From NCBI GenBank assembly GCA_001567355.1, contig JYNZ01000003.1, positions 6,655 through 70,654 of the forward strand: a stretch of 64,000 nucleotides of DNA. The letters run 5' to 3'. Positions 1 through 64,000 of the stretch are shown here, piece after piece; within the stretch, counting starts at the first letter, position 1; each line of letters starts with the position of its first letter. The translations under genes and the position numbers were made by a program. The stretch is from a candidate division WS6 bacterium OLB20. GTDB lineage: Bacteria > Patescibacteriota > Dojkabacteria > B142 > OLB20. The notes under the pieces are model-generated. The model did not search any database and was not told the DNA's origin. It saw only the letters and a list, made by a program, of their open reading frames with translations.

Positions 1-188
1 GCGGTCTGATCAGACAAGCGATACTCCTGGAAAAGTCTGCGGCATCACTTACAGATATGCATGGCATCCAGAGATTTGGGACCTTAGGAGGCTAGCAGAC
101 TGTATGATTTAAAGGAGGCAACTGTGTAACTAACCGGGTCGATTTTTAGCACCTGCAGAAATTTTCACTCGGGAGTATAATCTACCAG

Positions 189-263
189 GCAGATGTAGTT
201 CAATGGTAGAATGCTTCCTTCCCAAGGAAGAGATTGCGGGTTCGAGCCCCGTCATCTGCTCCA
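189..263 (+). tRNA. tRNA-Gly(CCC) with encoded CCA
   Basis: Cloverleaf read directly: acceptor stem gcagatg/catctgc, anticodon stem cttcc/ggaag, loop ttCCCaa, T-loop gttcgag, 3' tCCA. A TATAAT -10 lies at 176-181. Confidence 0.85.
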
Positions 264-266
264 GAG

Positions 267-424
267 TTTGTGAGCTTTGCGAACAAATACTCCCAGAGAC
301 GTGCTCTCGAGCTGCAGCTTGTCTGCAGCGAGCAGTGCTGCGACATGTAAAAGCCTCTGAGGCGAATCTTTTCAGCTACTTTGTGAGCTTTGCGAACAGA
401 TAATCCCGGAGACGTGCTGTCTCG
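267..424. repeat. Two imperfect direct repeats of about 45 nt (267-309 and 380-424) right after the tRNA-Gly gene
   Basis: The two copies align as TTTGTGAGCTTTGCGAACA(A/G)ATA..TCCC(A/GG)GAGACGTGCT..TCTCG, with about 5 differences. Confidence 0.6.
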
Positions 425-430
425 CATGGT

Positions 431-817
431 CTACAGCCGGATCAGTTTTCCCTTGCGCTTTACAATATTCTTATAATCCCACTGGATCTGGCGCGATTTC
501 TCAAGCCAGCGAACCAGATCATCCTCAATAATCTGGTCGGCAGATGTGTAGCGTTTCTCTGCAGCCTTAAAGCTCCCTTCTTTTTTCAGTTCCGGCTCGT
601 CAAAGGACTGTCCGCTCCAGAACAGCAGCCGGACAGAATCCTTGAGCTTGCTGTAGCCTGCAACTGGATTTCCGTTTAGAAACCAGACGGGATGCCCGTG
701 CCAGATCTTGCTTTCGGCCTCGGGCAGGACTGTATCAATCATTCCGCTCAGTTTTGCACAGATTTCCTGATCTGACGCATTCTGAGCTTTGTTGTATTCT
801 GCAATATCTTTCTGCAT
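431..817 (-). CDS. DUF1801 (YdhG-like) domain protein
   Basis: The IWHGHPVWFLNGNPVAGYSKLKDSVRLLFWSG region is typical of DUF1801. Confidence 0.55.
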   Translation of the reverse strand: MQKDIAEYNKAQNASDQEICAKLSGMIDTVLPEAESKIWHGHPVWFLNGNPVAGYSKLKDSVRLLFWSGQSFDEPELKKEGSFKAAEKRYTSADQIIEDDLVRWLEKSRQIQWDYKNIVKRKGKLIRL

Positions 818-946
818 ATGTACGAATGTTATTATTTTGAGTGTACAGCAGCCATGATTAAATTGTGCACTGAAATGTCGTACAATCGTTGAAACCAGTC
901 GGAATGAACGTAACAGCTATAGCTATGGTACAATTATGCAAGCTGT

Positions 947-1294
947 TTGCAAATGAGAAATACAAAAAGCCGGCAACAACTCCTGAAAATACTTGAAAAA
1001 GGTGGTGCATTCTCCGCTGCAAAACTGCACGAACTCCTGCCCGGGATGGATCTGGCTACAATCTACCGCAACCTCAATCTGTTTACACAAGAGGGCATCA
1101 CCAGAGAAATTCTGGTGAAAAAAGGTGAGAGCATGTTTGAGCTGATCAGAGATGATCACCAGCATGCGCTGTGCAATAACTGCGGCAAATTGCTGCATGT
1201 CAGTTTTGACAAGCAGCGGCTGATCGATGCGATTGACATCAAGGACTTTGAAGTTGACGATCTGGAGCTGACTATCCGGGGTCACTGTACCTGA
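947..1294 (+). CDS. Fur-family metal-responsive transcriptional regulator
   Basis: Winged-helix N-terminus followed by the DDHQHALCNNCGKL metal-binding (HHxH...CxxC) motif. Confidence 0.8.
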   Translation: MQMRNTKSRQQLLKILEKGGAFSAAKLHELLPGMDLATIYRNLNLFTQEGITREILVKKGESMFELIRDDHQHALCNNCGKLLHVSFDKQRLIDAIDIKDFEVDDLELTIRGHCT

Positions 1295-1295
1295 A

Positions 1296-1976
1296 ATGAA
1301 TTCACCTGCAATCCAAACCAGACGCTATGCATTCTATCTGCTGCTGACTGCTGTTTCAGTTATCTGGGCAGGTCGTGTGCTGTTGCTTGACCCCCTGCTG
1401 GAACGTTTTGTACAGGATACAACGCTACTGCTCAGCATCGATCTTCTCTTCAAGCTGCTTATTTTTGTCGTACCTGCACTCGGGTATACACTCTTTGTCC
1501 CCCGCAAAAAAGCCCTGTCTGTATTTATGATCAGTTCTGGCAGAAAGGTATCAGTGACGACAGCTGCATCAGTAGCAGGTGTACTTGTCGCCCTGCTTGT
1601 CAGTACCCCCGGTTTGCTTGCAGATGGTGAGATCAGTCTTGTAAACAGCGGGATTCCGCTGCTTATACTTATACCTGTCCGGATAATAGCCATTCCCCTT
1701 ATTGAAGAGCTCTTCTTCAGAGGATTTGTGCAGAGTGAGACAGGACAGCTGCATTCAAAATCAGTAGCTGTACTTGTTCAGTCTGTCTGTTTTGCCCTGA
1801 TGCTGCAGATCCCGCTTCTGGTCCTGTTCGGTCCGGTACCCAGTATCATCCTTGCTTCTGCCGGTCTGTTTCTCACCGGGATCTTCCTTGGGATTCTTAC
1901 GCTTAAAACCGGAAGTATTGTTCCCGCTGCTGTCACCCGGATTATCCTGACTGCTGCTGCTTTGCTCTTCAGATAG
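1296..1976 (+). CDS. CPBP (CAAX) family intramembrane metalloprotease
   Basis: Polytopic membrane protein carrying the EELFFRGF motif 1. Confidence 0.7.
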   Translation: MNSPAIQTRRYAFYLLLTAVSVIWAGRVLLLDPLLERFVQDTTLLLSIDLLFKLLIFVVPALGYTLFVPRKKALSVFMISSGRKVSVTTAASVAGVLVALLVSTPGLLADGEISLVNSGIPLLILIPVRIIAIPLIEELFFRGFVQSETGQLHSKSVAVLVQSVCFALMLQIPLLVLFGPVPSIILASAGLFLTGIFLGILTLKTGSIVPAAVTRIILTAAALLFR

Positions 1977-2618
1977 GCTTCTGTCGAGCTTTGTCCTCAG
2001 CAGAATAGACCCTGAGCGGACAAACTCACTGTGTGTCAAACGGGTCTGCCTCAGGATCCACTCCCACGCTATGTCCGCGTAGGCAGGCGTTCCATCCCTT
2101 CTGCTGTGGTCGAGTACACGGACAATGTCATCCTCTCTGTGCGCTGCTCCTGCACCATCTGCTACCGAATGTCTGCGCTCACGCACAACGACATGGTCCA
2201 CGGTCGCGTTCATCAGTGCATGCATAGTTCCAGCCTCAATATGAATAGATTGACTCTCTGCCATATGCAGTACCAGCAGGGATTGCTCTGCATAACGCAA
2301 GAGCTCGGGCCTAGATATCCTGTGCTCTGCAGGCACGACACAGTCACTGATCAGCATCGTGATCGGTGTAAGCGCCTCCCAGTACTCATGGTGTCCGGCC
2401 GAATTACCAATCCCATGCAGCTGCAGACTGAGCGCATTGATCCCGTGGGGATAATCCCCGCCGGGATTGACCCAGAGAATCTTTTCGTCCTCATCATTAT
2501 CGACACGCAGATGCAGATACCCTCCCCACGGACGAATATCTCCGTCTGCACGGTCGGGGACACTGATACCGGCGCTTTCAAGTCGTCTCAGTACTGGTTG
2601 CGGAATTTTGAAGGCCAT
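1761..2618 (-). CDS. Hypothetical protein, possibly metallophosphoesterase-like; the C-terminal 70 aa overlap the CPBP gene and may be a frameshift artefact
   Basis: GGDYPHG and GNSAGHHEYW motifs; the low-complexity tail is antisense to a membrane gene. Confidence 0.35.
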   Translation of the reverse strand: MAFKIPQPVLRRLESAGISVPDRADGDIRPWGGYLHLRVDNDEDEKILWVNPGGDYPHGINALSLQLHGIGNSAGHHEYWEALTPITMLISDCVVPAEHRISRPELLRYAEQSLLVLHMAESQSIHIEAGTMHALMNATVDHVVVRERRHSVADGAGAAHREDDIVRVLDHSRRDGTPAYADIAWEWILRQTRLTHSEFVRSGSILLRTKLDRSLSEEQSSSSQDNPGDSSGNNTSGFKRKNPKEDPGEKQTGRSKDDTGYRTEQDQKRDLQHQGKTDRLNKYSY

Positions 2619-2716
2619 ACATGTGACCGGATAATGCGCTGATTATACACCATGCGGTTGCATTCGGGCTTGCGGTAGAGCGCATACTCGGGTAGTCTGA
2701 GAATATCCATATTCTT

Positions 2717-5700
2717 ATGACACGACTGAATAAGGCAATCTACCTATCACTAATCCTGGCAATACTTGCCGGGCTTATTGCGTTATCTGTAAGCAGACCC
2801 GGATCCGAAACTGCAACCAGTGTTGCCGGATACTCGGCACATGGCTGGACACAAAAGGGGCTCTCCCTGGATAGTTCTGCATCACAATACGCGCGCGGCC
2901 CAGGTGAAAACATGAACGGCTACTACAGCGCAGATGATGGCAGCGGGGGAGCGTTTTTCTTCTGGCACTACGACGGATCCGGATCAGGAATGCGCGTGGC
3001 GCAAAACGGCAGTATTCCTTGTACGTGGGCTGCCGGAGGGGGTGCATCTTATCAGCTGGTCGAGGGCAACTCGGGTGAGGCAATCATGTTCTCTGACTGG
3101 GGCCGTCTGGCACGCAAGGTAAATTCCACATGTTCACCAAATGTCTGGGGGGTATTCGACATACAGCTCTATCCTGGTAATCCTGTCGGGAACTATAACT
3201 TCACCAAACCTGTCTCTGACGGCAGTGGTGGAGCGATTGTCGCCTCTGCCTTTTCAGGGAACTATTATCTGCAGCGTATCAATTCTGCCGGTGTTATTCA
3301 ATGGGGCGCTACCGGTATATCGGTTCCGGGTGGCTCGCTGAACCACACAATTGTTCCTGACGGAAGCGGCGGAGCAGTCTATGCCTGGGTAAACGGTACT
3401 GACTTGTATATTCAACGGTATGACGCTGCAGGAGCAGAGCAGTGGACACCTGGTGGCATACTGGTAGGTATAAACGTTACTGCAACTCCTGGTCTGGCTT
3501 ATTCCGGAGGGGAGTATTTTATCTCATACTATAATGGATTCACTAATCATCTTCAGAAGTACAACGCCTCAGGAGTGCCTCAGTTTGCAGGCCCGGGCGT
3601 CAACTACAGCAGCTCAAATTTCAATGGTATCACCAGCGACGGTCAGGGAGGGGTTATCATCTCTGACTTTTCGCGCGTACGCAGGATAAACAATGCAGGC
3701 ACAGAGCTGTTCACAGTTATTCCCCCAGGTGTATACAATAGAGCGGCAGTTACGGCGGACGGTGCCATAGTTGTTACGGCCCACGGCTTCTGTACAACGA
3801 CAAACGGAGGCCACGATATCCGCTCAATCAAATACAGGCTCAGTGACGGAGCAACCATCTCGCCCAGCATTTGTTTTTCCAACGCTGTCAATGATCAGAT
3901 CTACCCCTATATCAGACCAAGCGGAACACGCGATGTAATCCTGTCATGGACTGATGAACGCACACCCGGAAACAATGGCGACCTCTACGTGATGCGCAGC
4001 GCTTTCACTAACCAGATTTTTGATCTGCCGATTGGATACGACACCAGAACCGATCCCTCAACCAGAATCGACGGACTGCAGGGAGGATCGACAGACCCAT
4101 CACTGACAAACGGTACAACCTCATCATCAGTGCCTGTATTTGTCTACAGAACTTCTACAGGGAGGCCTCTGGCACTTGTTGATGACGTTGATATGAGTCT
4201 TGATCGGGTCTGGAATGACTTTACAGCAGAGCAGGATCTGACCGGTACTACCACGGCCGTTAGCGGACTTCTTAGTGAAGAAGGTGTCAACAGCTCTACC
4301 ATGACACTGTACGCTCTTGTTAACGGCAACTCGTTTGTACGGATCTGTCCGTCGGCAACTGCACTTGTTGATGTAACGGACACCTGTCCGGGAGGAACAA
4401 CCGCTGATGAGACACACCCTGATGTATCAATTGAAAATATTAACGGTGCTGATTACTGGCGTGTTGATAACCAGACAGGCATAGGGATACTGTCACTGGC
4501 AGCACCGACACCTACACCTACGCCATCTCCTACACCTGCACCGACCGTTCAGCCGATTGAATATCACGCAGTGGACTATGCCGGAAACTATGCTATTGTC
4601 GACCTTGCAAACGGTCTGGAGTCTAACGGTGATACGTTTACCGTAACCAACGAACCGCCAGGCTTCACCTTCTGGGGAGCTTCGGGTCTTGTCTACAATC
4701 CGGTTGACTGTCAGATGTACTCCCTTGCCAGGCTGGACGACGGCAACAGTATCTACTTCTTCTCACTGGCTACGGTAGACATCGTCACCAGAGAGATGAC
4801 AATCATCGGTGACACTGGCGAGGCCATCTCAAACATGTTCTTTGATGACAGCGGCAATCTGTTCGGGGTAACCGGCAACGGCTCCACAAACCCGCACGCG
4901 CTTGTTTCGATTGACACAGGCACTGGAGCCGCAACCGTGATTCATACGTTTGCTGATACACCCGGACCTAACAATGACAACTATGGCAACACAGCGGACT
5001 ATCACCCCGGAGATGATCTGGTTTACTACCTCTCCGGATACAACGCAGACAGACAGTATCAATCAATCACGACTGCGGGTACGTCAGAAACGAACCTGCC
5101 GTATACACCAGACGGAGGGACGCCATCAGAAGCAGCAACTGTTCTTATCTACGATAATGATCTCGGAGAGTTCCTGATGGTTGACTGGAACGAAGAGGTT
5201 TACACTGTTGATACTTCCGGTAACGAGACCCACCTGAGCAGTCTGCCGGGCACCTTTGTTAATGACATCAAGGGACTTGCACCGTTAAGCTGCTCCCTGC
5301 CGACACCCAGTCCGACACCGACAAATACTCCTACTAACACACCCACACCAACTGCAACACCAACGGCAACTCAGTCACCTACACCCACAATGACCCCGAC
5401 AGCAAGTCCGTCAGCATCTGTAACTCTGACACCCACGACATCGGCAACTGCTGCAGTGACTGCTACCAGTACAGCTACGACGACCCCTGATACTGTTACT
5501 GACAGCGATGGTGACGGACTGAGTGATGCTGAAGAAGAAGAACTCGGAACAGACCCGAATAATCCGGATACCGATGGCGACGGTCTGAGTGACGGATTCG
5601 AGTCAGAGTACACCAACAACAGCTCAATCCTTAATCCGCTCAGTCCGGACAGTGATTCTGACGGTGTGGTCGATGGACTCGAGGACCATGATTTTGACGG

Positions 5701-6892
5701 GCTGACAAATGCACAGGAACAGGAGGCGGGAACAAGTCCGATTATGCCTGACACAGACGGTGACGGACAGCTTGACGGCGAAGAAGTTGAAGGCTGCTTC
5801 TATCTCGATAACACGACTGAATGTTCAGACAACACGTTCGGTCCTACAAATCCGCTGGTACCCGATTCTCCAGGCAATCCCGCGCCACCAACCGCGACAC
5901 CGACTCCTGTCGTTTCTGATCTGCCTCAGACAGGCAACCCGGGTGGGCCGGCAGCATTTGTGGAATCAGTACTTGAATTCTTCACAGATGCCAGTGAGAC
6001 AGCCGTTCCGTCCATTCTGACAGTTGGTGCAGTTGCGACTTCAGCTCTTACTGCAGCTACGTATCCGAGACTGGTTCTCTATGCCGTATTCTGGCTGCGC
6101 CGGCCGAAAAAACAGGCACCGTGGGGAATTGTGTATGATGCCGACAGCCGCACACCCGTGGCATTTGCAGCAGTCAGGTTGTATTCGACAACAGGAGAGT
6201 TTGTAGCTGAGGTAATCTCTGACCTGCAGGGCAGGTATGCACATGCTGTAGACGCCGGGACCTGGCAGATCAAAGCCGAACACCCTGATTATCAGACAGC
6301 TGTCATGTCAGTCAGCAAGGCATCAGCTGATGAGTTTGTCACCCGGGATATAGCAATGGCACACGAACTGACAACCGGTGTACCGGCAAGGGACCGTCTT
6401 CGTGAGCTGCTGCCGAAAATCAACAGCATCATCTTCTCAGCCGGCTTTCTATTTTCAATCCTTGCGCTGCTGTTTTCGCCAAACATATTCAATGCTCTGG
6501 TTACGTTCCTCTACCTGGTGCAGATCTACTTCTGGTACAGGTTTACACCTCGCAAGTCCGGATCTGTTGAGGATCAGTACGGAGCACGTAAAAGCGGTAT
6601 GTTTGTCAGGCTGTTCAGTCAGGAGGAGGAACGTCAGATTGATGTCTCGCTTACAGACAGTGCAGGACGTTATCTGCTGAGAGCCGAACCGGGTACATAC
6701 CTGCTAGCGGTCGGCAGCCAGGATGCAAAAATTGATCCTGACCATCACCGCAGTGAAACTAAATCGTCAGGCAGCGGAACCGAGTTTCTCACTGTTACTG
6801 TTGATCAGGATGGACTTGTAAATAAACGTATACATCTGTTGTCAGGCAGCAGCCAGACTCCCGCGCCTGCATTCGGGGCGCTTGCCGCATGA
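2717..6892 (+). CDS. Large secreted cell-surface protein (1391 aa) with an internal LPQTG sorting-like signal
   Basis: Signal/TM N-terminus. Repeated SGGA propeller-like units. PT-rich linkers at 4500-4560 and 5290-5400. Thrombospondin-type-3-like DxDxDG calcium-binding repeats at 5500-5800. LPQTG at 5921-5935 followed by a TM helix, RRPKK, then two carboxypeptidase-regulatory-like domains and a second TM. Confidence 0.8.
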   Translation: MTRLNKAIYLSLILAILAGLIALSVSRPGSETATSVAGYSAHGWTQKGLSLDSSASQYARGPGENMNGYYSADDGSGGAFFFWHYDGSGSGMRVAQNGSIPCTWAAGGGASYQLVEGNSGEAIMFSDWGRLARKVNSTCSPNVWGVFDIQLYPGNPVGNYNFTKPVSDGSGGAIVASAFSGNYYLQRINSAGVIQWGATGISVPGGSLNHTIVPDGSGGAVYAWVNGTDLYIQRYDAAGAEQWTPGGILVGINVTATPGLAYSGGEYFISYYNGFTNHLQKYNASGVPQFAGPGVNYSSSNFNGITSDGQGGVIISDFSRVRRINNAGTELFTVIPPGVYNRAAVTADGAIVVTAHGFCTTTNGGHDIRSIKYRLSDGATISPSICFSNAVNDQIYPYIRPSGTRDVILSWTDERTPGNNGDLYVMRSAFTNQIFDLPIGYDTRTDPSTRIDGLQGGSTDPSLTNGTTSSSVPVFVYRTSTGRPLALVDDVDMSLDRVWNDFTAEQDLTGTTTAVSGLLSEEGVNSSTMTLYALVNGNSFVRICPSATALVDVTDTCPGGTTADETHPDVSIENINGADYWRVDNQTGIGILSLAAPTPTPTPSPTPAPTVQPIEYHAVDYAGNYAIVDLANGLESNGDTFTVTNEPPGFTFWGASGLVYNPVDCQMYSLARLDDGNSIYFFSLATVDIVTREMTIIGDTGEAISNMFFDDSGNLFGVTGNGSTNPHALVSIDTGTGAATVIHTFADTPGPNNDNYGNTADYHPGDDLVYYLSGYNADRQYQSITTAGTSETNLPYTPDGGTPSEAATVLIYDNDLGEFLMVDWNEEVYTVDTSGNETHLSSLPGTFVNDIKGLAPLSCSLPTPSPTPTNTPTNTPTPTATPTATQSPTPTMTPTASPSASVTLTPTTSATAAVTATSTATTTPDTVTDSDGDGLSDAEEEELGTDPNNPDTDGDGLSDGFESEYTNNSSILNPLSPDSDSDGVVDGLEDHDFDGLTNAQEQEAGTSPIMPDTDGDGQLDGEEVEGCFYLDNTTECSDNTFGPTNPLVPDSPGNPAPPTATPTPVVSDLPQTGNPGGPAAFVESVLEFFTDASETAVPSILTVGAVATSALTAATYPRLVLYAVFWLRRPKKQAPWGIVYDADSRTPVAFAAVRLYSTTGEFVAEVISDLQGRYAHAVDAGTWQIKAEHPDYQTAVMSVSKASADEFVTRDIAMAHELTTGVPARDRLRELLPKINSIIFSAGFLFSILALLFSPNIFNALVTFLYLVQIYFWYRFTPRKSGSVEDQYGARKSGMFVRLFSQEEERQIDVSLTDSAGRYLLRAEPGTYLLAVGSQDAKIDPDHHRSETKSSGSGTEFLTVTVDQDGLVNKRIHLLSGSSQTPAPAFGALAA

Positions 6893-6945
6893 ACTGATTT
6901 ACATGTTGCAACACCCAAGCTACAATAAGCCTTAGCTTATTCCAA

Positions 6946-7497
6946 ATGGCTACAGCTTCTGAAGCACTTTTGCAGCAGGATCTATGGATCCTACCGCAGG
7001 ACAGAGTGATGGAACTTGCAGATATAACTCACGAACAGCTTACACGACTTGTTCCATCCTACGGTATTGCGCATAACTCAGAACTGCCGTTTCTTCTCCG
7101 GGAAAACAGGGACAACAGCATCCTGATTTCATGTCTTATGGGAGTGGACAGATCACGTGTGGCTGCGCAGCTGCGTGCACGCTCAGGCAGACTGCACCCG
7201 ATACACACCCAGAGTGACAGCCCGGCAGGGGTAGGGTGTAATAACCTCCAGTTCTCCTATTTTGATGGATTGGTATATGCAGCAACACCTGCCGGGATGT
7301 ACAGAATTGATGAGCTGTACCTCTGTCTCGACATTGCAAATGAGCGCAATGATGACCCGCTTGATACAATCGCTTTTGTCCAGACGGGACAACGGCTGCT
7401 TCAGGTACTTGCGGAACGTCCATGCAGCTTACTGCTCACTGTGGTGACAGGAGCAGAAGAAGAATATGCGCCACTTGATGAGCTGCACTTGCTATAA
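6946..7497 (+). CDS. Hypothetical protein
   Basis: 183-aa ORF with no recognisable motif. Confidence 0.4.
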   Translation: MATASEALLQQDLWILPQDRVMELADITHEQLTRLVPSYGIAHNSELPFLLRENRDNSILISCLMGVDRSRVAAQLRARSGRLHPIHTQSDSPAGVGCNNLQFSYFDGLVYAATPAGMYRIDELYLCLDIANERNDDPLDTIAFVQTGQRLLQVLAERPCSLLLTVVTGAEEEYAPLDELHLL

Positions 7498-7518
7498 TCT
7501 GCTACTTATCATTTATTT

Positions 7519-8202
7519 ATGCAACAGATACTTGCACGCAACAGACGCTGGATTATCGCAACAGCTTTTAATTATGTGCTGCTTATTACGCTTGCTGCAC
7601 TTAATATTCAGCTTGCCGTCAAACTTGCAGGCTACATTACAATACTCTACCTCGCCCTGACACTGATACCTGTACGACTGCGCGGATGGCGCTCATTTGG
7701 CGAACGTTCCGATCGCATTCTGCTGCAACTGCAGGGACAAAGGCGCGATTTTGGCATCAGTGCTGCCTGGGTTGTCATCCTGCACGCTCTGTTTGCATTT
7801 TATTACTATGGCGGAGCTTCGGTTGGTGTTATTGATCTGAGATTTTACCTCACACCGGCAATTGCCCCCGGTTTTCTTGCGGAAGGATTTCTGCTTCTGC
7901 TGCTTATTACCTCCCACGGCTATCTCAAGCGCAGGCTTGGTACCAGCTGGAAGCCGCTGCACAGGATGATCTGGATTGCAGTAGGTCTTGCAGTCGTGCA
8001 TACGTTTCTTGCAGCAAGATCATATACTGCCGAGAACACCGGTCTTGCAGCTGTGATCATCCTTCTGACTATAATTATGACAGCAGTGCTTGATTTTATT
8101 ATTCGCAGCAGACGGGGTAAGGAGACAGACATCCAGAAAACCTCGCTGGCGTTTCTGTCGCTGGGGATTATCAGCGCAATTATTTTAGCAGTAATTCTAT
8201 GA
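7519..8202 (+). CDS. Ferric-reductase-like transmembrane haem-binding protein (MsrQ/YedZ-like)
   Basis: Six TM helices with paired His residues (ILHALF..., HRMIWIAVGLAVVHTF). Confidence 0.55.
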   Translation: MQQILARNRRWIIATAFNYVLLITLAALNIQLAVKLAGYITILYLALTLIPVRLRGWRSFGERSDRILLQLQGQRRDFGISAAWVVILHALFAFYYYGGASVGVIDLRFYLTPAIAPGFLAEGFLLLLLITSHGYLKRRLGTSWKPLHRMIWIAVGLAVVHTFLAARSYTAENTGLAAVIILLTIIMTAVLDFIIRSRRGKETDIQKTSLAFLSLGIISAIILAVIL

Positions 8203-8699
8203 GCAGACCCGTAAAAATACTTCTGGCCGCAGCTGGCTGCGTCATTGCAGTCGCCATCTGCTGCATAGCCGCAATCGGAGGAGGAGTGCTGTTATTCAAT
8301 GAGGCATACAAAACTGATGACCGCATCTCAATATCAGTAGAAACACCCGAACGGATAACCGAAGGCGATGAGTTTGAGTTCCGGATGGTCGTGACAAACA
8401 GCGGTGACAGCGATCTGACCATTACCGAGATGGATATCAGCGAGTCGCTTCTTGAGGGCACCGATGTCATCTCGGTTGATCCCGAGCCGGTATCATCGTC
8501 ATCATTTACAGTAATTGAGGAATACCTTGAATACACGTTTGATCCGTTTACGATCAGACCTGGAGAGAGCAGGGCAGTCACACTTACACTCAAGGCTGAA
8601 TTTGACGGTCTTTACCGGGGAGACATCACGTTCTATAACGACAGGCTCTTTAATCAGCAGGAGTATCACACATCATTCAGGATCCACCCTGAAGAATAA
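8199..8699 (+). CDS. Membrane-anchored hypothetical protein
   Basis: N-terminal TM anchor followed by a beta-rich domain; start overlaps the previous stop by 4 nt. Confidence 0.45.
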   Translation: MSRPVKILLAAAGCVIAVAICCIAAIGGGVLLFNEAYKTDDRISISVETPERITEGDEFEFRMVVTNSGDSDLTITEMDISESLLEGTDVISVDPEPVSSSSFTVIEEYLEYTFDPFTIRPGESRAVTLTLKAEFDGLYRGDITFYNDRLFNQQEYHTSFRIHPEE

Positions 8700-8701
8700 A
8701 C

Positions 8702-11700
8702 TCAGTCAATCCGGAGAGTCAGATTATCACGTTTTGTATCAGGTGTTGAACGCATTCTTCCGGGAAACGGTGCCAGCATCCAGTCCTGCATTGTTTTGAG
8801 GGTTCGCGGATACCCGCCCTTGGCAACCTTGTCGGTTGCAATTCCCAGAAGTTCGGCCAGAATAATTGCTTTGTCGCTATCGGCTGTTTCTCCACTACCT
8901 GTCTGTGTAACAAGTTGGCCTACAGCATCAGCCTCGACCAGTCTGCAAATATTTTTTTTGTACGTCCTGTGGTCAGAATGTCCTCCCATACCAAGGATAT
9001 CTCTGAAAACGATGCGCTCCTCACATGGTCTGTATGTCCTTGTTTCCGTATCAAGACAAAGAGTGCCGGGAACCCGTTCCACACGTGCTCCGGAATCCTC
9101 GTCGTAACTCATGATATAGCCGATACCATAGGTTGGCGGGTTGTGAGCAGGGACTCCTGCAAATGTGGCGCCTTTCATTACCAGCGGACCTACCACAACA
9201 CCGGTTGATCCGTCATCAGCAGTAACGTCTGTCGCCAGTTTTATTGATCCACGGACATCCTTTGTCATCCTGAGACGGTCCCAGATACTGATCAGAGGAA
9301 CAGTGGGCGAGTTGACCTTGAGCGTTCCCTGGATGAAATTGTTACTCAGTTCAAACAGAGTACCGTCGCTGACCAGTCTGTCGGCATCCTCTGTCTCATC
9401 AAGTGCAAGTATGACAGCAATGGTAAGCATCTTGTCACGCCTGCTCATGATGGAGTAAAAGTCTGCGCTCGGGAGCAGATCATTTGCGGCAAGACGGGAC
9501 TGTCCTCTGGCTGTATCCAGGGCAGTGCGGGTCTGTGCCTCCTTGGTGTACAACTCTTCAATCCTTGTCTGCATCCGGGTTGTCTGTTCTGCAGAGAATG
9601 CGGACAGCATACCGGGCTGCTTAAATGAGAACATGTTGAGGACTTCTGTTACAAAGAATCTGCATTCAACAATCTGTGCCGGCCGGCTGGCAGCCTGTTG
9701 TGCAAACGCGTAAGCCTCAGCCGGAACAGTACCTGTCTCTGAACCATCTGCACAATTAAAAATCAGAACCTGCTCACCCCGTCTGACTGCATATGACCTA
9801 GCATCGCGACTGTGGATCCAGACGTTGTTTTCACGATTATGGTACTGGCCGTAAGCCTGAATAAGATCCTCACTCCCAAGCTGTAATCCGCGCGAAAGCA
9901 TCAGCGCTGTAAACTGACGCATCAGCGGATCTTCATCTTCAATGTATTCCACCTGCTGCTGCAGATTGAGTCTCTTGCGGGCAGCGACCCTGCCAAACCA
10001 GGGCTCATCATCTTCTGCACCAATTATTATGCGCCGCACATAGGTTCCTTCGGAACCGATAAAGTCTTTATAGCTGATACTGATATCAATACTGCCGTCA
10101 GCAAAAATCCTGAAGTCCGTTATGCCTGCACCGGTAAATTCAGGTCTCTGCACTTCAGGCTGCTGCAGTGATCTGAATACTCCTTCCAGCTGTGTCTTAA
10201 ACTGCTCCCGTTCGATCTGTACGGCAAATTTTGTCATCAGCATGTCTGCCGTACGGTCAAGGTTTCTGGCGGTATGTTCCCGCCTTGCCGCCCGCTCGAG
10301 CTGAAACAGGGTCGTCTGCAGTGAAGCTATCTGCAGCTGCTTGCGGATTCCATCCCCCGGAGCCACAACCGTCTCACCGTCAACATCCTCAAATGCTGTT
10401 TCACCATTAAGATACCGGTACATAAGTTCCATCCGGACCCCTTCGAGAGATGACTGAGGAAGCCTGCGGATACCGTCCGGGGTTACCTCGCAGTATACTT
10501 CGCGCATTCTCACACCGGCAGGATCTCCAGGGTCAGGCTCTGTAATCCTGCGGACAACAGTCTCACTCGTGACCTGTCCATCACTGTTTAGTTCGCTCCA
10601 TACTGTGTCTCCCGCCAGCAGCCAGGGCATACCTTGTGATTCGCCCGCAACAACCGTACTGTGAATAATACTGTCGGCACCGATCTGCTGACTGTTTTCT
10701 GTAAGCAGTTTTGCGGCATTAATGTATGTCATCACCGGTGACGGAAGTCTGCTGCCATCAGCAGCGGTGACAGTCAGCACTCCATTTTGAGACCTGACAA
10801 GCAGCGCTGGAACTGTAGCATTTACTGAATCGATACTGACGCCGAAGCTGTTGATTGCAGTTGCAAAATCCATCACAGAACTGCGCTGCTCCACTGCAGA
10901 CAGAAACAATCCGTCTCCATTCTGTTGCGGGAGTTCCCGTTTAATGGGATAGTCAGCTGCCAGCGCGGTCATCATCTGCCTGTAGCGGTCTTCTAGCAGC
11001 ATTCTGTCCTGCTCACTCAGCGGATGTGTCATACGTGCTGCGTCGGTGAGCGCCTGGCCGAGAAGATGAATGCCGTAGCGCGTCTGTCCTTTTTCCATCG
11101 TGATGTTATAGGTGCGGAGGAATGCAAGCAGATCCGTCTGTGTCATACCGGACTGACGTCCGACTGTATGAATCCTGCATGCCTGCTCTACACCTGCAAA
11201 TTCCGCCTCGCTGATTGCGTAAAAGCCGTCTCGGTCAGAACCGAATGACTCACGGGTCATAATACCGCTGGATGCAATCACAAGGAGTGCAGAGCGGTCA
11301 GTCGTATGCAGCATTACCTCACGACGGTCCTGAGACTCAATCTCAGCATGTGCGTCAAAATCCATCAGAACATCCGGGTAGACAGCAAGCTGGTTGCCGG
11401 GGAACAGTATCTCCGATCCTGCTTTTTCAGGAAGTCTGCTGACATACAGGGTCCGCTGGTCAGGATATACAATTGCGCCCAGATAGGGCATGCTAACCAG
11501 ATCCGGTCTCGCAGGATCCCCTGCAAGCAGCAGGAGAAGATTTCTGATCTCCTGGGGCTGCGGATTATCAATCAGCTGGAGCCCTTCTGTCCGCGCACGC
11601 GCAAGCAGTGTCTCGTCCCACATAAGCTGTCTGCCAGGCATCGTAATTGTTACTCCGTACTCGTGCACACCGGTATTCCCCCCCGTCTCAGTGAGGCGTG

Positions 11701-12880
11701 GTACAAGTCTGCTGCCTGAAAAAGCAATAGTTTCGCCCCCCTGGGCAAGCGCCGGAACATCATGCAGCGGAACATGCTCGAAACGTTCTTTAACTGCCTG
11801 AACCATCCGCTCAAACTGCTCCTGATCTTCAACATCACCAAATACCGTACGCACCATCTCTTCGGCAAATGCTCTGCGGCCGAGCATCTGTTCGCGCATC
11901 CTGAACCGCTCGTGCATCTCATCAGTCTCTTCCGCTGTCAGTGGTACACTGACCTGGTTCAACCCGCGCTCTGCAAACTGCTCATCAAACAGCGCCTCTC
12001 TGTTGCCATGCTCATCAAACAGCACGGTAATATAACCCCCGGGCTGTTCTGCCTCGCCGCTGACCCAGGCTCGCCGTCCCCGATAGGTTGCACCCTCAGG
12101 GTCAATGAAACCCTGACCGAGCGTGACCGAGATCCTGTTTGTTATTGAGCTGCGTGGGTGCAGGTCGAGAATTTCGTACAGACCCTGCTGCTCATGTACC
12201 TGAGTCCTGCGAAAGGCAAGATCGAAGATGGAATGTTCACCGTCAGACTTGATAAACACAAGCTGACCGGGTGTCTCAGCGCTGAAATGATCTCTGTTGC
12301 TGGTCACCGTTGCCGCGAGGATAGATTCTCCTTCACCGAACCCGAGCCTGCCTGCCAGATACTTTGATACAAATACCAGATCATGACCGGCCGTATTGCC
12401 GATCAGGGTATCAATATCAAGCCGGGTAAGAAGACTGAAGAATTCCTCATCGGGATGCTGTTCGTGTTTCCGCTGCAGACGCTCATAATGGGCATTAAGC
12501 ATATCTGCAACCCGGCCATCATCTACTGCAGGAAACAAGGCTGGCGTAGGTTCACTGACGGTCTGCCACCTGAAGTCTGTGAATGCAGTATTTTCAGGCA
12601 GATCAAGACCGTATTCTGCCTGCAGATCACCTGGCTCCACTTCATTAAACAGCTGCACTTCGCCGTGTGCTGAGGGTCCAAGCCCCGTAAGCAGCATTCC
12701 ATCTTCTGCAGTAAACGAAGCACGATAGTACTTGTATCCGTTGGCTGTATTGATCTGCAGCTGAAGCGTTCTGCCGACCAGCAGACCCTGTGTTACTTCA
12801 ACGGGCAGGCTTAGTTTCTCAGCAGTACTGATAGGAAATCGCTCTTCGTCAGGTTGTCGCAGCGTCTCGTTAAGGACCAC
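8702..12880 (-). CDS. Giant cytoplasmic hypothetical protein (1392 aa)
   Basis: Uninterrupted ORF with no signal peptide, no P-loop and no HExxH. The C-terminal about 150 aa are Cys/His-rich (LCLDTETRTYRPCEE...GMGGHSDH...CRLVEAD). Confidence 0.7.
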   Translation of the reverse strand: MVLNETLRQPDEERFPISTAEKLSLPVEVTQGLLVGRTLQLQINTANGYKYYRASFTAEDGMLLTGLGPSAHGEVQLFNEVEPGDLQAEYGLDLPENTAFTDFRWQTVSEPTPALFPAVDDGRVADMLNAHYERLQRKHEQHPDEEFFSLLTRLDIDTLIGNTAGHDLVFVSKYLAGRLGFGEGESILAATVTSNRDHFSAETPGQLVFIKSDGEHSIFDLAFRRTQVHEQQGLYEILDLHPRSSITNRISVTLGQGFIDPEGATYRGRRAWVSGEAEQPGGYITVLFDEHGNREALFDEQFAERGLNQVSVPLTAEETDEMHERFRMREQMLGRRAFAEEMVRTVFGDVEDQEQFERMVQAVKERFEHVPLHDVPALAQGGETIAFSGSRLVPRLTETGGNTGVHEYGVTITMPGRQLMWDETLLARARTEGLQLIDNPQPQEIRNLLLLLAGDPARPDLVSMPYLGAIVYPDQRTLYVSRLPEKAGSEILFPGNQLAVYPDVLMDFDAHAEIESQDRREVMLHTTDRSALLVIASSGIMTRESFGSDRDGFYAISEAEFAGVEQACRIHTVGRQSGMTQTDLLAFLRTYNITMEKGQTRYGIHLLGQALTDAARMTHPLSEQDRMLLEDRYRQMMTALAADYPIKRELPQQNGDGLFLSAVEQRSSVMDFATAINSFGVSIDSVNATVPALLVRSQNGVLTVTAADGSRLPSPVMTYINAAKLLTENSQQIGADSIIHSTVVAGESQGMPWLLAGDTVWSELNSDGQVTSETVVRRITEPDPGDPAGVRMREVYCEVTPDGIRRLPQSSLEGVRMELMYRYLNGETAFEDVDGETVVAPGDGIRKQLQIASLQTTLFQLERAARREHTARNLDRTADMLMTKFAVQIEREQFKTQLEGVFRSLQQPEVQRPEFTGAGITDFRIFADGSIDISISYKDFIGSEGTYVRRIIIGAEDDEPWFGRVAARKRLNLQQQVEYIEDEDPLMRQFTALMLSRGLQLGSEDLIQAYGQYHNRENNVWIHSRDARSYAVRRGEQVLIFNCADGSETGTVPAEAYAFAQQAASRPAQIVECRFFVTEVLNMFSFKQPGMLSAFSAEQTTRMQTRIEELYTKEAQTRTALDTARGQSRLAANDLLPSADFYSIMSRRDKMLTIAVILALDETEDADRLVSDGTLFELSNNFIQGTLKVNSPTVPLISIWDRLRMTKDVRGSIKLATDVTADDGSTGVVVGPLVMKGATFAGVPAHNPPTYGIGYIMSYDEDSGARVERVPGTLCLDTETRTYRPCEERIVFRDILGMGGHSDHRTYKKNICRLVEADAVGQLVTQTGSGETADSDKAIILAELLGIATDKVAKGGYPRTLKTMQDWMLAPFPGRMRSTPDTKRDNLTLRID

Positions 12881-12939
12881 CGGATTACAACTATAGAGTG
12901 ATTATATCACCTTAACAGCGTATTCAGAAACCTTGCAGT

Positions 12940-12972
12940 AAAACAAAACCCGCCTTGCGGCGGGTTTTCTAG
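12940..12972 (-). terminator. Rho-independent terminator after the Gmad2-domain gene
   Basis: Hairpin aaacccgcc-ttgc-ggcgggttt followed by a T-run on the minus strand. Confidence 0.6.
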
Positions 12973-12981
12973 AGGCTGTTC

Positions 12982-14232
12982 TCAGCGGAACCTCACAGGT
13001 ATCTCAAAGCTGTCTGCGTGCTCAGGCAGACCCGAAGCATTTGCTTTTTCGAAAACAAGCAGTGCTGTCTGACCGGATCCGGGTCCTGCACCGACACTGA
13101 CACTGAACGGAACAAATGAAGTCGTGTAGGAATCACCAATTGCCGGAACAGGTGTTGTATACACAACTGTACCGTTTAGGCGTTGTACAGAAAACGGAAA
13201 GCTTGCCTCAAAAAACCAGGGACCGCGAGCCGAGCCGCTGACAGCAAAGCCAGACGGAATCTCCTGGTAGGGCAGGACATTAGTAATACGAATATCTTCA
13301 GGTGCAAAACGAACCGGTATGCTGACCGACTCGTCATTTTCGGGCAGACCCGACGGGTTGTTTTTCTCCAGAACGATTACGCCTTCTGTACGTGCATTGG
13401 CTACAAAGTAAACATCTGCAGTAAACGGAAGCATCCCTCCATCAGTCCAGCTGCCTGCAGCTTCAGGAACCGTGGCGAAGCCAAGACCGATCTGGGTCCC
13501 GCCGACACGGTCATAAACCTTAACCGGAAACTCTCCCTCAAAAAACCAGCCTTCAGCCTGACCGCGGACTGTATACGGCGAGCGGATTGACTGACCGGTC
13601 GTAAGATTACTGATCGATATAGTTTCAGTGCCTGGTGTTTCAGATGTTTCGCCGGAAAATCTGACCGGCACTTCATAGCGTTCATCCATTTCCGGCAGGC
13701 CGGAGGGGTTATCTTTTATGAAGATGATCACACCTTCGACTGCGTCCCCGGGGTCAAAGCTGAGTGTTACTTCAAACGGGACAAATCCTGCAGTCATCCA
13801 GTCTGCGCCTCCTGCTGTCATGGCGGGCTCTTCTGCAATCACAGATCCGTCCGATGTCTCAACTCTGACAGGAAAGCTGCCTTCAAAAAACCATCCGCGA
13901 ACCTCACCGGTTACTGTAAGCGGTGAACTGACTTCTTCATCCTCCATAACAGAAACGTTTCTGATGTTGCCGGCATCCTCTCCATCCAGGCCATCGCTGC
14001 CACCATCTGCAGGAACATCAGTACCGCTGTCAGGTGTTCCTGATGAATCAGAACGCTGTGCATTGTTGGCGACAACCGCGGCAAGCGCCACAAGAATAAG
14101 AACAACAATCAGAAACAGTGCAACTGCAACTGCTATCAGAAACTTTCTGCCCGGTCCGTTTGAAGTTGTCTCTGCAGAGACAGGTGTAGGAGACAGCTCA
14201 GGTGCCTGCTGCTGCATAGTCTGCTCGTCCAT
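12982..14232 (-). CDS. Membrane-anchored protein with three Gmad2/GerMN-type immunoglobulin-like repeats
   Basis: A GWFFEG(S/E)FPV...NPSGLPE(M/N)DE...(V/I)PVRF unit occurs three times; N-terminal TM anchor. Confidence 0.65.
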   Translation of the reverse strand: MDEQTMQQQAPELSPTPVSAETTSNGPGRKFLIAVAVALFLIVVLILVALAAVVANNAQRSDSSGTPDSGTDVPADGGSDGLDGEDAGNIRNVSVMEDEEVSSPLTVTGEVRGWFFEGSFPVRVETSDGSVIAEEPAMTAGGADWMTAGFVPFEVTLSFDPGDAVEGVIIFIKDNPSGLPEMDERYEVPVRFSGETSETPGTETISISNLTTGQSIRSPYTVRGQAEGWFFEGEFPVKVYDRVGGTQIGLGFATVPEAAGSWTDGGMLPFTADVYFVANARTEGVIVLEKNNPSGLPENDESVSIPVRFAPEDIRITNVLPYQEIPSGFAVSGSARGPWFFEASFPFSVQRLNGTVVYTTPVPAIGDSYTTSFVPFSVSVGAGPGSGQTALLVFEKANASGLPEHADSFEIPVRFR

Positions 14233-14339
14233 GATTGAAAAAATTAACAGGTAGAACTCTCAATCACATTGTGGCAGAGATGATTGATATTTGCAAAGAG
14301 CGTATTGAGTGAGCCTTGCCTGTGGTATGATAAGATCAT

Positions 14340-14900
14340 ATGCTGAAAAACGGTCATGTACACGCAACTACTCCGATAGAGGCGCTGGGCAAGTCAGTAG
14401 AAGACTTCTGGACATGGGCGTACGGTGATCTGTTTGAAAACCGCAACAGATCGGTCTTCGCTGAGTACATAGTTGCATCCGAGCTTGGAGTAGCAGAGCT
14501 CAGGCGGTTAGAGTGGAATGCTTACGACCTCGAGTACAAACAGCATTGTATCGAGGTTTAATCCACTGCATACATCCAGAACTGGAAACAAACCACTCCG
14601 TCCAAACTGAGCTTTGATATCGCACCGAAACGGTCATGGCTGCTCAAAGCAAACCGCTACAGTGAGGATCTTACACGCCTTGCCGATATCTATGTTTTTT
14701 CAGTGTTTACAGGCCAGGACCGGCATCTGGATCGTGTGGTAGACCTTGATCTGTGGGAGTTCTATATTTTGAGCAGAAAACGCATCGATACAGAGCTTGG
14801 CGCGCGAAAAAAGCTCTCAATCGGACCGCTGCAGCAGATGACGCATATGGTACGCCATGACAGGATAAAAAGCAGTATTGACCGTATGATTCATACCTGA
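14340..14900 (+). pseudogene. PD-(D/E)xK nuclease-like protein interrupted by an in-frame TAA at 14559-14561
   Basis: ORFs 14340-14561 and 14703-14900 are in the same frame. Translating through the stop gives a continuous plausible protein with a D-x-E-Y-K motif (AYDLEYKQHCIEV*STAY). Confidence 0.5.
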
Positions 14901-15802
14901 GACAGTTTCTGCAGCATCAGCAGCATTCGGGTATTCCACAGCCCCCCGGAATCCGGATATCCAAATGGTATGCCGTGCATCAGCAAATGAGATTGAAGGG
15001 CTTCTGACAGTTCAAGTTCGTACAGCTGAGACATGTCTCTGTTAAGACAACCAATTACTGCAGCATGACGTGCCTGCCATTCCAGCCGTGTTTCACCAAA
15101 CGGTCTCATCCGTCGTAAATCGTCATTATCAGTCACGATAATACCTCCAGGTCGCAGAGAGCGCAGCATTCCAGTCTGTGTTGACTGAAAACTCATTGCA
15201 AACTGCGCTGCTCTGCTGATGACAAGGTCAAATTCATGTTCTGTCCCGTATGCGGTAAAGAAATCCTGCACAGGCATCTGGAAGCGTTCCAGTGACAGGG
15301 TCATCAGATCCTCATCCGGACGTACCATATGTGCGCGCAGCTTCTGTACAGGTGTCGCTCCTGACAGTGATTCCTCCCATTTTGCAGCGACACAGTTCAA
15401 CTGATCCATCTCCGCATGTATCAGTGATCCTCTTCCAAGTGGTGATATCTCCAGTGCGGACTCGTTCATGTAGTTTCCAGCCGCTTCACGACGGTAGCTG
15501 GCAAAATACTCAGCTATCAGTTTCTCACGACCCGGGATATCGATCTCTGCACCGGGCAGATCTGAAAATCTTCCGGAATCAACTGTAACAATGCGTACGA
15601 AAGGCGCGTATGGGATTGTAAGCAGTATGTCTTTAATACTGCTTCCCATGCAAGGAGCGAGTACCGTCAGCGAATCAGACGAGAGCATCTGACTGGAGAG
15701 GTGCTCACGAATCAGCTCATATAGCGTGATCCTGCTGTTGCTGAGCATTTTCTCGGGTTGCCAGTCCGTGTTGACCGGCAGCAGTTCTTCAGTTTCGATC
15801 AT
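14891..15802 (-). CDS. Putative class I SAM-dependent methyltransferase
   Basis: VLAPCMGSS (motif I-like) and LRPGGIIV motifs. No DPPY/NPPY or PCQ DNA-methyltransferase motifs. Confidence 0.4.
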   Translation of the reverse strand: MIETEELLPVNTDWQPEKMLSNSRITLYELIREHLSSQMLSSDSLTVLAPCMGSSIKDILLTIPYAPFVRIVTVDSGRFSDLPGAEIDIPGREKLIAEYFASYRREAAGNYMNESALEISPLGRGSLIHAEMDQLNCVAAKWEESLSGATPVQKLRAHMVRPDEDLMTLSLERFQMPVQDFFTAYGTEHEFDLVISRAAQFAMSFQSTQTGMLRSLRPGGIIVTDNDDLRRMRPFGETRLEWQARHAAVIGCLNRDMSQLYELELSEALQSHLLMHGIPFGYPDSGGLWNTRMLLMLQKLSQV

Positions 15803-15967
15803 GTCCGTCGATATATCTGGTATATTTTACCATGCGCCACTTCGTCATCAAAAAGCAGGGCGGTGTCATTCTCGGACATATCATTATTGGTTACGTAACA
15901 CCTGCGTAACAGACATTTGTCCACATACGTCTTCTTGCAGTATCTGTCACAGAGGGTACAATAGATC

Positions 15968-16189
15968 ATGCGAAACCTTATTCATGCCGCAATGGCACTG
16001 TTGCTGCTTGCATTTGCAGTAGCAATGTTTATGCGTGTTCCAGAAGCCTGTATGCAGCAACTGCAGCAGTTCCGGCTTGAGGGATGCACGTTTGAAGATG
16101 CCGGCATCCCAGTCATTGCAGCTGCGATCGACCTGGTACTGTGGCTTGTTCTGATTGCCAGTCTGGTAAACCGCCGTGCACGGGCCTGA
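15968..16189 (+). CDS. Small two-TM membrane protein
   Basis: 73-aa ORF with two hydrophobic helices, directly upstream of the serine hydrolase gene. Confidence 0.3.
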   Translation: MRNLIHAAMALLLLAFAVAMFMRVPEACMQQLQQFRLEGCTFEDAGIPVIAAAIDLVLWLVLIASLVNRRARA

Positions 16190-17132
16190 ACAGAAACCAC
16201 AACCTCAACTGGCAGTCACACTGTCTCTGCTGGCAGTGATAGTTATGGCTGCAGCATTTACTTATTCAAGTCAGCCACAAGCCGGAGTAGTGTTCCGTGA
16301 AGGTATCGCACCCGACAGCAGCCCTGTGGCAGATACTCTTATTCCACTCGCCATCAGTCAGACCGAAGCACTTGAACCGGGAAACCCGAGACTCCTGGAA
16401 CTTGAGCAGGCCATTGCCGACTATCAGACGCAGAACCGCGAAAATGTATATCTGTTCATCGAAGATGAAACCAGAAGCTACGGATCGGGTTCAGACAACG
16501 TAACTCGCTCTGCGAGTCTTATCAAAATTACAGTGATGATTGAAGTCTACAGACAGCTGGAGTCAGGCGAACTGACCCCAGAGACCCGTGTCAGCCGGTA
16601 CGGATTCAGTGGCACCGTCTCCCAGGCCCTGACGGCGATGATGCATCGGAGCGACAACAGTGCAACCGGCGCACTGATTCAGTCTGTTGGCGGCACGGAG
16701 TCTGTCAACAATACAATCCGGGAGCTTCTGGGTGAAACAGCTGTCACAACGCTGCATCACACACCAGGGTTTTACTCCGAGCCGGGCGCAAGCAAACCGA
16801 ATGTCACAACCGCCCGTGAGCAGGTTCAGCTGATCCGCCTGCTTGAAGAAGGACTTGTTGTCACACCGGAACGCAGCGCTGAGATGCTGGAGCTTATGGC
16901 GGGTACACGTGATTACTTCGGAGTACGATCCATTGACGGGATTGATTCAATCAGCTTCAAAACCGGTTACTTCCCCGACTTTCTCTTTGGACTAACCGGC
17001 TCTGTTACACAGGATGACGGCGGGACATTCCGGTTCTGCATCATTGTTGAAGACTGGAAGAACGGAGCGGCGAAGTGGTCGGGCATCCGTGAGCTGCTTA
17101 CATTAATGACAGAGTACGCTACAATAGAGTAA
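16176..17132 (+). CDS. Class A beta-lactamase-like serine hydrolase
   Basis: SxxK (RSASLIK), SDN (RSDNSATG) and KTG (FKTGYF) motifs in the canonical order. Confidence 0.75.
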   Translation: MHGPEQKPQPQLAVTLSLLAVIVMAAAFTYSSQPQAGVVFREGIAPDSSPVADTLIPLAISQTEALEPGNPRLLELEQAIADYQTQNRENVYLFIEDETRSYGSGSDNVTRSASLIKITVMIEVYRQLESGELTPETRVSRYGFSGTVSQALTAMMHRSDNSATGALIQSVGGTESVNNTIRELLGETAVTTLHHTPGFYSEPGASKPNVTTAREQVQLIRLLEEGLVVTPERSAEMLELMAGTRDYFGVRSIDGIDSISFKTGYFPDFLFGLTGSVTQDDGGTFRFCIIVEDWKNGAAKWSGIRELLTLMTEYATIE

Positions 17133-17147
17133 TTATTCCAACCAATT

Positions 17148-17573
17148 ATGGCTGCAGAATCACTGAAGGACATGCCGGAGTCTTACTGGCGCGAAAGACT
17201 CACCCCTGAGGAGTACAAGGTGCTGCGTGAACAGGGGACAGAAGCACCATTCACCGGCGTATACTACGACAACCATGAGGATGGTATGTACAGATGCAAA
17301 GCATGCGGACAGAAGCTGTTTTCCTCTGAACACAAGTTTGAGTCAGGTTCAGGCTGGCCGAGCTTTGACCGTCCACTTGCTGAGGGTACTGTGGAGCTGC
17401 GGGAGGATACGAGCCATGGCATGGTCAGAACCGAAGTCATATGCAGTAACTGCGGTTCGCACCTGGGACATCTGTTTCCTGACGGCCCTGCGGAGACGAC
17501 CGGAGAGAGATTCTGCATCAACTCGTGCGCTCTCGCGTTTGACAGTGACATATCGGACACTTTAGAGAAATAA
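17148..17573 (+). CDS. msrB: Peptide methionine sulfoxide reductase B
   Basis: CxxC...CxxC zinc site and GWPSF, with the catalytic Rx[13 protein letters not shown] region. Confidence 0.85.
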
Positions 17574-17772
17574 AGCACTACACAGTAAATTCCTCGGGAT
17601 GTGATATAACCGGTTTTGCGCGCATCTGTTTGACCACAACTTGCTTTTGCCTGTAAAAGCATTTTTATAGCCAATCGGGGACACCTCGTGGTCTGAAGCC
17701 TGAAAAAGACTCCGTTTAAACTGACATTGCAGACCTTCCGATCACATTTGCCGGCGCGTGCGTGAATGTCAT

Positions 17773-18405
17773 CTAATATGTGGCTGCAACCTTTTCATCT
17801 ATGGCATAGAAGTCGCCTCCAAGAGCGCTGTAGGCTGCATGCTCCCGGTACAGAAACCTGACAAGTCCGGCAAGATCCTCAATGTCTGCGATCAGCGGAC
17901 GCAGTTTTGAAAGCGCATCCTGTTCTTTTTTCAAACGTGCGTTCAGAAGGGAGAGATCAATCCCGTCATCCGAAGCGTTTTCGTACCTGAGAGCGACCCC
18001 TGAAGCAGGTGCAAGAGTGTAGACCCACTCAAACAGTGTTCTTGTCCTTGGCATATGAAAGTCAGAGGTAACTACCGTAAGATTTTTTATCCCTAGTGGA
18101 TCTGTAAACAGGAGACGGGTAAACAGAGCATTTCCGATTGTATCGCGTGACAGATTTTCAGTAAGGATCTTTTCTGCAGGGATGGCATGTTCAATCAGAT
18201 AATGCGCCATGGCCACTGCCTCATCAAGGGGACTTCCGTCAACGAGTGGCGGATCCTTGTAGACAGTTCCTCTGCTTGCCGGTATCACCCATTCATATGA
18301 TTCTGTGTTAAACAGTTCTATGGCTCTGTCGGCACGGCGCTGTGTCCATGGAGCCAGACTTCCCTCGGGATTAAGACCTCCGCTTGCTATAACAAGTGCA
18401 TTCAT
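17773..18405 (-). CDS. DUF218 (YdcF/ElyC/SanA) family protein
   Basis: VIASGG...DFHMPRT signature; start trimmed to the internal Met at 18405. Confidence 0.6.
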   Translation of the reverse strand: MNALVIASGGLNPEGSLAPWTQRRADRAIELFNTESYEWVIPASRGTVYKDPPLVDGSPLDEAVAMAHYLIEHAIPAEKILTENLSRDTIGNALFTRLLFTDPLGIKNLTVVTSDFHMPRTRTLFEWVYTLAPASGVALRYENASDDGIDLSLLNARLKKEQDALSKLRPLIADIEDLAGLVRFLYREHAAYSALGGDFYAIDEKVAATY

Positions 18406-18458
18406 CTTTACTGAAGTGTAAGAGCATGATACTGTAAACGTCATACCACAACTGCACC

Positions 18459-18857
18459 ATGAACACAATCGCACTTGCCTGCTGCGCACTGTTTGATTCT
18501 CACGACCGGCTGCTTCTTGTCCATCGCAATACACCCGAGCGTGTTCACTGGGAACTGCCTGGTGGCAAGGTCGATGCAGGCGAATCCCCCGAAGCGGCAG
18601 CTGCGCGCGAACTTGAAGAAGAACTCTCCGTCAGGGTCTCGTCCACTCGACTGCTGACCACAACCGAGTTCGCACAGGACAGTCGTAATTTTGTCTGTCA
18701 CATCTATACTGCAGAATACTCAGGTCTGCCTGCACTGTCAGAGGATCTCTTTGATGCACTCGACTGGTTCAGTCAGTCACAGCTAAATGTGCGAACCGAT
18801 CTCTCGCTAAACGCACAATGCTTTCTGACTCTCTGGAAGCAGGGATTTACCGTCTAA
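18459..18857 (+). CDS. NUDIX hydrolase
   Basis: Nudix box GGKVDAGESPEAAAARELEEEL. Confidence 0.8.
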   Translation: MNTIALACCALFDSHDRLLLVHRNTPERVHWELPGGKVDAGESPEAAAARELEEELSVRVSSTRLLTTTEFAQDSRNFVCHIYTAEYSGLPALSEDLFDALDWFSQSQLNVRTDLSLNAQCFLTLWKQGFTV

Positions 18858-18894
18858 GTTGCGCTGTCCGATCTGTATCTGTATGCTCAGTTGA

Positions 18895-19359
18895 ATGGCA
18901 CAACCTACAGAAATCCGAATAAACCAGACAGACGATCTCAGCCGTGCACTTGATCTGGCCGAAACTGTATTCACCCCCGGCGAAGAGGACCGTGAGCAGT
19001 ATCACAACCGTAAAGACTGGGAAGAACGGATCGCCAACGGGGGCCTGTTTCTTACCGCCTATTCAGAGGGGACATTTGCCGGGTTTGCTCTCTGCACCAG
19101 AAAGCCCGGGGACAGGTTTCATATCTGGATCACCTGTGTTGACGAGGAGTTCAGACGTAAAGGGATCTGGAGACGATTGTATGAAAACATCCTGGACTAC
19201 GCGCTCTTCTCGGGCTATAGAACGCTTACACTCAATACAAACGAGCAGCGTTTTCCCGAGATGTATGCATTCATGCGTGCTGAAGGATATGACATCACGG
19301 CGACAGAAGAACAAGCAGACGGCACGGTAAAAACGTTCTTCAGTAAAAAACTCAGGTAG
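18895..19359 (+). CDS. GNAT family N-acetyltransferase
   Basis: Acetyl-CoA binding motif region VDEEFRRKGIWRRL. Confidence 0.65.
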   Translation: MAQPTEIRINQTDDLSRALDLAETVFTPGEEDREQYHNRKDWEERIANGGLFLTAYSEGTFAGFALCTRKPGDRFHIWITCVDEEFRRKGIWRRLYENILDYALFSGYRTLTLNTNEQRFPEMYAFMRAEGYDITATEEQADGTVKTFFSKKLR

Positions 19360-19512
19360 ATTTCATTTTTCCCCGACCGGTCATATAATGTAATTATTTC
19401 AGGCTTTCTGTGATGGAACTGCGGAAAGACTTCGAAAGGAGGTGATCCATGATTAGCCTTAATCATGAGACCTCCGGATCAGGAACGTTCTAACCTGATT
19501 CGCTGAGGAATC

Positions 19513-19547
19513 AAAAAACCCTCCGCTTACATGGCGGAGGGTTTTTC
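19513..19547 (+). terminator. Rho-independent terminator
   Basis: Hairpin aaaccctccgc-ttacat-ggcggagggttttt. Confidence 0.7.
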
Positions 19548-19608
19548 TTTACTGATATTGCGCATCTGATATTCTTCTGGTATATACCTCGTATCTTAAT
19601 GCATTGTT

Positions 19609-20283
19609 ATGGAAGCAGGAGAACGACTTACGCTCTACAGGTCTGAACAGGCTACACTTGTAGACCGGAATGAAGCGCTATTTAATGTCGCATGGGATGC
19701 ATATACACACGATAAATCAGCCGGTCGTGAACATCCCGTCAACCGGCTCAGCTGGGGGAACGGTCTGCACACCTGGAATAAGCTACCCACCCGACTGGCC
19801 GGAGTTGAACACGGTGATAACCTCGAAGCAGTCAGATTGATTTACCATCCGAATGGCGATATGCCGATCCCGTATGTTGTCGGAGTGCGCTCAACAACGT
19901 ATGACGGTGTTGCCGGGTATATGGTACCAGTTGACGACAACCCGCATAAATTCCGGTTCGAAGAAGGGCCGGCACACGGATTTGTATGCCCGGAAACGCC
20001 GAATTCACAAGGTTTTACATATCTGACGGTGTACCGTTTTCAGGAGACAGCGTTGAGTCATGCAGATATGAGGGGAGCACCTGTTGAGACCATTGTCGTA
20101 CCCAGGCGCAGACCCCTGCCCCAAGGGTCCGGGTATCCGGAGTTTCTGTATGGTCATTATCTTGCGCAAGGTGCAGGACAGGCCGTGATTACTGATCTCA
20201 AACTCTATCAGGTGCTGGGTAATTTGCTTGGTGTCATGCACCCCAAATCAACGAGCAGAGGATACATAAAAATAAACCGCTAG
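19609..20283 (+). CDS. Hypothetical protein
   Basis: 224-aa ORF. Confidence 0.45.
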   Translation: MEAGERLTLYRSEQATLVDRNEALFNVAWDAYTHDKSAGREHPVNRLSWGNGLHTWNKLPTRLAGVEHGDNLEAVRLIYHPNGDMPIPYVVGVRSTTYDGVAGYMVPVDDNPHKFRFEEGPAHGFVCPETPNSQGFTYLTVYRFQETALSHADMRGAPVETIVVPRRRPLPQGSGYPEFLYGHYLAQGAGQAVITDLKLYQVLGNLLGVMHPKSTSRGYIKINR

Positions 20284-21011
20284 CTGCGGACAAATTCTGA
20301 AAGCGCCTGATAATCGATGGCCAGACTGCTGTCTCTGAATGAACAGCGTATCTCTGCCGCAGTATCATCCTGATACACAAGAATATCAATTCCTTCAGCA
20401 TACCCGACGCTCCCGCCGATGCGCTCGATATAATCTGCTGGTGCTTTTGCAAAGCCATTGAACAGATAGGCAATCAACGACATCAGGACCGGCTCGTGAG
20501 TCCCGTTGATGAAATTTGTCCGGTACCTGCTCTCGGTAAGCAGGGCAAAATCTATCTCTGTCAGGATCACACGTGCGGCACATTTTGCCATCCCGACAGG
20601 GGAGGGGAAAATATCCGGCTCGGGCGAGGTATCATGCAGATCAAGAAAATCCTGCATCCGCTGGTTACGATCTGCATCAGACATATCCGGCATATCCCAG
20701 GATGAGAAGAATGATCCTTTTGACTGAGGATCATAAAGATAATGCAGGTAACGGCTGACGTATTCCTGCAGCTGTGCCTCCTCTTCCAGGACCTCGCGTG
20801 GGTCATCGGCAGAAAGATGAAGATACCGCGCTGCTGCCGAAATGGAATCTTTAACTCGTCCGACACCGCTGTGCATGAGTATTACATCGCCTTTGAGGTG
20901 AGTAATTGCACGTCCGCGTTCCTGTGCCTGGTCTGCTCCTGTTTCTGTCAGGTCACCACCTGCATTTTTCTCACCGTGTCTGATAACCGAGATGACCGCT
21001 GTAAGTTCCAT
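20280..21011 (-). CDS. Histidine phosphatase (phosphoglycerate-mutase-like) family protein
   Basis: N-terminal IRHGE catalytic motif. Confidence 0.65.
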   Translation of the reverse strand: MELTAVISVIRHGEKNAGGDLTETGADQAQERGRAITHLKGDVILMHSGVGRVKDSISAAARYLHLSADDPREVLEEEAQLQEYVSRYLHYLYDPQSKGSFFSSWDMPDMSDADRNQRMQDFLDLHDTSPEPDIFPSPVGMAKCAARVILTEIDFALLTESRYRTNFINGTHEPVLMSLIAYLFNGFAKAPADYIERIGGSVGYAEGIDILVYQDDTAAEIRCSFRDSSLAIDYQALSEFVRS

Positions 21012-21423
21012 CAGTTGTGTTCTCCTTCATATGATTAAAAGAATCCTCGATCATTTTCCTCAGTACAGTAATATCAACATCAGTCAGTCGCCTGATATAC
21101 AGACACGATTTGCCTGTTTTGTATGTACCGAGTTTAGCCGCATGATCAGTAGTGTCGAACCCTGGCACCATGTACAGCACAAGCGCCTGTTTTCTCGGTG
21201 AAAAGCCAAGTACAGGCATATCTCCCTCGCGTCCGCTTTCGTATTTATAATGATAGCTGCCGAAACCGATAATACTTGGTCCCCACATTTTCGGCTCTTC
21301 TCCGGAAATCTCCCGCATAATGCGTATAAGCACCTGGCTGTCTTCACGTTTCTGTGCGTCGGGCACAGCTGCTAAAAAATCTGCGACACTGCTGTCTGTC
21401 TGTCTTGTTTTATTTTCTGCCAC
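20971..21423 (-). CDS. DUF1801 (YdhG) domain protein
   Basis: ADFLAAVPDAQKRED...WGPSIIGFGSYHYKYESGREGDMPVLGFSPRKQALVLY. Confidence 0.6.
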   Translation of the reverse strand: MAENKTRQTDSSVADFLAAVPDAQKREDSQVLIRIMREISGEEPKMWGPSIIGFGSYHYKYESGREGDMPVLGFSPRKQALVLYMVPGFDTTDHAAKLGTYKTGKSCLYIRRLTDVDITVLRKMIEDSFNHMKENTTDGTYSGHLGYQTR

Positions 21424-21522
21424 TGGGTACTGATAATTTCCCTTACTATAGCATGTGCGGCAGCTCTTGACCCGTTTGAGTAATCGCAGGTATAGTACCG
21501 GGGTACCATTATTCAGGAATCA

Positions 21523-22125
21523 ATGAAAAAACGACTTGCAGTATTCCTTGCCATATCTCTATTTGTTAGCGCATGCACCATGGCAGACACAACATCACAG
21601 ACCAAAGTTACAGAGGACAGATCAGATGTGCAGGGTGAGCAGGTAAACGATCAGGCACCTGCCGAAAACAGCATCGTAGTCCTCGAGACCTCAATGGGAT
21701 CGATTACGATCGAACTGTTTAATACAACAATGCCGGTCACTGCCGGTAACTTCCAGACTCTGGTAGAGAAGGGTTTTTATAATGGTGTGATATTTCACCG
21801 CGTGATCCCTGATTTTATGGCACAGGGTGGTGATCCAACAGGAACCGGCAGAGGTGGCCCTGGCTACACAATCCGTGACGAGTTCACTGAAAACAACAGC
21901 AATGACCGCGGGACACTAAGTATGGCTAATGCCGGTCCTAATACCGGCGGCAGCCAGTTCTTCATCAATGTCGCTGACAACAACTTTCTTGACAGCAAAC
22001 ATCCTGTATTCGGTAAAGTGATCGAGGGCATGGATGTGGTTGATGCAATGGTTTCAGTAGAGACCGACGCGATGGACAGACCTCTGAAAGAGATCGTCAT
22101 CAGCAAGGCTCGGGTACAGAAATAA
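21523..22125 (+). CDS. Cyclophilin-type peptidyl-prolyl cis-trans isomerase, lipoprotein
   Basis: Signal peptide plus lipobox (LFVSAC); [15 protein letters not shown]...[14 protein letters not shown]. Confidence 0.85.
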
Positions 22126-22126
22126 G

Positions 22127-22549
22127 TCAGACGGGAACATTAGACGATTTGAACGAGTGCCTGGTCAGGCGTGCAAGCACGTCGATCACCGTCTTTTCGG
22201 GGTTTCTGTTTGATTTGACTGCAAGTTCATCGTACCAGTCTTCATCTTCAATGACGGTATAACCGATAATTTTGATATCAGGTGCAATCTCGCGCAGTTT
22301 TTTAGCGACAATACTGCCGTCACGGTGATCGCGCTCCAGAAAACTGGCCACGATTGCAATTGTGGGCTTCAGCTTACCGTCTTCAATATCAGCAAATATT
22401 CTGCGGGCGGATTTGATGGAGTTGGCATGTCGTGATACCTCAAGATCCATGTTAAAACAGATCAGGTCTACCACTGTATGGTAGTTTTCGTCCCCGTCAA
22501 ACTGTATGATTACTGGTTTGTCCATGAATAAGGCCAAGAAATAAGACAA
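22127..22549 (-). CDS. Hypothetical protein (receiver-like)
   Basis: 140-aa ORF. Confidence 0.35.
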   Translation of the reverse strand: MSYFLALFMDKPVIIQFDGDENYHTVVDLICFNMDLEVSRHANSIKSARRIFADIEDGKLKPTIAIVASFLERDHRDGSIVAKKLREIAPDIKIIGYTVIEDEDWYDELAVKSNRNPEKTVIDVLARLTRHSFKSSNVPV

Positions 22550-22558
22550 GGTATTGTA

Positions 22559-25500
22559 CTATATCGGTACAGGAAAATCCGAGTACCATGCGTCTTTCAT
22601 ATTACCCGGGTCGTCAAATTCCAGTCTCAGTATCCTCTGATAGACATCCTGCACCTCCTGGGCAAACGCTTCAATCTCGTCAGCACTGAAACTGAAGCGG
22701 AAGCTGACAAACCTGCCGTCACTGCCCGGGTCCACATACTTGATTACAGCCTCGTTAACCTTAAGTTTCAAAGGACTGTTTTCAAGGAGCAGCTGATAAA
22801 ACTTAAGCTGGTCGACATAGTCACCGCTGCGCTTCCTGATACTGATTTTGCCGGTAAGACTGGTAGGATTGCCTGTCTTGTAGTCTATTACTGTGCCCGA
22901 GGTCTTTGACTGATCAGCATAATCAAATCTGTCTATCTTGCCTGTAAGCGGAACATCATTGACCTTCAGTTTGTGCTCTCTGAAGCTGTATTCAACCATA
23001 GAAGATCCTGTGATACCGGATACCTCGGACTCAAAAAAGGGTCGCAGACGCTTTTCACCTGTCGAAAGCAGATACCCGGTCTCATGCTCGTCAAGCCTGC
23101 CGTTTCTGATGACATCTGTAAATATATCCACAACATCCTGCCAGGTTGGCACTTCACCTGAACGTGCCGTCAGAACCGCCTGCTTCATCGCGGCGTGGAC
23201 TGCATTCCCAAACACAAGGTAAGGACTGGGTTCTGACGGAAGATTGAGGATACGTTCAAAAAAGAATTTACGCGGCGAGTTTTTGTAGGCACTGAAATCA
23301 GTCGGGCTGAGACGGTATCCGGCCAGGAATTCCCTTATCAGTTCACGGTTGCTGTCAGTAATTAAAGCCGGTGCCGGACCAAGCGTTTCTGCCAGAATCT
23401 CTGTAACAGCCTGCTCTGTATTGCTGACTGTGACTTCTGCAGTTGTTTCATCGGGGAGCTCTTCGACAAACACTGATCTCGACTGGCTTTTTCCATTACC
23501 GTCCTGCTCATAGCGACTGATCGTAATCGAATGCCGGGCTCGCGTAAGAGCGACAAAAAAGAGACGGCGTTCCTCTTCGAGTGTATCCAGGAGTTCCTGC
23601 GTTTGTACAACACCAAGCGGAATGTTCATGCGGTTGGAACCGATCTCTTTGTCCCAGACGTTTTTTAACTGCTTTGATGATGAATACATGGTCATACTGA
23701 TGTCCCTTGGAACTGTGTGCGGTCGTAATTTCGACAGCATCATCGCTTGCGCGGATTGTCTTTTCGGACAGTTCAATGTTGTATTCATCATACAGCTGCA
23801 GATCACGGATAAAGTCTTCCAGCATGTACGTGCTGTCGGATTTTTCTGACAGTGTTACAAGTTCGCTGCGCAGCCGGTAGATACGCAGCATCGTGTGAAG
23901 CGAATTATCTTTACCCAGCAGGGTCGTGATGATACCGCCCGAATCCTGCAGGATTGTGTCCATTGCCTCGAGTGCCGGCATTTCCAGACTGATTCTGCTC
24001 CAGTTGTTGATGCGTTCGGTGACAGTTCGGATCCCGTCAGGATCTGCAAGCTGCACCTCAGAAAGCTGATCACTGCTGATAACATCCCAGAGTCCGGTGC
24101 GATTGTGTCTGCAATAGCGCTGCAGCGCGACCAGATCGCGTGCGCCTGCAGCAAACGGTTCCCAGGCAAGCGTCTGAAACAGCAGCTCATCACGGGAAGG
24201 ATCGGCAAGCAGGGTAAGAAGGCCGATGAATCGCTGTATAAACGGGTTGTTCAGAACGCTTTCTCCCTTATCAAGCCGGTAGGGGATACCACGCTGCGCA
24301 AGGACCGAAGCAATCTCATCAGCATGCCTGTTTTTGCGGACTATGACAGCTATGTCTTCCGCCTGTGCACCACCTGCGATACGCTTCTCAATTGCGTCTG
24401 CCACACCATGCAGTTCTTCAAGTTCACTGGCATATGTCTGCAGCAGGAGCGGTGCAGGTGTCCTGTCAGCATTTGCTGCTATCAGCGTCTTCTCGATCGA
24501 TCCGCCGAAGTAATTGACGGCACGGTTGCTGTTTCTTGCGATCAGAGCGTGAGCAGCATCAAGTATCGTCTGCTGGCTGCGGTAGTTGCGGATAAGAGGA
24601 ATCACTTCAGCACCCGGGAACTGACGGTCAAAATAAATGACATTTTCCAGCGATGCTCCCTGAAACCTGAAAACCGACTGGTCATCGTCTCCGACAGCAA
24701 ACACATTCGGGCGTTCAAAAAACGATGCCAGCAGGGCTACAGTTTCGTTCTGTGCGGTATTTGTATCCTGGTACTCATCAACAAGTATGTACTGATATCG
24801 TTCCTGATAGATCATCAGCAGTTCGCTGTCAGAACGGAAGCGCTCGATGACAAAATTGATCATGTCGTTGTAATCGTAGCGGTTGCTCTGCCGCAGCCCT
24901 GATTCGTAACCGTTATAGACCTGCAGCAGCGATCGCTGTTTGGCTAATGCCGTCGGGGACACATGTTTTTCGTAGAGTTTACGGATGGTTGCCTTAGCAG
25001 GAGCGCGGTGTTTCTTCCAGATCTTCTCTTCGACATCGAGCTCAAGCAGCTGTGTCAGAATCTTTACAATCTCTACAGAGATCGGGTACTCGGCAAAGTC
25101 GCTGCCCGACAGTTCTGAGCGCAGATCTTCAAAGTGCTGACGTTTGAGCGAACTCGCATGAGTACCGATAAATGTCTGCAGTGACTCTCCATGCAGTGCC
25201 GAAAACTTTGATTCCATTTCAATGCCTGCCACAAGCACGTCTGGTGTTATCTGCTCTCGTTTGAGATCAGAAACAGTGCTGAGAAAGTTTTTAACGTGCA
25301 GATACGGATTACTGACGGGTTTGTATGGATCCCCGTGGGGTAGTGTATCGATAATACCGCGCAGCATGCTTACCTGCTCAAGCTCACTGATAAGTTCGGC
25401 GTCACTGCCCAGTTGAGCAAACCGCTCGGAGTGTTCAGAAATAACGTTCTGACAGAATGCATGAAAGGTAAATACAGCAACACGGTTGGCATCGGGACCG

Positions 25501-25772
25501 ATTATCTCCGACAGACGGCTGCGCATTTCGGTAACAGCTGCTTCAGTAAATGTGAGACAGAGAATATTACTGGCTGAGAGTTGTGTCTGTCTGAGGATAT
25601 TAGCAATACGCATCGCCAGAAGTTCGGTCTTACCGGTACCGGGACCTGCCAGCACAAGCACAGGCCCTTCGATCAGGTCGACAGCTTTTTTCTGTTCGGG
25701 GTTAAGCTCCTCATAGCGGGAGCTGTAGCGTTCCTCAAACGCGTTTGACATCAGCGTGAGCTGTTCAGGCAC
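22559..25772 (-). CDS. UvrD/PcrA-type helicase fused to a C-terminal RecB-family PD-(D/E)xK nuclease (AddA-like), split by a frameshift near 23651-23656
   Basis: Helicase motifs (GPGTGKTELLAM...VALTRAR) then a nuclease motif (GKIDRFDY...VIDYKTG). The two ORFs overlap at 23508-23806 and rejoin across a T6/A6 run. Confidence 0.75.
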
Positions 25773-25793
25773 AGTCAGAAGTTTACAGAACTA

Positions 25794-26345
25794 TTATTGT
25801 GTAACGGCAAACCCTACCGGGATTTCAACCACATGCAGCTTTCTGCCTTCCTGGTTTTCTGTATAGATCCGGAGTGTACCGTCAGTTGACTCCACCGCAG
25901 GGAGCAGAACCTCTTTTGTCAGTGACACGTATGATCCTGCAACCGGTTTGACAGGCAGCGGCTGTTTGATAACTGTGACGTCCTCCGAATCAAGGACCTC
26001 GACAACTACAGCAGTTTGCGCTGCCCTGGTCAGGATAGAGAGTTTGAAGTTGGGACCGATAGTATCATCGCGGCATGGTTCCACCAGTATCAGCGCGCCA
26101 TCCTCGGATCTGTTGACGCAGTCGTCAGCTTCGTCAGGTGCTTCAGTTGGTGTCGCTGTCGGGATAACAGTCGGCAGGACAGCATCCTCAAGTTCGGATC
26201 GCAACTCCTGTACCTCCGCCTCGAGATCACGGATTCTTGTCTCGCGCGAATCAAGCTGCAGAGCAAGGACAACGGCCAGGGTAGTCGTCACGGTCAGGCC
26301 AAGGATAAGAATGACGATCAGAGCAACAGTAAAGAATTTTCTCAT
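25794..26345 (-). CDS. Secreted or TM-anchored hypothetical protein with a coiled coil
   Basis: Start trimmed to the internal Met (MRKFFTVALIVILIL) to avoid overlap with xseA. Confidence 0.4.
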   Translation of the reverse strand: MRKFFTVALIVILILGLTVTTTLAVVLALQLDSRETRIRDLEAEVQELRSELEDAVLPTVIPTATPTEAPDEADDCVNRSEDGALILVEPCRDDTIGPNFKLSILTRAAQTAVVVEVLDSEDVTVIKQPLPVKPVAGSYVSLTKEVLLPAVESTDGTLRIYTENQEGRKLHVVEIPVGFAVTQ

Positions 26346-26399
26346 GGCAGTATGGTATTGTAATGGTGTTATTATACCGTACTGAACCGCCGTTGAGTA

Positions 26400-27759
26400 A
26401 TGCAGACTGACGCTATTACTGTTGCACAGTTCAATTCCCTTATCAGGTCGCAGCTTGAGACCATCGGACCTATGATCGTCGAGGGCGAAATAGTTCAGAT
26501 GAACGTGACAGCCCGCGGAGGGGTAAACATCGACCTTAAGGATCCCAAAGGGTCTGCACTCGTAAGAGTAAGCGGTTATGCCCCAACGATCCAGGGCATT
26601 CATACTGTCAAAGAGGGTGACAGCGTTGCTGTCTGGGGAACCCCGACACTGTGGGAGGAAAAAGGTCTGTTCAGTATCAAAGCGTTTAAACTGATGCCGC
26701 TTGGTGAAGGTGCTCTCCGCGAAGCATACGAAATGCTGAAGACCAAGCTTGCTGCAGAAGGTCTGTTTGATGAGGACAGAAAGAGACCGTTGCCGGAGTA
26801 TGTGACTCGTATCGCACTGATCACAGCCAAAGGATCAGCAGCAGAAAGCGACTTCCTCAAGATTCTGCGCGAAAACGAGGCAGGACTTGAGATTGATTTC
26901 TACCCCGTGCACGTCCAGGCAGGTACGCCGAACAGGAGATCATTGCAGCACTTAAAACAGCAGATACCGGGGGTTATGACTGTATTGTACTCACGCGCGG
27001 AGGAGGCAGCCTCGAGGACCTGCTTGCATTTAATGACGAGGTGCTGGCACGGACCATCTTTGCCGCAAAAACACCGGTGATAGTCGGTGTCGGCCATGAA
27101 CGTGATGAAAGTATTGCTGATTTTGTCGCCGACTCGCGCGTTCGACACCGTCTCAGGCGGCATACTATCTCGCAAGTCTCAACCATACATTCATCAGAAA
27201 ACTTGATCAGCAGACAGCTGCGATAAAAAACAGCCTTGAGCAGACACTTTCTGTCTACCAGCGCAATCTGCGTGACGGATCCTATGTTGCCACGCATACC
27301 ATCCGAGAGCTGCTGCACCGGCACTCGGCACGACTCGACCGCTCAGAACTGCTGATGCAGAGAACGGCTGCTGCAATCTCAAAAGGACTGCGCGAACGGA
27401 CCTGGCATGCAGTCAGATCAGTTGAGTCAGCCCTGCAGAGACAGCTTCATATCCTAAATACTCAGCTTGAAGGAGCGAAGACCAGCCTGCAGCAGTTTCC
27501 TGAGTTTGTTGGTACTATCCAAAACAGGCTATCGGCCAGTGAACGTCTTATGCAGTCATACAATCCTTCTGCAGTGCTGAAAAGGGGATACGCCCTGGTT
27601 GCTTCAGGCGGCAGACACCTTTCCGGCAGTAGCGGACTGACGGCTGGTGACCATCTTGAGATCACCATGCACGACGGCATTATCAACAGTATTATTTCTG
27701 ACATCAGTAACGATGGCACAACAAAAACAGACCCTGCAGGGCAAGCTCGATTCGCTTGA
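26400..27759 (+). CDS. xseA: Exodeoxyribonuclease VII large subunit, interrupted by two single-base frameshifts (about 26925-26935 and about 27150-27160)
   Basis: OB-fold N-terminus, [22 protein letters not shown], then [15 protein letters not shown]...[18 protein letters not shown]...[10 protein letters not shown] read in three successive frames. Confidence 0.8.
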
Positions 27760-27928
27760 CAGAATTGTTAAGAGTTTTGAATCATCAGGAGAACAGACTG
27801 ATATAGACAGAGCACTCAAAGACTATGAGGAAGCTATGAAACTCGTATCCGAAATCCGCACGCAACTGAGCGGTGTCGAACTGAAGATCAAGGAGATACA
27901 GGACAAGTACAGCGAGGATCAGGACTGA
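27713..27928 (+). CDS. xseB: Exodeoxyribonuclease VII small subunit
   Basis: [44 protein letters not shown]; overlaps the xseA stop. Confidence 0.75.
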   Translation: MAQQKQTLQGKLDSLDRIVKSFESSGEQTDIDRALKDYEEAMKLVSEIRTQLSGVELKIKEIQDKYSEDQD

Positions 27929-28197
27929 GTGGTCTGCGCAAGCTCATTGGCTTTGACAAGCATCTCGTTGAAGTCGTCTCCGACAATGCCATGAACAAAG
28001 GCACCCTGCTCGAATGTCTCGAAGTGGGATGCAAAACAACCGATGCAGTGAAAGCCGTACTCATGTACAAGATAGTCAACGACCTCAGGATAGAGTTCGG
28101 CGATTTCGGAAATCAGAGTTTCGGGTTCGATCAGCAGCTGTTTATTGTCCATGTGACATTGTACACCAGCACAGGAGCCAGCCGGAAATGATTGCAT
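27919..28197 (-). CDS. DUF1858 domain protein
   Basis: LLIEPETLISEIAELYPEVVDYLVHEYGFHCIGC. Confidence 0.6.
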   Translation of the reverse strand: MQSFPAGSCAGVQCHMDNKQLLIEPETLISEIAELYPEVVDYLVHEYGFHCIGCFASHFETFEQGAFVHGIVGDDFNEMLVKANELAQTTQS

Positions 28198-29448
28198 TTT
28201 ATTGCACCGGAAGTCTACAATGCTCTCAGCACTAAACCTATGAAACGCCGTACTGCCACTGCAAAAAAAAGATTGCGTCTGCCTTCGTTCAGCGCAGGGG
28301 ACTTTGATACCTCGCTGCTGACGGTAGTTGGTATCCTGTCACTGTTTGGCACCATCATGGTATACAGCGGAAGTGTACTGGTTGCTGTTCGACAGGGTAA
28401 TGATCCCTCGTTTTATTTTGTCCGGCAGTGTATCTGGGTGGCAGCAGGATTTGTTGCCCTGTTTGTGCTGATGCGGATTGATTACCATCTGCTCAAAGTT
28501 GCTATCCTGCCGCTGCTGCTGATTACAGTTGCACTGCTGCTGCTTGTGCTGTTTGTTAATGCAGACCAGGAGATCAAGCGCTGGATCGACCTTGGGGCAT
28601 TTGATCTTCAGCCTTCTGAGCTTGCCAAGCCGGCCCTGCTGATTTACCTGTCGATTCTGTTTTCAAAAGCTCATAAACGCGTAGGCAAGGGTGTCGATGC
28701 CTTTAAGGACCATTTTATGTCCGAGTTGCTGCCGTTTCTGCTCCTGCTTGGCGTTGTCGGATTTCTCATCTTTATTCAGCCCGACCTTGATACGACTATT
28801 ATTCTCGCGGTCACATCATTTATCGTCTACTTTATTGCCGGTAACGACCATATTCACTTCATCGGTTCTATTTTTACTGCAGGTGTACTTGGTATTGCCG
28901 GTCTGATTGGCGCAAGCCTTGCCCAGTATCGGATCGAACGGCTCGGCACCTATTTTGATTTCTGGCGCACCGGCACTGTGGTCGACCCGTTTCATACCGG
29001 ATATCAGTTACGTCAGCTGCTTGTCGCAGTAGCTTCCGGCGGTCTGTTTGGAGTCGGATTTGGTGAGTCACGTCAGAAGTTCCACTACCTCGGAGACACA
29101 GCCTTCAGCGATACGATTTTTGCTATTTTTGCAGAGGAATTCGGATTTTTCGGCGTTCTTGTACTGACGGGCGTGTTTGTTTACATCATGCTGAAGGGAT
29201 ACAAAATCGCACGCAATGCGCCGGACAAACTAGGTTTTCTGCTGGCTGTATCCATCACCACCTGGCTGATGCTGCAGGCTATGCTGCATATCGCAGCCAA
29301 CGTGGCTCTGCTGCCGATTAACGGAAACACCCTGCCGTTTATCAGTTATGGCGGAAGCTCCACAATCGTCAACCTTGCAGCAATCGGTATCCTTCTAAAT
29401 ATCAGTTCACAGTCAGGTGCAAAAAAACGTTCTTCCAGGCGCCGTTGA
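28192..29448 (+). CDS. SEDS family FtsW/RodA/SpoVE peptidoglycan glycosyltransferase
   Basis: Ten-TM protein with the conserved C-terminal PFISYGGSS motif. Confidence 0.85.
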   Translation: MHFIAPEVYNALSTKPMKRRTATAKKRLRLPSFSAGDFDTSLLTVVGILSLFGTIMVYSGSVLVAVRQGNDPSFYFVRQCIWVAAGFVALFVLMRIDYHLLKVAILPLLLITVALLLLVLFVNADQEIKRWIDLGAFDLQPSELAKPALLIYLSILFSKAHKRVGKGVDAFKDHFMSELLPFLLLLGVVGFLIFIQPDLDTTIILAVTSFIVYFIAGNDHIHFIGSIFTAGVLGIAGLIGASLAQYRIERLGTYFDFWRTGTVVDPFHTGYQLRQLLVAVASGGLFGVGFGESRQKFHYLGDTAFSDTIFAIFAEEFGFFGVLVLTGVFVYIMLKGYKIARNAPDKLGFLLAVSITTWLMLQAMLHIAANVALLPINGNTLPFISYGGSSTIVNLAAIGILLNISSQSGAKKRSSRRR

Positions 29449-30079
29449 GAAAGTATTTACCTGTGCAGCGGTTGCAGCATTGCTGCTTTCTGTTTTACTC
29501 CTGCCAGTCCTAATCATATCAGGCCGGTCTGCTTATTTTGCAGGAGCGTTTAGCAGACACAGTCAGGCCATAACAGCTATGGGGACTGATCCTGAGCGCG
29601 ATTTCGCATACTTTGAGCAGGTTCTGGCGGTCATGCACGGATACGGGAGCGATCTTGATCCCGCATACTATTCGGTAGAGGATCAGCTGCATATGCGCGA
29701 TGTAGCCGAACTAACCGCATCAGCAAAACTTGTAACGGCAACCTCCGTGCTGCTGATCTGTATCTATTTTGTGCGTCTGCCGTCAGGAAAAAGACTGCAG
29801 CAACTCAGGCGTATATCCTCTGTTGCACTTGGTATTACAATTGCATCCGCAGCGGCGGTCGTTCTGCTGTTCGAACCGCTGTTTATTATGTTCCATAAGG
29901 TGTTTTTCAGCACAAATACCTTCTGGCAGCTTGATCCCGCCACATCCAGACTGATCAGGTTTTTGCCTCAGGATCTGTTTGCCGAACTTGTACTCATCTC
30001 TGTAACGCTTTCTGCACTAATACTATGCGCGATGTTTGTCTTTGCTATAATCTTGGAACGATGGCAGAAAAAACAGTAG
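29417..30079 (+). CDS. Integral membrane protein
   Basis: 220-aa ORF with four or five predicted TM helices. Confidence 0.4.
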   Translation: MQKNVLPGAVEKVFTCAAVAALLLSVLLLPVLIISGRSAYFAGAFSRHSQAITAMGTDPERDFAYFEQVLAVMHGYGSDLDPAYYSVEDQLHMRDVAELTASAKLVTATSVLLICIYFVRLPSGKRLQQLRRISSVALGITIASAAAVVLLFEPLFIMFHKVFFSTNTFWQLDPATSRLIRFLPQDLFAELVLISVTLSALILCAMFVFAIILERWQKKQ

Positions 30080-31210
30080 CTCTCACAGGCGGGCATCTGA
30101 CGCCTGCTCTTGCAGTAGCTGAGGAGCTTGCAAAACAGAATGTCAGGGTAATCTGGTTCGGGGTAAAGCATTCCCAGACAGCAGACAGCCGCTTCAGCGC
30201 GGAATACGAGGCTGTGACAGCAAGGGGAATTACTTTTATCCCGTTTACAGCCGGTAAGCTGTGGCGAAAATGGACCGCAGCAACGTTTTTTTAAAGGTCT
30301 AAAGAATCTGTTACTTATCCCTGTCGGCTTTGTCTTTGCGGTCTATCTTATGCTGCGCCACAGACCCGATACACTGCTTTCTTTTGGAGGATACACAGCA
30401 CTGCCGCTGGTCGTGGCAGCACGGCTCACCGGGATCAGGACAGCGACTCATGAGCAGACGACTGTCATTGGCCTTGCCAACCGCATCATCGGAAAACTTT
30501 CTCACAGGGTCTACCTCTCATGGCCGCAGTCTGCAGCATTCTCTGATCCAGCCAAAACTCTTGTTACCGGGAATCCGGTCCGCGAGGAGGTACGTTCGAC
30601 TCATACTGACGTATTTAAGCTGCAGGACTCTGCCCCTGTTATATACATCACCGGGGGCAATCAGGGGGCAAACACCATCAACTGGCGGCTGCGGGACACA
30701 ATTGCCGAAATTCTGGCTGTTGCCCAGGTGATTCATCAGACAGGCTCATCAGAACTGACAAAAGATTATGAACGTGCACTGCAGGTCCGCGAACAGCTTC
30801 CGGATCATCTGCAAAAGCGGTATATCATCAGGGACAGAATCTTCGGTAAGGAGATAGGGGAGGCGTTTGCCAAAGCAGATCTGGTCGTGAGCAGAGCAGG
30901 GGCAAATACAATCACAGAATTGCTGCTGCTTGGTAAACCGGCACTGCTGATCCCAATTCCATGGAGTTCTCACAATGAACAGCAGAAGAATGCTGAACTG
31001 GTTGCAGAAACCGGTCTGGCAACTATACTCACACAGTATGACGCCATGCCTCCGCAGGAACTGAGGGATGCGATCCTGACAGCACTTGGGACAGTTGAGC
31101 AGGGGAAGGCGTTTAACGGCAGCTCACTGGCAGAAGCGCAGACTCAGGCCTCAGCCCTTGTAAAGGCAGACGCTGCAGCAGTAATAACAGCTGATCTCCT
31201 GTTACTCTGA
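30061..31210 (+). CDS. murG: Undecaprenyldiphospho-muramoylpentapeptide beta-N-acetylglucosaminyltransferase, with a frameshift in a T7 run at 30286-30292
   Basis: The N-terminal ALTGGHLTPALAV and C-terminal GANTITELL...IPWSSHNEQQKNA halves are in different frames. Confidence 0.85.
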
Positions 31211-32095
31211 GGCTGACTTTACGATCTCTCTGGTTGCTTTTCCGTATTCTTCACTTGCCATCATGTAACGCACCTGCGCCTCAAAGTACCGGGCAGGGTC
31301 CCCGGTTGTATACCAGGTGCCATCCTCGATCTGTTTGTAGCGATAGTTCATACGCTCAGCAAGTCTGTCGTTGGCGTCTGTCAGCCAGACCTCGTTGTCT
31401 TTTCCGGTTGCATCCGGTTTCAGATGCTCAAAAATCTCAAACGGAATGATAAACCTTCCGTACTGGGCAAAGTTGGTCTTTGCATCCTTGGGATCAGGTT
31501 TTTCGATAATCCGGCGGATCTGTCCGCTTGTCTCGTCCTGCGAGCCCTCAACGGGATCAACAATGCCGTACCGGTCGAGTTCCTTGTCCGGCACGTACTG
31601 CACGCCCATCACAGCGTCGGCTCCGGACTGCTCGTAATACTCCTTGAGTTGCGACAAAGCGCTCCTGGTTTTAGTCAGCACGAGGTCATCAGCAAACAGG
31701 GCCGCAAACGGCTCGCCTTCTGTGAGCAGATGCCGTGCAGAAATAACTGGTGACCCGTTACCGTACGGAAGGTCAGGATCCTGATCAATGATTGTGATGT
31801 TGCCCATATTCAGCACCCGGAGCACATCTTCAAAACGTTCTGACTTACCCTGATCTGCAAGCAGCTTTTCCATATGAGGCACCTGCTCGTAAAAATAGTT
31901 GCGGATAACCTCGTTACCCTTTCGTACAACTATGATAATTTCCTCCAGGCCCGCGTCCACACATTCCTCGACAACATACTGGATAATCGGCTTATTAATA
32001 ATCGGAAGCATCTCCTTGGGAGTGCTCTTTACAACCGGCAGAAAACGGGATCCAAAGCCCGCTGCGGTAATAACTGCTTTTTTCACCTGTCTCAT
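31202..32095 (-). CDS. galU: UTP--glucose-1-phosphate uridylyltransferase
   Basis: KAVITAAGFGSRFLPVVKSTPKEMLPIINKPIIQY. Confidence 0.85.
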   Translation of the reverse strand: MRQVKKAVITAAGFGSRFLPVVKSTPKEMLPIINKPIIQYVVEECVDAGLEEIIIVVRKGNEVIRNYFYEQVPHMEKLLADQGKSERFEDVLRVLNMGNITIIDQDPDLPYGNGSPVISARHLLTEGEPFAALFADDLVLTKTRSALSQLKEYYEQSGADAVMGVQYVPDKELDRYGIVDPVEGSQDETSGQIRRIIEKPDPKDAKTNFAQYGRFIIPFEIFEHLKPDATGKDNEVWLTDANDRLAERMNYRYKQIEDGTWYTTGDPARYFEAQVRYMMASEEYGKATREIVKSASE

Positions 32096-32359
32096 CGTTA
32101 TAAACGCTCTTTAACTAATGCCTGAAGTCTACCCCAGACAGCTGATAAGAGCAACTATGCAGGTTTTTGCTCCTGTTTGATCTGTGCTATACTGGAACGT
32201 ATGTTTCTGAAGTTGCTGATCACATGCGTGACAGCTTAAACTATTAGAAAGGGTCGCTGGCAGTGCCTGCGGCATCCCAGGATAAGTACGAAAGTACGGG
32301 CAACAACAACACTTCTCAGCTCCCACCCGGGAGTATTTTTCCGCATATTTATCACACTG

Positions 32360-32935
32360 GTGGCCATTACGGGTATGCTGGTTGTGTCAGTCAGTTTTCA
32401 TATCAAGACTATCGCATCAACACCGTCCACTGTTCTGCTACCTTTACCAACGCCGGAAGCGTCGTTTAATCTAGGTGCACCAAGCCCCGAGACCTATGCT
32501 GTCGCAGTAGACAAAAAGCAGGTTGAAGAAGAACGCAAGGCAGAGGAGGAGCGCAGACGTGTCGCACGCGAGAACACAATCAATAATCTTGTTAACTATC
32601 TACGCAGAAACGGCTCTCCGATTGCTACCTATGATTATGCGGCACAGATTGTAGATCTGTCTGCTGCAAACGGGGCTGACTACAAAGTCGTCGTTGCCAT
32701 TATGGGAGTGGAGTCCGGATTCTGCCGTGCCTCTTTCTGGCACAACTGTTTCGGTTATCTCAACGGTGTAAAATATAGCTCATATACCAGCGCACTCAAC
32801 GATCTTGTCCCCAAAGTCTCACGTCAGTATGCGGCCCGCTACGGCTGGAACTTTGAGGCTCTTGCCAAGGCATACGGCCAGCATGAGTGGGAGCGTACAT
32901 CTGCCAACATGAGGTGGTTTGCGAGCAGAATCTGA
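32360..32935 (+). CDS. Hypothetical TM-anchored protein (GTG start)
   Basis: 191-aa ORF with an N-terminal hydrophobic segment. Confidence 0.35.
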   Translation: MAITGMLVVSVSFHIKTIASTPSTVLLPLPTPEASFNLGAPSPETYAVAVDKKQVEEERKAEEERRRVARENTINNLVNYLRRNGSPIATYDYAAQIVDLSAANGADYKVVVAIMGVESGFCRASFWHNCFGYLNGVKYSSYTSALNDLVPKVSRQYAARYGWNFEALAKAYGQHEWERTSANMRWFASRI

Positions 32936-33148
32936 CACGCTGCACCTTCGGCATGCTGGCGAGCGCTGGTGCATCAGGTTGTTAGTATTGATCCATCGTG
33001 GATGACTTTGAACAGTTTGACGAGATTGAATCATGCCTCAGCTGCATTGTAAGTGCCGCCTTCTGGATTCTTGTAATCAAACTGCTGTTCTAACTCCATG
33101 ATAGGCCCCGGTGACTACTGAATCAGACACCACTGCGTCTTTACAGAT

Positions 33149-34139
33149 TTGCCATGCCGGGTTATAGTCTATGTTGCATATTACTTTACTGCTGTGCTTC
33201 TGTTAGATCTCCTATTACTGTTTTTGTTTCTGGCTATCCTGATCAAGTCTGCTGATGTATTGCAGGATGCTTTTGTGACAATTGCACACAAACTCCGTCT
33301 GAATCTGTTTCTGATCGGATTTGCAGTCCTCAGTTTTGCGTCATCGCTGCCAGAGATATCTGTAGCTGCAAGCGCATCGTTAGATAATGTTCCCGGACTG
33401 TCGATCGGTAATCTTCTCGGGGCAACAATTGTTCTGCTTACACTGGTAATCGGGTTAAACGCAATCAGGCACCGTGAACTGCCATTCAAGGGCGGGTATT
33501 CGTTCGGCTTTCTTACCATGTCTATGGCAGTAATCGGTACAATGGTTCTTACGCTTGCTGATCAGCATCTGAGCAGACTTGATGGCATTGTGCTGATTTC
33601 ACTCTATGTTTTTTCAACATTTCTGATTGTCCAGAGAGTCAGCAGGAAAAAGGAGCGTAAAAGCAGAAAGAAGATTCATCCATTCAAGCTGCTGCTGTCA
33701 GCGGTCATTGGGACAGCCGGACTGATCATTGCCTCTCAGCTGCTGGTTGATAAAGCTGTTGTTATTGCCAGCCAGCTTGGGGTGCCAAATGCTCTGATTG
33801 GACTTGGAATGCTTGGTCTGGGAACAAATCTGCCCGAAATTACCATGCTGGTCCGGAGCAACAGCGCAGAAAAGGAAAAAACTTGCAGTCGGCAACTTTA
33901 TCGGGAGCGCGTCAATGAACGTGCCGACGATGGGTTTGCTGGCAATCCTTAATCCGCACACGATTAACAGCTTTACAGCCCTGGTTCCGGCGATGATCAC
34001 AATTGCAATAACCCTGCTTGTGTTTTTGCGGTTTGCATATACCGGTCAGGCCATTACGCGCAAAGAAGGGTATGCACTGGTGGCAATCTATGTCATCTGG
34101 CTGACGGCGGAGATGTTTGTTTCGGTGTATCAGTACTAG
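33149..34139 (+). CDS. CaCA family Na+/Ca2+ antiporter, split by a frameshift at the A6 run 33876-33881
   Basis: Both alpha-repeat motifs (GNLLGATIV..., GNFIGSASMNV) lie in two overlapping ORFs. Confidence 0.75.
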
Positions 34140-34170
34140 GTCAGCAAGACCGACAACAAAGCGGGGGGGG

Positions 34171-34260
34171 GTAATTCCCAGTAGTGGTAAAATTACCGCA
34201 CAAGGGAATATGCGGAGCATGACGTTTTTATTCCCCGTAATTCCCCGTAGTGTAAAATAC
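34171..34260 (+). CRISPR. Mini CRISPR-like array: degenerate partial repeat (34171-34196), 27-nt spacer (34197-34223), full 37-nt repeat (34224-34260)
   Basis: The full repeat is GTTTTTATTCCCCGTAATTCCCCGTAGTGTAAAATAC. The partial repeat is GTAATTCCCAGTAGTGGTAAAATTAC and contains an extended -10 (TGGTAAAAT). Nucleotides 1-22 of the full repeat can pair with the 5' end of the small RNA at 38757-38857. Confidence 0.45.
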
Positions 34261-34272
34261 CACATCCGAAAA

Positions 34273-34292
34273 CCCTCCAGAGGAGGGTTTTT
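34273..34292. terminator. Palindromic, apparently bidirectional terminator shared by cas2 (minus) and the mini-array transcript (plus)
   Basis: ccctcc-agag-gaggg is flanked by A-runs on one side and T-runs on the other. Confidence 0.65.
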
Positions 34293-34314
34293 ACGTGTTC
34301 TCGAGCTGGATAAA

Positions 34315-34639
34315 TCAGAACATCAACACCTGTCCCGTTGGTACTTTTAACTCCTGCAATGTTTTTGTACCTACCAGTATCTTCATGTTTTCAAACTGAC
34401 GCTCGGTCACAACCATCGCTCGTACCGAGCCATCATCGGGCAGATTAGACTCGAGTCGCTGCATATGCTTTTTTTACGCCATCGAGTCCGTTACACAGTC
34501 TGCAATATACAGAGAACTGAAGCATGTCATACCCGTCTTTTTCGAGGAACTTGTGAAACCGGCTGTATGCACGTCTGGCATCTTTATCGGATACTGGCAG
34601 GTCAAACAGCACGAGGATTCTCATAAACTTGTTATGCAT
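34315..34639 (-). CDS. cas2: CRISPR-associated endoribonuclease Cas2, with a frameshift in a 7-nt homopolymer at 34469-34475
   Basis: MRILVLFDLP...LQFSVY in the annotated frame. After the run, the -1 frame continues LPDDGSVRAMVVTERQFENMKILVG to a stop at about 34315. Confidence 0.75.
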
Positions 34640-35537
34640 AAGTATGTTGCTTTTGTGCCACAATAACCGGCAGCTTCAGGCTTCCGGGGCTGTTATTTTC
34701 GACTGCTGTTACCAGAGATTTCACCATTTCTTCAATTGCATTTTGCGTACTCATGCGCTTATCGTCCTGCGTTACCTGAATACCAAGTGATCTGACCAAA
34801 GAGGCTTTTACCGCCGGATTTAATGTTTCATCTAGCTCCGGATGAGATGCTACAACAAGATCGACAACCGGCCGGAATGGTTCGATCAGGTCGTCTGCAA
34901 GGTTAAAATTGTTGTACTCATTTTTATGATGGATACCGATACTTGGAATAAAACCATATGCAGCAAGCGAGCGGGCAATTGCGCCCCTGATGACAGCGTA
35001 ACCGTAGTTTAATGCTGCATTGGTTGTATCGTCTGCAAACCTGGCAAACCCTTCAGGAAACAACCTCTGAAAGTAAAAGCGAGCAGCATAGGACTCAAGG
35101 TTACCTGCATCTCCCGACTTTACCCTGGCTGCAGTCATCATCAGCTGGTCGGCACCACTGGAGCCAAGGAGTTTTAATACACGAGCCTGATTACGGATCT
35201 TTTCGCGGACCAACAGCTGCCATAGTCGCTTTTTAAAGACTGCCTTCATCGCGAGTTGCTGCTGCATCCTTTTACGCTGACGGACATGACTCTGAAAAGG
35301 GAGGGCAATACCATGCGGCAGATGCTGGTCATTGCAGAAGTAGACTGCAACATCATTGTGCATACACTCGCTCATAAATGGAGCACTGAGGGTTACCTGA
35401 GGATGCTCGATGATAACTGTTGCGATATCCTCCAGAGGCACAGCAACGTCGTTACCATCAGCGTACGAAAGTATCATGTTACCTGCGCGTGTGTGCAGGT
35501 GGGTGGGATTGGTTATGTAGACGGTGCGGTACGCCAC
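34632..35537 (-). CDS. cas1: CRISPR-associated endonuclease Cas1 (type II)
   Basis: Co-linear similarity to Neisseria Cas1 (VPLEDIATVIIE..., ALNYGYAVIRGAIARSL, NLADDLIEPFRPVVD). Confidence 0.9.
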   Translation of the reverse strand: MAYRTVYITNPTHLHTRAGNMILSYADGNDVAVPLEDIATVIIEHPQVTLSAPFMSECMHNDVAVYFCNDQHLPHGIALPFQSHVRQRKRMQQQLAMKAVFKKRLWQLLVREKIRNQARVLKLLGSSGADQLMMTAARVKSGDAGNLESYAARFYFQRLFPEGFARFADDTTNAALNYGYAVIRGAIARSLAAYGFIPSIGIHHKNEYNNFNLADDLIEPFRPVVDLVVASHPELDETLNPAVKASLVRSLGIQVTQDDKRMSTQNAIEEMVKSLVTAVENNSPGSLKLPVIVAQKQHTYA

Positions 35538-38500
35538 GGGACTTTCCTCTCTTTCTCTCTGGAAAGCGCGTACTTCCTCCCAAGGGGATCAATGTAATAT
35601 TTAGTTACTTTCATCGACTTTATTCCAATACTTCTTTTACTCCACGAGTTATCATGTCCTCGGACTTCAACTGAGGCTGTTGCTCTGTCTGCTTTTACAT
35701 AGTACCCCTCAATAATTTTATCTTTTCCAGTAAGGCAGACGTAATCATCAGGATAGATGGACAACACGAATGTATCTTCCCGCATTTCTGGCCATTCCAA
35801 GTAATCAGCACCGGATTTACTCGCTTTTCGTGGCAACAAGTTACCTGCAAGTTCTCCTATATAAATTGGCACAAAGTAAGTTCCCTTATCCTCGAAGATA
35901 TCTATCCTTATCATATTATCCTGTGCAGCGACTCCATCATTCTTCAGTTGTACAAAACTGCTCGCAGGTCCATCAATAATCTTCACCCGTTTAACTTCAT
36001 TCTGCTGTCTGCCTTCTCTAGCTGGTTTAAGTACAGGCTCTTTAAATGCGGCTTCTGCATCCCACATAAATGCCTCGAGCCTGTCTTTTAACACCTTTAC
36101 CAGCTGAGGGTCATCGCCATAGATGAGATTCTGGTCGAAGTGTTTCTGTTCAAGTTTAGTTATCGGAATACGCTTGACCATCACTTTTCCTCGCTCTGCA
36201 TCTTTTACAGACATGACTGTCTCTTTGTGCAGAGCACCTGTCAGTTTGCGCTCCGCCTTCCGTGACACAAGTATCGGCCGGATCTGATCCAGAATGTCTT
36301 TGTATCTGTCATGCAACTCTGCGTAACTCTGCAGATCATTATGGAGTGTGGAGTCAGCAAAAACTCTAATTGCAAGATCTTTTGCAAAATACGGCCACGG
36401 CTCAGGGAAGTAGTCTTTAGCTTTCTGCGTATGCTCCTCCTGTTTCTTGAAAAATTCTGTTATACGTTGTTGCATTGAACTATCTGCGATAGCAACAATC
36501 ACAGCATCAAGCGCGTGATGTCTGTTTGATTCATCACGGTTTTTCAAATGGTTTACTCCCAGGTACCTACGCAGCATTGCTGTAACCCGTCCCTGAAAAG
36601 CAAAAATCCTTCTCTTAAATGGAGCTGGCTTAAATTCCAGGTGCTGCTCAAGAAACGACCGCAAGTAGCGCGAAATGTAACGGGTGTCGTTCATATCACG
36701 CTCCATAAAAGTCTTGATGTCTCGCTTGTCAAAATCCGTTGTCATTAAACGTTCTTTTTTATAAAGCGGCATATTTGACGTTTGCCACCAGGTCATTAGC
36801 TTTTTCCATAACTCTTCGTTTGTCCCAAGATACTCGTATACAGTCTTGCTGCCTTTATTCTGGTTCTGAGAACTGAGAACAAGCACCTTATTAAAGTATG
36901 AATCATCAAGACTCCTGCTGTAGGGAAGTATGTGATCAATTTCTGTATAAGTGTCATCACTGAAGAGCTTATCTGCCGGTATTGGCATTAATGAGTAAGC
37001 ACAATGATAGGCCTGCTCCGTCCAAAGTTTGTACTTTAAGATATCTTTGCCCTTTGGATCAGACAGGCCGAATTCGTTTTTTAATAGTCTAACTATCCTT
37101 TCATTCTCCTGCCTGTTATCTGCCTGCTGCTTTTCTATAGCACGGCGTTCTTCATGCGTTTTTGACACATCCCGTGCAAACTCGATATGTACCTTGAGAG
37201 GGGAGCCATACTCTTTGATAATGGCATTTACAACAACTCTGGTTTGAGCAAGTGCACGGATTACATTGAAATTTGTAAGGTTGTCAGTATCAATAGGGGG
37301 TAGGTATTTTTGTTGCAGACCGTTTTTTATCCTGATCTCTTCAGGAATTGCCTTAGTAACCGCATCGGAGTAAACCATCCCACTCTTTAATTCCGGGACT
37401 ATTAAATTGAGGGCCTTTTTGGACAGATGTAGAAACCCTTTCAGTTCCGCTATTGCTGATAGTTCCTTAAGCGCGTCATCCTTTATATCAGGGAACAGAC
37501 GTGTGAGTTCTGAGATAATAGCGTCCTCATCCTTATTGAATACCAGCACCTCGACAAGTGAGTCAGCTAGCTCAGTATCTTGATTGATTCTCTCAAGAAG
37601 TACGGGGTCAGTCTTTTTCAATGCCTTTTGAATTGCAGCGACTCCTTTCAGATTAACGAAGAATCCCTGTTTTTCTGAGTCATCTGCGACCTGTTCCCAA
37701 GTCACATTTTTATCTGCTTTCTTTGGTTTTCGGTAGTTAACATTTTTAAACGAAGTATCGTAGGGGAGTGAAAGAATTTTACGGATTCTATTGTGTTTAA
37801 CTGCTCCCTTTTGCAGTGCCTCTGCGACTATTAGCTCACGCTGGTGATCTGACAGCATGACATCCTCATATGACCCTTTCTGTCGCAATCTTAGATTATT
37901 AAGGTTAGAGTAGAGAATGAACAGTTCTGCAGTTCGAGTATTCTTTGCAAGCCGTGGTTCTTCGGCAAAGAACTCGCAGTTACCGATCTTTTCTTCAAGC
38001 GCTGATCGGTTCAGGAATGGTCGCTGAAAAAACATTTCGCCGAGTAGCCGTTCCTGTATATCCTCTGTCAGTCTTTCGTTTCCCAGCTCGCGCTGTCTCT
38101 TAAGTATCAGCCTTGCTTCGTCCTCAAGCATTTCTCGAGCAGTTACACCGATATACGATCCGGAGGAATTGCGTTTACGTTCTTTATACTTATCATCAAG
38201 AAGAAGCATCTCACCAACGGTTCTGTACCCTTTCTGTTTCATCAGGTTTCGGTTCTCAGCAACTGCTTCCAGTACCTTGCCTTCTTCTTTCTCGATTTCA
38301 CTTCTTCGATTAGATTTATACCCCCTGCGTTTAGCAATATGAAGGAGTGCCCGTGCAAGTTCGATACCAGACAACTTCCTTTCCAATGCTTCGAACCGAA
38401 GCTGATATGGGGTTAGATCCTTATTCGACAGCTGTGAGACCAAATCGTAGTACTCAGACCTGGAGGGAATAAGTCCTGAATTCTCAAGAATAGCTAGTGT

Positions 38501-38743
38501 GTGATTTAATCGTTGCCTGCGCCTGTTGAGCCTTCTTCTTGTGGATCTTGCTTCACGACGTTTTTAAGTTTGGCGATGCACCCGTCTTGGGGTCGCCAAC
38601 TTTATTCCAAACCCTCACGCCAAGGTCGTAAATCCGTTTAGGGGTAGTTCTGCCGAGTTTCTCATCTACATCCACCTCCATAACGCTCCACCCAGTGATG
38701 CTACCCCGATATCCAGTCCCAGTATGTAGTTAATATCTTTCAC
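35513..38743 (-). CDS. cas9: Type II-C Cas9 (about 1076 aa, GTG start) with two compensating frameshifts near its 5' end
   Basis: RuvC-I INYILGLDIGVAS, bridge helix ALLHIAKRRGY, HNH DHILPYSRSLDDSYFNKVLV and RuvC-III HHALDAVIVA are all present, with close similarity to NmeCas9. Residues GWSVMEVDVDEKLGRTTPKRIYDLGVRVWNKVGDPKTG are encoded in the -1 frame between a CCC run (38691-38693) and a T5 run (38561-38565). Confidence 0.9.
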
Positions 38744-38756
38744 GAATTCAATTCAT

Positions 38757-38857
38757 AAAAAAGTTGCCCGCAAGCCTGCACAAGCGTGCAGGCTCCGGGC
38801 AAGGGTTACGTAACTCCCAAGCGGGAGCTACTTATTTCTATAACCCGTAATTCCCTG
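38757..38857 (-). ncRNA. Candidate tracrRNA (or cas9 5'-leader RNA): promoter, anti-repeat-like 5' end, nexus-like hairpin, terminator
   Basis: An extended -10 TTGATATAAT (38863-38872, minus strand) precedes 5'-(A)GGGAAUUACGGGUUAUAGAAAUAAG. Then a CUCCC-GCUU-GGGAG hairpin, a 9-bp GC hairpin (AGCCUGCAC/GUGCAGGCU) nested in GCCCG/CGGGC, and U6 (38757-38762). The cas9 GTG start is 14 nt downstream. Confidence 0.5.
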
Positions 38858-38862
38858 GCTGG

Positions 38863-38872
38863 ATTATATCAA
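38863..38872 (-). promoter_or_regulatory. Extended -10 promoter (TGnTATAAT) driving the candidate tracrRNA and the cas9 leader
   Basis: The minus strand reads TTGATATAAT, an exact TGnTATAAT match. Confidence 0.5.
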
Positions 38873-39532
38873 AGCTAATCATATATAGTCTACCCGTGAT
38901 TATTCAGAGGGTCGTAGGATGTAAGATTGTATTTATCTGCAGTTCTATATATTCAAGAATGCTGAGGCTGTTTAGAGCTATGGTTATGCCTCGGGCACAA
39001 GACAGCCCGATGCTGCTCTCCAGGATTTTACACCTTTAGCGTTCTCACCATCAGATCGCAGACTCTGATACCCCGAATCCGGGATCCGACCTCAGGTTCA
39101 GATCTCATCTACAGACGCTAAAGTTCAATACTGGCAGAACGACTGTGCAAGTGGGCTCTACTACTGCTTTGAACAAACATACCCTCTCTGAGCGCAGGGT
39201 TCCCCGATGAGACTCTCCAGTGAGCTTATCCGTGAATTAGCCACCAGAATGTTTTATAACGATGTTCGCAATTTAATCAGTGTTTGTTGATTCTGATTCA
39301 TATTCCAATTCGTCTTGCGAGACTTGTCTAAACGCTGCATTTCGCGGCTATGGTCATTGCTCAAACAAAGCTATAGAGTCTCCTTGCACTGCAAGGGATA
39401 CACAACTAATCCAAGGTAAGATCTGTAGGTAAGGTGTGTCCCTGACGTCCGACCTTACTCGCTGTTTCGGTCTTTCTTTCCTTTTCTAACCCCCCTCATT
39501 TGTTTTAAGATAAGAACATCACACAAACAGAC

Positions 39533-42500
39533 ATGTCTTCACAGAATTTCGTACATCTGCATCTGCACACAGAGTATTCGCTGCTTGACGGCGTTGCCAA
39601 GGTTAAGCCGCTTCTTGAGAAAGTAAAGGAGCAGGGGATGAACGCATGCGCCATTACTGACCACGGTGTCATGTACGGAGTATACGAGTTCTGGAACTAT
39701 GCAAAAGAACTGGGTATCAAGCCGATCCTGGGTTGTGAGATATATGTTGCCCACCGCACAAGGCATGACAAAGAGACGGGAGTGGACAATAAGCGCTACC
39801 ATCTGACCCTGTTTGCCAAAAACCTCACCGGCTACAAAAACCTGCTTAAGATTGTCTCAAAATCACATACAGAAGGCTTCTACTACAAGCCACGAGCTGA
39901 CCGCGAGCTTCTCGAAAAATATGGTGAGGGACTGATTGCGCTCTCAGGATGTCTGGCCAGCAACTTTAACCGGCATCTGGCTAAAGGCGAACGTGCCAAA
40001 GCCGTCGAATGGCTCTCGTTTCTTAAGAAAAATATCGAACATGTCTATGTCGAGGTGCAGCGTAACGGTATCAAAGAATCACATGACCTGATCCCGGAGC
40101 AGGTCGCAGTAGCCAAAGAACTCGGCCTGGAACTGGTTGCGACCTGCGACACACACTATCTCGAGCCCGAGGACCATAAAATCCAGGAGATTGTCTGGTG
40201 CATTAGCGACGGGCGCAAACTGACCGACCCGGAACGCAGACGGTACGGTTCGACAGAGTTCTATCTCAAAAACGCGGCCGAGATGCACAAACTCTTCCCG
40301 GATTATCCCGAAGCAGTTGAAAACTCGCAAAAGATTGCAGATATGGTCGAGATCTACAATATCGAGTTTGACCGAATCCAGCCCCGGTTTGATGAGAGCC
40401 TGGACAGCAAGAGTACCAGGGATCTTCTGTATGAACATACCATGGCAGGAGCAAAAAACCGCTACGACAAGATCACTCCCGAACTTCAGCAACGTATCGA
40501 TTACGAACTCGAGGTGATCCATGACAAAGGATATGACGACTACTTTCTCGTTGTTGAAGACTACATTAACTGGGCCCGCAGACAGGACATTCTTGTCGGC
40601 CCCGGGCGCGGTTCGGGTGCAGGCAGTGTTGTTGCATACTGTCTCGGGATCACCAACCTGGATCCGATCAAATGGGATCTCATTTTTGAACGCTTCCTCA
40701 ATCCCGAACGTATGTCGCCACCTGACTTTGACATCGATTTTCAGGACGACCGCCGGGACGAGCTGTTCCGCTACATGTCAGAAAAGTACGGCCGCGAAAA
40801 CACCTCCTTCATCGGCACATTCGGACGCCTGAAAACAAAGGCTGCAATCCGTGACGTTGCGCGCGTTATGGGTGTGGACCTGAGCATTGCAGACAAGCTG
40901 TCTAAAATGGTGATTGTCAAATTTGGGCGTGTACATTCCATCAAAATGATGCGTGAAGAGGTAAGTGAGTTTGATCAGATCATCAGGGGATCCAGCCAGC
41001 TTGAGGAGTTGTCGGGTTATGTAGGCAAACTTGAAAACCTTGCACGGCATGTTTCGATACATGCCTGCGGATACCTCGTCACACCCAGCCCGATTACAGA
41101 CTATGTACCGGTCCAGCTCGAGCAGAAAGGTGGTGACAAGATCATCACACAGATCGAAGGTCACAACCTCGAGCCGCTTGGACTGATGAAGTTTGACTTT
41201 CTTGGCCTGTCCAACCTGACCGTCATCGCCAATACCATCAAGCAGGTGAAGTATACCCACAACGTTGAGATCGATATTGATACCATTCCGCTTGATGATG
41301 AAAAAACGTTCAAACTCTTTCAGGAGGGTAATACAACCGGTGTCTTCCAGTTTGAGTCTGATGGCATGAAAAAGTATCTGCGCGACCTCAAACCCACCGA
41401 GGTAGAGGATCTGATCTTCCTTAACGCAGCGTACCGGCCCGGTCCGATGAAGTACATTCCTGATTACATCAAGCGCAAACAGGGTAAGGAACCGGTCAAG
41501 TATCCTGATCCAAGCCTTGAACAGGTCCTTAAGCCAACGTACGGTTTTGCCATCTATCAGGAACAGGTAATGAATATTGCAGTGGTCTTTGCCGGCTACT
41601 CACAGGGAGAGGCCGATATGCTCAGACGTGCAATGGGTAAAAAGAAGCCCGAAGTAATGGCCAAGGAAAAAGAAAAGTTTCTTGCCGGCGCCCAGAAACA
41701 GGGTCACAGTAAAAAAGTCGCTGAAGAAGTGTTTGCATACATGGAACCGTTTGCAGACTATGGCTTTAACCGGTCACACAGTGCATGTTACTCACTGATT
41801 GCCTACCAGACTGCCTATCTTAAGGCCAACTACCCGCTTGAGTTTCTTGCGGGTCTGATGGAGACAGATATCAACTCCTCAGACAAGCTGACCCGTGACC
41901 TGCGTGAGGCAAAGGCCATGAGTATTAAACTCAAGCCGCCCAGTGTCAATCACAGCTTCTACAGTTTCAGTATTGAAAACGGCGACTCAATCCGGTTCGG
42001 ACTTGGAGGTATTAAGGGTGGCGGCGAAAAAGCTATGAAGCGGATTGTCGAGCAGAGAATCGAACGTGGCGCATACACTGATATGCTTGATCTTGTCACA
42101 AGGGTCGGAAGCAGCAGTATTTCGCGCAAGGATCTTGAGGCGCTCGTTAAGGTTGGCGCATTTGATGAATTCGGCAACCGAAATCAGATGCTGGAGTTTA
42201 TCCCGTTTGTAACCGAAGCGGTCAGCCGCAAGGAAAAAAGCATGATGGGTGGACAGGGTTCTTTGTTTGGCGATGTGATCGAGCAGCATGAAGAGTATCA
42301 GGCCGAACCTCCCGAACTTCCCAGTGAAAGCGAAATGGACCGTCTCACATGGGAGAAGGAGCTTCTGGGTGCATATATCAGTTCACATCCACTCGACCGC
42401 TACGGTCACATGTTCCTGACAGGCGATGTCACTCCCTCAGAGCGTGCAAGGGGCCTGTCTGACGGGTCATCAATCAGAATGCTGGCCACAATCAGTGCAG

Positions 42501-42922
42501 CCAGGGTAATTTACACAAAGCGCGACAACAAACCGATGGCATTTGTAGAGCTTGAAGATATTGACGGCAAGTTTGACTGCGTCATGTTTACGAACGCATA
42601 CGACCAGCTCCGCGACAAACTAGGGGATCCAAACCCGGTAGTTGTGGTAGGCAAGGTCAGTTTGCGCAACGACGAGTTCAGCGTTATAATTGACGATCTC
42701 ATTCCCATTCAGGAGTACAACACGTCCGACGAGATAACTATAAGCATTCTCGAAGAGACAAATAAGGATCGTCTGCTGGAGCTGAAAACTGTGATCAAGG
42801 AAAATCCCGGGCACTTCAAGCTCAAGATCGTTTATGGAACGCCTATGAACCGGAAAGAGATTGTCAGAACTATTGAACCTAAACCTGATGTGCTTGCGGT
42901 AATAAACCGCTACCGAACCTGA
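39533..42922 (+). CDS. dnaE: DNA polymerase III alpha subunit
   Basis: PHP domain (HLHLHTEYSLLDG), polymerase core and OB domain in a 1129-aa uninterrupted ORF. Confidence 0.95.
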   Translation: MSSQNFVHLHLHTEYSLLDGVAKVKPLLEKVKEQGMNACAITDHGVMYGVYEFWNYAKELGIKPILGCEIYVAHRTRHDKETGVDNKRYHLTLFAKNLTGYKNLLKIVSKSHTEGFYYKPRADRELLEKYGEGLIALSGCLASNFNRHLAKGERAKAVEWLSFLKKNIEHVYVEVQRNGIKESHDLIPEQVAVAKELGLELVATCDTHYLEPEDHKIQEIVWCISDGRKLTDPERRRYGSTEFYLKNAAEMHKLFPDYPEAVENSQKIADMVEIYNIEFDRIQPRFDESLDSKSTRDLLYEHTMAGAKNRYDKITPELQQRIDYELEVIHDKGYDDYFLVVEDYINWARRQDILVGPGRGSGAGSVVAYCLGITNLDPIKWDLIFERFLNPERMSPPDFDIDFQDDRRDELFRYMSEKYGRENTSFIGTFGRLKTKAAIRDVARVMGVDLSIADKLSKMVIVKFGRVHSIKMMREEVSEFDQIIRGSSQLEELSGYVGKLENLARHVSIHACGYLVTPSPITDYVPVQLEQKGGDKIITQIEGHNLEPLGLMKFDFLGLSNLTVIANTIKQVKYTHNVEIDIDTIPLDDEKTFKLFQEGNTTGVFQFESDGMKKYLRDLKPTEVEDLIFLNAAYRPGPMKYIPDYIKRKQGKEPVKYPDPSLEQVLKPTYGFAIYQEQVMNIAVVFAGYSQGEADMLRRAMGKKKPEVMAKEKEKFLAGAQKQGHSKKVAEEVFAYMEPFADYGFNRSHSACYSLIAYQTAYLKANYPLEFLAGLMETDINSSDKLTRDLREAKAMSIKLKPPSVNHSFYSFSIENGDSIRFGLGGIKGGGEKAMKRIVEQRIERGAYTDMLDLVTRVGSSSISRKDLEALVKVGAFDEFGNRNQMLEFIPFVTEAVSRKEKSMMGGQGSLFGDVIEQHEEYQAEPPELPSESEMDRLTWEKELLGAYISSHPLDRYGHMFLTGDVTPSERARGLSDGSSIRMLATISAARVIYTKRDNKPMAFVELEDIDGKFDCVMFTNAYDQLRDKLGDPNPVVVVGKVSLRNDEFSVIIDDLIPIQEYNTSDEITISILEETNKDRLLELKTVIKENPGHFKLKIVYGTPMNRKEIVRTIEPKPDVLAVINRYRT

Positions 42923-43593
42923 TGCATACATTCAAAAAACACTACGGTCAGAATTTTCTTACAAACAGCAGGTTTGTAATCGAGCTTGTTGCGGCAGCAG
43001 AGCTGAATCCGCAGACACGTGTACTTGAAGTCGGTCCCGGCGACGGTGCAGTTACTGAATTTCTGCTGGAGCAGGCGCATGATGTAACATCTGTCGAGAT
43101 TGACACTGACCTGATTGCTCCCCTTAGCGCAAAGTTTTCGGATTACATCAGCAACGGACGCTACCGGCTGCTCAATGACGATATTCTGCGCTTTGACCCC
43201 GAAGTCTACTTCGGAACTGATCCCTACACAGTGGTAGGGTCTCTGCCGTACAACATTTCCAAAAAAATCATCTCACTGTTTCTGCAAAGCAGCCACAAGC
43301 CCGAAAAGATGTCACTCATTCTGCAGAAGGAAGTTGCAGTTGACTACGTCACACCCGCACCAAAAGCATCATTTCTGCATACAGTCACAGCACTTTATGC
43401 CGACTGCAGACTTGTCGAGACAATCCCGGCCAAGGCATTTTATCCCGAACCAAAAGTGGACGGAGGCATCATGACAATCAGTCCCGTTGCAGGGCGTTAC
43501 AGCCGGATGAAGGAACTGATCCGGTTTATCAAAATCGGTTTCAGTTCACCGCGAAAAAAAAGTCAGCTCAAATCTGAACAATGCCGGATATGA
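42922..43593 (+). CDS. rsmA: 16S rRNA (adenine1518-N6/adenine1519-N6)-dimethyltransferase, C-terminus probably truncated by a frameshift at the A8 run 43554-43561
   Basis: KHYGQNFL...VLEVGPGDGAVTEFL...GSLPYNIS motifs; the ORF ends about 40 aa short. Confidence 0.75.
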   Translation: MHTFKKHYGQNFLTNSRFVIELVAAAELNPQTRVLEVGPGDGAVTEFLLEQAHDVTSVEIDTDLIAPLSAKFSDYISNGRYRLLNDDILRFDPEVYFGTDPYTVVGSLPYNISKKIISLFLQSSHKPEKMSLILQKEVAVDYVTPAPKASFLHTVTALYADCRLVETIPAKAFYPEPKVDGGIMTISPVAGRYSRMKELIRFIKIGFSSPRKKSQLKSEQCRI

Positions 43594-43685
43594 TAAGACA
43601 CAGACAGAAGATTTCCTCGGGTCTGCCGGGCTGACAGCCTCAGCGCGGGCAGGTGAGCTGACACAACAGAACTGGATCAGTCTGT

Positions 43686-44864
43686 TTGAGCTTCATCATG
43701 GTTGAGTTTCAGCGCACTGATTCGAACAGAACGGCAACAATCCTGACTTCCCACGGAACCATTCAGACACCGGTCTTTATGCCGGATGCCACCTATGGCA
43801 CTGTGCAGGAGGTAAGCATGAACGATCTGGATACAATCGGCACAGAAGCGCTGGTCACTACCACTCTTCATATCGAACAGAAGCTTGGTGCTGAATATCT
43901 GAAGCAGTATGGCGGAGCACACAAGCTGTTTGGATGGAATAAACCGCTCCTGACTGACAGCGGCGGGTTTCAGGTGTTCTCCCTTATTCACCGCAACAAC
44001 AACAAACAGAATCTGATTACAGAAGCAGGATGCAGTTTTATCGACTACCGTGACGGCAGCTACAACTTTCTTTCACCCGAGCGTTCGCAATACGTCCAGC
44101 ACCTGATCGGATCTGATATGCGTGTTGTGCTCGATGAGCCTGTAATCGAAGACGACTCAGTCAGTACAATCACAGCATCGGTGGATCGCACAACCCGCTG
44201 GGCAAAACGCTCCAAACAGGCTTTTCTGCAGCTCAATGGCCTGACAGAAAAAGACTTTAACGATCCCCGGATACAACGTCCACTCCTGACAGCTGTGGTT
44301 CAGGGTGCAAATAGTTTTGAATTGCGAAAACGCAGTGCTGATGCACTGATCGAGATAGGGTTTGACATGTATGGATTTGGGGGTCTGCCACTGCGGAATA
44401 AATACTCCTGGAAGGAGGATGCCCCGAAAGGGTTTTACCACGAACTGATCAGTTATGTAGCTGATCTGCTTCCCCGTGACAGAATCCGCTACGGCCTGGG
44501 TATGGGGACCCCTGACGATCTCATTTACGCATACAGCGCCGGCTGGGATATCTTTGACTCGGTCCTCCCGACAAGAAACGCACGGCACGGATACCTTTAT
44601 GTATCAAAGGGCAGTGGAGATAAAAGCTATGGCAGCTATGACGTTCTGCATATAAAATCAGAACGCTACAAGTTTGACGACGGAATGATTGACCCAGGGA
44701 TGGATAATCCGCCATACCCGCAGGTCAGCAGAGCATACCTAAGACATCTGATCAGAATGAAAAGCGGCACAGGTATGCGAATAGCAACCATGCACAACCT
44801 GGCGTTTTATCAGCGTCTCATGGATTCACTCAGGAAGCAGCAGCCTGATCCTGCACGGACCTGA
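43686..44864 (+). CDS. tgt: Queuine tRNA-ribosyltransferase
   Basis: TPVFMPDATYGTV...LTDSGGFQVFSL and a C-terminal zinc subdomain. Confidence 0.85.
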   Translation: MSFIMVEFQRTDSNRTATILTSHGTIQTPVFMPDATYGTVQEVSMNDLDTIGTEALVTTTLHIEQKLGAEYLKQYGGAHKLFGWNKPLLTDSGGFQVFSLIHRNNNKQNLITEAGCSFIDYRDGSYNFLSPERSQYVQHLIGSDMRVVLDEPVIEDDSVSTITASVDRTTRWAKRSKQAFLQLNGLTEKDFNDPRIQRPLLTAVVQGANSFELRKRSADALIEIGFDMYGFGGLPLRNKYSWKEDAPKGFYHELISYVADLLPRDRIRYGLGMGTPDDLIYAYSAGWDIFDSVLPTRNARHGYLYVSKGSGDKSYGSYDVLHIKSERYKFDDGMIDPGMDNPPYPQVSRAYLRHLIRMKSGTGMRIATMHNLAFYQRLMDSLRKQQPDPART

Positions 44865-45381
44865 TTGCCTCACGGAACGCGTCACTGGTAAGAGTAGAAC
44901 CGCTTATCAGCTCCATGTCCTCAATACTGTCCAGCGACTGACCGACAACGATATCCTGCAGCTTGTCAGTAAACTCAGTCAGATATTCGTTTTCGACGAT
45001 TGCGCCATCTTCAAGCTGGACTATCTCAACGGATGCAATCTCGCCGTCACTGACTACAACAGTTACACCTACTGTCTCATTTGCCTCAACAGGCTGGACG
45101 TAAAAGGTGGCTTCTGCGTAATAGATGCCGTCCCGGTAGCTGACCTGTTCCAGCAGTGCTTCAGTAACTGTTGGTGTAAGTTCAACCTGCTGACCGTTCT
45201 GCGGGCGGTTACTCACCAGTGCAAGTCCGCCAAGCGCAAGAATCAGAACACCGCCTCCTGCTGCGACCGGAAGCACAAGGTTAGGCTTAGCGGCAGGAGC
45301 ATCCGCTTGCGGTTCCGGCTCTACCGGAGGTTGGGGTGGTGTGCTTTGCTGCATATCATCTGAATTATTCTGCATTGTCAT
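44830..45381 (-). CDS. FMN-binding domain protein (a probable ApbE flavinylation substrate)
   Basis: TM anchor, P/Q-rich linker, and an FMN_bind-type ISGSTLTSDAFREA motif. Confidence 0.55.
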   Translation of the reverse strand: MTMQNNSDDMQQSTPPQPPVEPEPQADAPAAKPNLVLPVAAGGGVLILALGGLALVSNRPQNGQQVELTPTVTEALLEQVSYRDGIYYAEATFYVQPVEANETVGVTVVVSDGEIASVEIVQLEDGAIVENEYLTEFTDKLQDIVVGQSLDSIEDMELISGSTLTSDAFREAIRSVQDQAAAS

Positions 45382-45404
45382 ATCAGGACAAATAAAAAAT
45401 AGTA

Positions 45405-46292
45405 CTAGCGGGAGAAATTGCCATGGTAGCCAGACGACCGGTAGCATCTCCCGTCTTCATATATTATCGCGAATTCCGTATCAGTTGATTCTGCAATAGC
45501 TTTGTATTTATCCGGATCGGATACAAACAAAGCAGTACTGACCGCGTCTGCCGTAGCAGTGGTTTCGGATTCCGTAAAGACTGCTGCAACACCGCGCTTT
45601 GGTCTGAATGTTTTCGTATCAATCAGGTGAGCGACACGTTTACCAGAGACAACTGATGTCCAGTAGCGCTTGTTTTGTGATGAACATGCTATCCCTCTGT
45701 TGGAAAGCGATATGGTTCCGATAAACTCGCGGGAATTAAAAGGGTTTTCAAGTACACAGGTGATCCTTTCGTTATGGTTTGTAGTTGCGTAAATATCCCC
45801 GCCGGCATTGATCACAAAGTACTGTATACCATTTGATTTCAACAGTTTTGCTACTGTATCCACGAGGTAGCCCTTACCAATCGCTCCCAGATCTATACTC
45901 ACACCGTCACGAAGTCTGATGCTTTCCGGTTCAAGCTGAACAAACGGCACACGAAGTTCCGAGTTGGACATATTTGCAACACGTTCCCTGAAGTCGTTTC
46001 CATACCCCTCTTTTACAAGTACGTAACAGACACTGAGATTGAATGCTCCACCTGACAGCTTGCGGAGCTCCTCGCCCTGTCTGCACATCTCAAACAGAGC
46101 TTGGGGCGGATTTGAAAACCTGCCTGTACGGTTGAGACGGTTTAGCAGGCTGTCCCGCACAAATCTTGAATAGTCACGCTGAAAGGAGAGAATTACGGAT
46201 GTCACTTCGGCCTGAAGCTCATACGGAAACTCATCGTCGTAAACGCGGATATACCAGAGTGTTCCAAGTGCCTCAAGGACAAGTCGGCTCAT
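45405..46292 (-). CDS. apbE: FAD:protein FMN transferase
   Basis: GAIGKGYLVD...NAGGDIY...IACSSQNKRYW...HLIDTKT. Confidence 0.8.
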   Translation of the reverse strand: MSRLVLEALGTLWYIRVYDDEFPYELQAEVTSVILSFQRDYSRFVRDSLLNRLNRTGRFSNPPQALFEMCRQGEELRKLSGGAFNLSVCYVLVKEGYGNDFRERVANMSNSELRVPFVQLEPESIRLRDGVSIDLGAIGKGYLVDTVAKLLKSNGIQYFVINAGGDIYATTNHNERITCVLENPFNSREFIGTISLSNRGIACSSQNKRYWTSVVSGKRVAHLIDTKTFRPKRGVAAVFTESETTATADAVSTALFVSDPDKYKAIAESTDTEFAIIYEDGRCYRSSGYHGNFSR

Positions 46293-46302
46293 TACATAGT
46301 GC

Positions 46303-47193
46303 TCAGAAGTCTTTATTAGATACTATATAACCTGCAATGCTTTGTCCATACGCTGCACTTGCATGATCGTCAGACGCAAGCATGACAATCTTCATTTTCA
46401 GATCGGCCAGCTCCGGTACCTTACTGATAGCAGGGTTTACTGTAAACCGGTAATCCTGCACCGGCACTCCCTCAGCTGCCTGAAGGATTGTATAGCCTCT
46501 GCCGCCGTAAGTCTCGTAGTAATCTCCGTGCGGTGCCCGATCTCCACGCCCGTAGACAAACAGATCAAGTCCGTACCTGTCACGGAAGTCACTGTTGGCG
46601 TTGTCCAGCAGAAAACCAAGCGTGCTGGTGCTCCAGCAGACACCCGAACCGAAGTAGTAGCCGTTTGCGGGTCGCACATACCCGTTGTTCCCGCGTATGT
46701 TGATGTATCTGTCACGCACAACCCCGATGCTCATCCCGGGTGTTAACACGGGCATTCTGTTGAGCCCCAGGACACCTGCAGCGGCATTCTCAAATTTTCC
46801 CTGATAGAAATCCTCATCCACGAGTGGCTGCTCGCTGAATGAGTTCTTATAGACCATGTCCGGGTCAGGAATGATCTCGTTCTGACGACCGTAATCAAAT
46901 TCAAAGTCCTCCCATACCTCATAGGAGTAATTGGTCACGACCGGCTCGATAACCACTGCAAAATTATCGTTTTGAGCCTCGACCCCCTCGGATTCGTTGG
47001 ATGCGGAGACCAGCCGTGCAGATGTTGATTTGCTGGGTACACGTCTGATACCCGATACTTCAGCAATGGCACGCAGAGAGGGCGAAGCCGGGATGCCTGA
47101 TTTGACGGTATAGAGTACAATGGAAAAAGAGAGCACAATAACTGCTCCCACAAACAGCAAATACGTGGCAATAGCTTTCATAGTCGCGTGCAA
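46303..47193 (-). CDS. Secreted hypothetical protein (VanW-like?)
   Basis: Signal-anchor N-terminus; the NGYYFGSGVCWSTSTLGFLL segment resembles the VanW core. Confidence 0.35.
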   Translation of the reverse strand: MHATMKAIATYLLFVGAVIVLSFSIVLYTVKSGIPASPSLRAIAEVSGIRRVPSKSTSARLVSASNESEGVEAQNDNFAVVIEPVVTNYSYEVWEDFEFDYGRQNEIIPDPDMVYKNSFSEQPLVDEDFYQGKFENAAAGVLGLNRMPVLTPGMSIGVVRDRYINIRGNNGYVRPANGYYFGSGVCWSTSTLGFLLDNANSDFRDRYGLDLFVYGRGDRAPHGDYYETYGGRGYTILQAAEGVPVQDYRFTVNPAISKVPELADLKMKIVMLASDDHASAAYGQSIAGYIVSNKDF

Positions 47194-47221
47194 TCTAGTT
47201 AAAATATAGCATAGCCATAGA

Positions 47222-49387
47222 TTGGTAACAATGCGTTACAAGGACCTGGCCTTTCAGCTTGCCAGCAAGTACAAACCGTCACCCGATCAGAAAAACGCAA
47301 TCAGCAGCCTCACTGCGGGTATTGCAGCAGGCGCACGTACGCAGACTCTTCTGGGAGTTACCGGATCAGGTAAGACCTTTACCATGGCGAATATTATTCA
47401 GGAGACCCAGAAACCTGCACTCATTCTTGCTCATAACAAGACACTTGCTGCACAGTTGTATTCAGAATTTGTCGACTTCTTTCCTGACAACGCCGTTGAG
47501 TACTTCGTCAGCTACTACGATTACTATCAACCTGAAGCGTATGTGCCACGACGGGATCTGTATATCGAAAAAGACTCTGACATTAACGAAACAATAGAAC
47601 GTTACCGCAGTGCCGCTACACAGTCTATTCTGACCAGAAAAGACACGATCGTTGTGGCTTCGGTCTCATGTATCTACGGCCTCGGGAACCCTGACGACTA
47701 TCTGAGTCTGTCCCGTCACCTTGTCACCGGTGACAGCTACTCGCGTGAAAAGCTGCTCCTGCATCTTTCTGATATGCAATATGAACGCAGTGAGTTTGAT
47801 TTTTACCCGGGGTTGTACCGTGTCCGTGGCGACGTCGTCGATGTCTATCTTGCCACTGGTGAGCAGGCACTCCGGATTGAGTACTTCGGGGATGAGATAG
47901 AAAGTCTCAAACTGATTAACGCAGTCAGCGGAGAAATCCTTGACCGTCCTGCTGAATTTACCGTTTTTCCGGCAAAGCAGTTTGTCACTCCCTACGAGGC
48001 ACTCAAATCAGTTATCCCGCAGATCGAGGAGGACCTGGCAAGGGAAACGGCCGCATTTAAGGAGCAGGGCAAGGACCTCGAAGCACACCGCCTGCAGCAG
48101 CGGACAAAATATGATCTCGAGATGCTTCAGGAAACCGGTTACACTTCAGGCATCGAAAACTATTCCCGCTACATCGAACGAAGAAAACCCGGGACGCCGC
48201 CATCAACGCTCATTGACTACTTTCCCGACGACTGGCTTCTGTTTGTTGATGAGTCACATATGACTCTCCCGCAGGTACGGGGAATGTACAACGGAGACCA
48301 GGCGCGCAAACAGACACTCGTTGATTACGGATTCCGCTTGAAAGCAGCACTTGACAACCGCCCGCTCAAGTGGGATGAATTCTGGGAACGTCTGTCTCAG
48401 GTTGTCTATGTTTCAGCCACTCCGACCCCGTTTGAGATCGAATCAAGCAACAGCAGCATCGCAGCGCTTGGGCCTGATGCAAAAGACAAGATACCCGAAG
48501 GCTACCGTGGTGTAGCTGAACAGCTGATCAGACCGACGGGGTTGCTTGATCCTGAGATATTCCTGCGTCCTGTGGATATCAGCCATGCCCAGACACTCGC
48601 TGCAGAGATACAGCGCTGCGGTTATGATGACATCCAGATCGACCCGGCACAGGTAGACAAAAATCAGATTGATGACCTGATCGTCGAAATCCAGAACACG
48701 ATTTCACGCAATCAGCGGGTTCTGGTTACTACGTTAACAAAGCGGATGGCTGAAGATCTGACATCGTTTCTGCAGGAGCTGAAGATCAGGGTCCAGTATA
48801 TTCATTCAGACATTGACGCTGTTGAGCGGGTGGACATTCTGAGGGATCTGCGACTGGGCAAATATGATGTGATCGTTGGGATCAACCTTCTGCGCGAGGG
48901 TCTTGATCTGCCCGAGGTATCACTGGTCGCGATTCTGGATGCAGATAAGGAGGGCTTCCTGCGTTCTAACACAAGTCTTATCCAGACGGTCGGACGCGCC
49001 GCGCGCCATCAGGAGGGAAGAGTTATCATGTATGCAGAACGTATAACCGGCAGTATGCAGCATGCAATTGACGAGACACGCCGCAGACGCCAGATCCAGA
49101 AAGAATACAACACAAAACACGGTATTACACCTGCAAGCATCCAGAAAGAGATTAAAGATATTCTCATCGGGCAGAAGGATGAACAGGAGCAATCCGAAAC
49201 ACGTGAGGGAGCAGTGAGTGAACAGCTCGTCAAAGCATCACAACAGTTTGCACTGATGGCTAAAAAGGAACGTACACGTCTGCTTCAGGAGATTGAAACC
49301 CAGATGCATATCTTCTCTGATATGCTGGAGTTTGAAAAAGCCGCACAGATGCGTGACCTGCTTGAGGAATTGCGATCCAGACGTTAA
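47222..49387 (+). CDS. uvrB: Excinuclease ABC subunit B
   Basis: GVTGSGKTFTMANII Walker A, beta-hairpin, helicase motifs and the C-terminal UvrB/UvrC interaction helix (EKAAQMRDLLEELR). Confidence 0.95.
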   Translation: MVTMRYKDLAFQLASKYKPSPDQKNAISSLTAGIAAGARTQTLLGVTGSGKTFTMANIIQETQKPALILAHNKTLAAQLYSEFVDFFPDNAVEYFVSYYDYYQPEAYVPRRDLYIEKDSDINETIERYRSAATQSILTRKDTIVVASVSCIYGLGNPDDYLSLSRHLVTGDSYSREKLLLHLSDMQYERSEFDFYPGLYRVRGDVVDVYLATGEQALRIEYFGDEIESLKLINAVSGEILDRPAEFTVFPAKQFVTPYEALKSVIPQIEEDLARETAAFKEQGKDLEAHRLQQRTKYDLEMLQETGYTSGIENYSRYIERRKPGTPPSTLIDYFPDDWLLFVDESHMTLPQVRGMYNGDQARKQTLVDYGFRLKAALDNRPLKWDEFWERLSQVVYVSATPTPFEIESSNSSIAALGPDAKDKIPEGYRGVAEQLIRPTGLLDPEIFLRPVDISHAQTLAAEIQRCGYDDIQIDPAQVDKNQIDDLIVEIQNTISRNQRVLVTTLTKRMAEDLTSFLQELKIRVQYIHSDIDAVERVDILRDLRLGKYDVIVGINLLREGLDLPEVSLVAILDADKEGFLRSNTSLIQTVGRAARHQEGRVIMYAERITGSMQHAIDETRRRRQIQKEYNTKHGITPASIQKEIKDILIGQKDEQEQSETREGAVSEQLVKASQQFALMAKKERTRLLQEIETQMHIFSDMLEFEKAAQMRDLLEELRSRR

Positions 49388-49932
49388 ATATAGCCCCGCT
49401 TAAAGACGGCATCCCTGGCGGCATTGATCTCGGCAAACAGATCACGCAACAGAGCAATAGTCGTGGACAGACTGAAGACCAGCGCAAAGACAAATACCCA
49501 CCAGTACGTAGCCCCGGTCAGAGCATTCAGCAGAATAACTGCTGTAGCAAGCCAGACAAAGATAATCCAGATGGCACCGGCATGATAGAGTTCATATGTC
49601 GTCTTCATCAGCGACAGCAGGTTGAACTTTGCCAGCATCGTTACTGTCTTGACATCGATATGCGTATCGTGGAGTTTCAGTGCAGAGACAAGGATAAATG
49701 AGAATCCCGTGGCAATCACTGCAAACATGAACAGATCAGAGTATGACGAGACGGTCTGAAGATCCTGAGCCGGTACCGCAGGCTGAAACGGCAGATAAGA
49801 GCCTCCCTGGGAGACCCCGAGTTCAACCCCGAACAGGGCTGAGACCACGTATACACCGAGCACCTTGCCAAGAATGATAAGCACAAGGGGCAGCAGCGCA
49901 TAATCAATGAGCTTGATAAGCGACGATGTCAT
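49384..49932 (-). CDS. Membrane hypothetical protein
   Basis: 182-aa polytopic ORF. Confidence 0.4.
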   Translation of the reverse strand: MTSSLIKLIDYALLPLVLIILGKVLGVYVVSALFGVELGVSQGGSYLPFQPAVPAQDLQTVSSYSDLFMFAVIATGFSFILVSALKLHDTHIDVKTVTMLAKFNLLSLMKTTYELYHAGAIWIIFVWLATAVILLNALTGATYWWVFVFALVFSLSTTIALLRDLFAEINAARDAVFKRGYI

Positions 49933-49979
49933 GGCTCATTCTAACTGTAATAGTGAGCGTTGAAAAGAAACGCCGGAGC

Positions 49980-50252
49980 TTATTTGGATGACTCGGAAGC
50001 TTTTACCTTTGCAGAAAGTCTTGACTTGTAGCGTGAAGCAGTGTTTTTGTGCAGAACACCTTTTTTGGCTGCAGTGTCAATCTCAGCATAGGCCTGAGGC
50101 AGAGAAGCCTTTGCAGACTTGACGTCTCCTTTTGCGAGTGCGTCTGTTACTGCTTTGCGTGCAGCCTTGTACTCTGTGCGTACACGTGCATTGCGTACTC
50201 TGCGGCGTTCGCTTACTCTCAGTGCTTTTTGTGCGGATGTTGTATTTGCCAT
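49980..50252 (-). CDS. rpsT: 30S ribosomal protein S20
   Basis: MANTTSAQKALRVSERRRVRNARVRTEYKAARKAV. Confidence 0.85.
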   Translation of the reverse strand: MANTTSAQKALRVSERRRVRNARVRTEYKAARKAVTDALAKGDVKSAKASLPQAYAEIDTAAKKGVLHKNTASRYKSRLSAKVKASESSK

Positions 50253-50348
50253 AGTGATTCAATAGACGATGCTAATTGTATCAGGGTGTTTGCCAATAAT
50301 CAAGCCCTGTCACTATCCTGGCAGCAGGACTTCTGCTAGAATCAACCT

Positions 50349-51461
50349 ATGCTTTCAGAACACGAAATTACAGCACACGCTGATGATCTGCGAAACCGTA
50401 TTGCAGCTGTAGCAGAAAAAAAAGATACTGCTGCACTGCAGACTGAGTTCGATTCTCTTAAACAGCAGAGCCAGGATCCCAATCTGTGGAACGACAACGA
50501 GTCAGCTCAAAAGATAATGAAAAAACTCAGTGCCGTCGAATCGGATCTTGAAACTGTCAGAAAACTTCGCCAGCAGCTGGAGGACATTGATGTGATGATC
50601 GAAATGGTGCGCGACCCCGAAAACACGCCTGGCGAACCTGATCCGGATGTCTGGCAGGAGATTGCATCAATGGTGGAGCAACTGGAACGGCAGGTCGACA
50701 GGACCGAAACTACAACGTATCTGTCAGGTAAGTACGACGAATATGATGCGATCATTTCCATCCATGCAGGACAGGGCGGTACCGAAGCCAACGACTGGGC
50801 TGAAATGCTGATGCGAATGTACCTGCGCTACCTAGAGAAGGAAGGTATGGAGGTTGAGATCCTCAACAAAATTGCCGGTAACGAGGCAGGTATCAACACA
50901 GTCAGTATCGAAGCCCGCGGACGCTACGCCTACGGGTATCTCAAGCATGAACACGGGACGCACCGGCTTGTAAGGATATCGCCCTTCAACTCTCAGGGCC
51001 TGCGCCAGACGTCTTTTGCGGGTGTGGAGGTGACCCCCATCATCGATGATGACATTGACGTCAATCTTAAGGACGAGGATATCGAGTTCACTGCTGTCAG
51101 ATCATCGGGAGCAGGCGGTCAGAACGTTAACAAGGTAGCGACATCTGTACGGCTTGTTCACATCCCGACGGGGATCACCGTCACATCGAGCAGCGAACGC
51201 AGCCAGGTGAGAAACCGGGAGATTGCCCGCAATCTGTTAAAAGGAAAACTGTTTCAGATTGAACAGGATAAGATCGAGCAGGAACAGGCCCGGGTAAAGG
51301 GTGAGCACAAAATCGCAGGCTGGGGCAACCAGATCCGTAACTATGTTCTGCATCCGTACAAACTGGTTAAGGATTTGCGGACCGGCGTAGAATCATCAAA
51401 CCCTGATGCCATTCTGGATGGCGACCTGCACGAATTTATTGAAGCAGAGATCAGACTTTAA
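50349..51461 (+). CDS. prfB: Peptide chain release factor 2, encoded without a programmed frameshift
   Basis: SPF tripeptide (RISPFNSQG) and GGQ ([11 protein letters not shown]) motifs; continuous ORF from the Met. Confidence 0.9.
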
Positions 51462-52024
51462 AGCTGCAGTGGCACCGACAGAACCTGTCCAGGGACAATC
51501 AGCGCCTGAGAACCGTTTGCAAGAAATCCTATCTGACCGGCATTCGCATCCCTGATCATAGTCCACATACTGCCGCTGCCGTAGACTGCCTCCGCTATTT
51601 CCCAGAGTGTATCTCCTGACTGTACTGTGTAGTTACCGGGGTTGATATCACCTTCTGCATAGTCGGTGGCGATCCATATGCCTGTCTCCTCGATCAAAAG
51701 CTGCGTGCGGGATGATTTTGCCGCTGCGTCTTCAGTGGCAGCATCAGGTATCTCGGGATCTTCAGAAAAATCACCCTGCGGTTCTTCAACTGTATCGGGG
51801 ATGGGATTAGAATTTTCGTCGAGCTGTTCTCCTGCAATGCTGACGCGCTGGTCTGTTGCGGATTCTTCTGAAATAGATCCCTCACCTCCGCGAATACGGA
51901 ATACCGCTGTTGCAAAGAGAACAATTATTCCGAGCGCAATGATGAGCTGCAGGGCGAGCACAATACCCGGTCGCAGTTTATATCTGACCTGTACGGGATC
52001 ACCCCCCGATGACTTTTGCGGCAT
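51458..52024 (-). CDS. LysM domain protein
   Basis: TM anchor and a C-terminal LysM ([23 protein letters not shown]). Confidence 0.65.
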
Positions 52025-52145
52025 TACTGAATATCACTAAAATAGGGGGCAGTATTGCTGTATACTAGATTGGTACCAACCTGTCTGTCAAATCGACAAA
52101 TTGCCCGAAACCGGATTTTCTATTACACTGTATGACTGAAATACA

Positions 52146-53402
52146 ATGTCAATGATTCAGCTGATCTCTGTTAACAAACAATACGGCCAGGATATTGCGG
52201 CTCTTAGTGATATATCACTCGAAATCCAGGACGGGGAGTTTGTCTTTCTGGTTGGACCCTCCGGGTCCGGTAAAACAACACTCATTAAAATGCTTATCCG
52301 CGAAGAACTGCCGACCGAGGGCAAGATCTTTTTCCACGATGACGACATCACCCGTTACAACAGGCGTCAGGTATATGCACTGCGCCGTAAGATAGGCGTT
52401 ATTTTTCAGGACTACAAACTGATCCCCGAACTGAATGCGTACGAGAATGTCGCATTTGCGATGGAAGCTGCCGGCAGAAGCGACCGTGACATCAAGGAGA
52501 ACGTTCCGTATCTGCTTGATATCGTTGGTCTTTCAAAACGCATGCACTTCTTCCCGCGTATGCTTTCCGGAGGCGAAAAACAGCGTGTTGCAATTGCCCG
52601 GGCCATGGCTAATAATCCCAAGCTGCTGATCGCGGATGAACCGACCGGTAATCTTGACCCCGACTCTGCCTGGGATATCGTCCAGATCCTTTCCAAGATC
52701 AATAACTGGGGTACGACGGTGATCATGTCAACTCACGGATCAGATATCGTTAATTCTCTGCACAAACGCGTTCTGCGTATGGAGGACGGCAAGCTGGTCC
52801 GGGATGATTATCGTGGCAGCTATGACGAGGTGGACGAATTCAGCCTTAAGGTACTGTCGGAATCAAAAAACCAGGCTGGCAAAGCAGCTCTGGTTCAGGA
52901 GCAGCCAAAGCCTGAAGAAGCCGGAACCACTGAGCAGACCGAACAAAAGCAGCCTGTACCTGCAGCTCCGGACCACAAAGACGAAGAACAGGCAGTTCAA
53001 ACACAAGAACCTGCAGCCGATGCAGAAACAAAACCTGTTACCAAGGCATCACTGAAAGAAGAACGAAAAAAGGGCAGGACTGCAAAAGCAGGTTCTGATC
53101 TGCCGGTAAAATCAGACAAAAAGAGTACAAAACAGACAAAAAAGCGGAAAATTTCATTCAGCACAAAAAAGAGAAGACAGAGGATCAGAAAGAACAGGAC
53201 AGCGAGATGGAAAAAAAGGTTCTCGAATCCATTGAAAAAGAAGCTGACGGACAGAACGGCGAATCACAGGATAAGACTGAAGAAGCAAAATCTACATCTT
53301 AAGAATCAGACATGGCCCTGGGAACAATGCTTAAACGCTCGGTTGCGCAAACCTCAAAACAGATTCGCAGAAGTGGCTGGATGGCATGGGCGTCTGTTCT
53401 GA
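52146..53402 (+). CDS. ftsE: Cell-division ABC transporter ATPase FtsE with a long K/Q/E-rich C-terminal tail (possibly a frameshift artefact)
   Basis: Walker [10 protein letters not shown], signature LSGGEKQRV and Walker B LLIADEPT occupy the first about 235 aa. The tail passes through several A-runs and overlaps ftsX. Confidence 0.8.
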
Positions 53403-54241
53403 TCATGACGCTGTCGCTTTTCATAGCTTCAGTATTTCTGATGCTGGCATACACCTCAAACCTGTTCCTGCAGTCCATCGAAAGTAAACCTCATATCTAC
53501 GTGTTCTTCAATCCAGGCACATCTGAAGAAAACATTCAGGCGCTTAACGACTCGCTACTTGAGCGTGAAGAGATCGCAACCATCGAATACACAAACGAAG
53601 AAGGCGCTCTGTCAGAGTTCAAGTCTGTGCAGGAACGTACAAACCCGCAGGTGGCAGATAAGATCCGTGATAATGTTCTGCCTGCAAGTCTTGGGATCCG
53701 GCTTACCAGCATAGAAGACGCAGATACTATTATCCAGCTGCTCGAAGAAGAGCAGGAGACCAATACTGATATTTTTACTGTCAGGTTCAGCAAAGAAACC
53801 ATCGACACGATCCGTTCCCTGTTTCAGGCCTTGAGGCTTGGAGGCGGTATCATAATGGCACTGCTGCTGATCGTGATATTCCTGTTTACGCTGCTTACCG
53901 TGGAGTTCAGGACATTCAGCAGACAGGAAGAGATCGGAATCATGCAGCTGGTCGGAGGCAGTGTCTGGTTTATCCGCATGCCGTTCATCCTCGAAGGAGC
54001 TGTGTACGGTGTTCTCGGATCACTTCTTTCCACATCATTCCTGTATGGTCTGTGTTACTTTATCTTTGTCGCCTCACGTGACAGTAAAGAGGTGACATTT
54101 ATTGTTAACTTCCTCGGCAATCTGCAGTGGCCGGATTTTGAAATACTGCACTTTATCCTTCTGTTTATCATCATGCTGGTGATCGGAGGATTGATCGGTA
54201 TGTTCAACGGACTGATTGCCATCAGACGACATATTAAGTAA
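53312..54241 (+). CDS. ftsX: Cell-division permease FtsX
   Basis: N-terminal TM, large periplasmic loop and three C-terminal TM helices; directly downstream of ftsE. Confidence 0.8.
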   Translation: MALGTMLKRSVAQTSKQIRRSGWMAWASVLIMTLSLFIASVFLMLAYTSNLFLQSIESKPHIYVFFNPGTSEENIQALNDSLLEREEIATIEYTNEEGALSEFKSVQERTNPQVADKIRDNVLPASLGIRLTSIEDADTIIQLLEEEQETNTDIFTVRFSKETIDTIRSLFQALRLGGGIIMALLLIVIFLFTLLTVEFRTFSRQEEIGIMQLVGGSVWFIRMPFILEGAVYGVLGSLLSTSFLYGLCYFIFVASRDSKEVTFIVNFLGNLQWPDFEILHFILLFIIMLVIGGLIGMFNGLIAIRRHIK

Positions 54242-54314
54242 CACCCCGGACACCGGCAACGTATTTCCTGTTAACTTGCCTAATCAGGCATTACTGATTT
54301 AGAATGATACTGTT

Positions 54315-55571
54315 ATGCACACACGACTGAGATCAAAACTGCATACGCTAGGTGTTGTTATCTCCCTCTTTGCAGCTGTTGTAATCATGCTCCCTGCCCC
54401 GGTACAGGCAGGAGTAGAGGATGACCTTCGTGAAGTGCAGGAGAAACTGGAAGAGCTGCGTAAGAAAAAAGAGGGTATCAATAACAACATCAACTCCGAA
54501 AAAGAAAAGTCCAACCAGTACACCAGCGAGCTTTACTCACTTAAGAACAAGATCGATCTTCTCGGTACCGAAATCGAAGAGAAAGAACTGACCATAGAGG
54601 AGCTGCAACTGCAGATCGCAATCCTGGAAGAAAACATCATTGCGGCAAAAAGCCAGATCGAACAAGCTGAGAGCGAAGTTGCCAAGCTGCAGGGCGAAAC
54701 TGATGAACGTCTGGTGGATATGTATATTTCCCAGAAGATGTTCAGTAATCTTGACCTGTTTGTTAACGCAGAGGGTACCGATGTTATCAAGATTGACCTG
54801 TATCAGAACGCGCTACAGCAGCAGACCAACACAATGCTTGAGGAGCTTGATCTGAAAAAAGCGCAGCTGGCCGAACAGAAGCTTAAACTCGAAGAGGACA
54901 AGGTACAGGTAGAACGTGACGAGGTTCAGATTCAGGAGGAGAAAATCGCCCTGGAAAAAGACAAAGAAGAGATTGATCAGCAAAGGGCAATCTATTACCG
55001 CAAACGTAACGAAAGCCTTGCCAAGATCGATTCGCAGGAGGATCAGCTGGCACTGGTTACAGAAGAGGAACAGATGGCACTGGCTGAACAGCGCAGACTG
55101 GAGCAGATTGTATTTGACCGTGTAAATTCCATCCCTAACGGTGCATACGTCACACGAGGCACGATTATCGGGGCTCAGGGCTGCACGGGATACTGCACAG
55201 GTCCGCATCTTCACTTTGGAACAGTACTTAACGGCGTCTACCAGAACCCCTGTTCATTGATACCGGCTGGCAGTCTTGGTGGCTGTGGTGGCGGTAACGG
55301 TACCATCAGCTTCCCCATGAGCGGAAGCTATGTTCTTACGAGCGGTTACGGCTGGCGCTGGGGAAAATTCCACTACGGTCTTGATATAGCCAATTACAAC
55401 TCGTCAGCGCCTATCTATGCTGCACACGATGGATATATGATCTCAGGATTTGAACCATGCTCGTCCTCAAATCCGCTGTGTAAAAATGGAGGCGCAAACT
55501 ACAAGATCATCTGCCAGAACAAGAACAACTGCAATAACGGTCTTAAGACTCTGTACTGGCATCTTCGCTAG
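54315..55571 (+). CDS. Coiled-coil M23 family peptidase (EnvC-like murein hydrolase activator or endopeptidase)
   Basis: Signal peptide, a long coiled-coil region, and a C-terminal M23 HLHFGT...GYGWRWGKFHYGLD motif. Confidence 0.75.
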   Translation: MHTRLRSKLHTLGVVISLFAAVVIMLPAPVQAGVEDDLREVQEKLEELRKKKEGINNNINSEKEKSNQYTSELYSLKNKIDLLGTEIEEKELTIEELQLQIAILEENIIAAKSQIEQAESEVAKLQGETDERLVDMYISQKMFSNLDLFVNAEGTDVIKIDLYQNALQQQTNTMLEELDLKKAQLAEQKLKLEEDKVQVERDEVQIQEEKIALEKDKEEIDQQRAIYYRKRNESLAKIDSQEDQLALVTEEEQMALAEQRRLEQIVFDRVNSIPNGAYVTRGTIIGAQGCTGYCTGPHLHFGTVLNGVYQNPCSLIPAGSLGGCGGGNGTISFPMSGSYVLTSGYGWRWGKFHYGLDIANYNSSAPIYAAHDGYMISGFEPCSSSNPLCKNGGANYKIICQNKNNCNNGLKTLYWHLR

Positions 55572-55635
55572 AAGTTAAGGACTGTTTAAGCCTGCAATCT
55601 GTAGACTGACTGCATTAGCATTACTTTCTACGGAC

Positions 55636-56592
55636 ATGCAACGAATATTCCTGCTGATAACCGGACTCACCGCCATTATAATCCTTCCTGTTCTGGTTCA
55701 GGCCTCGGTTCCTTCGTCCCTGACAATTACCGAACTGATGCCCAACCCCGACGGAAGCGATACCACTGGTGAATGGATAGAGCTGCTGGTCAGTGCTGAT
55801 TCACCTGTTAATCTTTCAGATTGGAGCCTCAACGGAATGCCGCTACCAGACATTGATATAGAACCCGGTTTTGTAATCCTTGCACGCAATGCCGGTTTCG
55901 TCCGCACGCTGGTTCCTGCTCAGGTACCGGTACTTGAGCATCAGTTTTCGCTGCCCAATGGCGGAGGTACAGTTTCGCTCAGCGGAGCAAATGAGGATGC
56001 ATTTACCTACCCGCAGTCACATGAAGGACGCAGCTTTGAACTGCTCACAGGTGAATGCAGGTTGATTGCAGAACATCAAACCGGCACTCCCGGGGAACAC
56101 AACTCGGCTTGTGTCACACCCAGTACAACTGTACAGATACCCTCGACTAGCAGTGACTTTATTCTCTATATTTCAGCTCTGCTTCCGTACCCGAAGTCCG
56201 GTGACGAATGGACTGAGATCACTAATCTCGGTCCTGATCAGGCCGACCTGAGCGGCTGGTTTCTCAGGGATGCATCAGGCAGACAGACACCGTTACATGG
56301 TACTGCTGCTGCCGGAGAGATCAGACGGATCAATGGCGGGGGTATTACGCTAAACAATGATGGTGACACGATCTACCTTGTCTCGCCGGAAGGTATGGTG
56401 ACTGACGTTGTTTCATATAGTGCAAGCATTATGGGAGTTGCAATAACAACGGGATCCGTCTCAGCCCATGAGGAACCTCTGCACAAAGAAACGACTGCGC
56501 TTGAAACTGAATTTCAGGGTAAGCCTCAGCAGGATAGCAACTCCGCGGCATCTGTATACCGGATACCTCGGTTTTATCCCTCAGGAAAGTGA
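55636..56592 (+). CDS. Secreted lamin-tail-domain (LTD) protein with two LTD repeats
   Basis: ITELMPNPDGSDTTGEWIELLV and GDEWTEITNLGPDQADLSGWFLRD. Confidence 0.65.
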   Translation: MQRIFLLITGLTAIIILPVLVQASVPSSLTITELMPNPDGSDTTGEWIELLVSADSPVNLSDWSLNGMPLPDIDIEPGFVILARNAGFVRTLVPAQVPVLEHQFSLPNGGGTVSLSGANEDAFTYPQSHEGRSFELLTGECRLIAEHQTGTPGEHNSACVTPSTTVQIPSTSSDFILYISALLPYPKSGDEWTEITNLGPDQADLSGWFLRDASGRQTPLHGTAAAGEIRRINGGGITLNNDGDTIYLVSPEGMVTDVVSYSASIMGVAITTGSVSAHEEPLHKETTALETEFQGKPQQDSNSAASVYRIPRFYPSGK

Positions 56593-57526
56593 TTCGATAT
56601 CAACCGTATCGGCAATTGAGACATCCGCAATGCTGGTTCTTGTAAGCTGGAGCAGTGTGGCAGGTGTACCCAGTGCGTCCCCGATATCCTCTGCCAGCTG
56701 ACGTACATAGGTGCCTTTGGAACAATGAACTCTGATCCTGGCAACAGTAAACTGTTCAGGAGCATTTTCAGGAAGCTGCAGTTCGGCGAGTTCGTTGCCT
56801 GCTGCTGTTCGGCATGAGATAAGACTGATGTCATAGATCGAAATCCGTCTGCGCGGAACAGGAATATCCAGTGCCGGAGCGTTTGAACCCTCTACCGGGG
56901 TAAGTATGAGATGCTTATGCATCTCATCATCAAAACTGACTGATTTCGCGTAGCGTTCGTCACGCATGAGAACACGCAGTTTTTTTCCATCCACTTTGAC
57001 AGAACTGTAAAGGGAGACATACTGATCGATCTCTCCTCTAAACTGATCCAGAACACTGCTGATATCCGCCTCATTCAACCCGGTACTGTCGCCGGTCGCT
57101 GTGACAGCACCTTCGCGGTCCTGTGTATCGGTAGCAACCCCAAAAAAGTACGTCCGCCTCATATGCCTTATCAAGATTTAGCAGCTGATCAGCCTTTTGT
57201 CGCCCGTCCGACCAGCACAAGCATGAGACCGTCAGCAAATACGTCAAGCGCCCCTGCGTGTCCGACTTTACGGGTGCCAAGTTTTTTCGGACCTGGTCGA
57301 CAAGGTCATGCGACGATATTCCTGCCGGCTTGTTAAGCGCGAGCAGAGCAGTTGGTCTGCCAAACTCATCGCGCATGATTTTGTTTATGGTATCTTTTAG
57401 CAACATGCGTGCAATTGTAACAGATTGCAGATGCCAATTACATTTTAGCCAGACTGATATGCCGATTACACAAAGCACCGGAACTCCCCCCGGCTGGCCG
57501 GCACCTGATTTCATGCTGCCGGGCAC
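56581..57526 (-). CDS. truB: tRNA pseudouridine(55) synthase, split by a frameshift between 57071 and 57174
   Basis: [16 protein letters not shown] in the upstream ORF and [11 protein letters not shown]...[13 protein letters not shown] in the downstream ORF. Confidence 0.75.
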
Positions 57527-58019
57527 TGACGGGAGGGATTATCTGCTGACTGACTTTACAGCAAAAGAAGGCACCCTGATCATCTTCACCTGCAATCACT
57601 GTCCGTACGCAAAAGCCCTGTGGCCGGTTTTTATCAAACTGCATGAGGAGTTTGGAGACAGCATAGACTTTGTGGCAATCAACCCCAATGATGACAGCGC
57701 TTATCCCGAGGACTCGTTTGCTGTGATGAAAGAGAAAGCGGAGGAGTGGAGGATTCCGTTTCCGTATCTGCGCGATCAGAGTCAGACAGTTGCTGACAGT
57801 TACCATGCAGTCTGTACCCCTGATTCATTCCTGTTCAGAAATGCAGGTGGAACACTCGAGCTCTTCTATCGCGGTAAGGTAAATGATAACTGGCAGGAAC
57901 CAGACAACGTTACAACGCACTATCTCAGAGATGCAATTGAACTGCTGCTCGCAGGAAAACCCGCTCCGGTTGAGCAGCCGCCATCTGTCGGATGCAGTAT
58001 TAAATGGAAACAGACCTGA
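57459..58019 (+). CDS. Thioredoxin-fold redoxin (AhpC/TSA/TlpA-like)
   Basis: A TCNHCPY CxxC active site in a thioredoxin fold. Confidence 0.6.
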   Translation: MPITQSTGTPPGWPAPDFMLPGTDGRDYLLTDFTAKEGTLIIFTCNHCPYAKALWPVFIKLHEEFGDSIDFVAINPNDDSAYPEDSFAVMKEKAEEWRIPFPYLRDQSQTVADSYHAVCTPDSFLFRNAGGTLELFYRGKVNDNWQEPDNVTTHYLRDAIELLLAGKPAPVEQPPSVGCSIKWKQT

Positions 58020-58054
58020 TCGACATCATTTCAGCAATGCGGTAGAGTAACTAT

Positions 58055-58996
58055 ATGTACACTGATGCACTGACAATCTTCGCAGGAATGCTCGTGCTTG
58101 TTGGCGCCAGCGGTCTGTTTGTTCATGCTGTCTCAAGCGCCGGCAGAATACTCAAGCTGCGTGAGTTCTCGGTAGTATTTGTGTTGCTGGGTTTTGCCAC
58201 TGTAGCACCAGAACTGTTTATCGGTCTCAATGCCGTACACGCTGGCATTCCGGAGCTGGCTTTTGGCAATGCAATAGGTACTTCCATCGCCAGTCTCAGT
58301 TTTATCGGCGGAATGATCGCAGTATTTTCGCATTCATTTAAGACAAAAAACTTCTTCCATCACCGTGACCTGTCATCGCTGACCATTTCTGTTGTACTTC
58401 TGTTTCTCCTTGCTTCTGACGGCTACCTGTCAAGGCTCGACGGTACTGTGCTGCTCATTGCTTTCGCATACTATCTTCTCAATCTTATTCAGTACAGAAA
58501 AGCGTTCTCGCTGAAGATCAAAGAGCCGAAGAAGACACTTGCAGTGCATCTGTTTATTATGCTGGTCAGTCTGCTGGCTATGCATTTCTCGTCTCAGGCG
58601 ATCGTGTTTGCAGGTAAAGACCTGGCTGTGACAACCGGTCTTACTCCGTTTCTTATTGCTGTGGCCCTCATCGCTCCGATAGGTGCTATCCCTGAACTAA
58701 TCGTAGAGCTAGAGCTTGTCCGTTCAAAGTTGAGCAACCTCAGTTTCGGAGATCTGTTTACGTCAGTGGTGGTTAACTCAACACTGGTGATCGGGATTCT
58801 CTCAGCTGTAAGTCCCTTTACTGTGCAGGTTACAGAACTTGTGCAGTTCAGCGTTCTGTTTATGGTCATTATTCTAATGCTGTTCAACTATTTTGTGCGC
58901 AGCAGGGACGAACTGAGCTGGCAGGAGGGTCTGTTTCTGGTTATCTCCTACTTCTTTTTCATCACGTCGATCTTTATCGTCAGCGGAGCCGCCTGA
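58055..58996 (+). CDS. CaCA family cation antiporter (YrbG-like)
   Basis: Two alpha-repeats (GNAIGTSIASLS, FGDLFTSVVVNSTLVIG) in a 10-TM protein. Confidence 0.7.
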   Translation: MYTDALTIFAGMLVLVGASGLFVHAVSSAGRILKLREFSVVFVLLGFATVAPELFIGLNAVHAGIPELAFGNAIGTSIASLSFIGGMIAVFSHSFKTKNFFHHRDLSSLTISVVLLFLLASDGYLSRLDGTVLLIAFAYYLLNLIQYRKAFSLKIKEPKKTLAVHLFIMLVSLLAMHFSSQAIVFAGKDLAVTTGLTPFLIAVALIAPIGAIPELIVELELVRSKLSNLSFGDLFTSVVVNSTLVIGILSAVSPFTVQVTELVQFSVLFMVIILMLFNYFVRSRDELSWQEGLFLVISYFFFITSIFIVSGAA

Positions 58997-59068
58997 TCAA
59001 AGATCAGCTTCTGTTACTGCAACTGCCTCGGACAATGGTATGATAGGAATACCTGAACTGATCTCAAC

Positions 59069-60517
59069 GTGAACACCTCCCAGCTGAAAAATCACGACTG
59101 GTTTATTACGGCGATTGTTCTTCTGCTGCTGGCGATCAGCGTAATCACTATCTTCTCAACAACCGTAAACTCTGTTTCTGAGGCGCAGGGTGCGGGTACG
59201 TTGCCTAAGCAGCTGATCTTTATCGTTGTCGGCATGATTGCCTACTTCGCAATCTCGATGACTGACGTCACCTGGCTCCAGACCAAACCACTGATACACG
59301 CGGTTTATGCTCTTATCCTCATCTCGCTGGTCGCTGTTTTATTCGTAGGGCAGAACATTGCCGGCACCAATCGCTGGATCGATATCGGTTTTTTCTCGTT
59401 TCAGCCGTCAGAATATGCGAAGATTGCCCTTATCCTCATGATCGCCGCAATCTTTACTCTCAATGACCGTGTTCTTTCAGGGCAGCCGGCAACCTTCCTT
59501 CGCGGTGCAACTGTTTCAAGGAGACGTTCGCCCGGCATTACGCTATCTTCGATAGTAAGAATACCCGACGAACACCCGGTTCTATGGCGACTGATCCTTG
59601 CAACAGCCGCTGCTTTTCCTGTTGTGATACTGACAGTCATCCAGCCATCACTCGGCAATGCTGTCATTATCACGCTGATATGGGGCATCATGCTGTTTAC
59701 TCTTTTTCCCGATCAGCTGCGTCTGCTGCTGTTTATTGCCATACAGATACTGCTTCTGTTCCTGCTGTCACAGGTATTCACTATCGAACGCAGCGGTTAT
59801 GATATGGTTGCTACATTTGCTGCTCACTCCGCCAACTGGCTGCTGATTATCCCCGGTCTGATTCTGACAGCCGGTCTAATGTTTGCAGCCCATTTCAAAC
59901 CTGTATACATGCTTGCAGTACCGCTTGTAACCGTTCTGGTCTTCTTCGGATTCATATACATCTGGAATAATCACATCACCGGATACCAGAAAGACCGGAT
60001 TGATACATTTGTAAGCGGGCCCGAGTCAGATCCGCTTGGTACCGGTTATCAGGTCAGACAGTCCAGGATTGCAATCGGTTCAGGACGTCTCTATGGCAGA
60101 GGGTTTCTGGGTGGCACACAGAGCAGTCTAAATGTGCTGACACAGGCTCATACCGACTTCGTATTTGCTGCACTTAGTGAGCAGTTCGGCTTTATCGGAT
60201 CCGTAATCCTTCTGGTGCTATACCTTGTCCTGATTATTCGAATCCTCAAGACAGGTCTGGAATCGAGCAGTGATTTTGGACGGGTGGTGGCGCTTGGTAT
60301 TGCTACCATGATCCTGCTGCATGTTTTTATTAACGTCGGTATGAACATGGGTAAGCTACCTGTTACCGGTATTCCGCTGCCCCTGTTAAGTTACGGAGGA
60401 AGCTCTGTGCTTGTAACAGCAATCTCACTGGGTATAGTGCAGTCAATTGCCGGAAGCAAGCGTGCTGTTGACATTTCGGATACTTTGATGGTAAGATCTC
60501 AAAGCCAACTGCATTAG
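59069..60517 (+). CDS. SEDS family FtsW/RodA protein (second copy)
   Basis: The polytopic C-terminal half carries the PLPLLSYGGSS motif; the N-terminal extension is longer than usual. Confidence 0.8.
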   Translation: MNTSQLKNHDWFITAIVLLLLAISVITIFSTTVNSVSEAQGAGTLPKQLIFIVVGMIAYFAISMTDVTWLQTKPLIHAVYALILISLVAVLFVGQNIAGTNRWIDIGFFSFQPSEYAKIALILMIAAIFTLNDRVLSGQPATFLRGATVSRRRSPGITLSSIVRIPDEHPVLWRLILATAAAFPVVILTVIQPSLGNAVIITLIWGIMLFTLFPDQLRLLLFIAIQILLLFLLSQVFTIERSGYDMVATFAAHSANWLLIIPGLILTAGLMFAAHFKPVYMLAVPLVTVLVFFGFIYIWNNHITGYQKDRIDTFVSGPESDPLGTGYQVRQSRIAIGSGRLYGRGFLGGTQSSLNVLTQAHTDFVFAALSEQFGFIGSVILLVLYLVLIIRILKTGLESSSDFGRVVALGIATMILLHVFINVGMNMGKLPVTGIPLPLLSYGGSSVLVTAISLGIVQSIAGSKRAVDISDTLMVRSQSQLH

Positions 60518-60526
60518 AAATTTACC

Positions 60527-60850
60527 ATGAAAACAGCAGACAAATTCGCCGTTGTAAAGTTTAATAACGCTCAGTATAAAGTGAGTGAGGGTAGTGTTAT
60601 CGAGGTTAACCGCATCAGCGGCGAGCCTGGAGATAAACTCGAAATGAACGATGTTCTGCTTACAGCTGACGGGGAGTCTGTTGCTGTAGGCACACCAACC
60701 GTTGCCAAAGCAAAGGTTACAGGAGAGATTGTTGAACACTTCCGTGGCGAGAAGATCTCAATGATGACATACAAAGCCAAAGCTCGCAGCAGGCGCCGCG
60801 CAGGTCACCGCCAGGAGCTTACCAAGATTAAAATCACCAAGATTTCATAA
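60527..60850 (+). CDS. rplU: 50S ribosomal protein L21
   Basis: FAVVKFNNAQYKVSEGSVIEV. Confidence 0.9.
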   Translation: MKTADKFAVVKFNNAQYKVSEGSVIEVNRISGEPGDKLEMNDVLLTADGESVAVGTPTVAKAKVTGEIVEHFRGEKISMMTYKAKARSRRRAGHRQELTKIKITKIS

Positions 60851-60853
60851 GAC

Positions 60854-61117
60854 ATGGCACATACAAAAGCCCAGGGAGCAGCAAAACGTACAGTAAATAT
60901 TGCAGGCAAACGTCTGGGAGTTAAAAAATATGCAGGTGAAAACGTAATCAGCGGTAACATCATCATCAGACAGCGTGGTTCCAAGTTTCACCCCGGCAAA
61001 AACACTGCAATGGGCAAGGATTTTACAATCTTTGCAACAGCAGACGGTGTTGTCCGTTTTCGTGATATGACAGGTAATCACAGCGGTCAGAAATTTGTAG
61101 ACGTCGTCTCAGAATAA
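60854..61117 (+). CDS. rpmA: 50S ribosomal protein L27
   Basis: [29 protein letters not shown]. Confidence 0.9.
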
Positions 61118-61170
61118 TCCCCAACACGCGTGTGAGAGTGGTATACTTGCTTCAATAACGAAGATCCTAT

Positions 61171-61626
61171 ATGCGCGCACTTATTCAACGGGTCAGCCGG
61201 GCAACATGTCACTCAGGAGGAATCATTACCGGAAGCATCGAAGCCGGACTGCTGATCTTTCTTGGCATACGTTCATCAGATACATCTGAAGATACCTCCT
61301 ATCTGGTGAGAAAACTCCAGACACTTAAGCTTTTCGAGGACACAACAGGAAAGTTCCAGCTGACACTGCCGGAATCAAAAGGATCTATCCTGCTCATATC
61401 ACAGTTTACACTCTACGGATCACTGAAGAAGGGCACAAAGCCAGATTTTTCAAAAGCAATGCAACCGCAGAAAGCCCGCGCGTTTTTTGACGATGTAACA
61501 GCAGAGCTTAAACAATACTTCAGCGTCGCAACGGGAAGTTTTGGCAACTATATGCAAATCACATCTGTCAACGAAGGACCTGTATCATTTATGCTGACAA
61601 CGGATCATCTAAAACATCATGACTGA
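61171..61626 (+). CDS. dtd: D-aminoacyl-tRNA deacylase
   Basis: MRALIQRV...SQFTLYG...NEGPVSF. Confidence 0.85.
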   Translation: MRALIQRVSRATCHSGGIITGSIEAGLLIFLGIRSSDTSEDTSYLVRKLQTLKLFEDTTGKFQLTLPESKGSILLISQFTLYGSLKKGTKPDFSKAMQPQKARAFFDDVTAELKQYFSVATGSFGNYMQITSVNEGPVSFMLTTDHLKHHD

Positions 61627-62158
61627 AACGACGACACTTATTGCAGGACTCGGCAACGCCGGTCGGGATTATGAAAAGACCAGACATAATGCAGGCTTCA
61701 TGTTTGTTGACAGGCTGCTTTCCGACTGGGAGTTTACCGGTAACAGCACTATCAAAAAAAACGATCACTTTGAGCTGTTGCGATATCCGGCAGACAGGAT
61801 TGCACTGTTGAAACCGTTGCTGCTTATGAACCGCTCAGGGACAGCCGTCTCTGAGGCCCTGCGTCAGCTTCCTGATGGGGCAAAGCTTGTGGTGGCGTAT
61901 GATGATCTTGATATTGCGCTCGGGTCATACAAAATCCAGCAGGGAACATCGCCAAAGCGACACAACGGCATTAACAGTGTGATTGCAGCACTCGGAACAG
62001 ATGACTTTCTGCATGTTCGCATTGGCATTGAAAACCGCACAGATATACGGATCGAAGGAGCCGATTACGTTCTCGGAAGGTTCAGTGAAGAGGAACTAAG
62101 CAGCCTTGATGCAGTGCTGACAAAAGCAGCAGCAGAACTCAGACAGAGATTAGCCTGA
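61619..62158 (+). CDS. pth: Peptidyl-tRNA hydrolase
   Basis: LIAGLGNAGRDYEKTRHNAGFMFVDRL. Confidence 0.85.
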   Translation: MTETTTLIAGLGNAGRDYEKTRHNAGFMFVDRLLSDWEFTGNSTIKKNDHFELLRYPADRIALLKPLLLMNRSGTAVSEALRQLPDGAKLVVAYDDLDIALGSYKIQQGTSPKRHNGINSVIAALGTDDFLHVRIGIENRTDIRIEGADYVLGRFSEEELSSLDAVLTKAAAELRQRLA

Positions 62159-63241
62159 TTTATCAGCCAGTTTAGCCTCAGAGCTATTTTTGAGATCTGC
62201 TTCAGCTGTACCCCCAAAACGTCTGACACGACCGGCATAATCAAGCATTGCCCTGCGGAACTCCATTGGTCCGAAATCAGGGAAATAAATATTTGTGAAG
62301 TACAATTCGGCATATGTCGCCTGGTATGCCATGATACCGGACGTCCGGTGTTCACCCGACGTCCGGATTATCAGATCAGGATCCGGCAGTCCGGCACTAT
62401 CAAGGTACTGTGAGATCGTGGATTCTGTGACTTCTTTGACTCCGGCATCAATCATCTTATTTACCGCCCGGACAATATCATCACGTCCACCATAATCAAG
62501 ACACAGCTGCATACTGACAGCAGTATTATTTTTTGTTGCTTCTTCCAGTTCAGCAAGGGCATCCAGCACAGGCCGGGGCATTCGGTCTTTGCGACCCAGA
62601 TGCCTGAAGCGGATATTCTCGCGAGTCATAATGTCTTTATACTCCTGCAGATTATTGAGCAGCTGATCAAAGATCACTTTTACCTCCTTTGGATCACGTT
62701 CAGTCAGGTTTTCGGTTGATAGTGCCCAGAATGACAGATATTTAACCTCGAGATCCTTGCATTCTGCTATGTACTCCGCAATCCGCTGCGGCTGTGATGA
62801 TGTTTTGTGACCGATCCATGCCTTTAATCCCTGTTCGCGAGCCCAGCGCCGGTTACCATCAGGGATGATAACGACATGCTGCGGTATGCGGCGTTCTGTC
62901 CTCATACGCATAAGTTCCTTGCTGAGGTTGAGAAAGCTTTGTGCCTCATCCTGCAGAAACGGTTTCTCTTTTTCTACTTTGAAGGCCTTAAGTTTTTCTG
63001 TCGGTTCGCGCCACTCGTAATTCATTCCGGTAATCTTTACCGGGAAGGGTAGTTTAAGTATCCATGCCAGAAGTTCCTCCAGCTTTTTTTCAGAACCCTG
63101 AGCGAGAACAGTGACCCGACCGTCAGATTCGTTCTTAACGTAGCCTTTCAGCCCCAGAATATTGGCGTATTTACTCAGACTCCTGCGCAGATTAACTCCC
63201 TGCACAATCCCTCTGAGGTCTACCTGCAGTTCCTTGTCCAT
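62150..63241 (-). CDS. uppS: Acylphosphatase-undecaprenyl diphosphate synthase fusion protein
   Basis: Both acylphosphatase signatures (LRGIVQGVNLR; GYVKNESDGRVTV) at the N-terminus, a linker, then UppS (VVIIPDGNRRWAREQG...). The ORF is continuous. Confidence 0.7.
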   Translation of the reverse strand: MDKELQVDLRGIVQGVNLRRSLSKYANILGLKGYVKNESDGRVTVLAQGSEKKLEELLAWILKLPFPVKITGMNYEWREPTEKLKAFKVEKEKPFLQDEAQSFLNLSKELMRMRTERRIPQHVVIIPDGNRRWAREQGLKAWIGHKTSSQPQRIAEYIAECKDLEVKYLSFWALSTENLTERDPKEVKVIFDQLLNNLQEYKDIMTRENIRFRHLGRKDRMPRPVLDALAELEEATKNNTAVSMQLCLDYGGRDDIVRAVNKMIDAGVKEVTESTISQYLDSAGLPDPDLIIRTSGEHRTSGIMAYQATYAELYFTNIYFPDFGPMEFRRAMLDYAGRVRRFGGTAEADLKNSSEAKLADKSG

Positions 63242-63371
63242 AATGTTTCTAAAACCTAAGCAATACTACCGCACACAGGTCAAACTGTCCAGCGCAAGAA
63301 AAGCCCGATTGCCTTACTTGCCAAGCACAGCGCACAGTACTTATAATGCAGTAGCTTTCAAAATTGAATTC

Positions 63372-64000
63372 ATGTCACATAATCTCGCAAGTATAGACCT
63401 GCTGAACGAGCAGGGGGTACAGTACCAGGTCAGGGAATTTTCTCCAAAAGTGGAAAAAGGCGCCCTCTCAGTTGCAGCTGAACTGAATCTCAAGCCTGAA
63501 CAGGTGCTAAAAACACTCGTCTTTAAGAAGAAGTCCGGTGAACTGTTTATCGTTCTTGCCCAGGCAGAGCGGAAGATCGAAAAGCCGGTGATTAAACGGA
63601 TCGCAGGAGAGAAATCTTCGTTTGCCCCTGAGGATGAAATTCTTGAAAAACTCGGTTATGCAGTGGGCTCTATTCCGCCGTTCGGACTGAAGCTGAAACT
63701 GCCTGTATATATCGACGCTGCAGTCAAGCAAATGGACGAGGTTGCTGTGGGTGCAGGACAGTGGGGGATCGAGATCCTTCTCAGTCCGGCGGATCTGAAA
63801 CAGCTGACAGACGGAACCTTTACACAACTTGAAGAAGGTCAGGAGACAGAAGCAGAATTCAACTGGGAATCAATGCGGCTCGAAGACAGGTTTCTGCCAA
63901 GAATCGCTTCTGCAGCCGAACTTGATCCGGCTGTTTCCCTCCGTAACGTAGCGGATTACACAGAAAAGGAGATCACCGTTCACGGCTGGGTTTATAACAT
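63372..64000 (+). CDS. YbaK/ProX-type aminoacyl-tRNA deacylase domain fused to the N-terminus of a class II aaRS anticodon-binding OB domain; 3' end runs off the window
   Basis: The YbaK fold (ALSVAAELN...GYAVGSIPPFG) is followed by ...KEITVHGWVYN, the classic start of the AsnRS/AspRS OB domain. Confidence 0.5.
   Translation, partial: MSHNLASIDLLNEQGVQYQVREFSPKVEKGALSVAAELNLKPEQVLKTLVFKKKSGELFIVLAQAERKIEKPVIKRIAGEKSSFAPEDEILEKLGYAVGSIPPFGLKLKLPVYIDAAVKQMDEVAVGAGQWGIEILLSPADLKQLTDGTFTQLEEGQETEAEFNWESMRLEDRFLPRIASAAELDPAVSLRNVADYTEKEITVHGWVYN

What the first reader, a model, noticed from the sequence alone, without database searches (positions are those of the whole stretch)
34160..38880. AT-richer type II-C cas9-cas1-cas2 island flanked by a shared 12-mer (CCCGTAATTCCC), with no leader-array unit
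Sampled 60-nt lines within cas9 run about 40-42% GC, against about 50-52% in flanking dnaE and the transporter genes. That is consistent with horizontal acquisition of the cas operon between a CaCA transporter gene and dnaE. The exact 12-mer CCCGTAATTCCC occurs at 38844-38855 upstream of cas9 and at 34234-34245 downstream of cas2, and a 9/12 copy at 34171-34179. A specific 12-mer is expected by chance fewer than 0.01 times in a window of this size. The copies most likely reflect the anti-repeat and repeat relationship, but they also mark the island boundaries. Cas9 and Cas1 are close relatives of the Neisseria meningitidis proteins (PYQLRFEALERKL versus PWQLRAAALDRKL; ALNYGYAVIRGAIARSL versus ALNYTYAVLRAAVARTL), which is unexpected in a genome of this gene content.
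Basis: partly seen in the sequence, partly recalled or inferred. Interest (0 to 1): 0.6.

Follow-up and report, generated by a model that had tools for sequence, protein, structure and literature searches.

The report
Compact CRISPR-Cas9 locus with one-spacer array
This is an ordinary but complete type II-C CRISPR-Cas9 defence module (guide-helper RNA, cas9, cas1, cas2 and a tiny one-spacer array) inserted next to dnaE in a candidate-phyla-radiation bacterium, and the shared 12-mer is simply where the CRISPR repeat pairs with its helper RNA.

Summary

**What it is.** Window 34158-38892 is a compact type II-C module in candidate division WS6 (Dojkabacteria) bacterium OLB20. On the minus strand the order is tracrRNA, cas9, cas1, cas2, then a conserved terminator/leader. 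A minimal array follows, read from the plus strand: degenerate repeat r1, a 30-nt spacer, then repeat r2.

**The 12-mer.** CCCGTAATTCCC is the core of the repeat:anti-repeat duplex (-28 kcal/mol). It co-varies in the nearest relative (CCCAT/ATGGG). It is not an insertion scar.

**The array.** "No leader-array unit" is wrong. The array exists but is too small and degenerate for repeat finders. r1 carries an extended -10 box (TGGTAAAAT), as in Neisseria and Campylobacter II-C repeats.

**Acquisition.** This is supported. Relatives have orf32360 directly next to dnaE. The closest genome has 9 kb of unrelated genes there. The same module sits elsewhere in another low-GC genome. cas9 has the lowest GC of 42 ORFs.

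**Neisseria link.** "Close relative of Neisseria" is wrong. Identity is 36%, against 61% to the CPR-like relative.

cas9 (twice) and cas2 are frameshifted at homopolymers. This is probably an IonTorrent artefact, because murG, xseA and other genes are also split. However, Logan contigs from other SRA runs reproduce the frameshifts, so this is unresolved.

It is a new member of a known kind, of modest interest.

The parts
38863..38892 (-). tracrRNA promoter: TAGACT, 18-nt spacer, TG-n-TATAAT (extended -10)
   Evidence: The promoter scan scored 10 of 12 with TG present. The TGATATAAT box is conserved in L081.
38752..38856 (-). tracrRNA. The anti-repeat is at 38832-38855 and contains GGGAATTACGGG at 38844-38855. 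It is followed by stem-loop 1, a long terminator hairpin and a U6 run at 38752-38757.
   Evidence: The fold is -53.4 kcal/mol with z = -6.2. L081 has the same architecture with z = -6.1. There are 2 + 2 compensatory pairs between the two. A terminator was detected at 38785-38766. The duplex with r2 is -28 kcal/mol. There is no Rfam match.
35513..38743 (-). cas9, with a GTG start 9 nt after the tracrRNA U-run. As the sequence stands it is broken by two homopolymer frameshifts: a G3 run at 38691-38693 that needs one more G, and a T5 run at 38561-38565 (plus strand) that has one base too many. The longest ORF is 35513-38443 (976 aa).
   Evidence: The three reading frames are shown. The corrected protein is 1076 aa and 60.6% identical over its full length to the L081 Cas9 of 1071 aa. 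It matches TIGR01865 and the PADLOC Cas9 model at residues 6-1066. The RuvC-I, RuvC-II, RuvC-III and HNH motifs are intact.
34632..35537 (-). cas1 (301 aa, intact)
   Evidence: It matches TIGR03639 cas1_NMENI at 1e-85 and Cas1_II at 3.9e-108. It is 54% identical to the L081 Cas1.
34315..34639 (-). cas2, with one frameshift in a T7 run at 34469-34475 (plus strand). Removing one base gives 107 aa.
   Evidence: The reading frames are shown. The corrected protein is 77.6% identical to the L081 Cas2, also 107 aa. It matches Cas2_II at 2e-42.
34259..34314 (.). Segment between cas2 and the array. It contains a bidirectional terminator hairpin (CCCTCC-AGA-GGAGGG at 34273-34287, flanked by A and T runs) and the repeat-proximal flank ACCAC. 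This is the candidate leader.
   Evidence: The hairpin folds at -17.7 and -15.0 kcal/mol on the two strands. It aligns with L081, including a compensatory change in the hairpin. The leader function is an inference from the N. meningitidis leader-adjacent repeat R26 (PMC12477760).
34224..34258 (+). CRISPR repeat r2, the cas-proximal copy: GTTTTTATTCCCCGTAATTCCCCGTAGTGTAAAAT. Its 5' 22 nt pair with the tracrRNA. It contains the 12-mer at 34234-34245.
   Evidence: The sequence is. The duplex is 12 bp, a 2x2 internal loop, then 8 bp, at -28 kcal/mol. It is homologous to the single L081 repeat.
34194..34223 (+). The single 30-nt spacer, TACCGCACAAGGGAATATGCGGAGCATGAC
   Evidence: The repeat period is 66 nt (family D2). 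No protospacer was found in the window, in IMG/VR or in JGI metagenomes.
34158..34193 (+). Degenerate terminal repeat r1. Only the 3' part at 34171-34193 (GTAATTCCCAGTAGTGGTAAAAT) is conserved. It carries an extended -10 box, TGGTAAAAT, that points into the spacer. Its 5' half is replaced by a G9 run.
   Evidence: The sequence is (family D2). It pairs with the tracrRNA over only 9 bp, at -14.4 kcal/mol. The L081 repeat has TGGTACAAT at the same place. Repeat-embedded promoters in II-C arrays are described in PMC5965381 and PMC12477760.
32936..39532 (.). Variable interval between the conserved genes orf32360 and dnaE. It holds the CaCA antiporter gene (33149-34139, frameshifted at the A6 run at 33876-33881), the CRISPR-Cas module, and a 640-nt ORF-free stretch (38893-39532).
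   Evidence: In relatives L003 and L004, orf32360 and dnaE are adjacent. L001 has 9 kb of unrelated genes at the same place.

Best explanation
Window 34158-38892 is a complete, compact type II-C CRISPR-Cas9 module in a Dojkabacteria (WS6, candidate phyla radiation) genome.

**How it probably works**
- An extended -10 promoter at 38863-38892 (minus strand) drives a tracrRNA of about 105 nt.
- The tracrRNA terminator ends 9 nt before the cas9 GTG start. cas9-cas1-cas2 are therefore most likely expressed by read-through of that terminator. This step is inferred.
- Downstream of cas2, after a conserved bidirectional terminator, lies a minimal array that is transcribed convergently, from the plus strand.
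- The degenerate outer repeat r1 supplies an extended -10 promoter (TGGTAAAAT). Transcription would start about 6-7 nt into the 30-nt spacer.
- The transcript runs into the intact repeat r2. The first 22 nt of r2 pair with the tracrRNA anti-repeat, as 12 bp (the 12-mer), a 2x2 internal loop, then 8 bp.
- The result is a single crRNA:tracrRNA guide for Cas9. Cas1-Cas2 would add spacers at the cas-proximal repeat (inferred).

**History**
- The module was acquired horizontally into a variable interval between orf32360 and dnaE. The donor was probably a lower-GC CPR-type organism.

**Frameshifts**
- The homopolymer frameshifts in cas9 and cas2 are most probably IonTorrent sequencing errors, so the system is probably intact in the cell.

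**Shown and inferred**
- Shown here: sequence anatomy, RNA complementarity and folds, homology, synteny, composition.
- Inferred: transcription start sites, read-through expression of cas9, spacer acquisition polarity, interference activity.
For: **Protein identities**
- Searches give the family matches.
- All Cas9 catalytic motifs are intact.

**tracrRNA**
- The promoter and terminator were both detected.
- The fold has z = -6.2.
- L081 has the same architecture with compensatory changes.

**Repeat:anti-repeat pairing**
- The r2 duplex is -28 kcal/mol, against -10 +/- 2.7 for shuffled repeats.
- There is an intermolecular compensatory change. OLB20 has CCCGT/ACGGG and L081 has CCCAT/ATGGG.

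**Array**
- The period is 66 nt.
- r1 and r2 each share different states with the L081 repeat.
- The repeat and the anti-repeat are identical on the same strand. The array must therefore be transcribed opposite to the tracrRNA and cas9.
- This matches what was shown experimentally for N. meningitidis and C. jejuni, where the mutated repeat also sits at the transcription-upstream end (PMC3737331).
- Repeat-embedded promoters in II-C arrays are documented in PMC5965381 and PMC12477760.

**Acquisition**
- orf32360 and dnaE are adjacent in L003 and L004. L001 has a different 9-kb insert at this site.
- Homology to L081 is confined to window 34217-38886, and L081 sits in a different genomic context.
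- cas9 has a GC z-score of -4.3.
- The L081-type host has GC 0.373 and its cas9 has GC 0.365.

**Frameshifts as artefact**
- The source genome was assembled from IonTorrent data, and the authors describe "persistent frameshifts" (PMC4821891).
- Every frame break I pinned down to the base (cas9 twice, cas2, CaCA) is in a homopolymer run. The junctions of the other split genes also contain such runs.
- Essential murG, xseA, a UvrD-nuclease gene and CaCA are also split.
- The 43 codons between the two cas9 frameshifts are still highly conserved with L081.
Against: - Logan contigs from other SRA runs (SRR29904083 and SRR29904084) are 100% identical to the window over 28 kb (window 13508-41537), including every frameshift. 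If those runs are an independent platform, the frameshifts are real and the locus is decaying.
- No protospacer was found for the spacer.
- r2's own -10 box lacks one base (TG-TAAAAT).
- r1 is degenerate.
- Covariation rests on only two sequences.
- cas1 composition is not deviant.
- The 61% identity to the nearest module is also compatible with old vertical descent followed by losses.
- There are no expression data.
Confidence: 0.8

Rival explanations
1. The locus is decaying. The frameshifts in cas9 (two) and cas2 are real mutations, and the array has eroded to one spacer with a degenerate repeat. The module would then be a recently inactivated remnant on its way to loss in a streamlined CPR genome.
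For: There are three frameshifts in two of the three cas genes. Logan contigs from the different SRA runs SRR29904083 and SRR29904084 reproduce them exactly. The array is minimal and r1 is degenerate. CPR lineages are reported to select against CRISPR-Cas (PMC4742961).
Against: The source data are IonTorrent, with acknowledged residual frameshifts. The same type of lesion hits essential murG as well as xseA, a helicase gene and CaCA. That is at least 8 lesions in 17 kb, which is implausible biologically. There are no in-frame stops or non-homopolymer indels in 1076 + 301 + 107 codons. The catalytic motifs are intact and the sequence between the two cas9 frameshifts is conserved. The platform of the newer runs is unknown.
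Confidence: 0.2
2. The true array is longer, and both assemblies collapsed it to the terminal repeat, one spacer and one repeat.
For: De Bruijn assemblers can collapse or skip arrays of identical 36-nt repeats. The nearest relatives, which are on Logan contigs built with k=31, also show only 1-2 repeats.
Against: Two independent assemblies pass through the array without a break and give the same sequence: a 744-kb NCBI contig and a 54-kb Logan contig. L081-type contigs of up to 445 kb from several samples all show the same single repeat. A JGI assembly, L091, also has only 3 repeats.
Confidence: 0.15
3. The two 12-mers are direct repeats created by insertion of the island, that is att sites or a target-site duplication.
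For: They lie within about 100 nt of the two ends of the stretch that is homologous to L081.
Against: The same pair, with a compensatory substitution, flanks the module at an unrelated genomic site in L081. One copy lies inside a promoter/terminator-bounded structured RNA, and the other lies inside a 66-nt-periodic repeat. No integrase, transposase or tRNA gene is nearby. An exactly repeated 12-mer in 4.7 kb is expected by chance about once.
Confidence: 0.02

Closest known systems
Neisseria meningitidis / Campylobacter jejuni type II-C CRISPR-Cas9 (Zhang et al. 2013; Chylinski et al. 2013, PMC3737331; PMC5965381)
   Same: The operon is cas9-cas1-cas2 only. The unit is 36-nt repeats with 30-nt spacers. 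The array lies downstream of cas2 and is transcribed opposite to the cas genes. An extended -10 promoter is embedded at the 3' end of the repeat. The degenerate repeat is at the transcription-upstream end. The tracrRNA has a 5' anti-repeat.
   Different: Cas9 is only about 36% identical. The tracrRNA abuts the cas9 start codon, with a 9-nt gap and no room for a separate cas9 promoter. The array has a single spacer, against 25 in the N. meningitidis 8013 array (PMC12477760). The host is a CPR bacterium.
Unnamed module on Logan contigs L081-L086 (Cas9 P0002; CPR-like host with GC 0.37)
   Same: It is the same module from end to end. Cas9 is 61% identical, Cas1 54% and Cas2 78%. The tracrRNA, the terminator/leader and the repeat are all homologous.
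   Different: It sits in a different genomic context, between an EamA gene and hypothetical genes. It has only one repeat and no spacer. Its GC matches its host.
Best solved-structure matches: PDB 9ar4, 8jtj, 8uza and 8uzb. I take 8uza and 8uzb, at 1087 residues, to be GeoCas9, from memory.
   Same: They give the best sequence matches among solved structures, at 578-586 bits, aligned over residues 9-965 of the 976-aa ORF. They are type II-C in size and domain order.
   Different: They are distant relatives. The PAM-interacting domain and the PAM cannot be inferred.
Type II-C1 systems in other CPR lineages (Saccharibacteria, Gracilibacteria; PMC10746230)
   Same: They are also cas9-cas1-cas2 systems without csn2 in CPR genomes. 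This shows that II-C in CPR is already known.
   Different: The phylum is different, and no sequence comparison was made here. Their arrays yielded 1,296 spacers in 147 arrays, so they are not minimal.
N. meningitidis engineered short-array and single-repeat (R26) strains (PMC12477760)
   Same: A one-repeat or one-spacer II-C array with intact cas genes and tracrRNA. In that work, apoCas9 boosts spacer acquisition in this state.
   Different: Those are laboratory constructs. Here the state is natural, and it recurs in relatives. Its activity is untested.

Membership tests
Type II-C CRISPR-Cas | Cas9 with RuvC-I/II/III and HNH nuclease motifs | tested here: met
   TIGR01865 at 1.7e-180. The PADLOC Cas9 model matches residues 6-1066 of the corrected protein. 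The motifs GLDIG, IEFARD, DHILP...N and HHALDA align with seven other Cas9s.
Type II-C CRISPR-Cas | cas operon limited to cas9-cas1-cas2, with no csn2 and no cas4 | tested here: met
   From the ORF map and family scans, the next features are the array and CaCA on one side and the tracrRNA and dnaE on the other.
Type II-C CRISPR-Cas | tracrRNA with an anti-repeat complementary to the repeat, a structured 3' tail and a terminator | tested here: met
   Promoter and terminator detected. Fold z = -6.2. Duplex with r2 at -28 kcal/mol. Conserved with covariation in L081.
Type II-C CRISPR-Cas | CRISPR array of about 36-nt repeats with about 30-nt spacers | tested here: met
   Met only minimally. There are two repeat copies at a 66-nt period. 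r2 is full length and r1 is degenerate in its 5' half. There is no other array in the window.
Type II-C CRISPR-Cas | Intact reading frames for cas9, cas1 and cas2 | tested here: inconclusive
   cas1 is intact. cas9 has two homopolymer frameshifts and cas2 has one. They are probably IonTorrent errors, but they are reproduced in Logan contigs from other runs.
Type II-C CRISPR-Cas | RNA-guided, PAM-dependent DNA cleavage and spacer acquisition | not testable with these tools
   No protospacer was found, so no PAM can be inferred.
Neisseria/Campylobacter-style II-C with repeat-embedded crRNA promoters | Extended -10 box (TGnTAnAAT) at the 3' end of the repeat in the crRNA sense | tested here: met
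   r1 has TGGTAAAAT and the L081 repeat has TGGTACAAT. r2 has TG-TAAAAT, one base short. Actual transcription was not tested.
Neisseria/Campylobacter-style II-C with repeat-embedded crRNA promoters | Array transcribed opposite to the cas operon, with the degenerate repeat at the transcription-upstream end | tested here: met
   The repeat and the anti-repeat are identical on the same strand, so the crRNA and the tracrRNA must come from opposite strands. r1, which is cas-distal, is the degenerate copy. This matches PMC3737331.
   Cas9 is 35.8% identical to N. musculi Cas9, the same as to Firmicutes II-C proteins, and 61% to the CPR-like P0002.
Horizontally acquired genomic island | Absent from the orthologous site in related genomes | tested here: met
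   orf32360 and dnaE are adjacent in L003 and L004. L001 has unrelated content there. No cas genes lie near dnaE in any of the 30 best-matching loci examined.
Horizontally acquired genomic island | Composition deviating from the host genome | tested here: met
   cas9 has GC z = -4.3 and GC3 z = -2.4. cas1 is not deviant, at z = -1.1. Part of the deviation is due to amino-acid composition: GC1 and GC2 are also low.
Horizontally acquired genomic island | Mobility signatures: integrase or transposase, an adjacent tRNA gene, flanking direct repeats from insertion | tested here: not met
   There are no such genes in 32-40 kb. The only tRNA gene is at 189-263. The 12-mer pair is functional RNA sequence, not a duplication.

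The most novel reading that the evidence does not exclude
A lineage of type II-C systems, including this one and its nearest relatives, may persist naturally with only 0-2 spacers. OLB20 has one spacer. L081 and L090 have a lone repeat. L092 has two repeats and L091 has three. Some or all of the hosts appear to be CPR or small-genome bacteria. These systems would then be natural counterparts of the laboratory array-neogenesis or "R26" state. Either they are kept in an apoCas9 high-acquisition mode with rapid spacer turnover, or they use a single fixed crRNA for a role other than immunity. The tracrRNA would double as the 5' leader and attenuator of the cas9 mRNA.
Probability: 0.12. Interest if true: 0.55.

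Novelty: new member of a known kind. Interest (0 to 1): 0.3.

Why it matters
CRISPR-Cas is rare in the candidate phyla radiation. It was found in 1.4% of 354 genomes that included WS6 (PMC4742961). A complete type II-C module in a Dojkabacteria genome is therefore a useful data point, and it offers a compact Cas9 of about 1076 aa with a clearly defined tracrRNA and repeat for guide design.

The case also shows three practical points:
- A degenerate two-repeat array is invisible to standard array finders and can be mistaken for "no array".
- A repeat/anti-repeat match can be mistaken for island-boundary repeats.
- Homopolymer frameshifts in IonTorrent-derived MAGs can make an intact defence system look broken. 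The public annotation is a 976-aa N-terminally truncated Cas9.

If minimal arrays really are the norm in this clade, they would be natural material for testing the apoCas9 acquisition-feedback model that was described in Neisseria.

Tried and rejected
- **Spacer target.** There was no match in the window at up to 3 mismatches. There was no exact match for the 25- or 20-nt cores in IMG/VR, or for the 22-nt core in JGI metagenomes.
- **Other arrays with this repeat.** The pattern ATTCCCCRTAATTCCCNGTAGTG found nothing in metagenome or viral contigs.
- **Rfam.** A scan of 32000-40000 at E <= 1 gave no hit, so the tracrRNA is not in a curated family.
- **Five-way tracrRNA consensus.** RNAalifold on the five divergent tracrRNAs (window, L081, L090, L092, L091) failed because the MAFFT alignment was too poor. 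Only 4 pairs were predicted. I used separate folds and a structure-guided two-sequence comparison instead.
- **Names for the nearest Cas9 clusters.** Almost none carry an organism name. The L081 host could be placed only loosely as CPR-like, through a neighbouring P-type ATPase whose named homologues are all Patescibacteria.
- **The 640-nt ORF-free stretch at 38893-39532.**
  - It has no ORF of 60 aa or more.
  - Its folds are unremarkable, with z = -1.4 and -0.6.
  - It has no similarity to the dnaE-upstream regions of relatives.
  - It remains unexplained.
- **Remnants of the L001 insert.** Its genes leave no trace in the window.
- **Publication for the newer runs.** A search for a paper citing SRR299040xx found nothing.
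- **Rejected readings.** The att or target-site-duplication reading of the 12-mer is rejected, and so is a specific Neisseria origin.

Full report
**Observation**

The 12-mer CCCGTAATTCCC occurs exactly twice in the window, at 34234-34245 and 38844-38855, both on the plus strand. A 9-nt core, GTAATTCCC, recurs at 34171-34179.

GC in 500-nt windows falls to 0.41-0.45 across cas9. The flanks are at 0.48-0.52. Per gene, cas9 has the lowest GC of 42 ORFs in the window:

| Gene | GC | z against background | GC3 | z |
|---|---|---|---|---|
| cas9 | 0.431 | -4.3 | 0.425 | -2.4 |
| cas1 | 0.482 | -1.1 | 0.483 | -0.8 |
| CaCA | 0.466 | -2.1 | 0.455 | -1.6 |
| background | 0.500 +/- 0.016 | | 0.514 +/- 0.038 | |

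For any repeated 12-mer in this 4.7-kb region, about 0.95 pairs are expected. Three are present, and two of them are meaningless. The 12-mer is meaningful because of its context, not because of its length.

**Organism**

The 976-aa Cas9 ORF is identical to a protein deposited as Cas9/Csn1 of "candidate division WS6 bacterium OLB20". The DnaE N-terminus finds Dojkabacteria genomes as its closest relatives. The best is the complete genome CP129475, at 81% identity. The host is therefore a Dojkabacteria (WS6) member of the candidate phyla radiation.

**Anatomy**

All cas genes are on the minus strand.

1. *tracrRNA promoter.* A sigma-70-type promoter with an extended -10 box (TAGACT, 18 nt, TG-n-TATAAT) lies at 38892-38863.
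2. *tracrRNA.* An RNA of about 105 nt follows.
   - It begins with the anti-repeat GGGAAUUACGGGUUAUAGAAAUAA.
   - It continues with a stem-loop and a long G+C-rich hairpin, and ends in U6 at 38752-38757.
   - It folds at -53.4 kcal/mol, with z = -6.2 against shuffles.
3. *cas9.* The GTG start is at 38743, only 9 nt after the U-run. cas9 runs to 35513.
4. *cas1.* It lies at 34632-35537, is 301 aa and is intact.
5. *cas2.* It lies at 34315-34639.
6. *Terminator.* A hairpin at 34273-34287 with an A-run before it and a T-run after it can act as a terminator in both directions.
7. *Array.* Two copies of a repeat follow at a 66-nt period (family D2).

Read on the plus strand, the repeats are:
- r1 at 34158-34193: AAAGCGGGGGGGGGTAATTCCCAGTAGTGGTAAAAT
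- r2 at 34224-34258: GTTTTTATTCCCCGTAATTCCCCGTAGTGTAAAAT

The 30-nt spacer lies at 34194-34223.

The first 22 nt of r2 pair with the tracrRNA anti-repeat. The duplex is 12 bp (the 12-mer), a 2x2 internal loop, then 8 bp. Its energy is -28 kcal/mol, against -10 +/- 2.7 for shuffled repeats. r1 pairs over only 9 bp, at -14.4 kcal/mol.

The repeat and the anti-repeat are identical on the same DNA strand. The crRNA must therefore be transcribed from the strand opposite to the tracrRNA and cas9, that is, from the plus strand.

r1 ends in TGGTAAAAT, a perfect extended -10 box that points into the spacer. The picture is therefore as follows. r1 supplies the promoter, the spacer supplies the guide, r2 supplies the tracrRNA-binding handle, and the hairpin stops transcription before it runs antisense into cas2.

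No automated array finder would call this. There is not even a 10-mer repeated at CRISPR spacing.

**Comparison with a relative**

The only close Cas9 relative among 5.8 billion proteins is P0002, at 61% identity and 1071 aa. It occurs on Logan contigs of up to 445 kb from several samples (loci L081-L086).

- Translated similarity between L081 and the window is confined to window 34217-38886. That runs from the repeat to the tracrRNA promoter.
- The genomic context is unrelated. In L081 an EamA transporter gene lies upstream and hypothetical genes lie downstream.
- The L081 tracrRNA has the same promoter box and the same architecture, with z = -6.1.
- Compared helix by helix, stem-loop 1 and the base of the terminator stem each carry two pairs that changed on both sides.
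- The upper terminator helix has a different sequence but is still a helix.
- The anti-repeat has ACGGG in OLB20 and AUGGG in L081. The repeat has CCCGT in OLB20 and CCCAT in L081. This is an intermolecular compensatory change.
- The segment between cas2 and the repeat is also homologous, including a compensatory change in the terminator hairpin.
- L081 has a single repeat and no spacer. Its -10 box is TGGTACAAT.

These comparisons settle the 12-mer. It is selected RNA-RNA complementarity inside the module. It is not a scar of insertion.

**Comparison with known biology**

- In N. meningitidis and C. jejuni type II-C loci, the array is transcribed opposite to the cas operon. The mutated repeat lies at the end opposite to the usual prediction (PMC3737331).
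- In those loci, crRNAs start from promoters embedded in each repeat (PMC5965381). They initiate at the 6th nt of each spacer (PMC12477760).
- The OLB20 locus has all of these sequence features.
- The gene content, with no csn2 and no cas4, makes it type II-C.
- All the strong matches among solved structures are Cas9 chains of about 1055-1095 residues. The top group (9ar4, 8jtj, 8uza, 8uzb) scores 578-586 bits. The next group (6jdq and related), which I take from memory to be Nme1Cas9, scores 530 bits.
- Type II-C1 systems have already been reported in other CPR lineages (PMC10746230).

**Is Cas9 close to Neisseria?**

No. The corrected Cas9 compares as follows:

| Comparison | Identity |
|---|---|
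| Neisseria musculi Cas9 | 35.8% |
| Sporomusa and Virgibacillus Cas9 | 35.6-36.1% |
| P0003, P0004 (low-GC contigs) and P0053 (a Patescibacteria MAG) | 38-40% |
| P0002 | 61% |

**Acquisition**

I mapped window proteins onto the loci fetched around dnaE relatives and read the 30 best.
- L004 has the order galU, orf32360, dnaE, with a gap of about 375 nt.
- L003 has orf32360 and dnaE about 160 nt apart.
- L001, the closest genome, has galU and orf32360, then 9 kb of unrelated genes, then dnaE. Those genes encode an ECF sigma factor, a fasciclin protein, lectin-domain proteins and hypothetical proteins.
- None of the 30 has cas genes or a CaCA gene there.

The interval 32936-39532 in OLB20 is therefore a variable slot.

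The CaCA gene in this interval is of Dojkabacteria type. Its best named homologue is 57% identical and comes from "Candidatus Dojkabacteria bacterium". In those genomes, however, the gene lies elsewhere. The ancestral junction is therefore orf32360|dnaE, not CaCA|dnaE.

The L081-type host has GC 0.373, and its cas9 has GC 0.365. The OLB20 cas9, at 0.43 in a genome of 0.50, fits partial amelioration after transfer from a lower-GC donor. Part of the deviation comes from amino-acid composition, since GC1 and GC2 are also low.

No integrase, transposase or nearby tRNA gene was found.

Acquisition is the more parsimonious reading. Old vertical descent with relocation and losses is not excluded.

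As deposited, cas9 is broken twice near its 5' end.
- A G3 run at 38691-38693 needs one more G.
- A T5 run at 38561-38565 (plus strand) has one base too many.

The 43 codons between the two sites still read as conserved Cas9 sequence.

cas2 is broken in a T7 run at 34469-34475. CaCA is broken in an A6 run at 33876-33881.

Correcting one base at each site gives:
- Cas9 of 1076 aa, against 1071 aa in L081
- Cas2 of 107 aa, the same as in L081
- full-length profile matches for both
- intact RuvC and HNH motifs in Cas9

The genome comes from Speth et al. 2016. It was assembled from IonTorrent reads, and the authors state that "persistent frameshifts, common in IonTorrent data" were corrected by script and by hand (PMC4821891).

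Elsewhere in the window, murG, xseA and a UvrD-PDDEXK helicase gene are also split. The murG break is at a T7 run at 30286. The xseA pieces lie at 26400-27759. The helicase pieces overlap at 23508-23806. At least eight such lesions in 17 kb, including one in an essential cell-wall gene, point to artefact.

There is one observation against this. Logan contigs from SRA runs SRR29904083 and SRR29904084 carry this locus. L093 and L094 are 100% identical to window 13508-41537 with no gaps, and they include every frameshift. I could not determine the platform or origin of those runs.
- If they are independent high-accuracy data, the lesions are real and the locus is decaying.
- If they are the same technology or the same data, they add nothing.

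I rate artefact at about 0.75-0.8.

**Array size**

The one-spacer array could in principle be an assembly collapse. However, two assemblies pass through it unbroken and give identical sequence. r1 and r2 are also too different to form a de Bruijn hub.

Tiny arrays recur in the nearest Cas9 relatives:

| Locus | Cas9 | Identity to the 976-aa OLB20 ORF | Array |
|---|---|---|---|
| L081 | P0002 | 61% | 1 repeat |
| L090 | P0004 | 39% | 1 repeat |
| L092 | P0003 | 37% | 2 repeats |
| L091 (JGI assembly, GC 0.64) | P0005 | 36% | 3 repeats, then an IS21 element |

All four have the tracrRNA upstream of cas9 on the same strand and the array in the opposite orientation. Because three of the four are k=31 Logan assemblies, I treat this pattern as a lead and not as a result.

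It connects to recent work in N. meningitidis. There, arrays with a single repeat or 1-3 spacers leave Cas9 in the apo state, and that stimulates spacer acquisition (PMC12477760).

**Verdict**

- This is a new member of a known kind: a type II-C CRISPR-Cas9 module of the Neisseria/Campylobacter architectural style, in a CPR genome where such systems are rare but already recorded.
- Three details are mildly unusual: the one-spacer array, the tracrRNA abutting cas9, and the insertion into a variable slot next to dnaE.
- Interest is modest, at 0.3.

Noticed in passing
window 22559-31210: Several housekeeping genes are split at homopolymer runs. murG is in two pieces, 30025-30294 and 30350-31210, with a T7 run at 30286. 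xseA is split into 26400-27080 and 27355-27759. A UvrD-type helicase with a PD-(D/E)XK nuclease domain is split into 23508-25772 and 22559-23806. The pattern fits residual IonTorrent errors in the deposited genome.
   Followed up: partly
L093 and L094 (Logan SRR29904084 contig _277611, 54,164 nt; also SRR29904083), matching window 13508-41537: Contigs assembled from other SRA runs are 100% identical to the window with no gaps, and they include all the homopolymer frameshifts. The platform and origin of these runs are unknown. This conflicts with a simple sequencing-error explanation unless the data share a technology or a source.
   Followed up: partly
window 38893-39532: A 640-nt stretch between the tracrRNA promoter and dnaE has no ORF of 60 aa or more, no Rfam hit, no unusual folding (z = -1.4 and -0.6) and no similarity to the dnaE-upstream regions of relatives. 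It is not part of the module shared with L081. Its origin is unexplained.
   Followed up: partly
L001 954-10000 (CP129475, Dojkabacteria cMAG.21): The closest complete genome has a different 9-kb insert at the same orf32360|dnaE junction. It encodes an ECF sigma factor, a fasciclin-domain protein, an 803-aa protein with H-type lectin and laminin-G domains, and hypothetical proteins. The site is therefore a hot spot for variable gene content in this lineage.
   Followed up: partly
L081 14462-14500; L090 about 9370-9420; L092 about 9480-9580; L091 about 9260-9430: The nearest Cas9 relatives also have very small arrays of 1, 1, 2 and 3 repeats. In L091 the array is followed directly by an IS21-family transposase pair. 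In each locus the tracrRNA is upstream of cas9, and the array is oriented opposite to the cas genes. Three of the four loci are k=31 assemblies, so array collapse is possible.
   Followed up: partly
window 38743-38757 and L081 9984-10003: The tracrRNA terminator U-run ends 9 nt before the cas9 start codon in OLB20 and 17 nt before it in L081. This leaves no room for a separate cas9 promoter. cas9 expression presumably depends on read-through of the tracrRNA terminator. L090, by contrast, has about 60 nt with a TATAAT-like box between the two.
   Followed up: no
window 42922-43593: The ksgA/rsmA ORF (223 aa) matches only positions 2-213 of the 256-position profile and overlaps the dnaE stop codon. 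It may be truncated at its C-terminus. There is no homopolymer run at its end.
   Followed up: no

What the first reader, a model, noticed from the sequence alone, without database searches (positions are those of the whole stretch)
34171..34292. One-spacer mini CRISPR array with repeat-embedded promoters, convergent to the cas operon
Immediately downstream of cas2 there is no conventional array on the cas strand. Instead there are two units on the opposite (+) strand. Unit A is a degenerate partial repeat whose 3' end forms a correctly spaced extended -10 (TGGTAAAAT, 34185-34193). Unit B is a 37-nt repeat that starts GTTTTTATT, as type II repeats do. A transcript starting near 34200 would read about 24 nt of spacer (ACAAGGGAATATGCGGAGCATGAC), then repeat B, then the palindromic terminator at 34273-34292. 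This matches the Neisseria-style design of repeat-internal promoters giving processing-independent crRNAs with 24-nt spacers. Repeat B nucleotides 1-22 can pair with the 5' end of the RNA upstream of cas9 as 12 bp, a 2x2 loop, then 8 bp. A hard-wired single guide suggests a regulatory or self-targeting crRNA rather than adaptive immunity. The spacer also partly resembles the repeat core (GGGAAT.T.CGG), so an eroded array remnant is the alternative.
Basis: partly seen in the sequence, partly recalled or inferred. Interest (0 to 1): 0.8.

Follow-up and report, generated by a model that had tools for sequence, protein, structure and literature searches.

The report
One-spacer type II-C CRISPR array
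This is a real but very small CRISPR memory bank (one stored spacer) next to a Cas9 gene set in an uncultured candidate-phylum WS6 bacterium; it is built exactly like the known Neisseria and Campylobacter arrays, so it is an ordinary member of a known kind, not a new regulatory device.

Summary
Downstream of cas2, on the opposite strand, lie a 5'-truncated repeat (34171-34193, ending in the extended -10 TGGTAAAAT), a 30-nt spacer (34194-34223), one full repeat (34224-34258) and a two-way terminator (34270-34293). The units are 66 nt apart, the canonical 36+30 period.

A tracrRNA upstream of cas9 (38855-38757, minus strand) pairs with the full repeat at -27.8 kcal/mol. No shuffle out of 2000 matched this.

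Relatives settle what it is. A Cas9 locus 40% identical carries at least 15 copies of nearly the same repeat (31/36), also convergent to cas2. The closest relative (59%) has a single repeat, and its tracrRNA shows compensatory changes. Other relatives carry 2 to 32 spacers.

The design (promoter inside each repeat, transcript starting inside the spacer) is already published for Campylobacter jejuni and Neisseria meningitidis. Short arrays there are known states of array birth or contraction.

The genome is the Ion Torrent MAG "candidate division WS6 bacterium OLB20". The frameshifts in cas9 and cas2 sit at homopolymers, as do those in murG and other genes, so they are probably sequencing artefacts.

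No protospacer was found and nothing supports a hard-wired regulatory guide. One oddity remains: the spacer is unusually complementary to its own repeat (p about 0.01).

The parts
38863..38892 (-). tracrRNA promoter (TAGACT, 18 nt, TATAAT, with TG before the -10)
   Evidence: Promoter scan, 10 of 12 matches with TG. The same TGATATAAT is conserved in the closest relative.
38757..38855 (-). tracrRNA. The antirepeat GGGAATTACGGGTTATAGAAAT comes first, then a stem-loop, then a terminator hairpin and T-run.
   Evidence: Duplex with repeat B at -27.8 kcal/mol; 0 of 2000 shuffles reach it. Terminator found by the scan. Of 24 consensus pairs with the relative, 8 show compensatory double changes. The antirepeat C-to-T change matches a repeat G-to-A change in the relative.
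35516..38743 (-). cas9 (type II-C). In the assembly it is interrupted by two single-base frameshifts, at G3 38691-38693 and A5 38561-38565.
   Evidence: TIGR01865 match, E=1e-190. After two single-base fixes it reads as one 1076-aa ORF with RuvC-I, II and III and HNH motifs, 60.6% identical over its full length to the intact relative.
34632..35537 (-). cas1 (type II, NMENI class), intact, 301 aa
   Evidence: TIGR03639 match, E=1e-85.
34318..34639 (-). cas2, interrupted in the assembly by one frameshift at an A7 run (34469-34475 on the + strand)
   Evidence: tblastn with the relative's Cas2 shows two frames. Homopolymer context shown.
34270..34293 (.). Two-way intrinsic terminator between the array and cas2
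   Evidence: The hairpin forms in the minimum-energy fold of the predicted transcript. An equivalent hairpin sits at the same place in relatives.
34259..34269 (+). Leader-like junction (ACCACATCCGA) next to the cas2-proximal repeat
   Evidence: ACCAC..CCG is conserved with the 59%-identity relative. Its role as an integration leader is inferred, not shown.
34224..34258 (+). Full repeat (unit B): GTTTTTATTCCCCGTAATTCCCCGTAGTGTAAAAT
   Evidence: It matches 31 of 36 positions of the repeat in a relative's array of at least 15 repeats.
34194..34223 (+). The single 30-nt spacer, TACCGCACAAGGGAATATGCGGAGCATGAC. The expected transcribed guide is 34200-34223.
   Evidence: The 66-nt period gives 36+30. 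The spacer is unique in the window. No protospacer was found.
34171..34193 (+). Unit A, the 3' part of the cas-distal terminal repeat. It carries the extended -10 TGGTAAAAT (34185-34193). Its 5' half is replaced by a G9 run (34163-34171).
   Evidence: It is 21/22 identical to the relative's repeat. The ending GGTAAAAT is the promoter motif described for C. jejuni repeats (PMC3656092).

Best explanation
This is a genuine, minimal type II-C CRISPR array. It belongs to a complete tracrRNA-cas9-cas1-cas2 locus in the chromosome of the candidate-phylum WS6 (Dojkabacteria, CPR) bacterium OLB20.

Proposed mechanism:
1. The cas-distal repeat (unit A) keeps only its 3' part, which holds an extended -10 promoter.
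2. Transcription starts about 7 nt downstream of that promoter, near 34200.
3. The transcript carries the last 24 nt of the 30-nt spacer, then the full repeat (unit B).
4. It ends at the terminator shared with the convergent cas operon.
5. Repeat nt 1-22 pair with the 5' end of the tracrRNA. The duplex loads into Cas9 to give one crRNA for DNA interference.

The array holds one spacer because it is at the low end of normal array turnover, either contraction or early growth from a single repeat. It was not hard-wired that way.

Shown here: the sequence elements, their spacing, the pairing, and conservation and covariation with relatives. Inferred: transcription, the start site, loading into Cas9, the target, and that the cas frameshifts are sequencing errors.
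For: - The locus is complete and of the II-C type: Cas9, Cas1 (NMENI class) and Cas2 only. Cas9 aligns over its full length to solved Cas9 structures at E=1e-184.
- The units are 66 nt apart, the canonical 36+30 period.
- A relative's locus (Cas9 40% identical) has at least 15 repeats, GTTTTTATTCCCCTAAATTCCCCGTTGTGGTATAAT, 31/36 identical to unit B, with 30-nt spacers. It is convergent to cas2 with a terminator in between.
- Other relatives share this layout with about 32, about 10 and 2 spacers.
- In two of those arrays (L001 and L015) the cas-distal repeat is degenerate at its 5' end while the rest is intact.
- The closest relative (59%) keeps tracrRNA, repeat, junction motif and terminator. 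It shows a compensatory repeat/antirepeat change and 8 compensatory pairs in the tracrRNA stems.
- The repeat:antirepeat duplex is -27.8 kcal/mol, beyond all 2000 shuffles.
- Unit A ends in GGTAAAAT, the motif shown by dRNA-seq to drive crRNA transcription from each C. jejuni repeat (PMC3656092). Neisseria II-C crRNAs start at the 6th nt of each spacer (PMC12477760).
- cas9 needs only two single-base homopolymer corrections to read as an intact 1076-aa gene with all catalytic motifs.
- The genome was sequenced on Ion Torrent, and the authors report persistent frameshifts (PMC4821891). murG, an addA-like gene and the antiporter gene are also split; murG and the antiporter break at homopolymer runs, and homopolymers lie in the addA overlap, where the shift was not localised.
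- A k=31 Logan assembly runs through the array unbranched and is 100% identical to the window.
Against: - No protospacer was found in the window, IMG/VR, JGI metagenomes, GenBank phages or PLSDB plasmids. Foreign origin of the spacer is therefore not shown.
- cas9 and cas2 are frameshifted in the only available sequence. The identical Logan contigs may come from the same reads, so real inactivation is not excluded.
- Unit B's own -10 is out of register for the TG motif (GTGTAAAAT).
- The spacer is unusually complementary to its own repeat: -19.2 kcal/mol, reached by 0.6% of random 30-mers and 1.2% of shuffles. Real spacers of a relative give -7 to -13. This is not expected for a captured protospacer.
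- Only 64 kb of a genome of about 1.4 Mb could be searched for a second array.
Confidence: 0.75

Rival explanations
1. Decaying remnant. The cas9 and cas2 frameshifts are real, the system is dead, and the two units are the last pieces of an array being lost.
For: There are two frameshifts in cas9 and one in cas2. Unit A has lost its 5' half, and unit B differs from the idealised repeat by one base. Two Logan assemblies show the same gene breaks. CRISPR-Cas is rare in CPR lineages including WS6, which suggests selection against it (PMC4742961).
Against: The cas9, cas2, murG and antiporter breaks sit at homopolymers in an Ion Torrent assembly whose authors report persistent frameshifts. murG is broken the same way; I would expect it to be essential, which rests on my own knowledge. 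Apart from the two single-base shifts, cas9 has no stop codon or lesion and keeps every catalytic motif. cas1, the tracrRNA and its promoter and terminator, and repeat:antirepeat pairing are all intact. 5'-degenerate cas-distal repeats also occur in intact arrays.
Confidence: 0.13
2. Hard-wired regulatory or self-targeting guide. The single crRNA is kept to direct Cas9 to an endogenous target, as described for scaRNA and long tracrRNA forms in other type II systems.
For: There is a single guide. The closest relative also has a minimal locus, with one repeat. The spacer is atypical in being complementary to the repeat. No foreign protospacer was found.
Against: No partial match to the guide or its PAM-proximal 14 nt exists elsewhere in the window, cas9 and tracrRNA promoter regions included. 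The spacer is not conserved in the closest relative, which has no spacer at all. Relatives with the same repeat family have ordinary variable arrays. Short arrays are an expected, transient state in II-C systems (PMC12477760).
Confidence: 0.04
3. Assembly artefact. The true array has more spacers and was collapsed to one repeat-spacer unit by the assembler.
For: Arrays are often collapsed or broken in metagenome assemblies. In the closest relative, some contigs end inside the repeat, as expected where several repeat copies exist.
Against: Two assemblers give the same sequence: the original one and Logan at k=31. The Logan contig of 54 kb passes through unit B without a branch. Units A and B share no 31-mer, so they cannot have been merged by collapse.
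Confidence: 0.06

Closest known systems
Campylobacter jejuni type II-C 'minimal' CRISPR (Dugar et al. 2013, PMC3656092)
   Same: The locus has cas9-cas1-cas2 only. Repeats are 36 nt and end in GGTAAAAT, which acts as an extended -10, so each crRNA starts inside its spacer. The repeat pairs with a tracrRNA. Arrays are short and vary in integrity between strains.
   Different: The repeat sequence differs apart from the 5' GTTTT and the 3' GGTAAAAT. Here the tracrRNA lies upstream of cas9 and its antirepeat covers only repeat nt 1-22. The host is an uncultured CPR bacterium. Transcription here is predicted, not measured.
Neisseria meningitidis type II-C CRISPR-Cas9 (Zhang et al. 2013, from my own knowledge; Zhou et al. 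2025, PMC12477760)
   Same: Promoters are embedded in the repeats and transcripts start at about the 6th nt of a 30-nt spacer. Single-repeat and one-to-three-spacer arrays are recognised states of array birth or contraction that give little crRNA. From my own knowledge, not checked here: the tracrRNA lies upstream of cas9 and the array downstream of cas2 is transcribed towards it.
   Different: Cas9 is only about 33-35% identical to Neisseria-type Cas9. The natural array has one spacer rather than about 25. No functional data exist.
Arrays of related uncultured-bacterium Cas9 loci (L011 = GCA_015657915.1 contig NPIE01000331.1; L013 = GCA_964479575.1; L015 = JGI 3300032154)
   Same: All use the 36+30 period, are convergent to cas2, have a terminator between array and cas2, and carry an extended -10 at the repeat 3' end. 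The L011 repeat is 31/36 identical to unit B. L015 has only two spacers and a 5'-degenerate cas-distal repeat.
   Different: They carry 2 to at least 14 spacers. The L011 antirepeat spans the whole repeat.
scaRNA and long-form tracrRNA regulatory guides of type II systems (Francisella and S. pyogenes from my own knowledge; N. meningitidis scaRNA, PMC13431127)
   Same: These are small RNAs encoded beside cas9 that use repeat-like sequence and can act on endogenous targets.
   Different: Those RNAs are not spacer-plus-repeat units flanked by repeats at the canonical period. No endogenous target was found here.

Membership tests
Type II-C CRISPR-Cas (Neisseria/Campylobacter design) | cas operon of cas9, cas1 and cas2 only, with no csn2 or cas4 | tested here: met
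   NCBIfam hits to Cas9 (TIGR01865), type II Cas1 (TIGR03639) and Cas2 (TIGR01573). The neighbours are dnaE and a Na/Ca antiporter gene.
Type II-C CRISPR-Cas (Neisseria/Campylobacter design) | Cas9 of the compact II-C kind (about 1000-1100 aa) | tested here: met
   The reconstructed protein is 1076 aa. The intact 59% relative aligns end to end with solved Cas9 chains of 1055-1095 aa at E=1e-165 to 1e-184. I recall those entries as GeoCas9 and NmeCas9; the tool lists them only as Cas9.
Type II-C CRISPR-Cas (Neisseria/Campylobacter design) | tracrRNA with an antirepeat complementary to the repeat, followed by stem-loops and a terminator | tested here: met
   Covariation with the relative. No Rfam family reached its threshold.
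Type II-C CRISPR-Cas (Neisseria/Campylobacter design) | Array of 36-nt repeats and 30-nt spacers | tested here: met
   The units are 66 nt apart. This is the minimum case: one full repeat, one 3' partial repeat and one spacer. The same period occurs in relatives.
Type II-C CRISPR-Cas (Neisseria/Campylobacter design) | [quoted passage not shown] | tested here: inconclusive
   The motif TGGTAAAAT is present in unit A, identical to the C. jejuni motif. In unit B the TG is out of register. Transcription cannot be tested with these tools.
Type II-C CRISPR-Cas (Neisseria/Campylobacter design) | Array downstream of cas2 and transcribed towards it | tested here: met
   Repeat orientation follows from the antirepeat pairing and the promoter motif. 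Relatives have the same arrangement.
Type II-C CRISPR-Cas (Neisseria/Campylobacter design) | Spacer derived from foreign DNA flanked by a PAM | tested here: inconclusive
   No match in the window, IMG/VR, JGI metagenomes, GenBank phages or plasmids. Viruses of WS6 bacteria are probably not in these collections.
Type II-C CRISPR-Cas (Neisseria/Campylobacter design) | Intact cas genes | tested here: inconclusive
   cas1 is intact. cas9 (two) and cas2 (one) have single-base homopolymer frameshifts in an Ion Torrent assembly.
Regulatory type II guide (scaRNA-like or self-targeting crRNA) | Complementarity of the guide to an endogenous site, typically a promoter or 5' UTR, with a PAM | tested here: not met
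   There is no second match to the 30-mer (up to 3 mismatches) or the 14-nt PAM-proximal part (up to 2 mismatches) in 64 kb. The rest of the genome could not be searched.
Regulatory type II guide (scaRNA-like or self-targeting crRNA) | Conservation of the guide sequence across related loci | tested here: not met
   The closest relative has no spacer at this position.
Mini-arrays or solitary repeat units of mobile elements | Located in a virus or plasmid, away from a cognate cas operon | tested here: not met
   The array lies 57 nt (34261-34317) from cas2 in a chromosomal context (ftsW, murG, dnaE, uvrB). The repeat is absent from IMG/VR.

The most novel reading that the evidence does not exclude
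In this group of CPR-like bacteria, Cas9 loci may be kept long-term with zero or one spacer. Three cases were seen: OLB20 with one spacer, its closest relative with a lone repeat, and L012 with one or two units. The OLB20 'spacer', which mimics the antirepeat and can fold back on its own repeat, may then not be an immune memory. It could instead be a built-in RNA that competes with the tracrRNA for the repeat, tuning how much Cas9 is loaded or left in the apo state. That would be a non-immune or self-regulating use of a minimal array.
Probability: 0.05. Interest if true: 0.6.

Novelty: new member of a known kind. Interest (0 to 1): 0.22.

Why it matters
There are three modest reasons.

- It documents a complete type II-C Cas9 locus, with tracrRNA and repeat defined, in a WS6 (Dojkabacteria) genome. 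CRISPR-Cas is rare in this lineage (PMC4742961).
- With its relatives, it gives natural examples of the single-repeat and one- or two-spacer states that recent Neisseria work treats as array birth or contraction (PMC12477760).
- The Cas9, tracrRNA and repeat set is defined well enough to be tested as a guide-RNA scaffold.

It does not reveal a new mechanism.

Tried and rejected
- **Second array in the window.** Searched with exact and 3-mismatch patterns and with blastn-short. None found.
- **Protospacer search.** Tried the 30-mer in the window, the 20-mer in IMG/VR, the 22-mer in JGI metagenomes, and blastn against GenBank phages and PLSDB plasmids. Only chance-level hits came back, with E of 5-8.
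- **Repeat search in IMG/VR and JGI metagenomes.** A pattern covering both OLB20 and its relative gave no hits, so this lineage is absent from those collections.
- **Cas1 search of GTDB species genomes.** It returned only relatives at 45% identity or less and not OLB20 itself.
- **Rfam.** No family hit for the tracrRNA at gathering thresholds.
- **Spacer copied from the tracrRNA antirepeat?** The shared part is GGGAAT plus a few bases, and the PAM-proximal half does not match. I rejected this as a targeting relation and kept it as an unexplained complementarity.
- **Palindrome inside the spacer (34196-34215), flagged as a minus-strand terminator.** Its self-fold energy is unremarkable: 20% of random 30-mers do as well. 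I rejected it as a feature.
- **Literature.** The Zhang et al. 2013 Neisseria paper could not be retrieved. That comparison rests on later papers and my own knowledge.

Full report
**1. What is in the sequence**

On the + strand of 34150-34300 the order is as follows:
- CAACAAAGC
- a run of nine G (34163-34171)
- TAATTCCCAGTAGTGGTAAAAT, ending at 34193 (unit A)
- TACCGCACAAGGGAATATGCGGAGCATGAC (34194-34223)
- GTTTTTATTCCCCGTAATTCCCCGTAGTGTAAAAT (34224-34258, unit B)
- ACCACATCCGA
- the hairpin AAAACCCTCC-AGAG-GAGGGTTTTT (34270-34293)

The repeat finder pairs 34171-34191 with 34237-34257, exactly 66 nt apart. An idealised 36-nt repeat hits only unit B (29/29), unit A (22/23, repeat nt 14-36) and the complement of the tracrRNA antirepeat in the whole 64 kb.

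**2. The locus around it**

The minus strand carries cas9 (38743 to 35516), cas1 (35537 to 34632) and cas2 (34639 to 34318). They match the NCBIfam models for Cas9, type II Cas1 and Cas2.

Upstream of cas9 lies a promoter: TAGACT, 18 nt, TATAAT, preceded by TG (38892 to 38863). About 7 nt after it comes GGGAATTACGGGTTATAGAAAT..., followed by a stem-loop, a terminator hairpin and a T-run ending at 38757.

The 5' 22 nt of this RNA pair with repeat nt 1-22 as 12 bp, a 2x2 loop and 8 bp, at -27.8 kcal/mol. Shuffled repeats average -9.1 and none of 2000 reaches the observed value. Scanning the window in 40-nt pieces, unit B is the best partner apart from the antirepeat's own complement. This RNA is the tracrRNA, so the crRNA strand is the + strand, convergent to cas2.

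**3. Source and quality of the sequence**

The Cas9 fragment is 100% identical to a protein named "candidate division WS6 bacterium OLB20". That MAG comes from the Olburgen anammox reactor study. The study sequenced on Ion Torrent PGM and states that draft genomes had to be corrected for persistent frameshifts (PMC4821891).

Several genes in the window are split:
- cas9 is broken twice, at a G3 and an A5 run.
- cas2 is broken once, at an A7 run.
- The Na/Ca antiporter gene is broken at A4/A6.
- murG is broken at a T7 run.
- An addA-like gene is also split. A6 and T6 runs lie in the overlap of its two ORFs, but the shift was not localised.

Adding one G and removing one A gives cas9 as a single 1076-aa ORF. 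It has the RuvC-I, II and III and HNH motifs and is 60.6% identical end to end to an intact relative. I therefore regard the frameshifts as probable sequencing artefacts, though I cannot prove it.

Logan contigs from SRR29904083 and SRR29904084 show the same gene breaks. The one whose DNA could be read (SRR29904084, 12.9 kb) is 100% identical to the window. They may derive from the same reads.

The same caution applies to the G9 run and to the single missing G that puts unit B's -10 out of register (GTGTAAAAT against GTGGTAAAAT in unit A).

**4. Relatives**

A Cas1 search of GTDB genomes, together with Cas9 homologues and their contigs, gave eight informative loci.

| Locus | Cas9 identity to OLB20 | Array downstream of cas2 |
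|---|---|---|
| L011 (GCA_015657915.1) | 40% | at least 15 repeats, 66-nt period, opposite strand, terminator before cas2; repeat GTTTTTATTCCCCTAAATTCCCCGTTGTGGTATAAT is 31/36 identical to unit B and ends in a perfect extended -10 |
| L013 | 39% | about 10 repeats, same design |
| L001 | (Cas1 45%) | about 32 repeats, same design; cas-distal repeat degenerate at its 5' end only |
| L003 | (Cas1 32%) | about 18 repeats, 66-nt period; the repeat reads GTTTTA... on both strands, so its orientation relative to cas is ambiguous |
| L015 | 36% | three repeats and two spacers; cas-distal repeat degenerate at its 5' end only; next to an IS21-type element |
| L012 | 39% | one full repeat, perhaps one degenerate unit |
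| L005-L010 (closest relative) | 59% | intact cas9-cas1-cas2, then one repeat on the opposite strand |

In the closest relative the single repeat is GGGCTTTATTCCCCATAATTCCCAGTAGTGGTACAAT, followed by ACCAC and a terminator. Some contigs from other samples stop inside that repeat, which suggests more copies there.

Its tracrRNA is conserved, with 8 of 24 consensus pairs changed on both sides. The repeat G-to-A change is matched by an antirepeat C-to-T change.

Unit A is 21/22 identical to that relative's repeat. Its left flank (CGACAACAAAG) resembles the relative's left flank (CGTCAACACAG). Unit A is therefore the old, cas-distal terminal repeat with its 5' half lost.

**5. Mechanism**

The design is known. 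In C. jejuni each 36-nt repeat ends in GGTAAAAT, an extended -10, and crRNAs are primary transcripts that start inside the spacer (PMC3656092). In N. meningitidis II-C they start at the 6th nt of each spacer (PMC12477760).

Applied here, the -10 at 34188-34193 places the start at about 34200. That gives a 24-nt guide, then the repeat, then the terminator.

In such arrays the first repeat in the direction of transcription has no spacer upstream. Only its promoter part matters. This explains why unit A, and the cas-distal repeats of L001 and L015, can lose their 5' ends.

New spacers would be added at the cas2-proximal end, next to the conserved ACCAC junction. This step is inferred, not shown. 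The Neisseria paper reports acquisition at the leader end, but I could not verify from the text which side the leader lies on.

Single-repeat and one-to-three-spacer arrays are described there as natural states of array birth, contraction or recombination. They yield little crRNA and stimulate acquisition.

**6. What is not supported**

Nothing indicates a hard-wired regulatory or self-targeting guide.
- The window contains no second site.
- The spacer is not conserved in the closest relative.
- Relatives have ordinary arrays.

The target is also unknown. No protospacer turned up in IMG/VR, JGI metagenomes, GenBank phages or plasmids, which is unsurprising for a CPR host.

**7. Unexplained**

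The spacer can pair with its own repeat (GGGAAU.AUGCG with CGUAAUUCCC) at -19.2 kcal/mol. Only 0.6% of random window 30-mers and 1.2% of shuffled spacers reach this. Thirteen spacers of L011 score -7.3 to -13.4 against their repeat. The test was made after the resemblance had been noticed, so chance remains likely. In a co-fold the tracrRNA duplex still wins.

**8. Verdict**

The functional speculation is unsupported. This is a new member of a known kind, of low to moderate interest. What interest it has comes from the CPR host and from being a natural minimal-array state.

Noticed in passing
window 30025-31210 (murG), 22559-25772 (addA-like helicase-nuclease), 33149-34139 (Na/Ca antiporter): Each gene is split into two overlapping ORFs. 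murG and the antiporter gene break at T7 and A4/A6 runs. A6 and T6 runs lie in the addA overlap, but that shift was not localised. This is the same kind of break as in cas9 and cas2. The MAG was sequenced on Ion Torrent, so these are probably uncorrected sequencing errors rather than pseudogenes.
   Followed up: partly
window 34194-34223 against 34224-34258: The single spacer is unusually complementary to its own repeat. It resembles the antirepeat: -19.2 kcal/mol, about the top 1% of controls. The cause is unknown.
   Followed up: partly
window 34163-34171: A run of nine G is the longest G or C homopolymer in the window. It sits exactly where the 5' half of the terminal repeat should be. Its true length is uncertain in Ion Torrent data.
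   Followed up: no
L005 12430-12498 and L006 8150-8216; ends of L007 and L010: The closest relative's Cas9 locus has one lone repeat and no spacer in several samples. Contigs from other samples end inside that repeat, which hints at populations with and without spacers.
   Followed up: partly
window 34259-34269; L005 12455-12465: The motif ACCAC..CCG directly after the cas2-proximal repeat is conserved between two loci whose Cas9 proteins are only 59% identical. It may be the leader or integration anchor.
   Followed up: no
L015 9250-9450 and 9546-11773: A related II-C locus has a two-spacer array directly next to an IS21-type transposase/IstB pair. The insertion may have truncated the array.
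   Followed up: no
window 2717-6892 (+) and 8702-12880 (-): There are two very large ORFs of 1391 and 1392 aa. The first has a bacterial TSP3 repeat and carboxypeptidase-regulatory-like domains. The second has no Pfam hit at all. They may be surface proteins of this CPR bacterium.
   Followed up: no
L012 4860-4950 and 9370-9440: In this more distant relative the antirepeat covers the whole repeat, including its promoter end. In OLB20 and its closest relative the tracrRNA starts at repeat-complement position 22, so the antirepeat has been shortened in this sub-lineage.
   Followed up: no

Follow-up and report, generated by a model that had tools for sequence, protein, structure and literature searches.

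Introduction

The position immediately upstream of cas9 is among the known locations of tracrRNA genes (PMC3737331; PMC6546382), and the tracrRNA sequences of distant loci diverge past recognition (PMC3737331). In type II-C systems, the duplex of repeat and anti-repeat follows certain rules: the spacer-adjacent nucleotide of the repeat is paired, the lower stem usually opens with a G:U pair and a bulge separates the lower from the upper stem. The nexus starts 1–3 nt past the hybrid, with an A or AA junction, and its stem often begins with G (Faure 2018; PMC6546382). The tracrRNA of GeoCas9 was found by small-RNA-seq to be encoded upstream of cas9, and its array runs opposite to the cas genes (Harrington 2017; PMC5681539), an orientation that is also known from N. 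meningitidis and C. jejuni (PMC3737331) and that is found here. The tracr-L of S. pyogenes is a natural sgRNA that represses Pcas in trans and has a 5′ extension, a repeat-like segment and a guide of ~11–13 nt (Workman et al., bioRxiv 10.1101/2020.05.21.102756). In Lactobacillus hominis, a repeat-like scaRNA located in the cas9 5′ UTR shares its start with cas9, is co-transcribed with it and carries a guide that targets its own promoter (bioRxiv 10.64898/2026.06.01.729453).

The 64,000-nt stretch of DNA analysed here, from the candidate division WS6 (Dojkabacteria) bacterium OLB20 (the window) contains a minus-strand element at 38856–38757, directly upstream of cas9 in a cas9-cas1-cas2 locus. 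Judged from its sequence, this element is very probably the tracrRNA gene of a type II-C cassette. Here, its architecture, its conservation in related loci and its relation to the transcription of cas9 are described.

Results

The type II-C locus of OLB20 is a relic with a two-repeat array

The cassette contains, in this order, the tracrRNA element, cas9, cas1, cas2 and then a mini-array on the opposite strand, and cas9, cas1 and cas2 are the only cas genes at the locus. The features downstream of the element are the following.

35513–38743, minus strand: cas9 pseudogene, type II-C, with a GTG start at 38743 and two compensating frameshifts near 38690 and 38585
35513–38443, minus strand: annotated cas9 ORF, a 976-aa remnant
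34632–35537, minus strand: cas1, apparently intact, 301 aa (PF01867)
34315–34636, minus strand: cas2 pseudogene, with one frameshift at an A-run near 34470
34268–34291, both strands: hairpin AAAACCCTCCAGAGGAGGGTTTTT, identified by reading the sequence, a bidirectional terminator that separates cas2 from repeat B
34224–34260, plus strand: repeat B in crRNA sense, GTTTTTATTCCCCGTAATTCCCCGTAGTGTAAAATAC, of which the first 22 nt pair with the tracrRNA
34197–34223, plus strand: the single spacer, with a predicted 24-nt guide at 34200–34223, ACAAGGGAATATGCGGAGCATGAC
34158–34196, plus strand: degenerate repeat A, with its 5′ part replaced by a G-run and its 3′ part keeping an extended −10, TGGTAAAAT, at 34185–34193

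The annotated ORF (35513–38443) and the Cas9 of WS6 bacterium OLB20 are 100% identical, the homologues of this ORF are Cas9s of type II-C, and the GTG at 38743–38741 aligned with Met1 of the closest intact homologue. Sequencing errors as the source of the frameshifts were rejected because an independent assembly (L087) was 100% identical across 8931 nt; in this assembly, cas2 is annotated as two pieces (64 and 49 aa). The CRISPR system in OLB20 is a relic, with cas9 and cas2 frameshifted and one usable repeat left, and the biological consequence for OLB20 is small because the system is already inactivated. The preliminary description of this locus had spoken of a Cas9 in need of repair, which agrees with the two frameshifts in cas9, but it underweighed the decay, as cas2 is broken too and two repeats are left.

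The array remnant consists of these two repeats only. In repeat B, the TGn spacing is shorter by a 1-nt deletion, and the 3′ end of the repeat in a related locus, L001, is TGGTACAAT. A hairpin was also found in L001 at the position equivalent to that of the bidirectional terminator. In all the II-C arrays surveyed, the crRNA-sense repeat ended in TATAAT or TACAAT, and the sequence on the cas strand is ...CTA[TC]AAC in every one of the 60-odd arrays of this Cas9 clade; therefore, the crRNAs are antisense to the cas genes and end in the −10 box. The gene content, the antisense array and the extended −10 at the 3′ end of the repeat are those of II-C systems with repeat-embedded promoters. Transcription of the single crRNA would begin, as in Neisseria, at the extended −10 within repeat A, and this RNA would contain the 24-nt guide followed by repeat B. 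A protospacer search with the guide at 34200–34223 gave no match elsewhere in the window or in viral contigs.

A putative tracrRNA gene lies directly upstream of cas9

The interval upstream of the cas9 start codon, read on the minus strand, contains a promoter-like site, an anti-repeat, two hairpins and a short spacer, as given below.

38887–38892, minus strand: −35-like hexamer TAGACT, followed by an 18-nt spacer and then TATAAT preceded by TG
38863–38871, minus strand: extended −10 TGATATAAT, conserved as TGTGATATAAT in L001 and as TGGTAATAT in L009
38757–38856, minus strand: predicted tracrRNA of ~100 nt, from the inferred start at A38856 to the end of U6
38834–38855, minus strand: anti-repeat of 22 nt, with a 12-bp upper stem (38855–38844), two unpaired U (38843–38842) and an 8-bp lower stem (38841–38834)
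38810–38833, minus strand: AA junction (38833–38832) and nexus hairpin GUAGCUCCC-GCUU-GGGAGUUAC (38831–38810)
38803–38809, minus strand: linker GUAACCC, which can pair with GGGUUAU of the anti-repeat in the free RNA (MFE)
38757–38802, minus strand: intrinsic terminator, a 17-bp GC-rich hairpin UUGCCCGGAGCCUGCAC-GCUU-GUGCAGGCUU(G)GCGGGCAA (38802–38764), then C and U6 (38762–38757)
38744–38756, minus strand: spacer AUGAAUUGAAUUC, 13 nt from U6 to the cas9 GTG, without Shine-Dalgarno sequence and without −10 hexamer

TAGACT-18-TGATATAAT (38892–38863) was the top promoter-like site in 33900–39600, with 10/12 matches plus TG to a sigma-70-like consensus, which may not be the rule for Dojkabacteria. 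The extended −10 TGnTATAAT, at 38871–38863 on the minus strand, lies within 1 nt of where the preliminary description had placed it. From this element the RNA would start at about A38856, which is predicted to be 7 nt past the −10 and one nt before the anti-repeat.

When cofolded with repeat B (its first 24 or 37 nt), the anti-repeat formed 12 Watson-Crick pairs, a 2x2 internal loop and 8 pairs including two G:U, and G1 of the repeat (34224) paired with U38834 in the G:U pair that opens the lower stem. The spacer-adjacent nucleotide of the repeat is thus paired, the lower stem opens with G:U and a 2x2 loop separates the two stems, as in other II-C duplexes. This bore out the earlier claim that the 5′ 22 nt of the RNA are complementary to the start of repeat B, over 12 perfect bp and then imperfectly. 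When both strands of the 64-kb window were scanned without gaps, the anti-repeat scored 20/22 pairs (18 Watson-Crick) and the next-best site 18 pairs (13 Watson-Crick), the maximum in 20 shuffled windows being 19 pairs; the anti-repeat was also the top BLAST match to the repeat outside the array. A better-pairing tracrRNA site elsewhere, which the preliminary description had named as evidence against its reading, was thus not found in the window by the ungapped count. The opposite orientation of crRNA and tracrRNA was tried and rejected: it gave no duplex on cofolding, and the plus strand downstream contains neither hairpins nor a terminator. In the proposed complex, the first 22 nt of repeat B would pair with the 5′ end of the tracrRNA, and the nexus and terminator hairpins would form the scaffold that Cas9 presumably binds.

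Past the duplex, the junction and nexus sequence GAAAUAAG is followed by a 9-bp hairpin. The AA junction and the G-initiated stem are those of II-C nexuses, and a Rho-independent terminator stands at the 3′ end of the RNA. The AAUAAG at the duplex-nexus junction, the GC hairpin and the U6 had all been placed correctly, or to within 1 nt, in the preliminary description. The terminator hairpin alone had a folding energy of ~ −31 kcal/mol and the whole RNA −53.4 kcal/mol (z = −6.6), and 0/200 shuffles folded as well. Comparison by RNA folding and by covariance models had been proposed earlier; the fold showed the II-C modules in order, and the covariance models did not detect the element. A model (R1) that was built from 15 Clostridial II-C tracrRNAs and captured only 3 base pairs, too few to be informative, gave 9 bits (E about 9) for L001 and did not list the element of the window, and Rfam at gathering and permissive thresholds gave only chance matches to the element.

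These covariance results are in keeping with a reading in which the element is not a tracrRNA, the anti-repeat being a chance match or a dead repeat remnant and the hairpins the generic leader or terminator of an upstream unit. The 12-nt exact match by itself has E = 0.085 in the window (BLAST), and a gapped scan of duplex energies gave −28.0 kcal/mol for the anti-repeat versus −28.2 to −27 kcal/mol at several irregular, bulged sites, so that other parts of the window also reach about −27 to −28 kcal/mol. The gapped scan is too permissive to single out a site and the ungapped pair count was used instead, by which the anti-repeat with its 20/22 pairs is the unique best partner in the window and above all shuffles. 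All the II-C tracrRNA modules are present in the correct order, and the terminator has no possible owner gene upstream on the same strand. In L001, the repeat mirrors a nucleotide change of the anti-repeat, and at least five other lineages have homologous elements upstream of cas9. On this evidence, a chance match or remnant is highly improbable. The best anti-repeat in the window, the order of the modules, the co-variation with the repeat of a relative and the neighbouring II-C cas9 together uphold the tracrRNA assignment.

The tracrRNA element and the repeat change together in related loci

The loci L001–L006, whose Cas9 is 61% identical, share all of these parts with the window, from the promoter through the anti-repeat, nexus, linker and terminator to U6, and U6 is separated from the ATG by 10 nt. 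The tracrRNA of L001 is predicted at 5891–5988 of that locus, and the bioreactor samples SRR17055919, SRR17055912 and SRR25057015 contain the L001-type contig. The anti-repeat of L001 has UUAU with AUAA in its repeat, where the window has UUAC with GUAA, so that a C-to-U change is matched by a G-to-A change. The nexus of L001, AGAUUCCC-GCUU-GGGAAUCU, has three pairs changed on both sides relative to the window, and its terminator differs in sequence but folds into an equivalent hairpin, again with AACUUUUUU after it. Compensatory changes between the window and L001 were therefore seen in the anti-repeat/repeat pair, the nexus and the terminator, the close covariation being that of one diverged relative (the L001 type) plus a few distant ones. 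The linker GUAACC is kept in L001 and not in L009.

The tracrRNA architecture was found in L001, L009, L090 and L095. In the distant relatives from candidate-phyla-radiation bacteria (L009, L090, L089, L088 and L095), a co-directional upstream tracrRNA fits the repeat of its own locus, and the co-evolution of anti-repeat and repeat was observed in L001 and in L088, L089 and L090, each of which matches its own repeat. Consensus folding with RNAalifold, for which the window, L001 and L009 were aligned by MAFFT, placed the nexus 1 nt out of register and recovered the terminator alone, and the helices were compared by hand. A search of metagenomes with the anti-repeat motif pattern gave 8 matches, of which the real cas9-linked elements were those of L095 and L096 only, which have the same sequence.

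Possible transcription of cas9 by read-through or from its own promoter

The tracrRNA terminator abuts the cas9 start closely, as had been noted before, although the gap was counted here as 13 nt and not 14 nt. No promoter-like site was found in the tracrRNA-to-cas9 interval of the window, L001, L009 or L090, and for the window this agrees with the earlier claim that no second, sigma-70-like promoter lies between the tracrRNA promoter and the start codon. Among 31 II-C loci with a co-directional upstream tracrRNA, 22 contain no promoter-like site before cas9, including that of Geobacillus (L018), and these 22 loci span candidate-phyla-radiation bacteria, Clostridia and Bacilli. A tracrRNA terminator that abuts the cas9 start is common in II-C loci and the layout is not special. 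How widespread this junction is (22/31) lay outside the knowledge of the preliminary description.

On the model proposed here, the strong terminator would stop most of the transcripts and yield the ~100-nt tracrRNA, and the cas9-cas1-cas2 mRNA would come from the read-through fraction because no promoter-like element lies between the terminator and cas9. With read-through, tracrRNA would also be made in a fixed excess relative to the cas mRNA. As far as the letters of the window allow us to infer, the most economical route to a cas9 transcript there is read-through, and termination at the hairpin is predicted likewise. The terminator looks strong (17 bp, U6) and therefore the level of read-through could be very low. 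For this lineage, we lean towards read-through as the main route of cas9 transcription.

Alternatively, cas9 may have or have had its own minimal −10-type promoter at or just past the U-tract and a leaderless or very short-leader mRNA, so that the terminator would insulate two units and not couple them. Elements of this kind stand before the cas9 ATG of relatives: in L095 and L096, TGnTAGAAT ends 8 nt before the ATG, directly past the tracrRNA terminator; TGATATAAT lies 28 nt before it in L088; and a bare TAGAAT ends 6 nt before it in L001, and a bare TAAAAT lies 14 nt before it in L009. Since such −10 elements occur right past the terminator in relatives, read-through is not a necessity in the family, and an element of this type may have disappeared from the window along with cas9 function. 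Most genes of the window lack a Shine-Dalgarno sequence, and many that lack it have ATAAT about 20 nt upstream of the start; therefore, very short leaders are normal in this genome. Against an own promoter, no hexamer between U6 and the GTG in the window combines A at position 2 with T at position 6, and leaderless translation fits a GTG start poorly. The hexamers of L001 and L009 have neither TG nor −35 and lie in AT-rich DNA that gives such hexamers by chance, and none occurs in L090 or most Firmicute loci, where the gap fits a Shine-Dalgarno sequence only. The sequence shared by the window and L001 extends from the tracrRNA promoter to the terminal repeat between unrelated flanks; therefore, any shared cas9 promoter must lie inside this block. 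Taken together, a cas9 promoter at the U-tract is rather unlikely. The preliminary description had held that cas9 must be expressed by read-through; as the most economical account of the window this stands, but for the family it is too strong in view of the −10 elements of L095, L088, L001 and L009.

Possible regulatory roles of the tracrRNA terminator and the mini-array

If the tracrRNA terminator were a regulated attenuator, the binding of crRNA/Cas9 to the nascent tracrRNA would alter termination and feed back on cas9. The arrangement is suitable, as the intrinsic terminator (38802–38757) lies between the promoter (38892–38863) and the GTG (38743), in the order promoter, structured RNA with terminator and ORF, with 13 nt to spare. 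In the free RNA, GGGUUAU of the anti-repeat pairs with the linker GUAACCC and crRNA binding would open this pairing, but the pairing is absent in L009. Pairing is also possible between the U-tract and the start-codon region of the read-through RNA; it is not conserved and its z of −1.5 is not significant, and it was rejected as a translational switch. Furthermore, no upstream segment complementary to the 5′ arm of the terminator and no anti-terminator appeared in the folds, and no structure competed with the terminator hairpin, which was intact in all the MFE and centroid folds, with and without crRNA and with downstream sequence. No paper describing such a mechanism was found in the literature searched. 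The attenuator-like coupling suggested in the preliminary description could thus not be sustained, as no alternative structure competes with the terminator, and a regulated attenuator is very unlikely. A wider idea, that in a large branch of type II-C systems (22/31 loci of the sample fit this) tracrRNA and cas9 form one transcription unit whose terminator sets the Cas9 dosage and responds to Cas9/crRNA in cis, unlike tracr-L, also appears quite unlikely.

The element might also act like S. pyogenes tracr-L or a scaRNA/crlRNA, that is, as a natural guide through which Cas9 would repress the cas promoter. For II-A systems, tracr-L autoregulation is an established mechanism, and it is also reported from II-C (bioRxiv 10.1101/2020.05.21.102756; 10.64898/2026.06.01.729453), and mini-arrays with one or two repeats can encode Cas-regulating RNAs in other CRISPR types (10.1101/2023.03.10.532045). 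The predicted start of the RNA precedes the anti-repeat by 1 nt, and what lies upstream of it is the promoter; because of this start, the RNA would have no 5′ extension with a repeat-like segment or guide. The mini-array guides of the window, L001, L088 and L089 showed no seed match of at least 9 nt near their own promoters or in the other DNA searched, and a self-targeting or autoregulatory mini-array guide was rejected. The parallel with S. pyogenes tracr-L drawn earlier was dropped, there being neither a 5′ extension nor a guide matching the promoter, and a role of this kind for the element is extremely improbable.

Discussion

The element upstream of cas9 in OLB20 is an ordinary tracrRNA gene, of a known type and with a layout that is common in related systems. 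The explanation as a whole, a II-C tracrRNA gene combined with read-through as the main route of cas9 transcription, is held with good confidence. With this outcome, the tracrRNA and the crRNA of a Cas9 lineage from candidate-phyla-radiation bacteria (Dojkabacteria) can be designed with confidence. The Cas9 of an intact relative (P0002), together with the L001 tracrRNA, is a candidate compact II-C nuclease, for which the L001-type crRNA would consist of a 24-nt guide and GCUUUAUUCCCCAUAAUUCCC... In the literature searched, we found no paper that examines the terminator abutting the cas9 start. If read-through is true, it would be a simple and general way for cells to fix the ratio of tracrRNA to Cas9.

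As with S. pyogenes tracr-L, the proposal made here links the tracrRNA to the level of cas9 expression. Unlike tracr-L, the OLB20 RNA has none of the 5′ features of that RNA, and the proposed link works in cis, via read-through of the terminator. The proposal also resembles the L. hominis scaRNA, in that a small CRISPR-type RNA and cas9 would share one start; the RNA here differs as it is an anti-repeat-bearing tracrRNA without a guide.

The array resembles that of Neisseria meningitidis, with repeats of ~36–37 nt that carry an extended −10 at the crRNA-sense 3′ end (TGGTAAAAT in the window and TGGTACAAT in L001) and an orientation antisense to the cas genes (PMC3737331), and the AAUAAG junction and a predicted guide of 24 nt are also common to both. 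In the Neisseria loci surveyed (L021 and L076), the anti-repeat upstream of cas9 is reversed and the tracrRNA is divergent from cas9, as is also the case for the Bordetella II-C tracrRNA (PMC4624362). In the window, unlike in Neisseria and Bordetella, the tracrRNA runs in the same direction as cas9 and abuts the start codon of that gene.

The Cas9 of the window and GeoCas9 share about 36% identity. The tracrRNA of Geobacillus stearothermophilus has an anti-repeat of ~32 nt and several hairpins, and a clear Shine-Dalgarno sequence precedes cas9, whereas in the window the anti-repeat has 22 nt and begins at the predicted transcription start, there are two hairpins and the 13 nt to the start codon contain no Shine-Dalgarno sequence. 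In the Geobacillus locus L018, the tracrRNA is likewise co-directional with cas9, its last terminator ends 34 nt before the GTG and no promoter-like site lies between them. As in the GeoCas9 system, the tracrRNA of OLB20 is encoded upstream of cas9 and the array runs opposite to the cas genes.

The element before cas9 is a type II-C tracrRNA gene

The largest ORF beside the element (35513–38443, minus strand) matched, with 100% identity, the Cas9 annotated in candidate division WS6 bacterium OLB20, which belongs to the Dojkabacteria within the candidate phyla radiation; homologues of this Cas9 are type II-C Cas9s. The minus strand reads in the order candidate RNA, cas9, cas1, cas2, a hairpin and two repeat copies. 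The promoter, anti-repeat, junction with nexus and terminator that the preliminary description had placed before cas9 were all confirmed, and could be read in order as follows.

Features of the element (all on the minus strand)
38892–38863: promoter; TAGACT, 18-nt spacer, TGATATAAT
38855–38834: anti-repeat, GGGAAUUACGGGUUAUAGAAAU
38833–38832: AA junction
38831–38810: nexus hairpin, GUAGCUCCC-GCUU-GGGAGUUAC
38809–38803: linker, GUAACCC
38802–38764: GC-rich hairpin of 17 bp
38763 and 38762–38757: C, then U6
38756–38744: spacer of 13 nt
38743–38741: cas9 GTG

The tracrRNA promoter was the top sigma-70-type match within 33900–39600, and the 109-nt stretch containing the RNA (38858–38750) folded at -53.4 kcal/mol (z = -6.6, 200 shuffles). 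Between this promoter and the divergent dnaE lies an ORF-free region of ~640 nt (38893–39532), unusually long for such a compact genome; compared with 20 shuffles it folded somewhat better on the plus strand (z = -3.1) and no better on the minus strand (z = -0.9), and it had no Rfam match. The sole Rfam gathering-threshold match in the window was a tRNA gene at 189–260.

When cofolded with repeat B in the plus sense (GUUUUUAUUCCCCGUAAUUCCC...), the RNA formed a perfect 12-bp upper stem and, across a 2x2 internal loop, an 8-bp lower stem whose first pair is G:U; no duplex was formed with the opposite repeat orientation. In an ungapped scan of both window strands, the anti-repeat site paired at 20 of 22 positions (18 Watson-Crick), the runner-up reached 18 pairs (13 Watson-Crick) and the maximum in 20 shuffled windows was 19. 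The same site was the best BLAST match to the repeat when the array was excluded; a gapped duplex-energy scan discriminated it less well. Sequence criteria published for the tracrRNAs of II-C systems (PMC6546382) ask for pairing of the spacer-adjacent repeat nucleotide, which was found, and agree with the G:U first pair of the lower stem, the bulge splitting lower and upper stems, the nexus beginning with G 2 nt past the hybrid and preceded by the AA junction, and the Rho-independent terminator at the RNA 3' end. Judged by its sequence, the element is a tracrRNA gene of canonical type II-C form; it occupies a position already described for such genes, inside a decaying Dojkabacterium CRISPR-Cas cassette.

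The cassette is decaying in OLB20 and conserved in relatives

The OLB20 Cas9 showed 61% identity over its 976-aa ORF to P0002, the closest intact homologue. With P0002 as reference, the cas9 frame is lost and regained near 38690 and 38585 by two compensating frameshifts, affecting the 5' end (38743–38443), and cas2 is broken by one frameshift at an A-run at about 34470. These lesions are real and assembly error was ruled out, because contig L087, assembled separately from the reads of a different run (SRR29904084), matched the window at 100% identity over 8931 nt. Since the frameshifts recur there, the OLB20 CRISPR-Cas system is genuinely inactivated.

The P0002 loci from several metagenomes (L001–L006) carry the same element before cas9, consisting of TGTGATATAAT, GGGAAUUAUGGGUUAUAGAAAUAA, nexus AGAUUCCC-GCUU-GGGAAUCU, linker GUAACC, terminator and AACUUUUUU, with 10 nt from the U-tract to the cas9 ATG. 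One C-to-U change in the anti-repeat of the P0002 locus is matched by a G-to-A change in the repeat of the same genome, three nexus pairs are altered on both sides relative to the window, and the terminator, different in sequence and equivalent in shape, has additional double changes. A co-directional tracrRNA fitted to its own repeat was also found upstream of cas9 in the more distant candidate-phyla-radiation loci L009, L088, L089, L090 and L095/L096. When window 32513–41443 was compared with L001, the shared block ran only from the tracrRNA promoter through the terminal repeat; the flanks were unrelated, the neighbouring genes encoding DNA polymerase III alpha and a Na/Ca exchanger in OLB20 but an EamA transporter and hypothetical proteins in L001. 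Because OLB20 and L001 share the cassette alone, the comparison suggests that it moved as one unit.

Transcription of cas9

No promoter-like element was found between the tracrRNA start and the cas9 GTG in the window, by standard criteria or in a relaxed scan admitting extended -10 elements, and likewise none before cas9 in L001, L009 and L090. In a survey of 80 II-C loci from reference genomes, the anti-repeat lay just upstream of cas9 in most; it was divergent from cas9 in proteobacterial loci, and co-directional at 100–200 nt before the cas9 start in about 26 Clostridia/Bacilli loci. Adding the window and the candidate-phyla-radiation loci to these Clostridia/Bacilli loci brought the co-directional set to 31, of which 22 had no promoter-like site before cas9. 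The gap often fits just a Shine-Dalgarno sequence, as in L045 (8 nt), L053, L085, L047, L040 and the Geobacillus locus L018 (34 nt). A promoter-like site was present in nine of the 31, and a separate promoter was convincing in L011–L013, L007, L035, L054 and L088. Across the loci compared, the tight tracrRNA/cas9 junction is real, conserved and widespread, and it probably reflects co-transcription through read-through. Given the 22 loci, read-through is the most economical explanation, and the layout is common in the clade rather than specific to the window.

A separate minimal cas9 promoter in this lineage is the less likely explanation, with a small but real chance of being right. In its favour, in L095 (2537–2700, locus minus strand; L096 identical) a TGnTAGAAT follows directly on the tracrRNA terminator, with 8 nt from its end to the cas9 ATG, and this implies that cas9 mRNA of L095/L096 would be leaderless or near-leaderless and made from its own promoter; bare TAGAAT (L001) and TAAAAT (L009) occur at the equivalent position. 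OLB20 genes also generally lack a Shine-Dalgarno sequence, and ATAAT is frequent some 20 nt ahead of their start codons, suggesting that very short leaders of this kind may be the norm in OLB20. Most long window ORFs lack a Shine-Dalgarno sequence, and several have ATAAT ~20–25 nt before the start (e.g. near 7497, 12901 and 25790). The earlier proposal of obligatory read-through thus holds as to the empty window gap, but the -10 elements of L095, L001 and L009 argue against its being obligatory. On balance we lean towards cas9 being expressed by terminator read-through. In full-text searches of part of the journal literature, we found no paper examining whether cas9 mRNA derives from such read-through.

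Nothing suggested a regulated attenuator, as had been proposed for the coupling. No structure competing with the terminator was found: its hairpin always formed intact, whether the RNA was folded by itself, together with crRNA or with downstream sequence added. Both candidate switch pairings failed. In the free RNA, GGGUUAU of the anti-repeat can pair with the linker GUAACCC, and this pairing is missing in L009. In a read-through RNA (38762–38736, minus strand), the U-tract could pair with AUUCGUGAAAGA in a 12-bp A-U/G-U hairpin enclosing the cas9 GUG, and in L045 and L018 it could pair with the Shine-Dalgarno sequence; the effect was not significant (z = -1.5) and not clearly conserved.

Arrays and comparison with known systems

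All retrieved arrays of this Cas9 clade read ...CTA[TC]AAC on the cas strand, and therefore the crRNAs would be antisense to the cas genes, starting with GUU... and with a TATAAT/TACAAT box at the end. Such antisense arrays were experimentally shown in N. meningitidis and C. jejuni (PMC3737331) and for GeoCas9 (PMC5681539). The 3' end of repeat A retains an extended -10, TGGTAAAAT; a transcript started from it would contain, in order, a 24-nt guide, repeat B and the hairpin of 34268–34291. A run of nine G (34162–34170; C9 on the cas strand) stands in place of the tracrRNA-pairing part of repeat A. Several candidate-phyla-radiation Cas9 loci have just one or two repeats after cas2.

Mini-arrays
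Window 34158–34260 and L089 about 8500–8600: degenerate 'promoter-only' repeat, one spacer, one full repeat
L001 10455–10492 and L088 about 8385–8422: single repeat, despite intact cas9, cas1 and cas2

The mini-array guides had no self-targets in the DNA searched (the window and retrieved relative loci), and the window spacer matched no viral contig.

The upstream position, possible co-directional transcription and antisense arrays have been published (PMC3737331, PMC6546382, PMC5681539), and a small CRISPR RNA co-transcribed with cas9, scaRNA, has been described (bioRxiv 10.64898/2026.06.01.729453). The suggested parallel with the long S. pyogenes tracrRNA (tracr-L) was not borne out; the element is not its analogue because a 5' extension, a repeat-like segment and a guide are all absent. 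The mini-arrays, with one or two repeats, are similar in layout to the regulatory mini-arrays of CreR/crlRNA.
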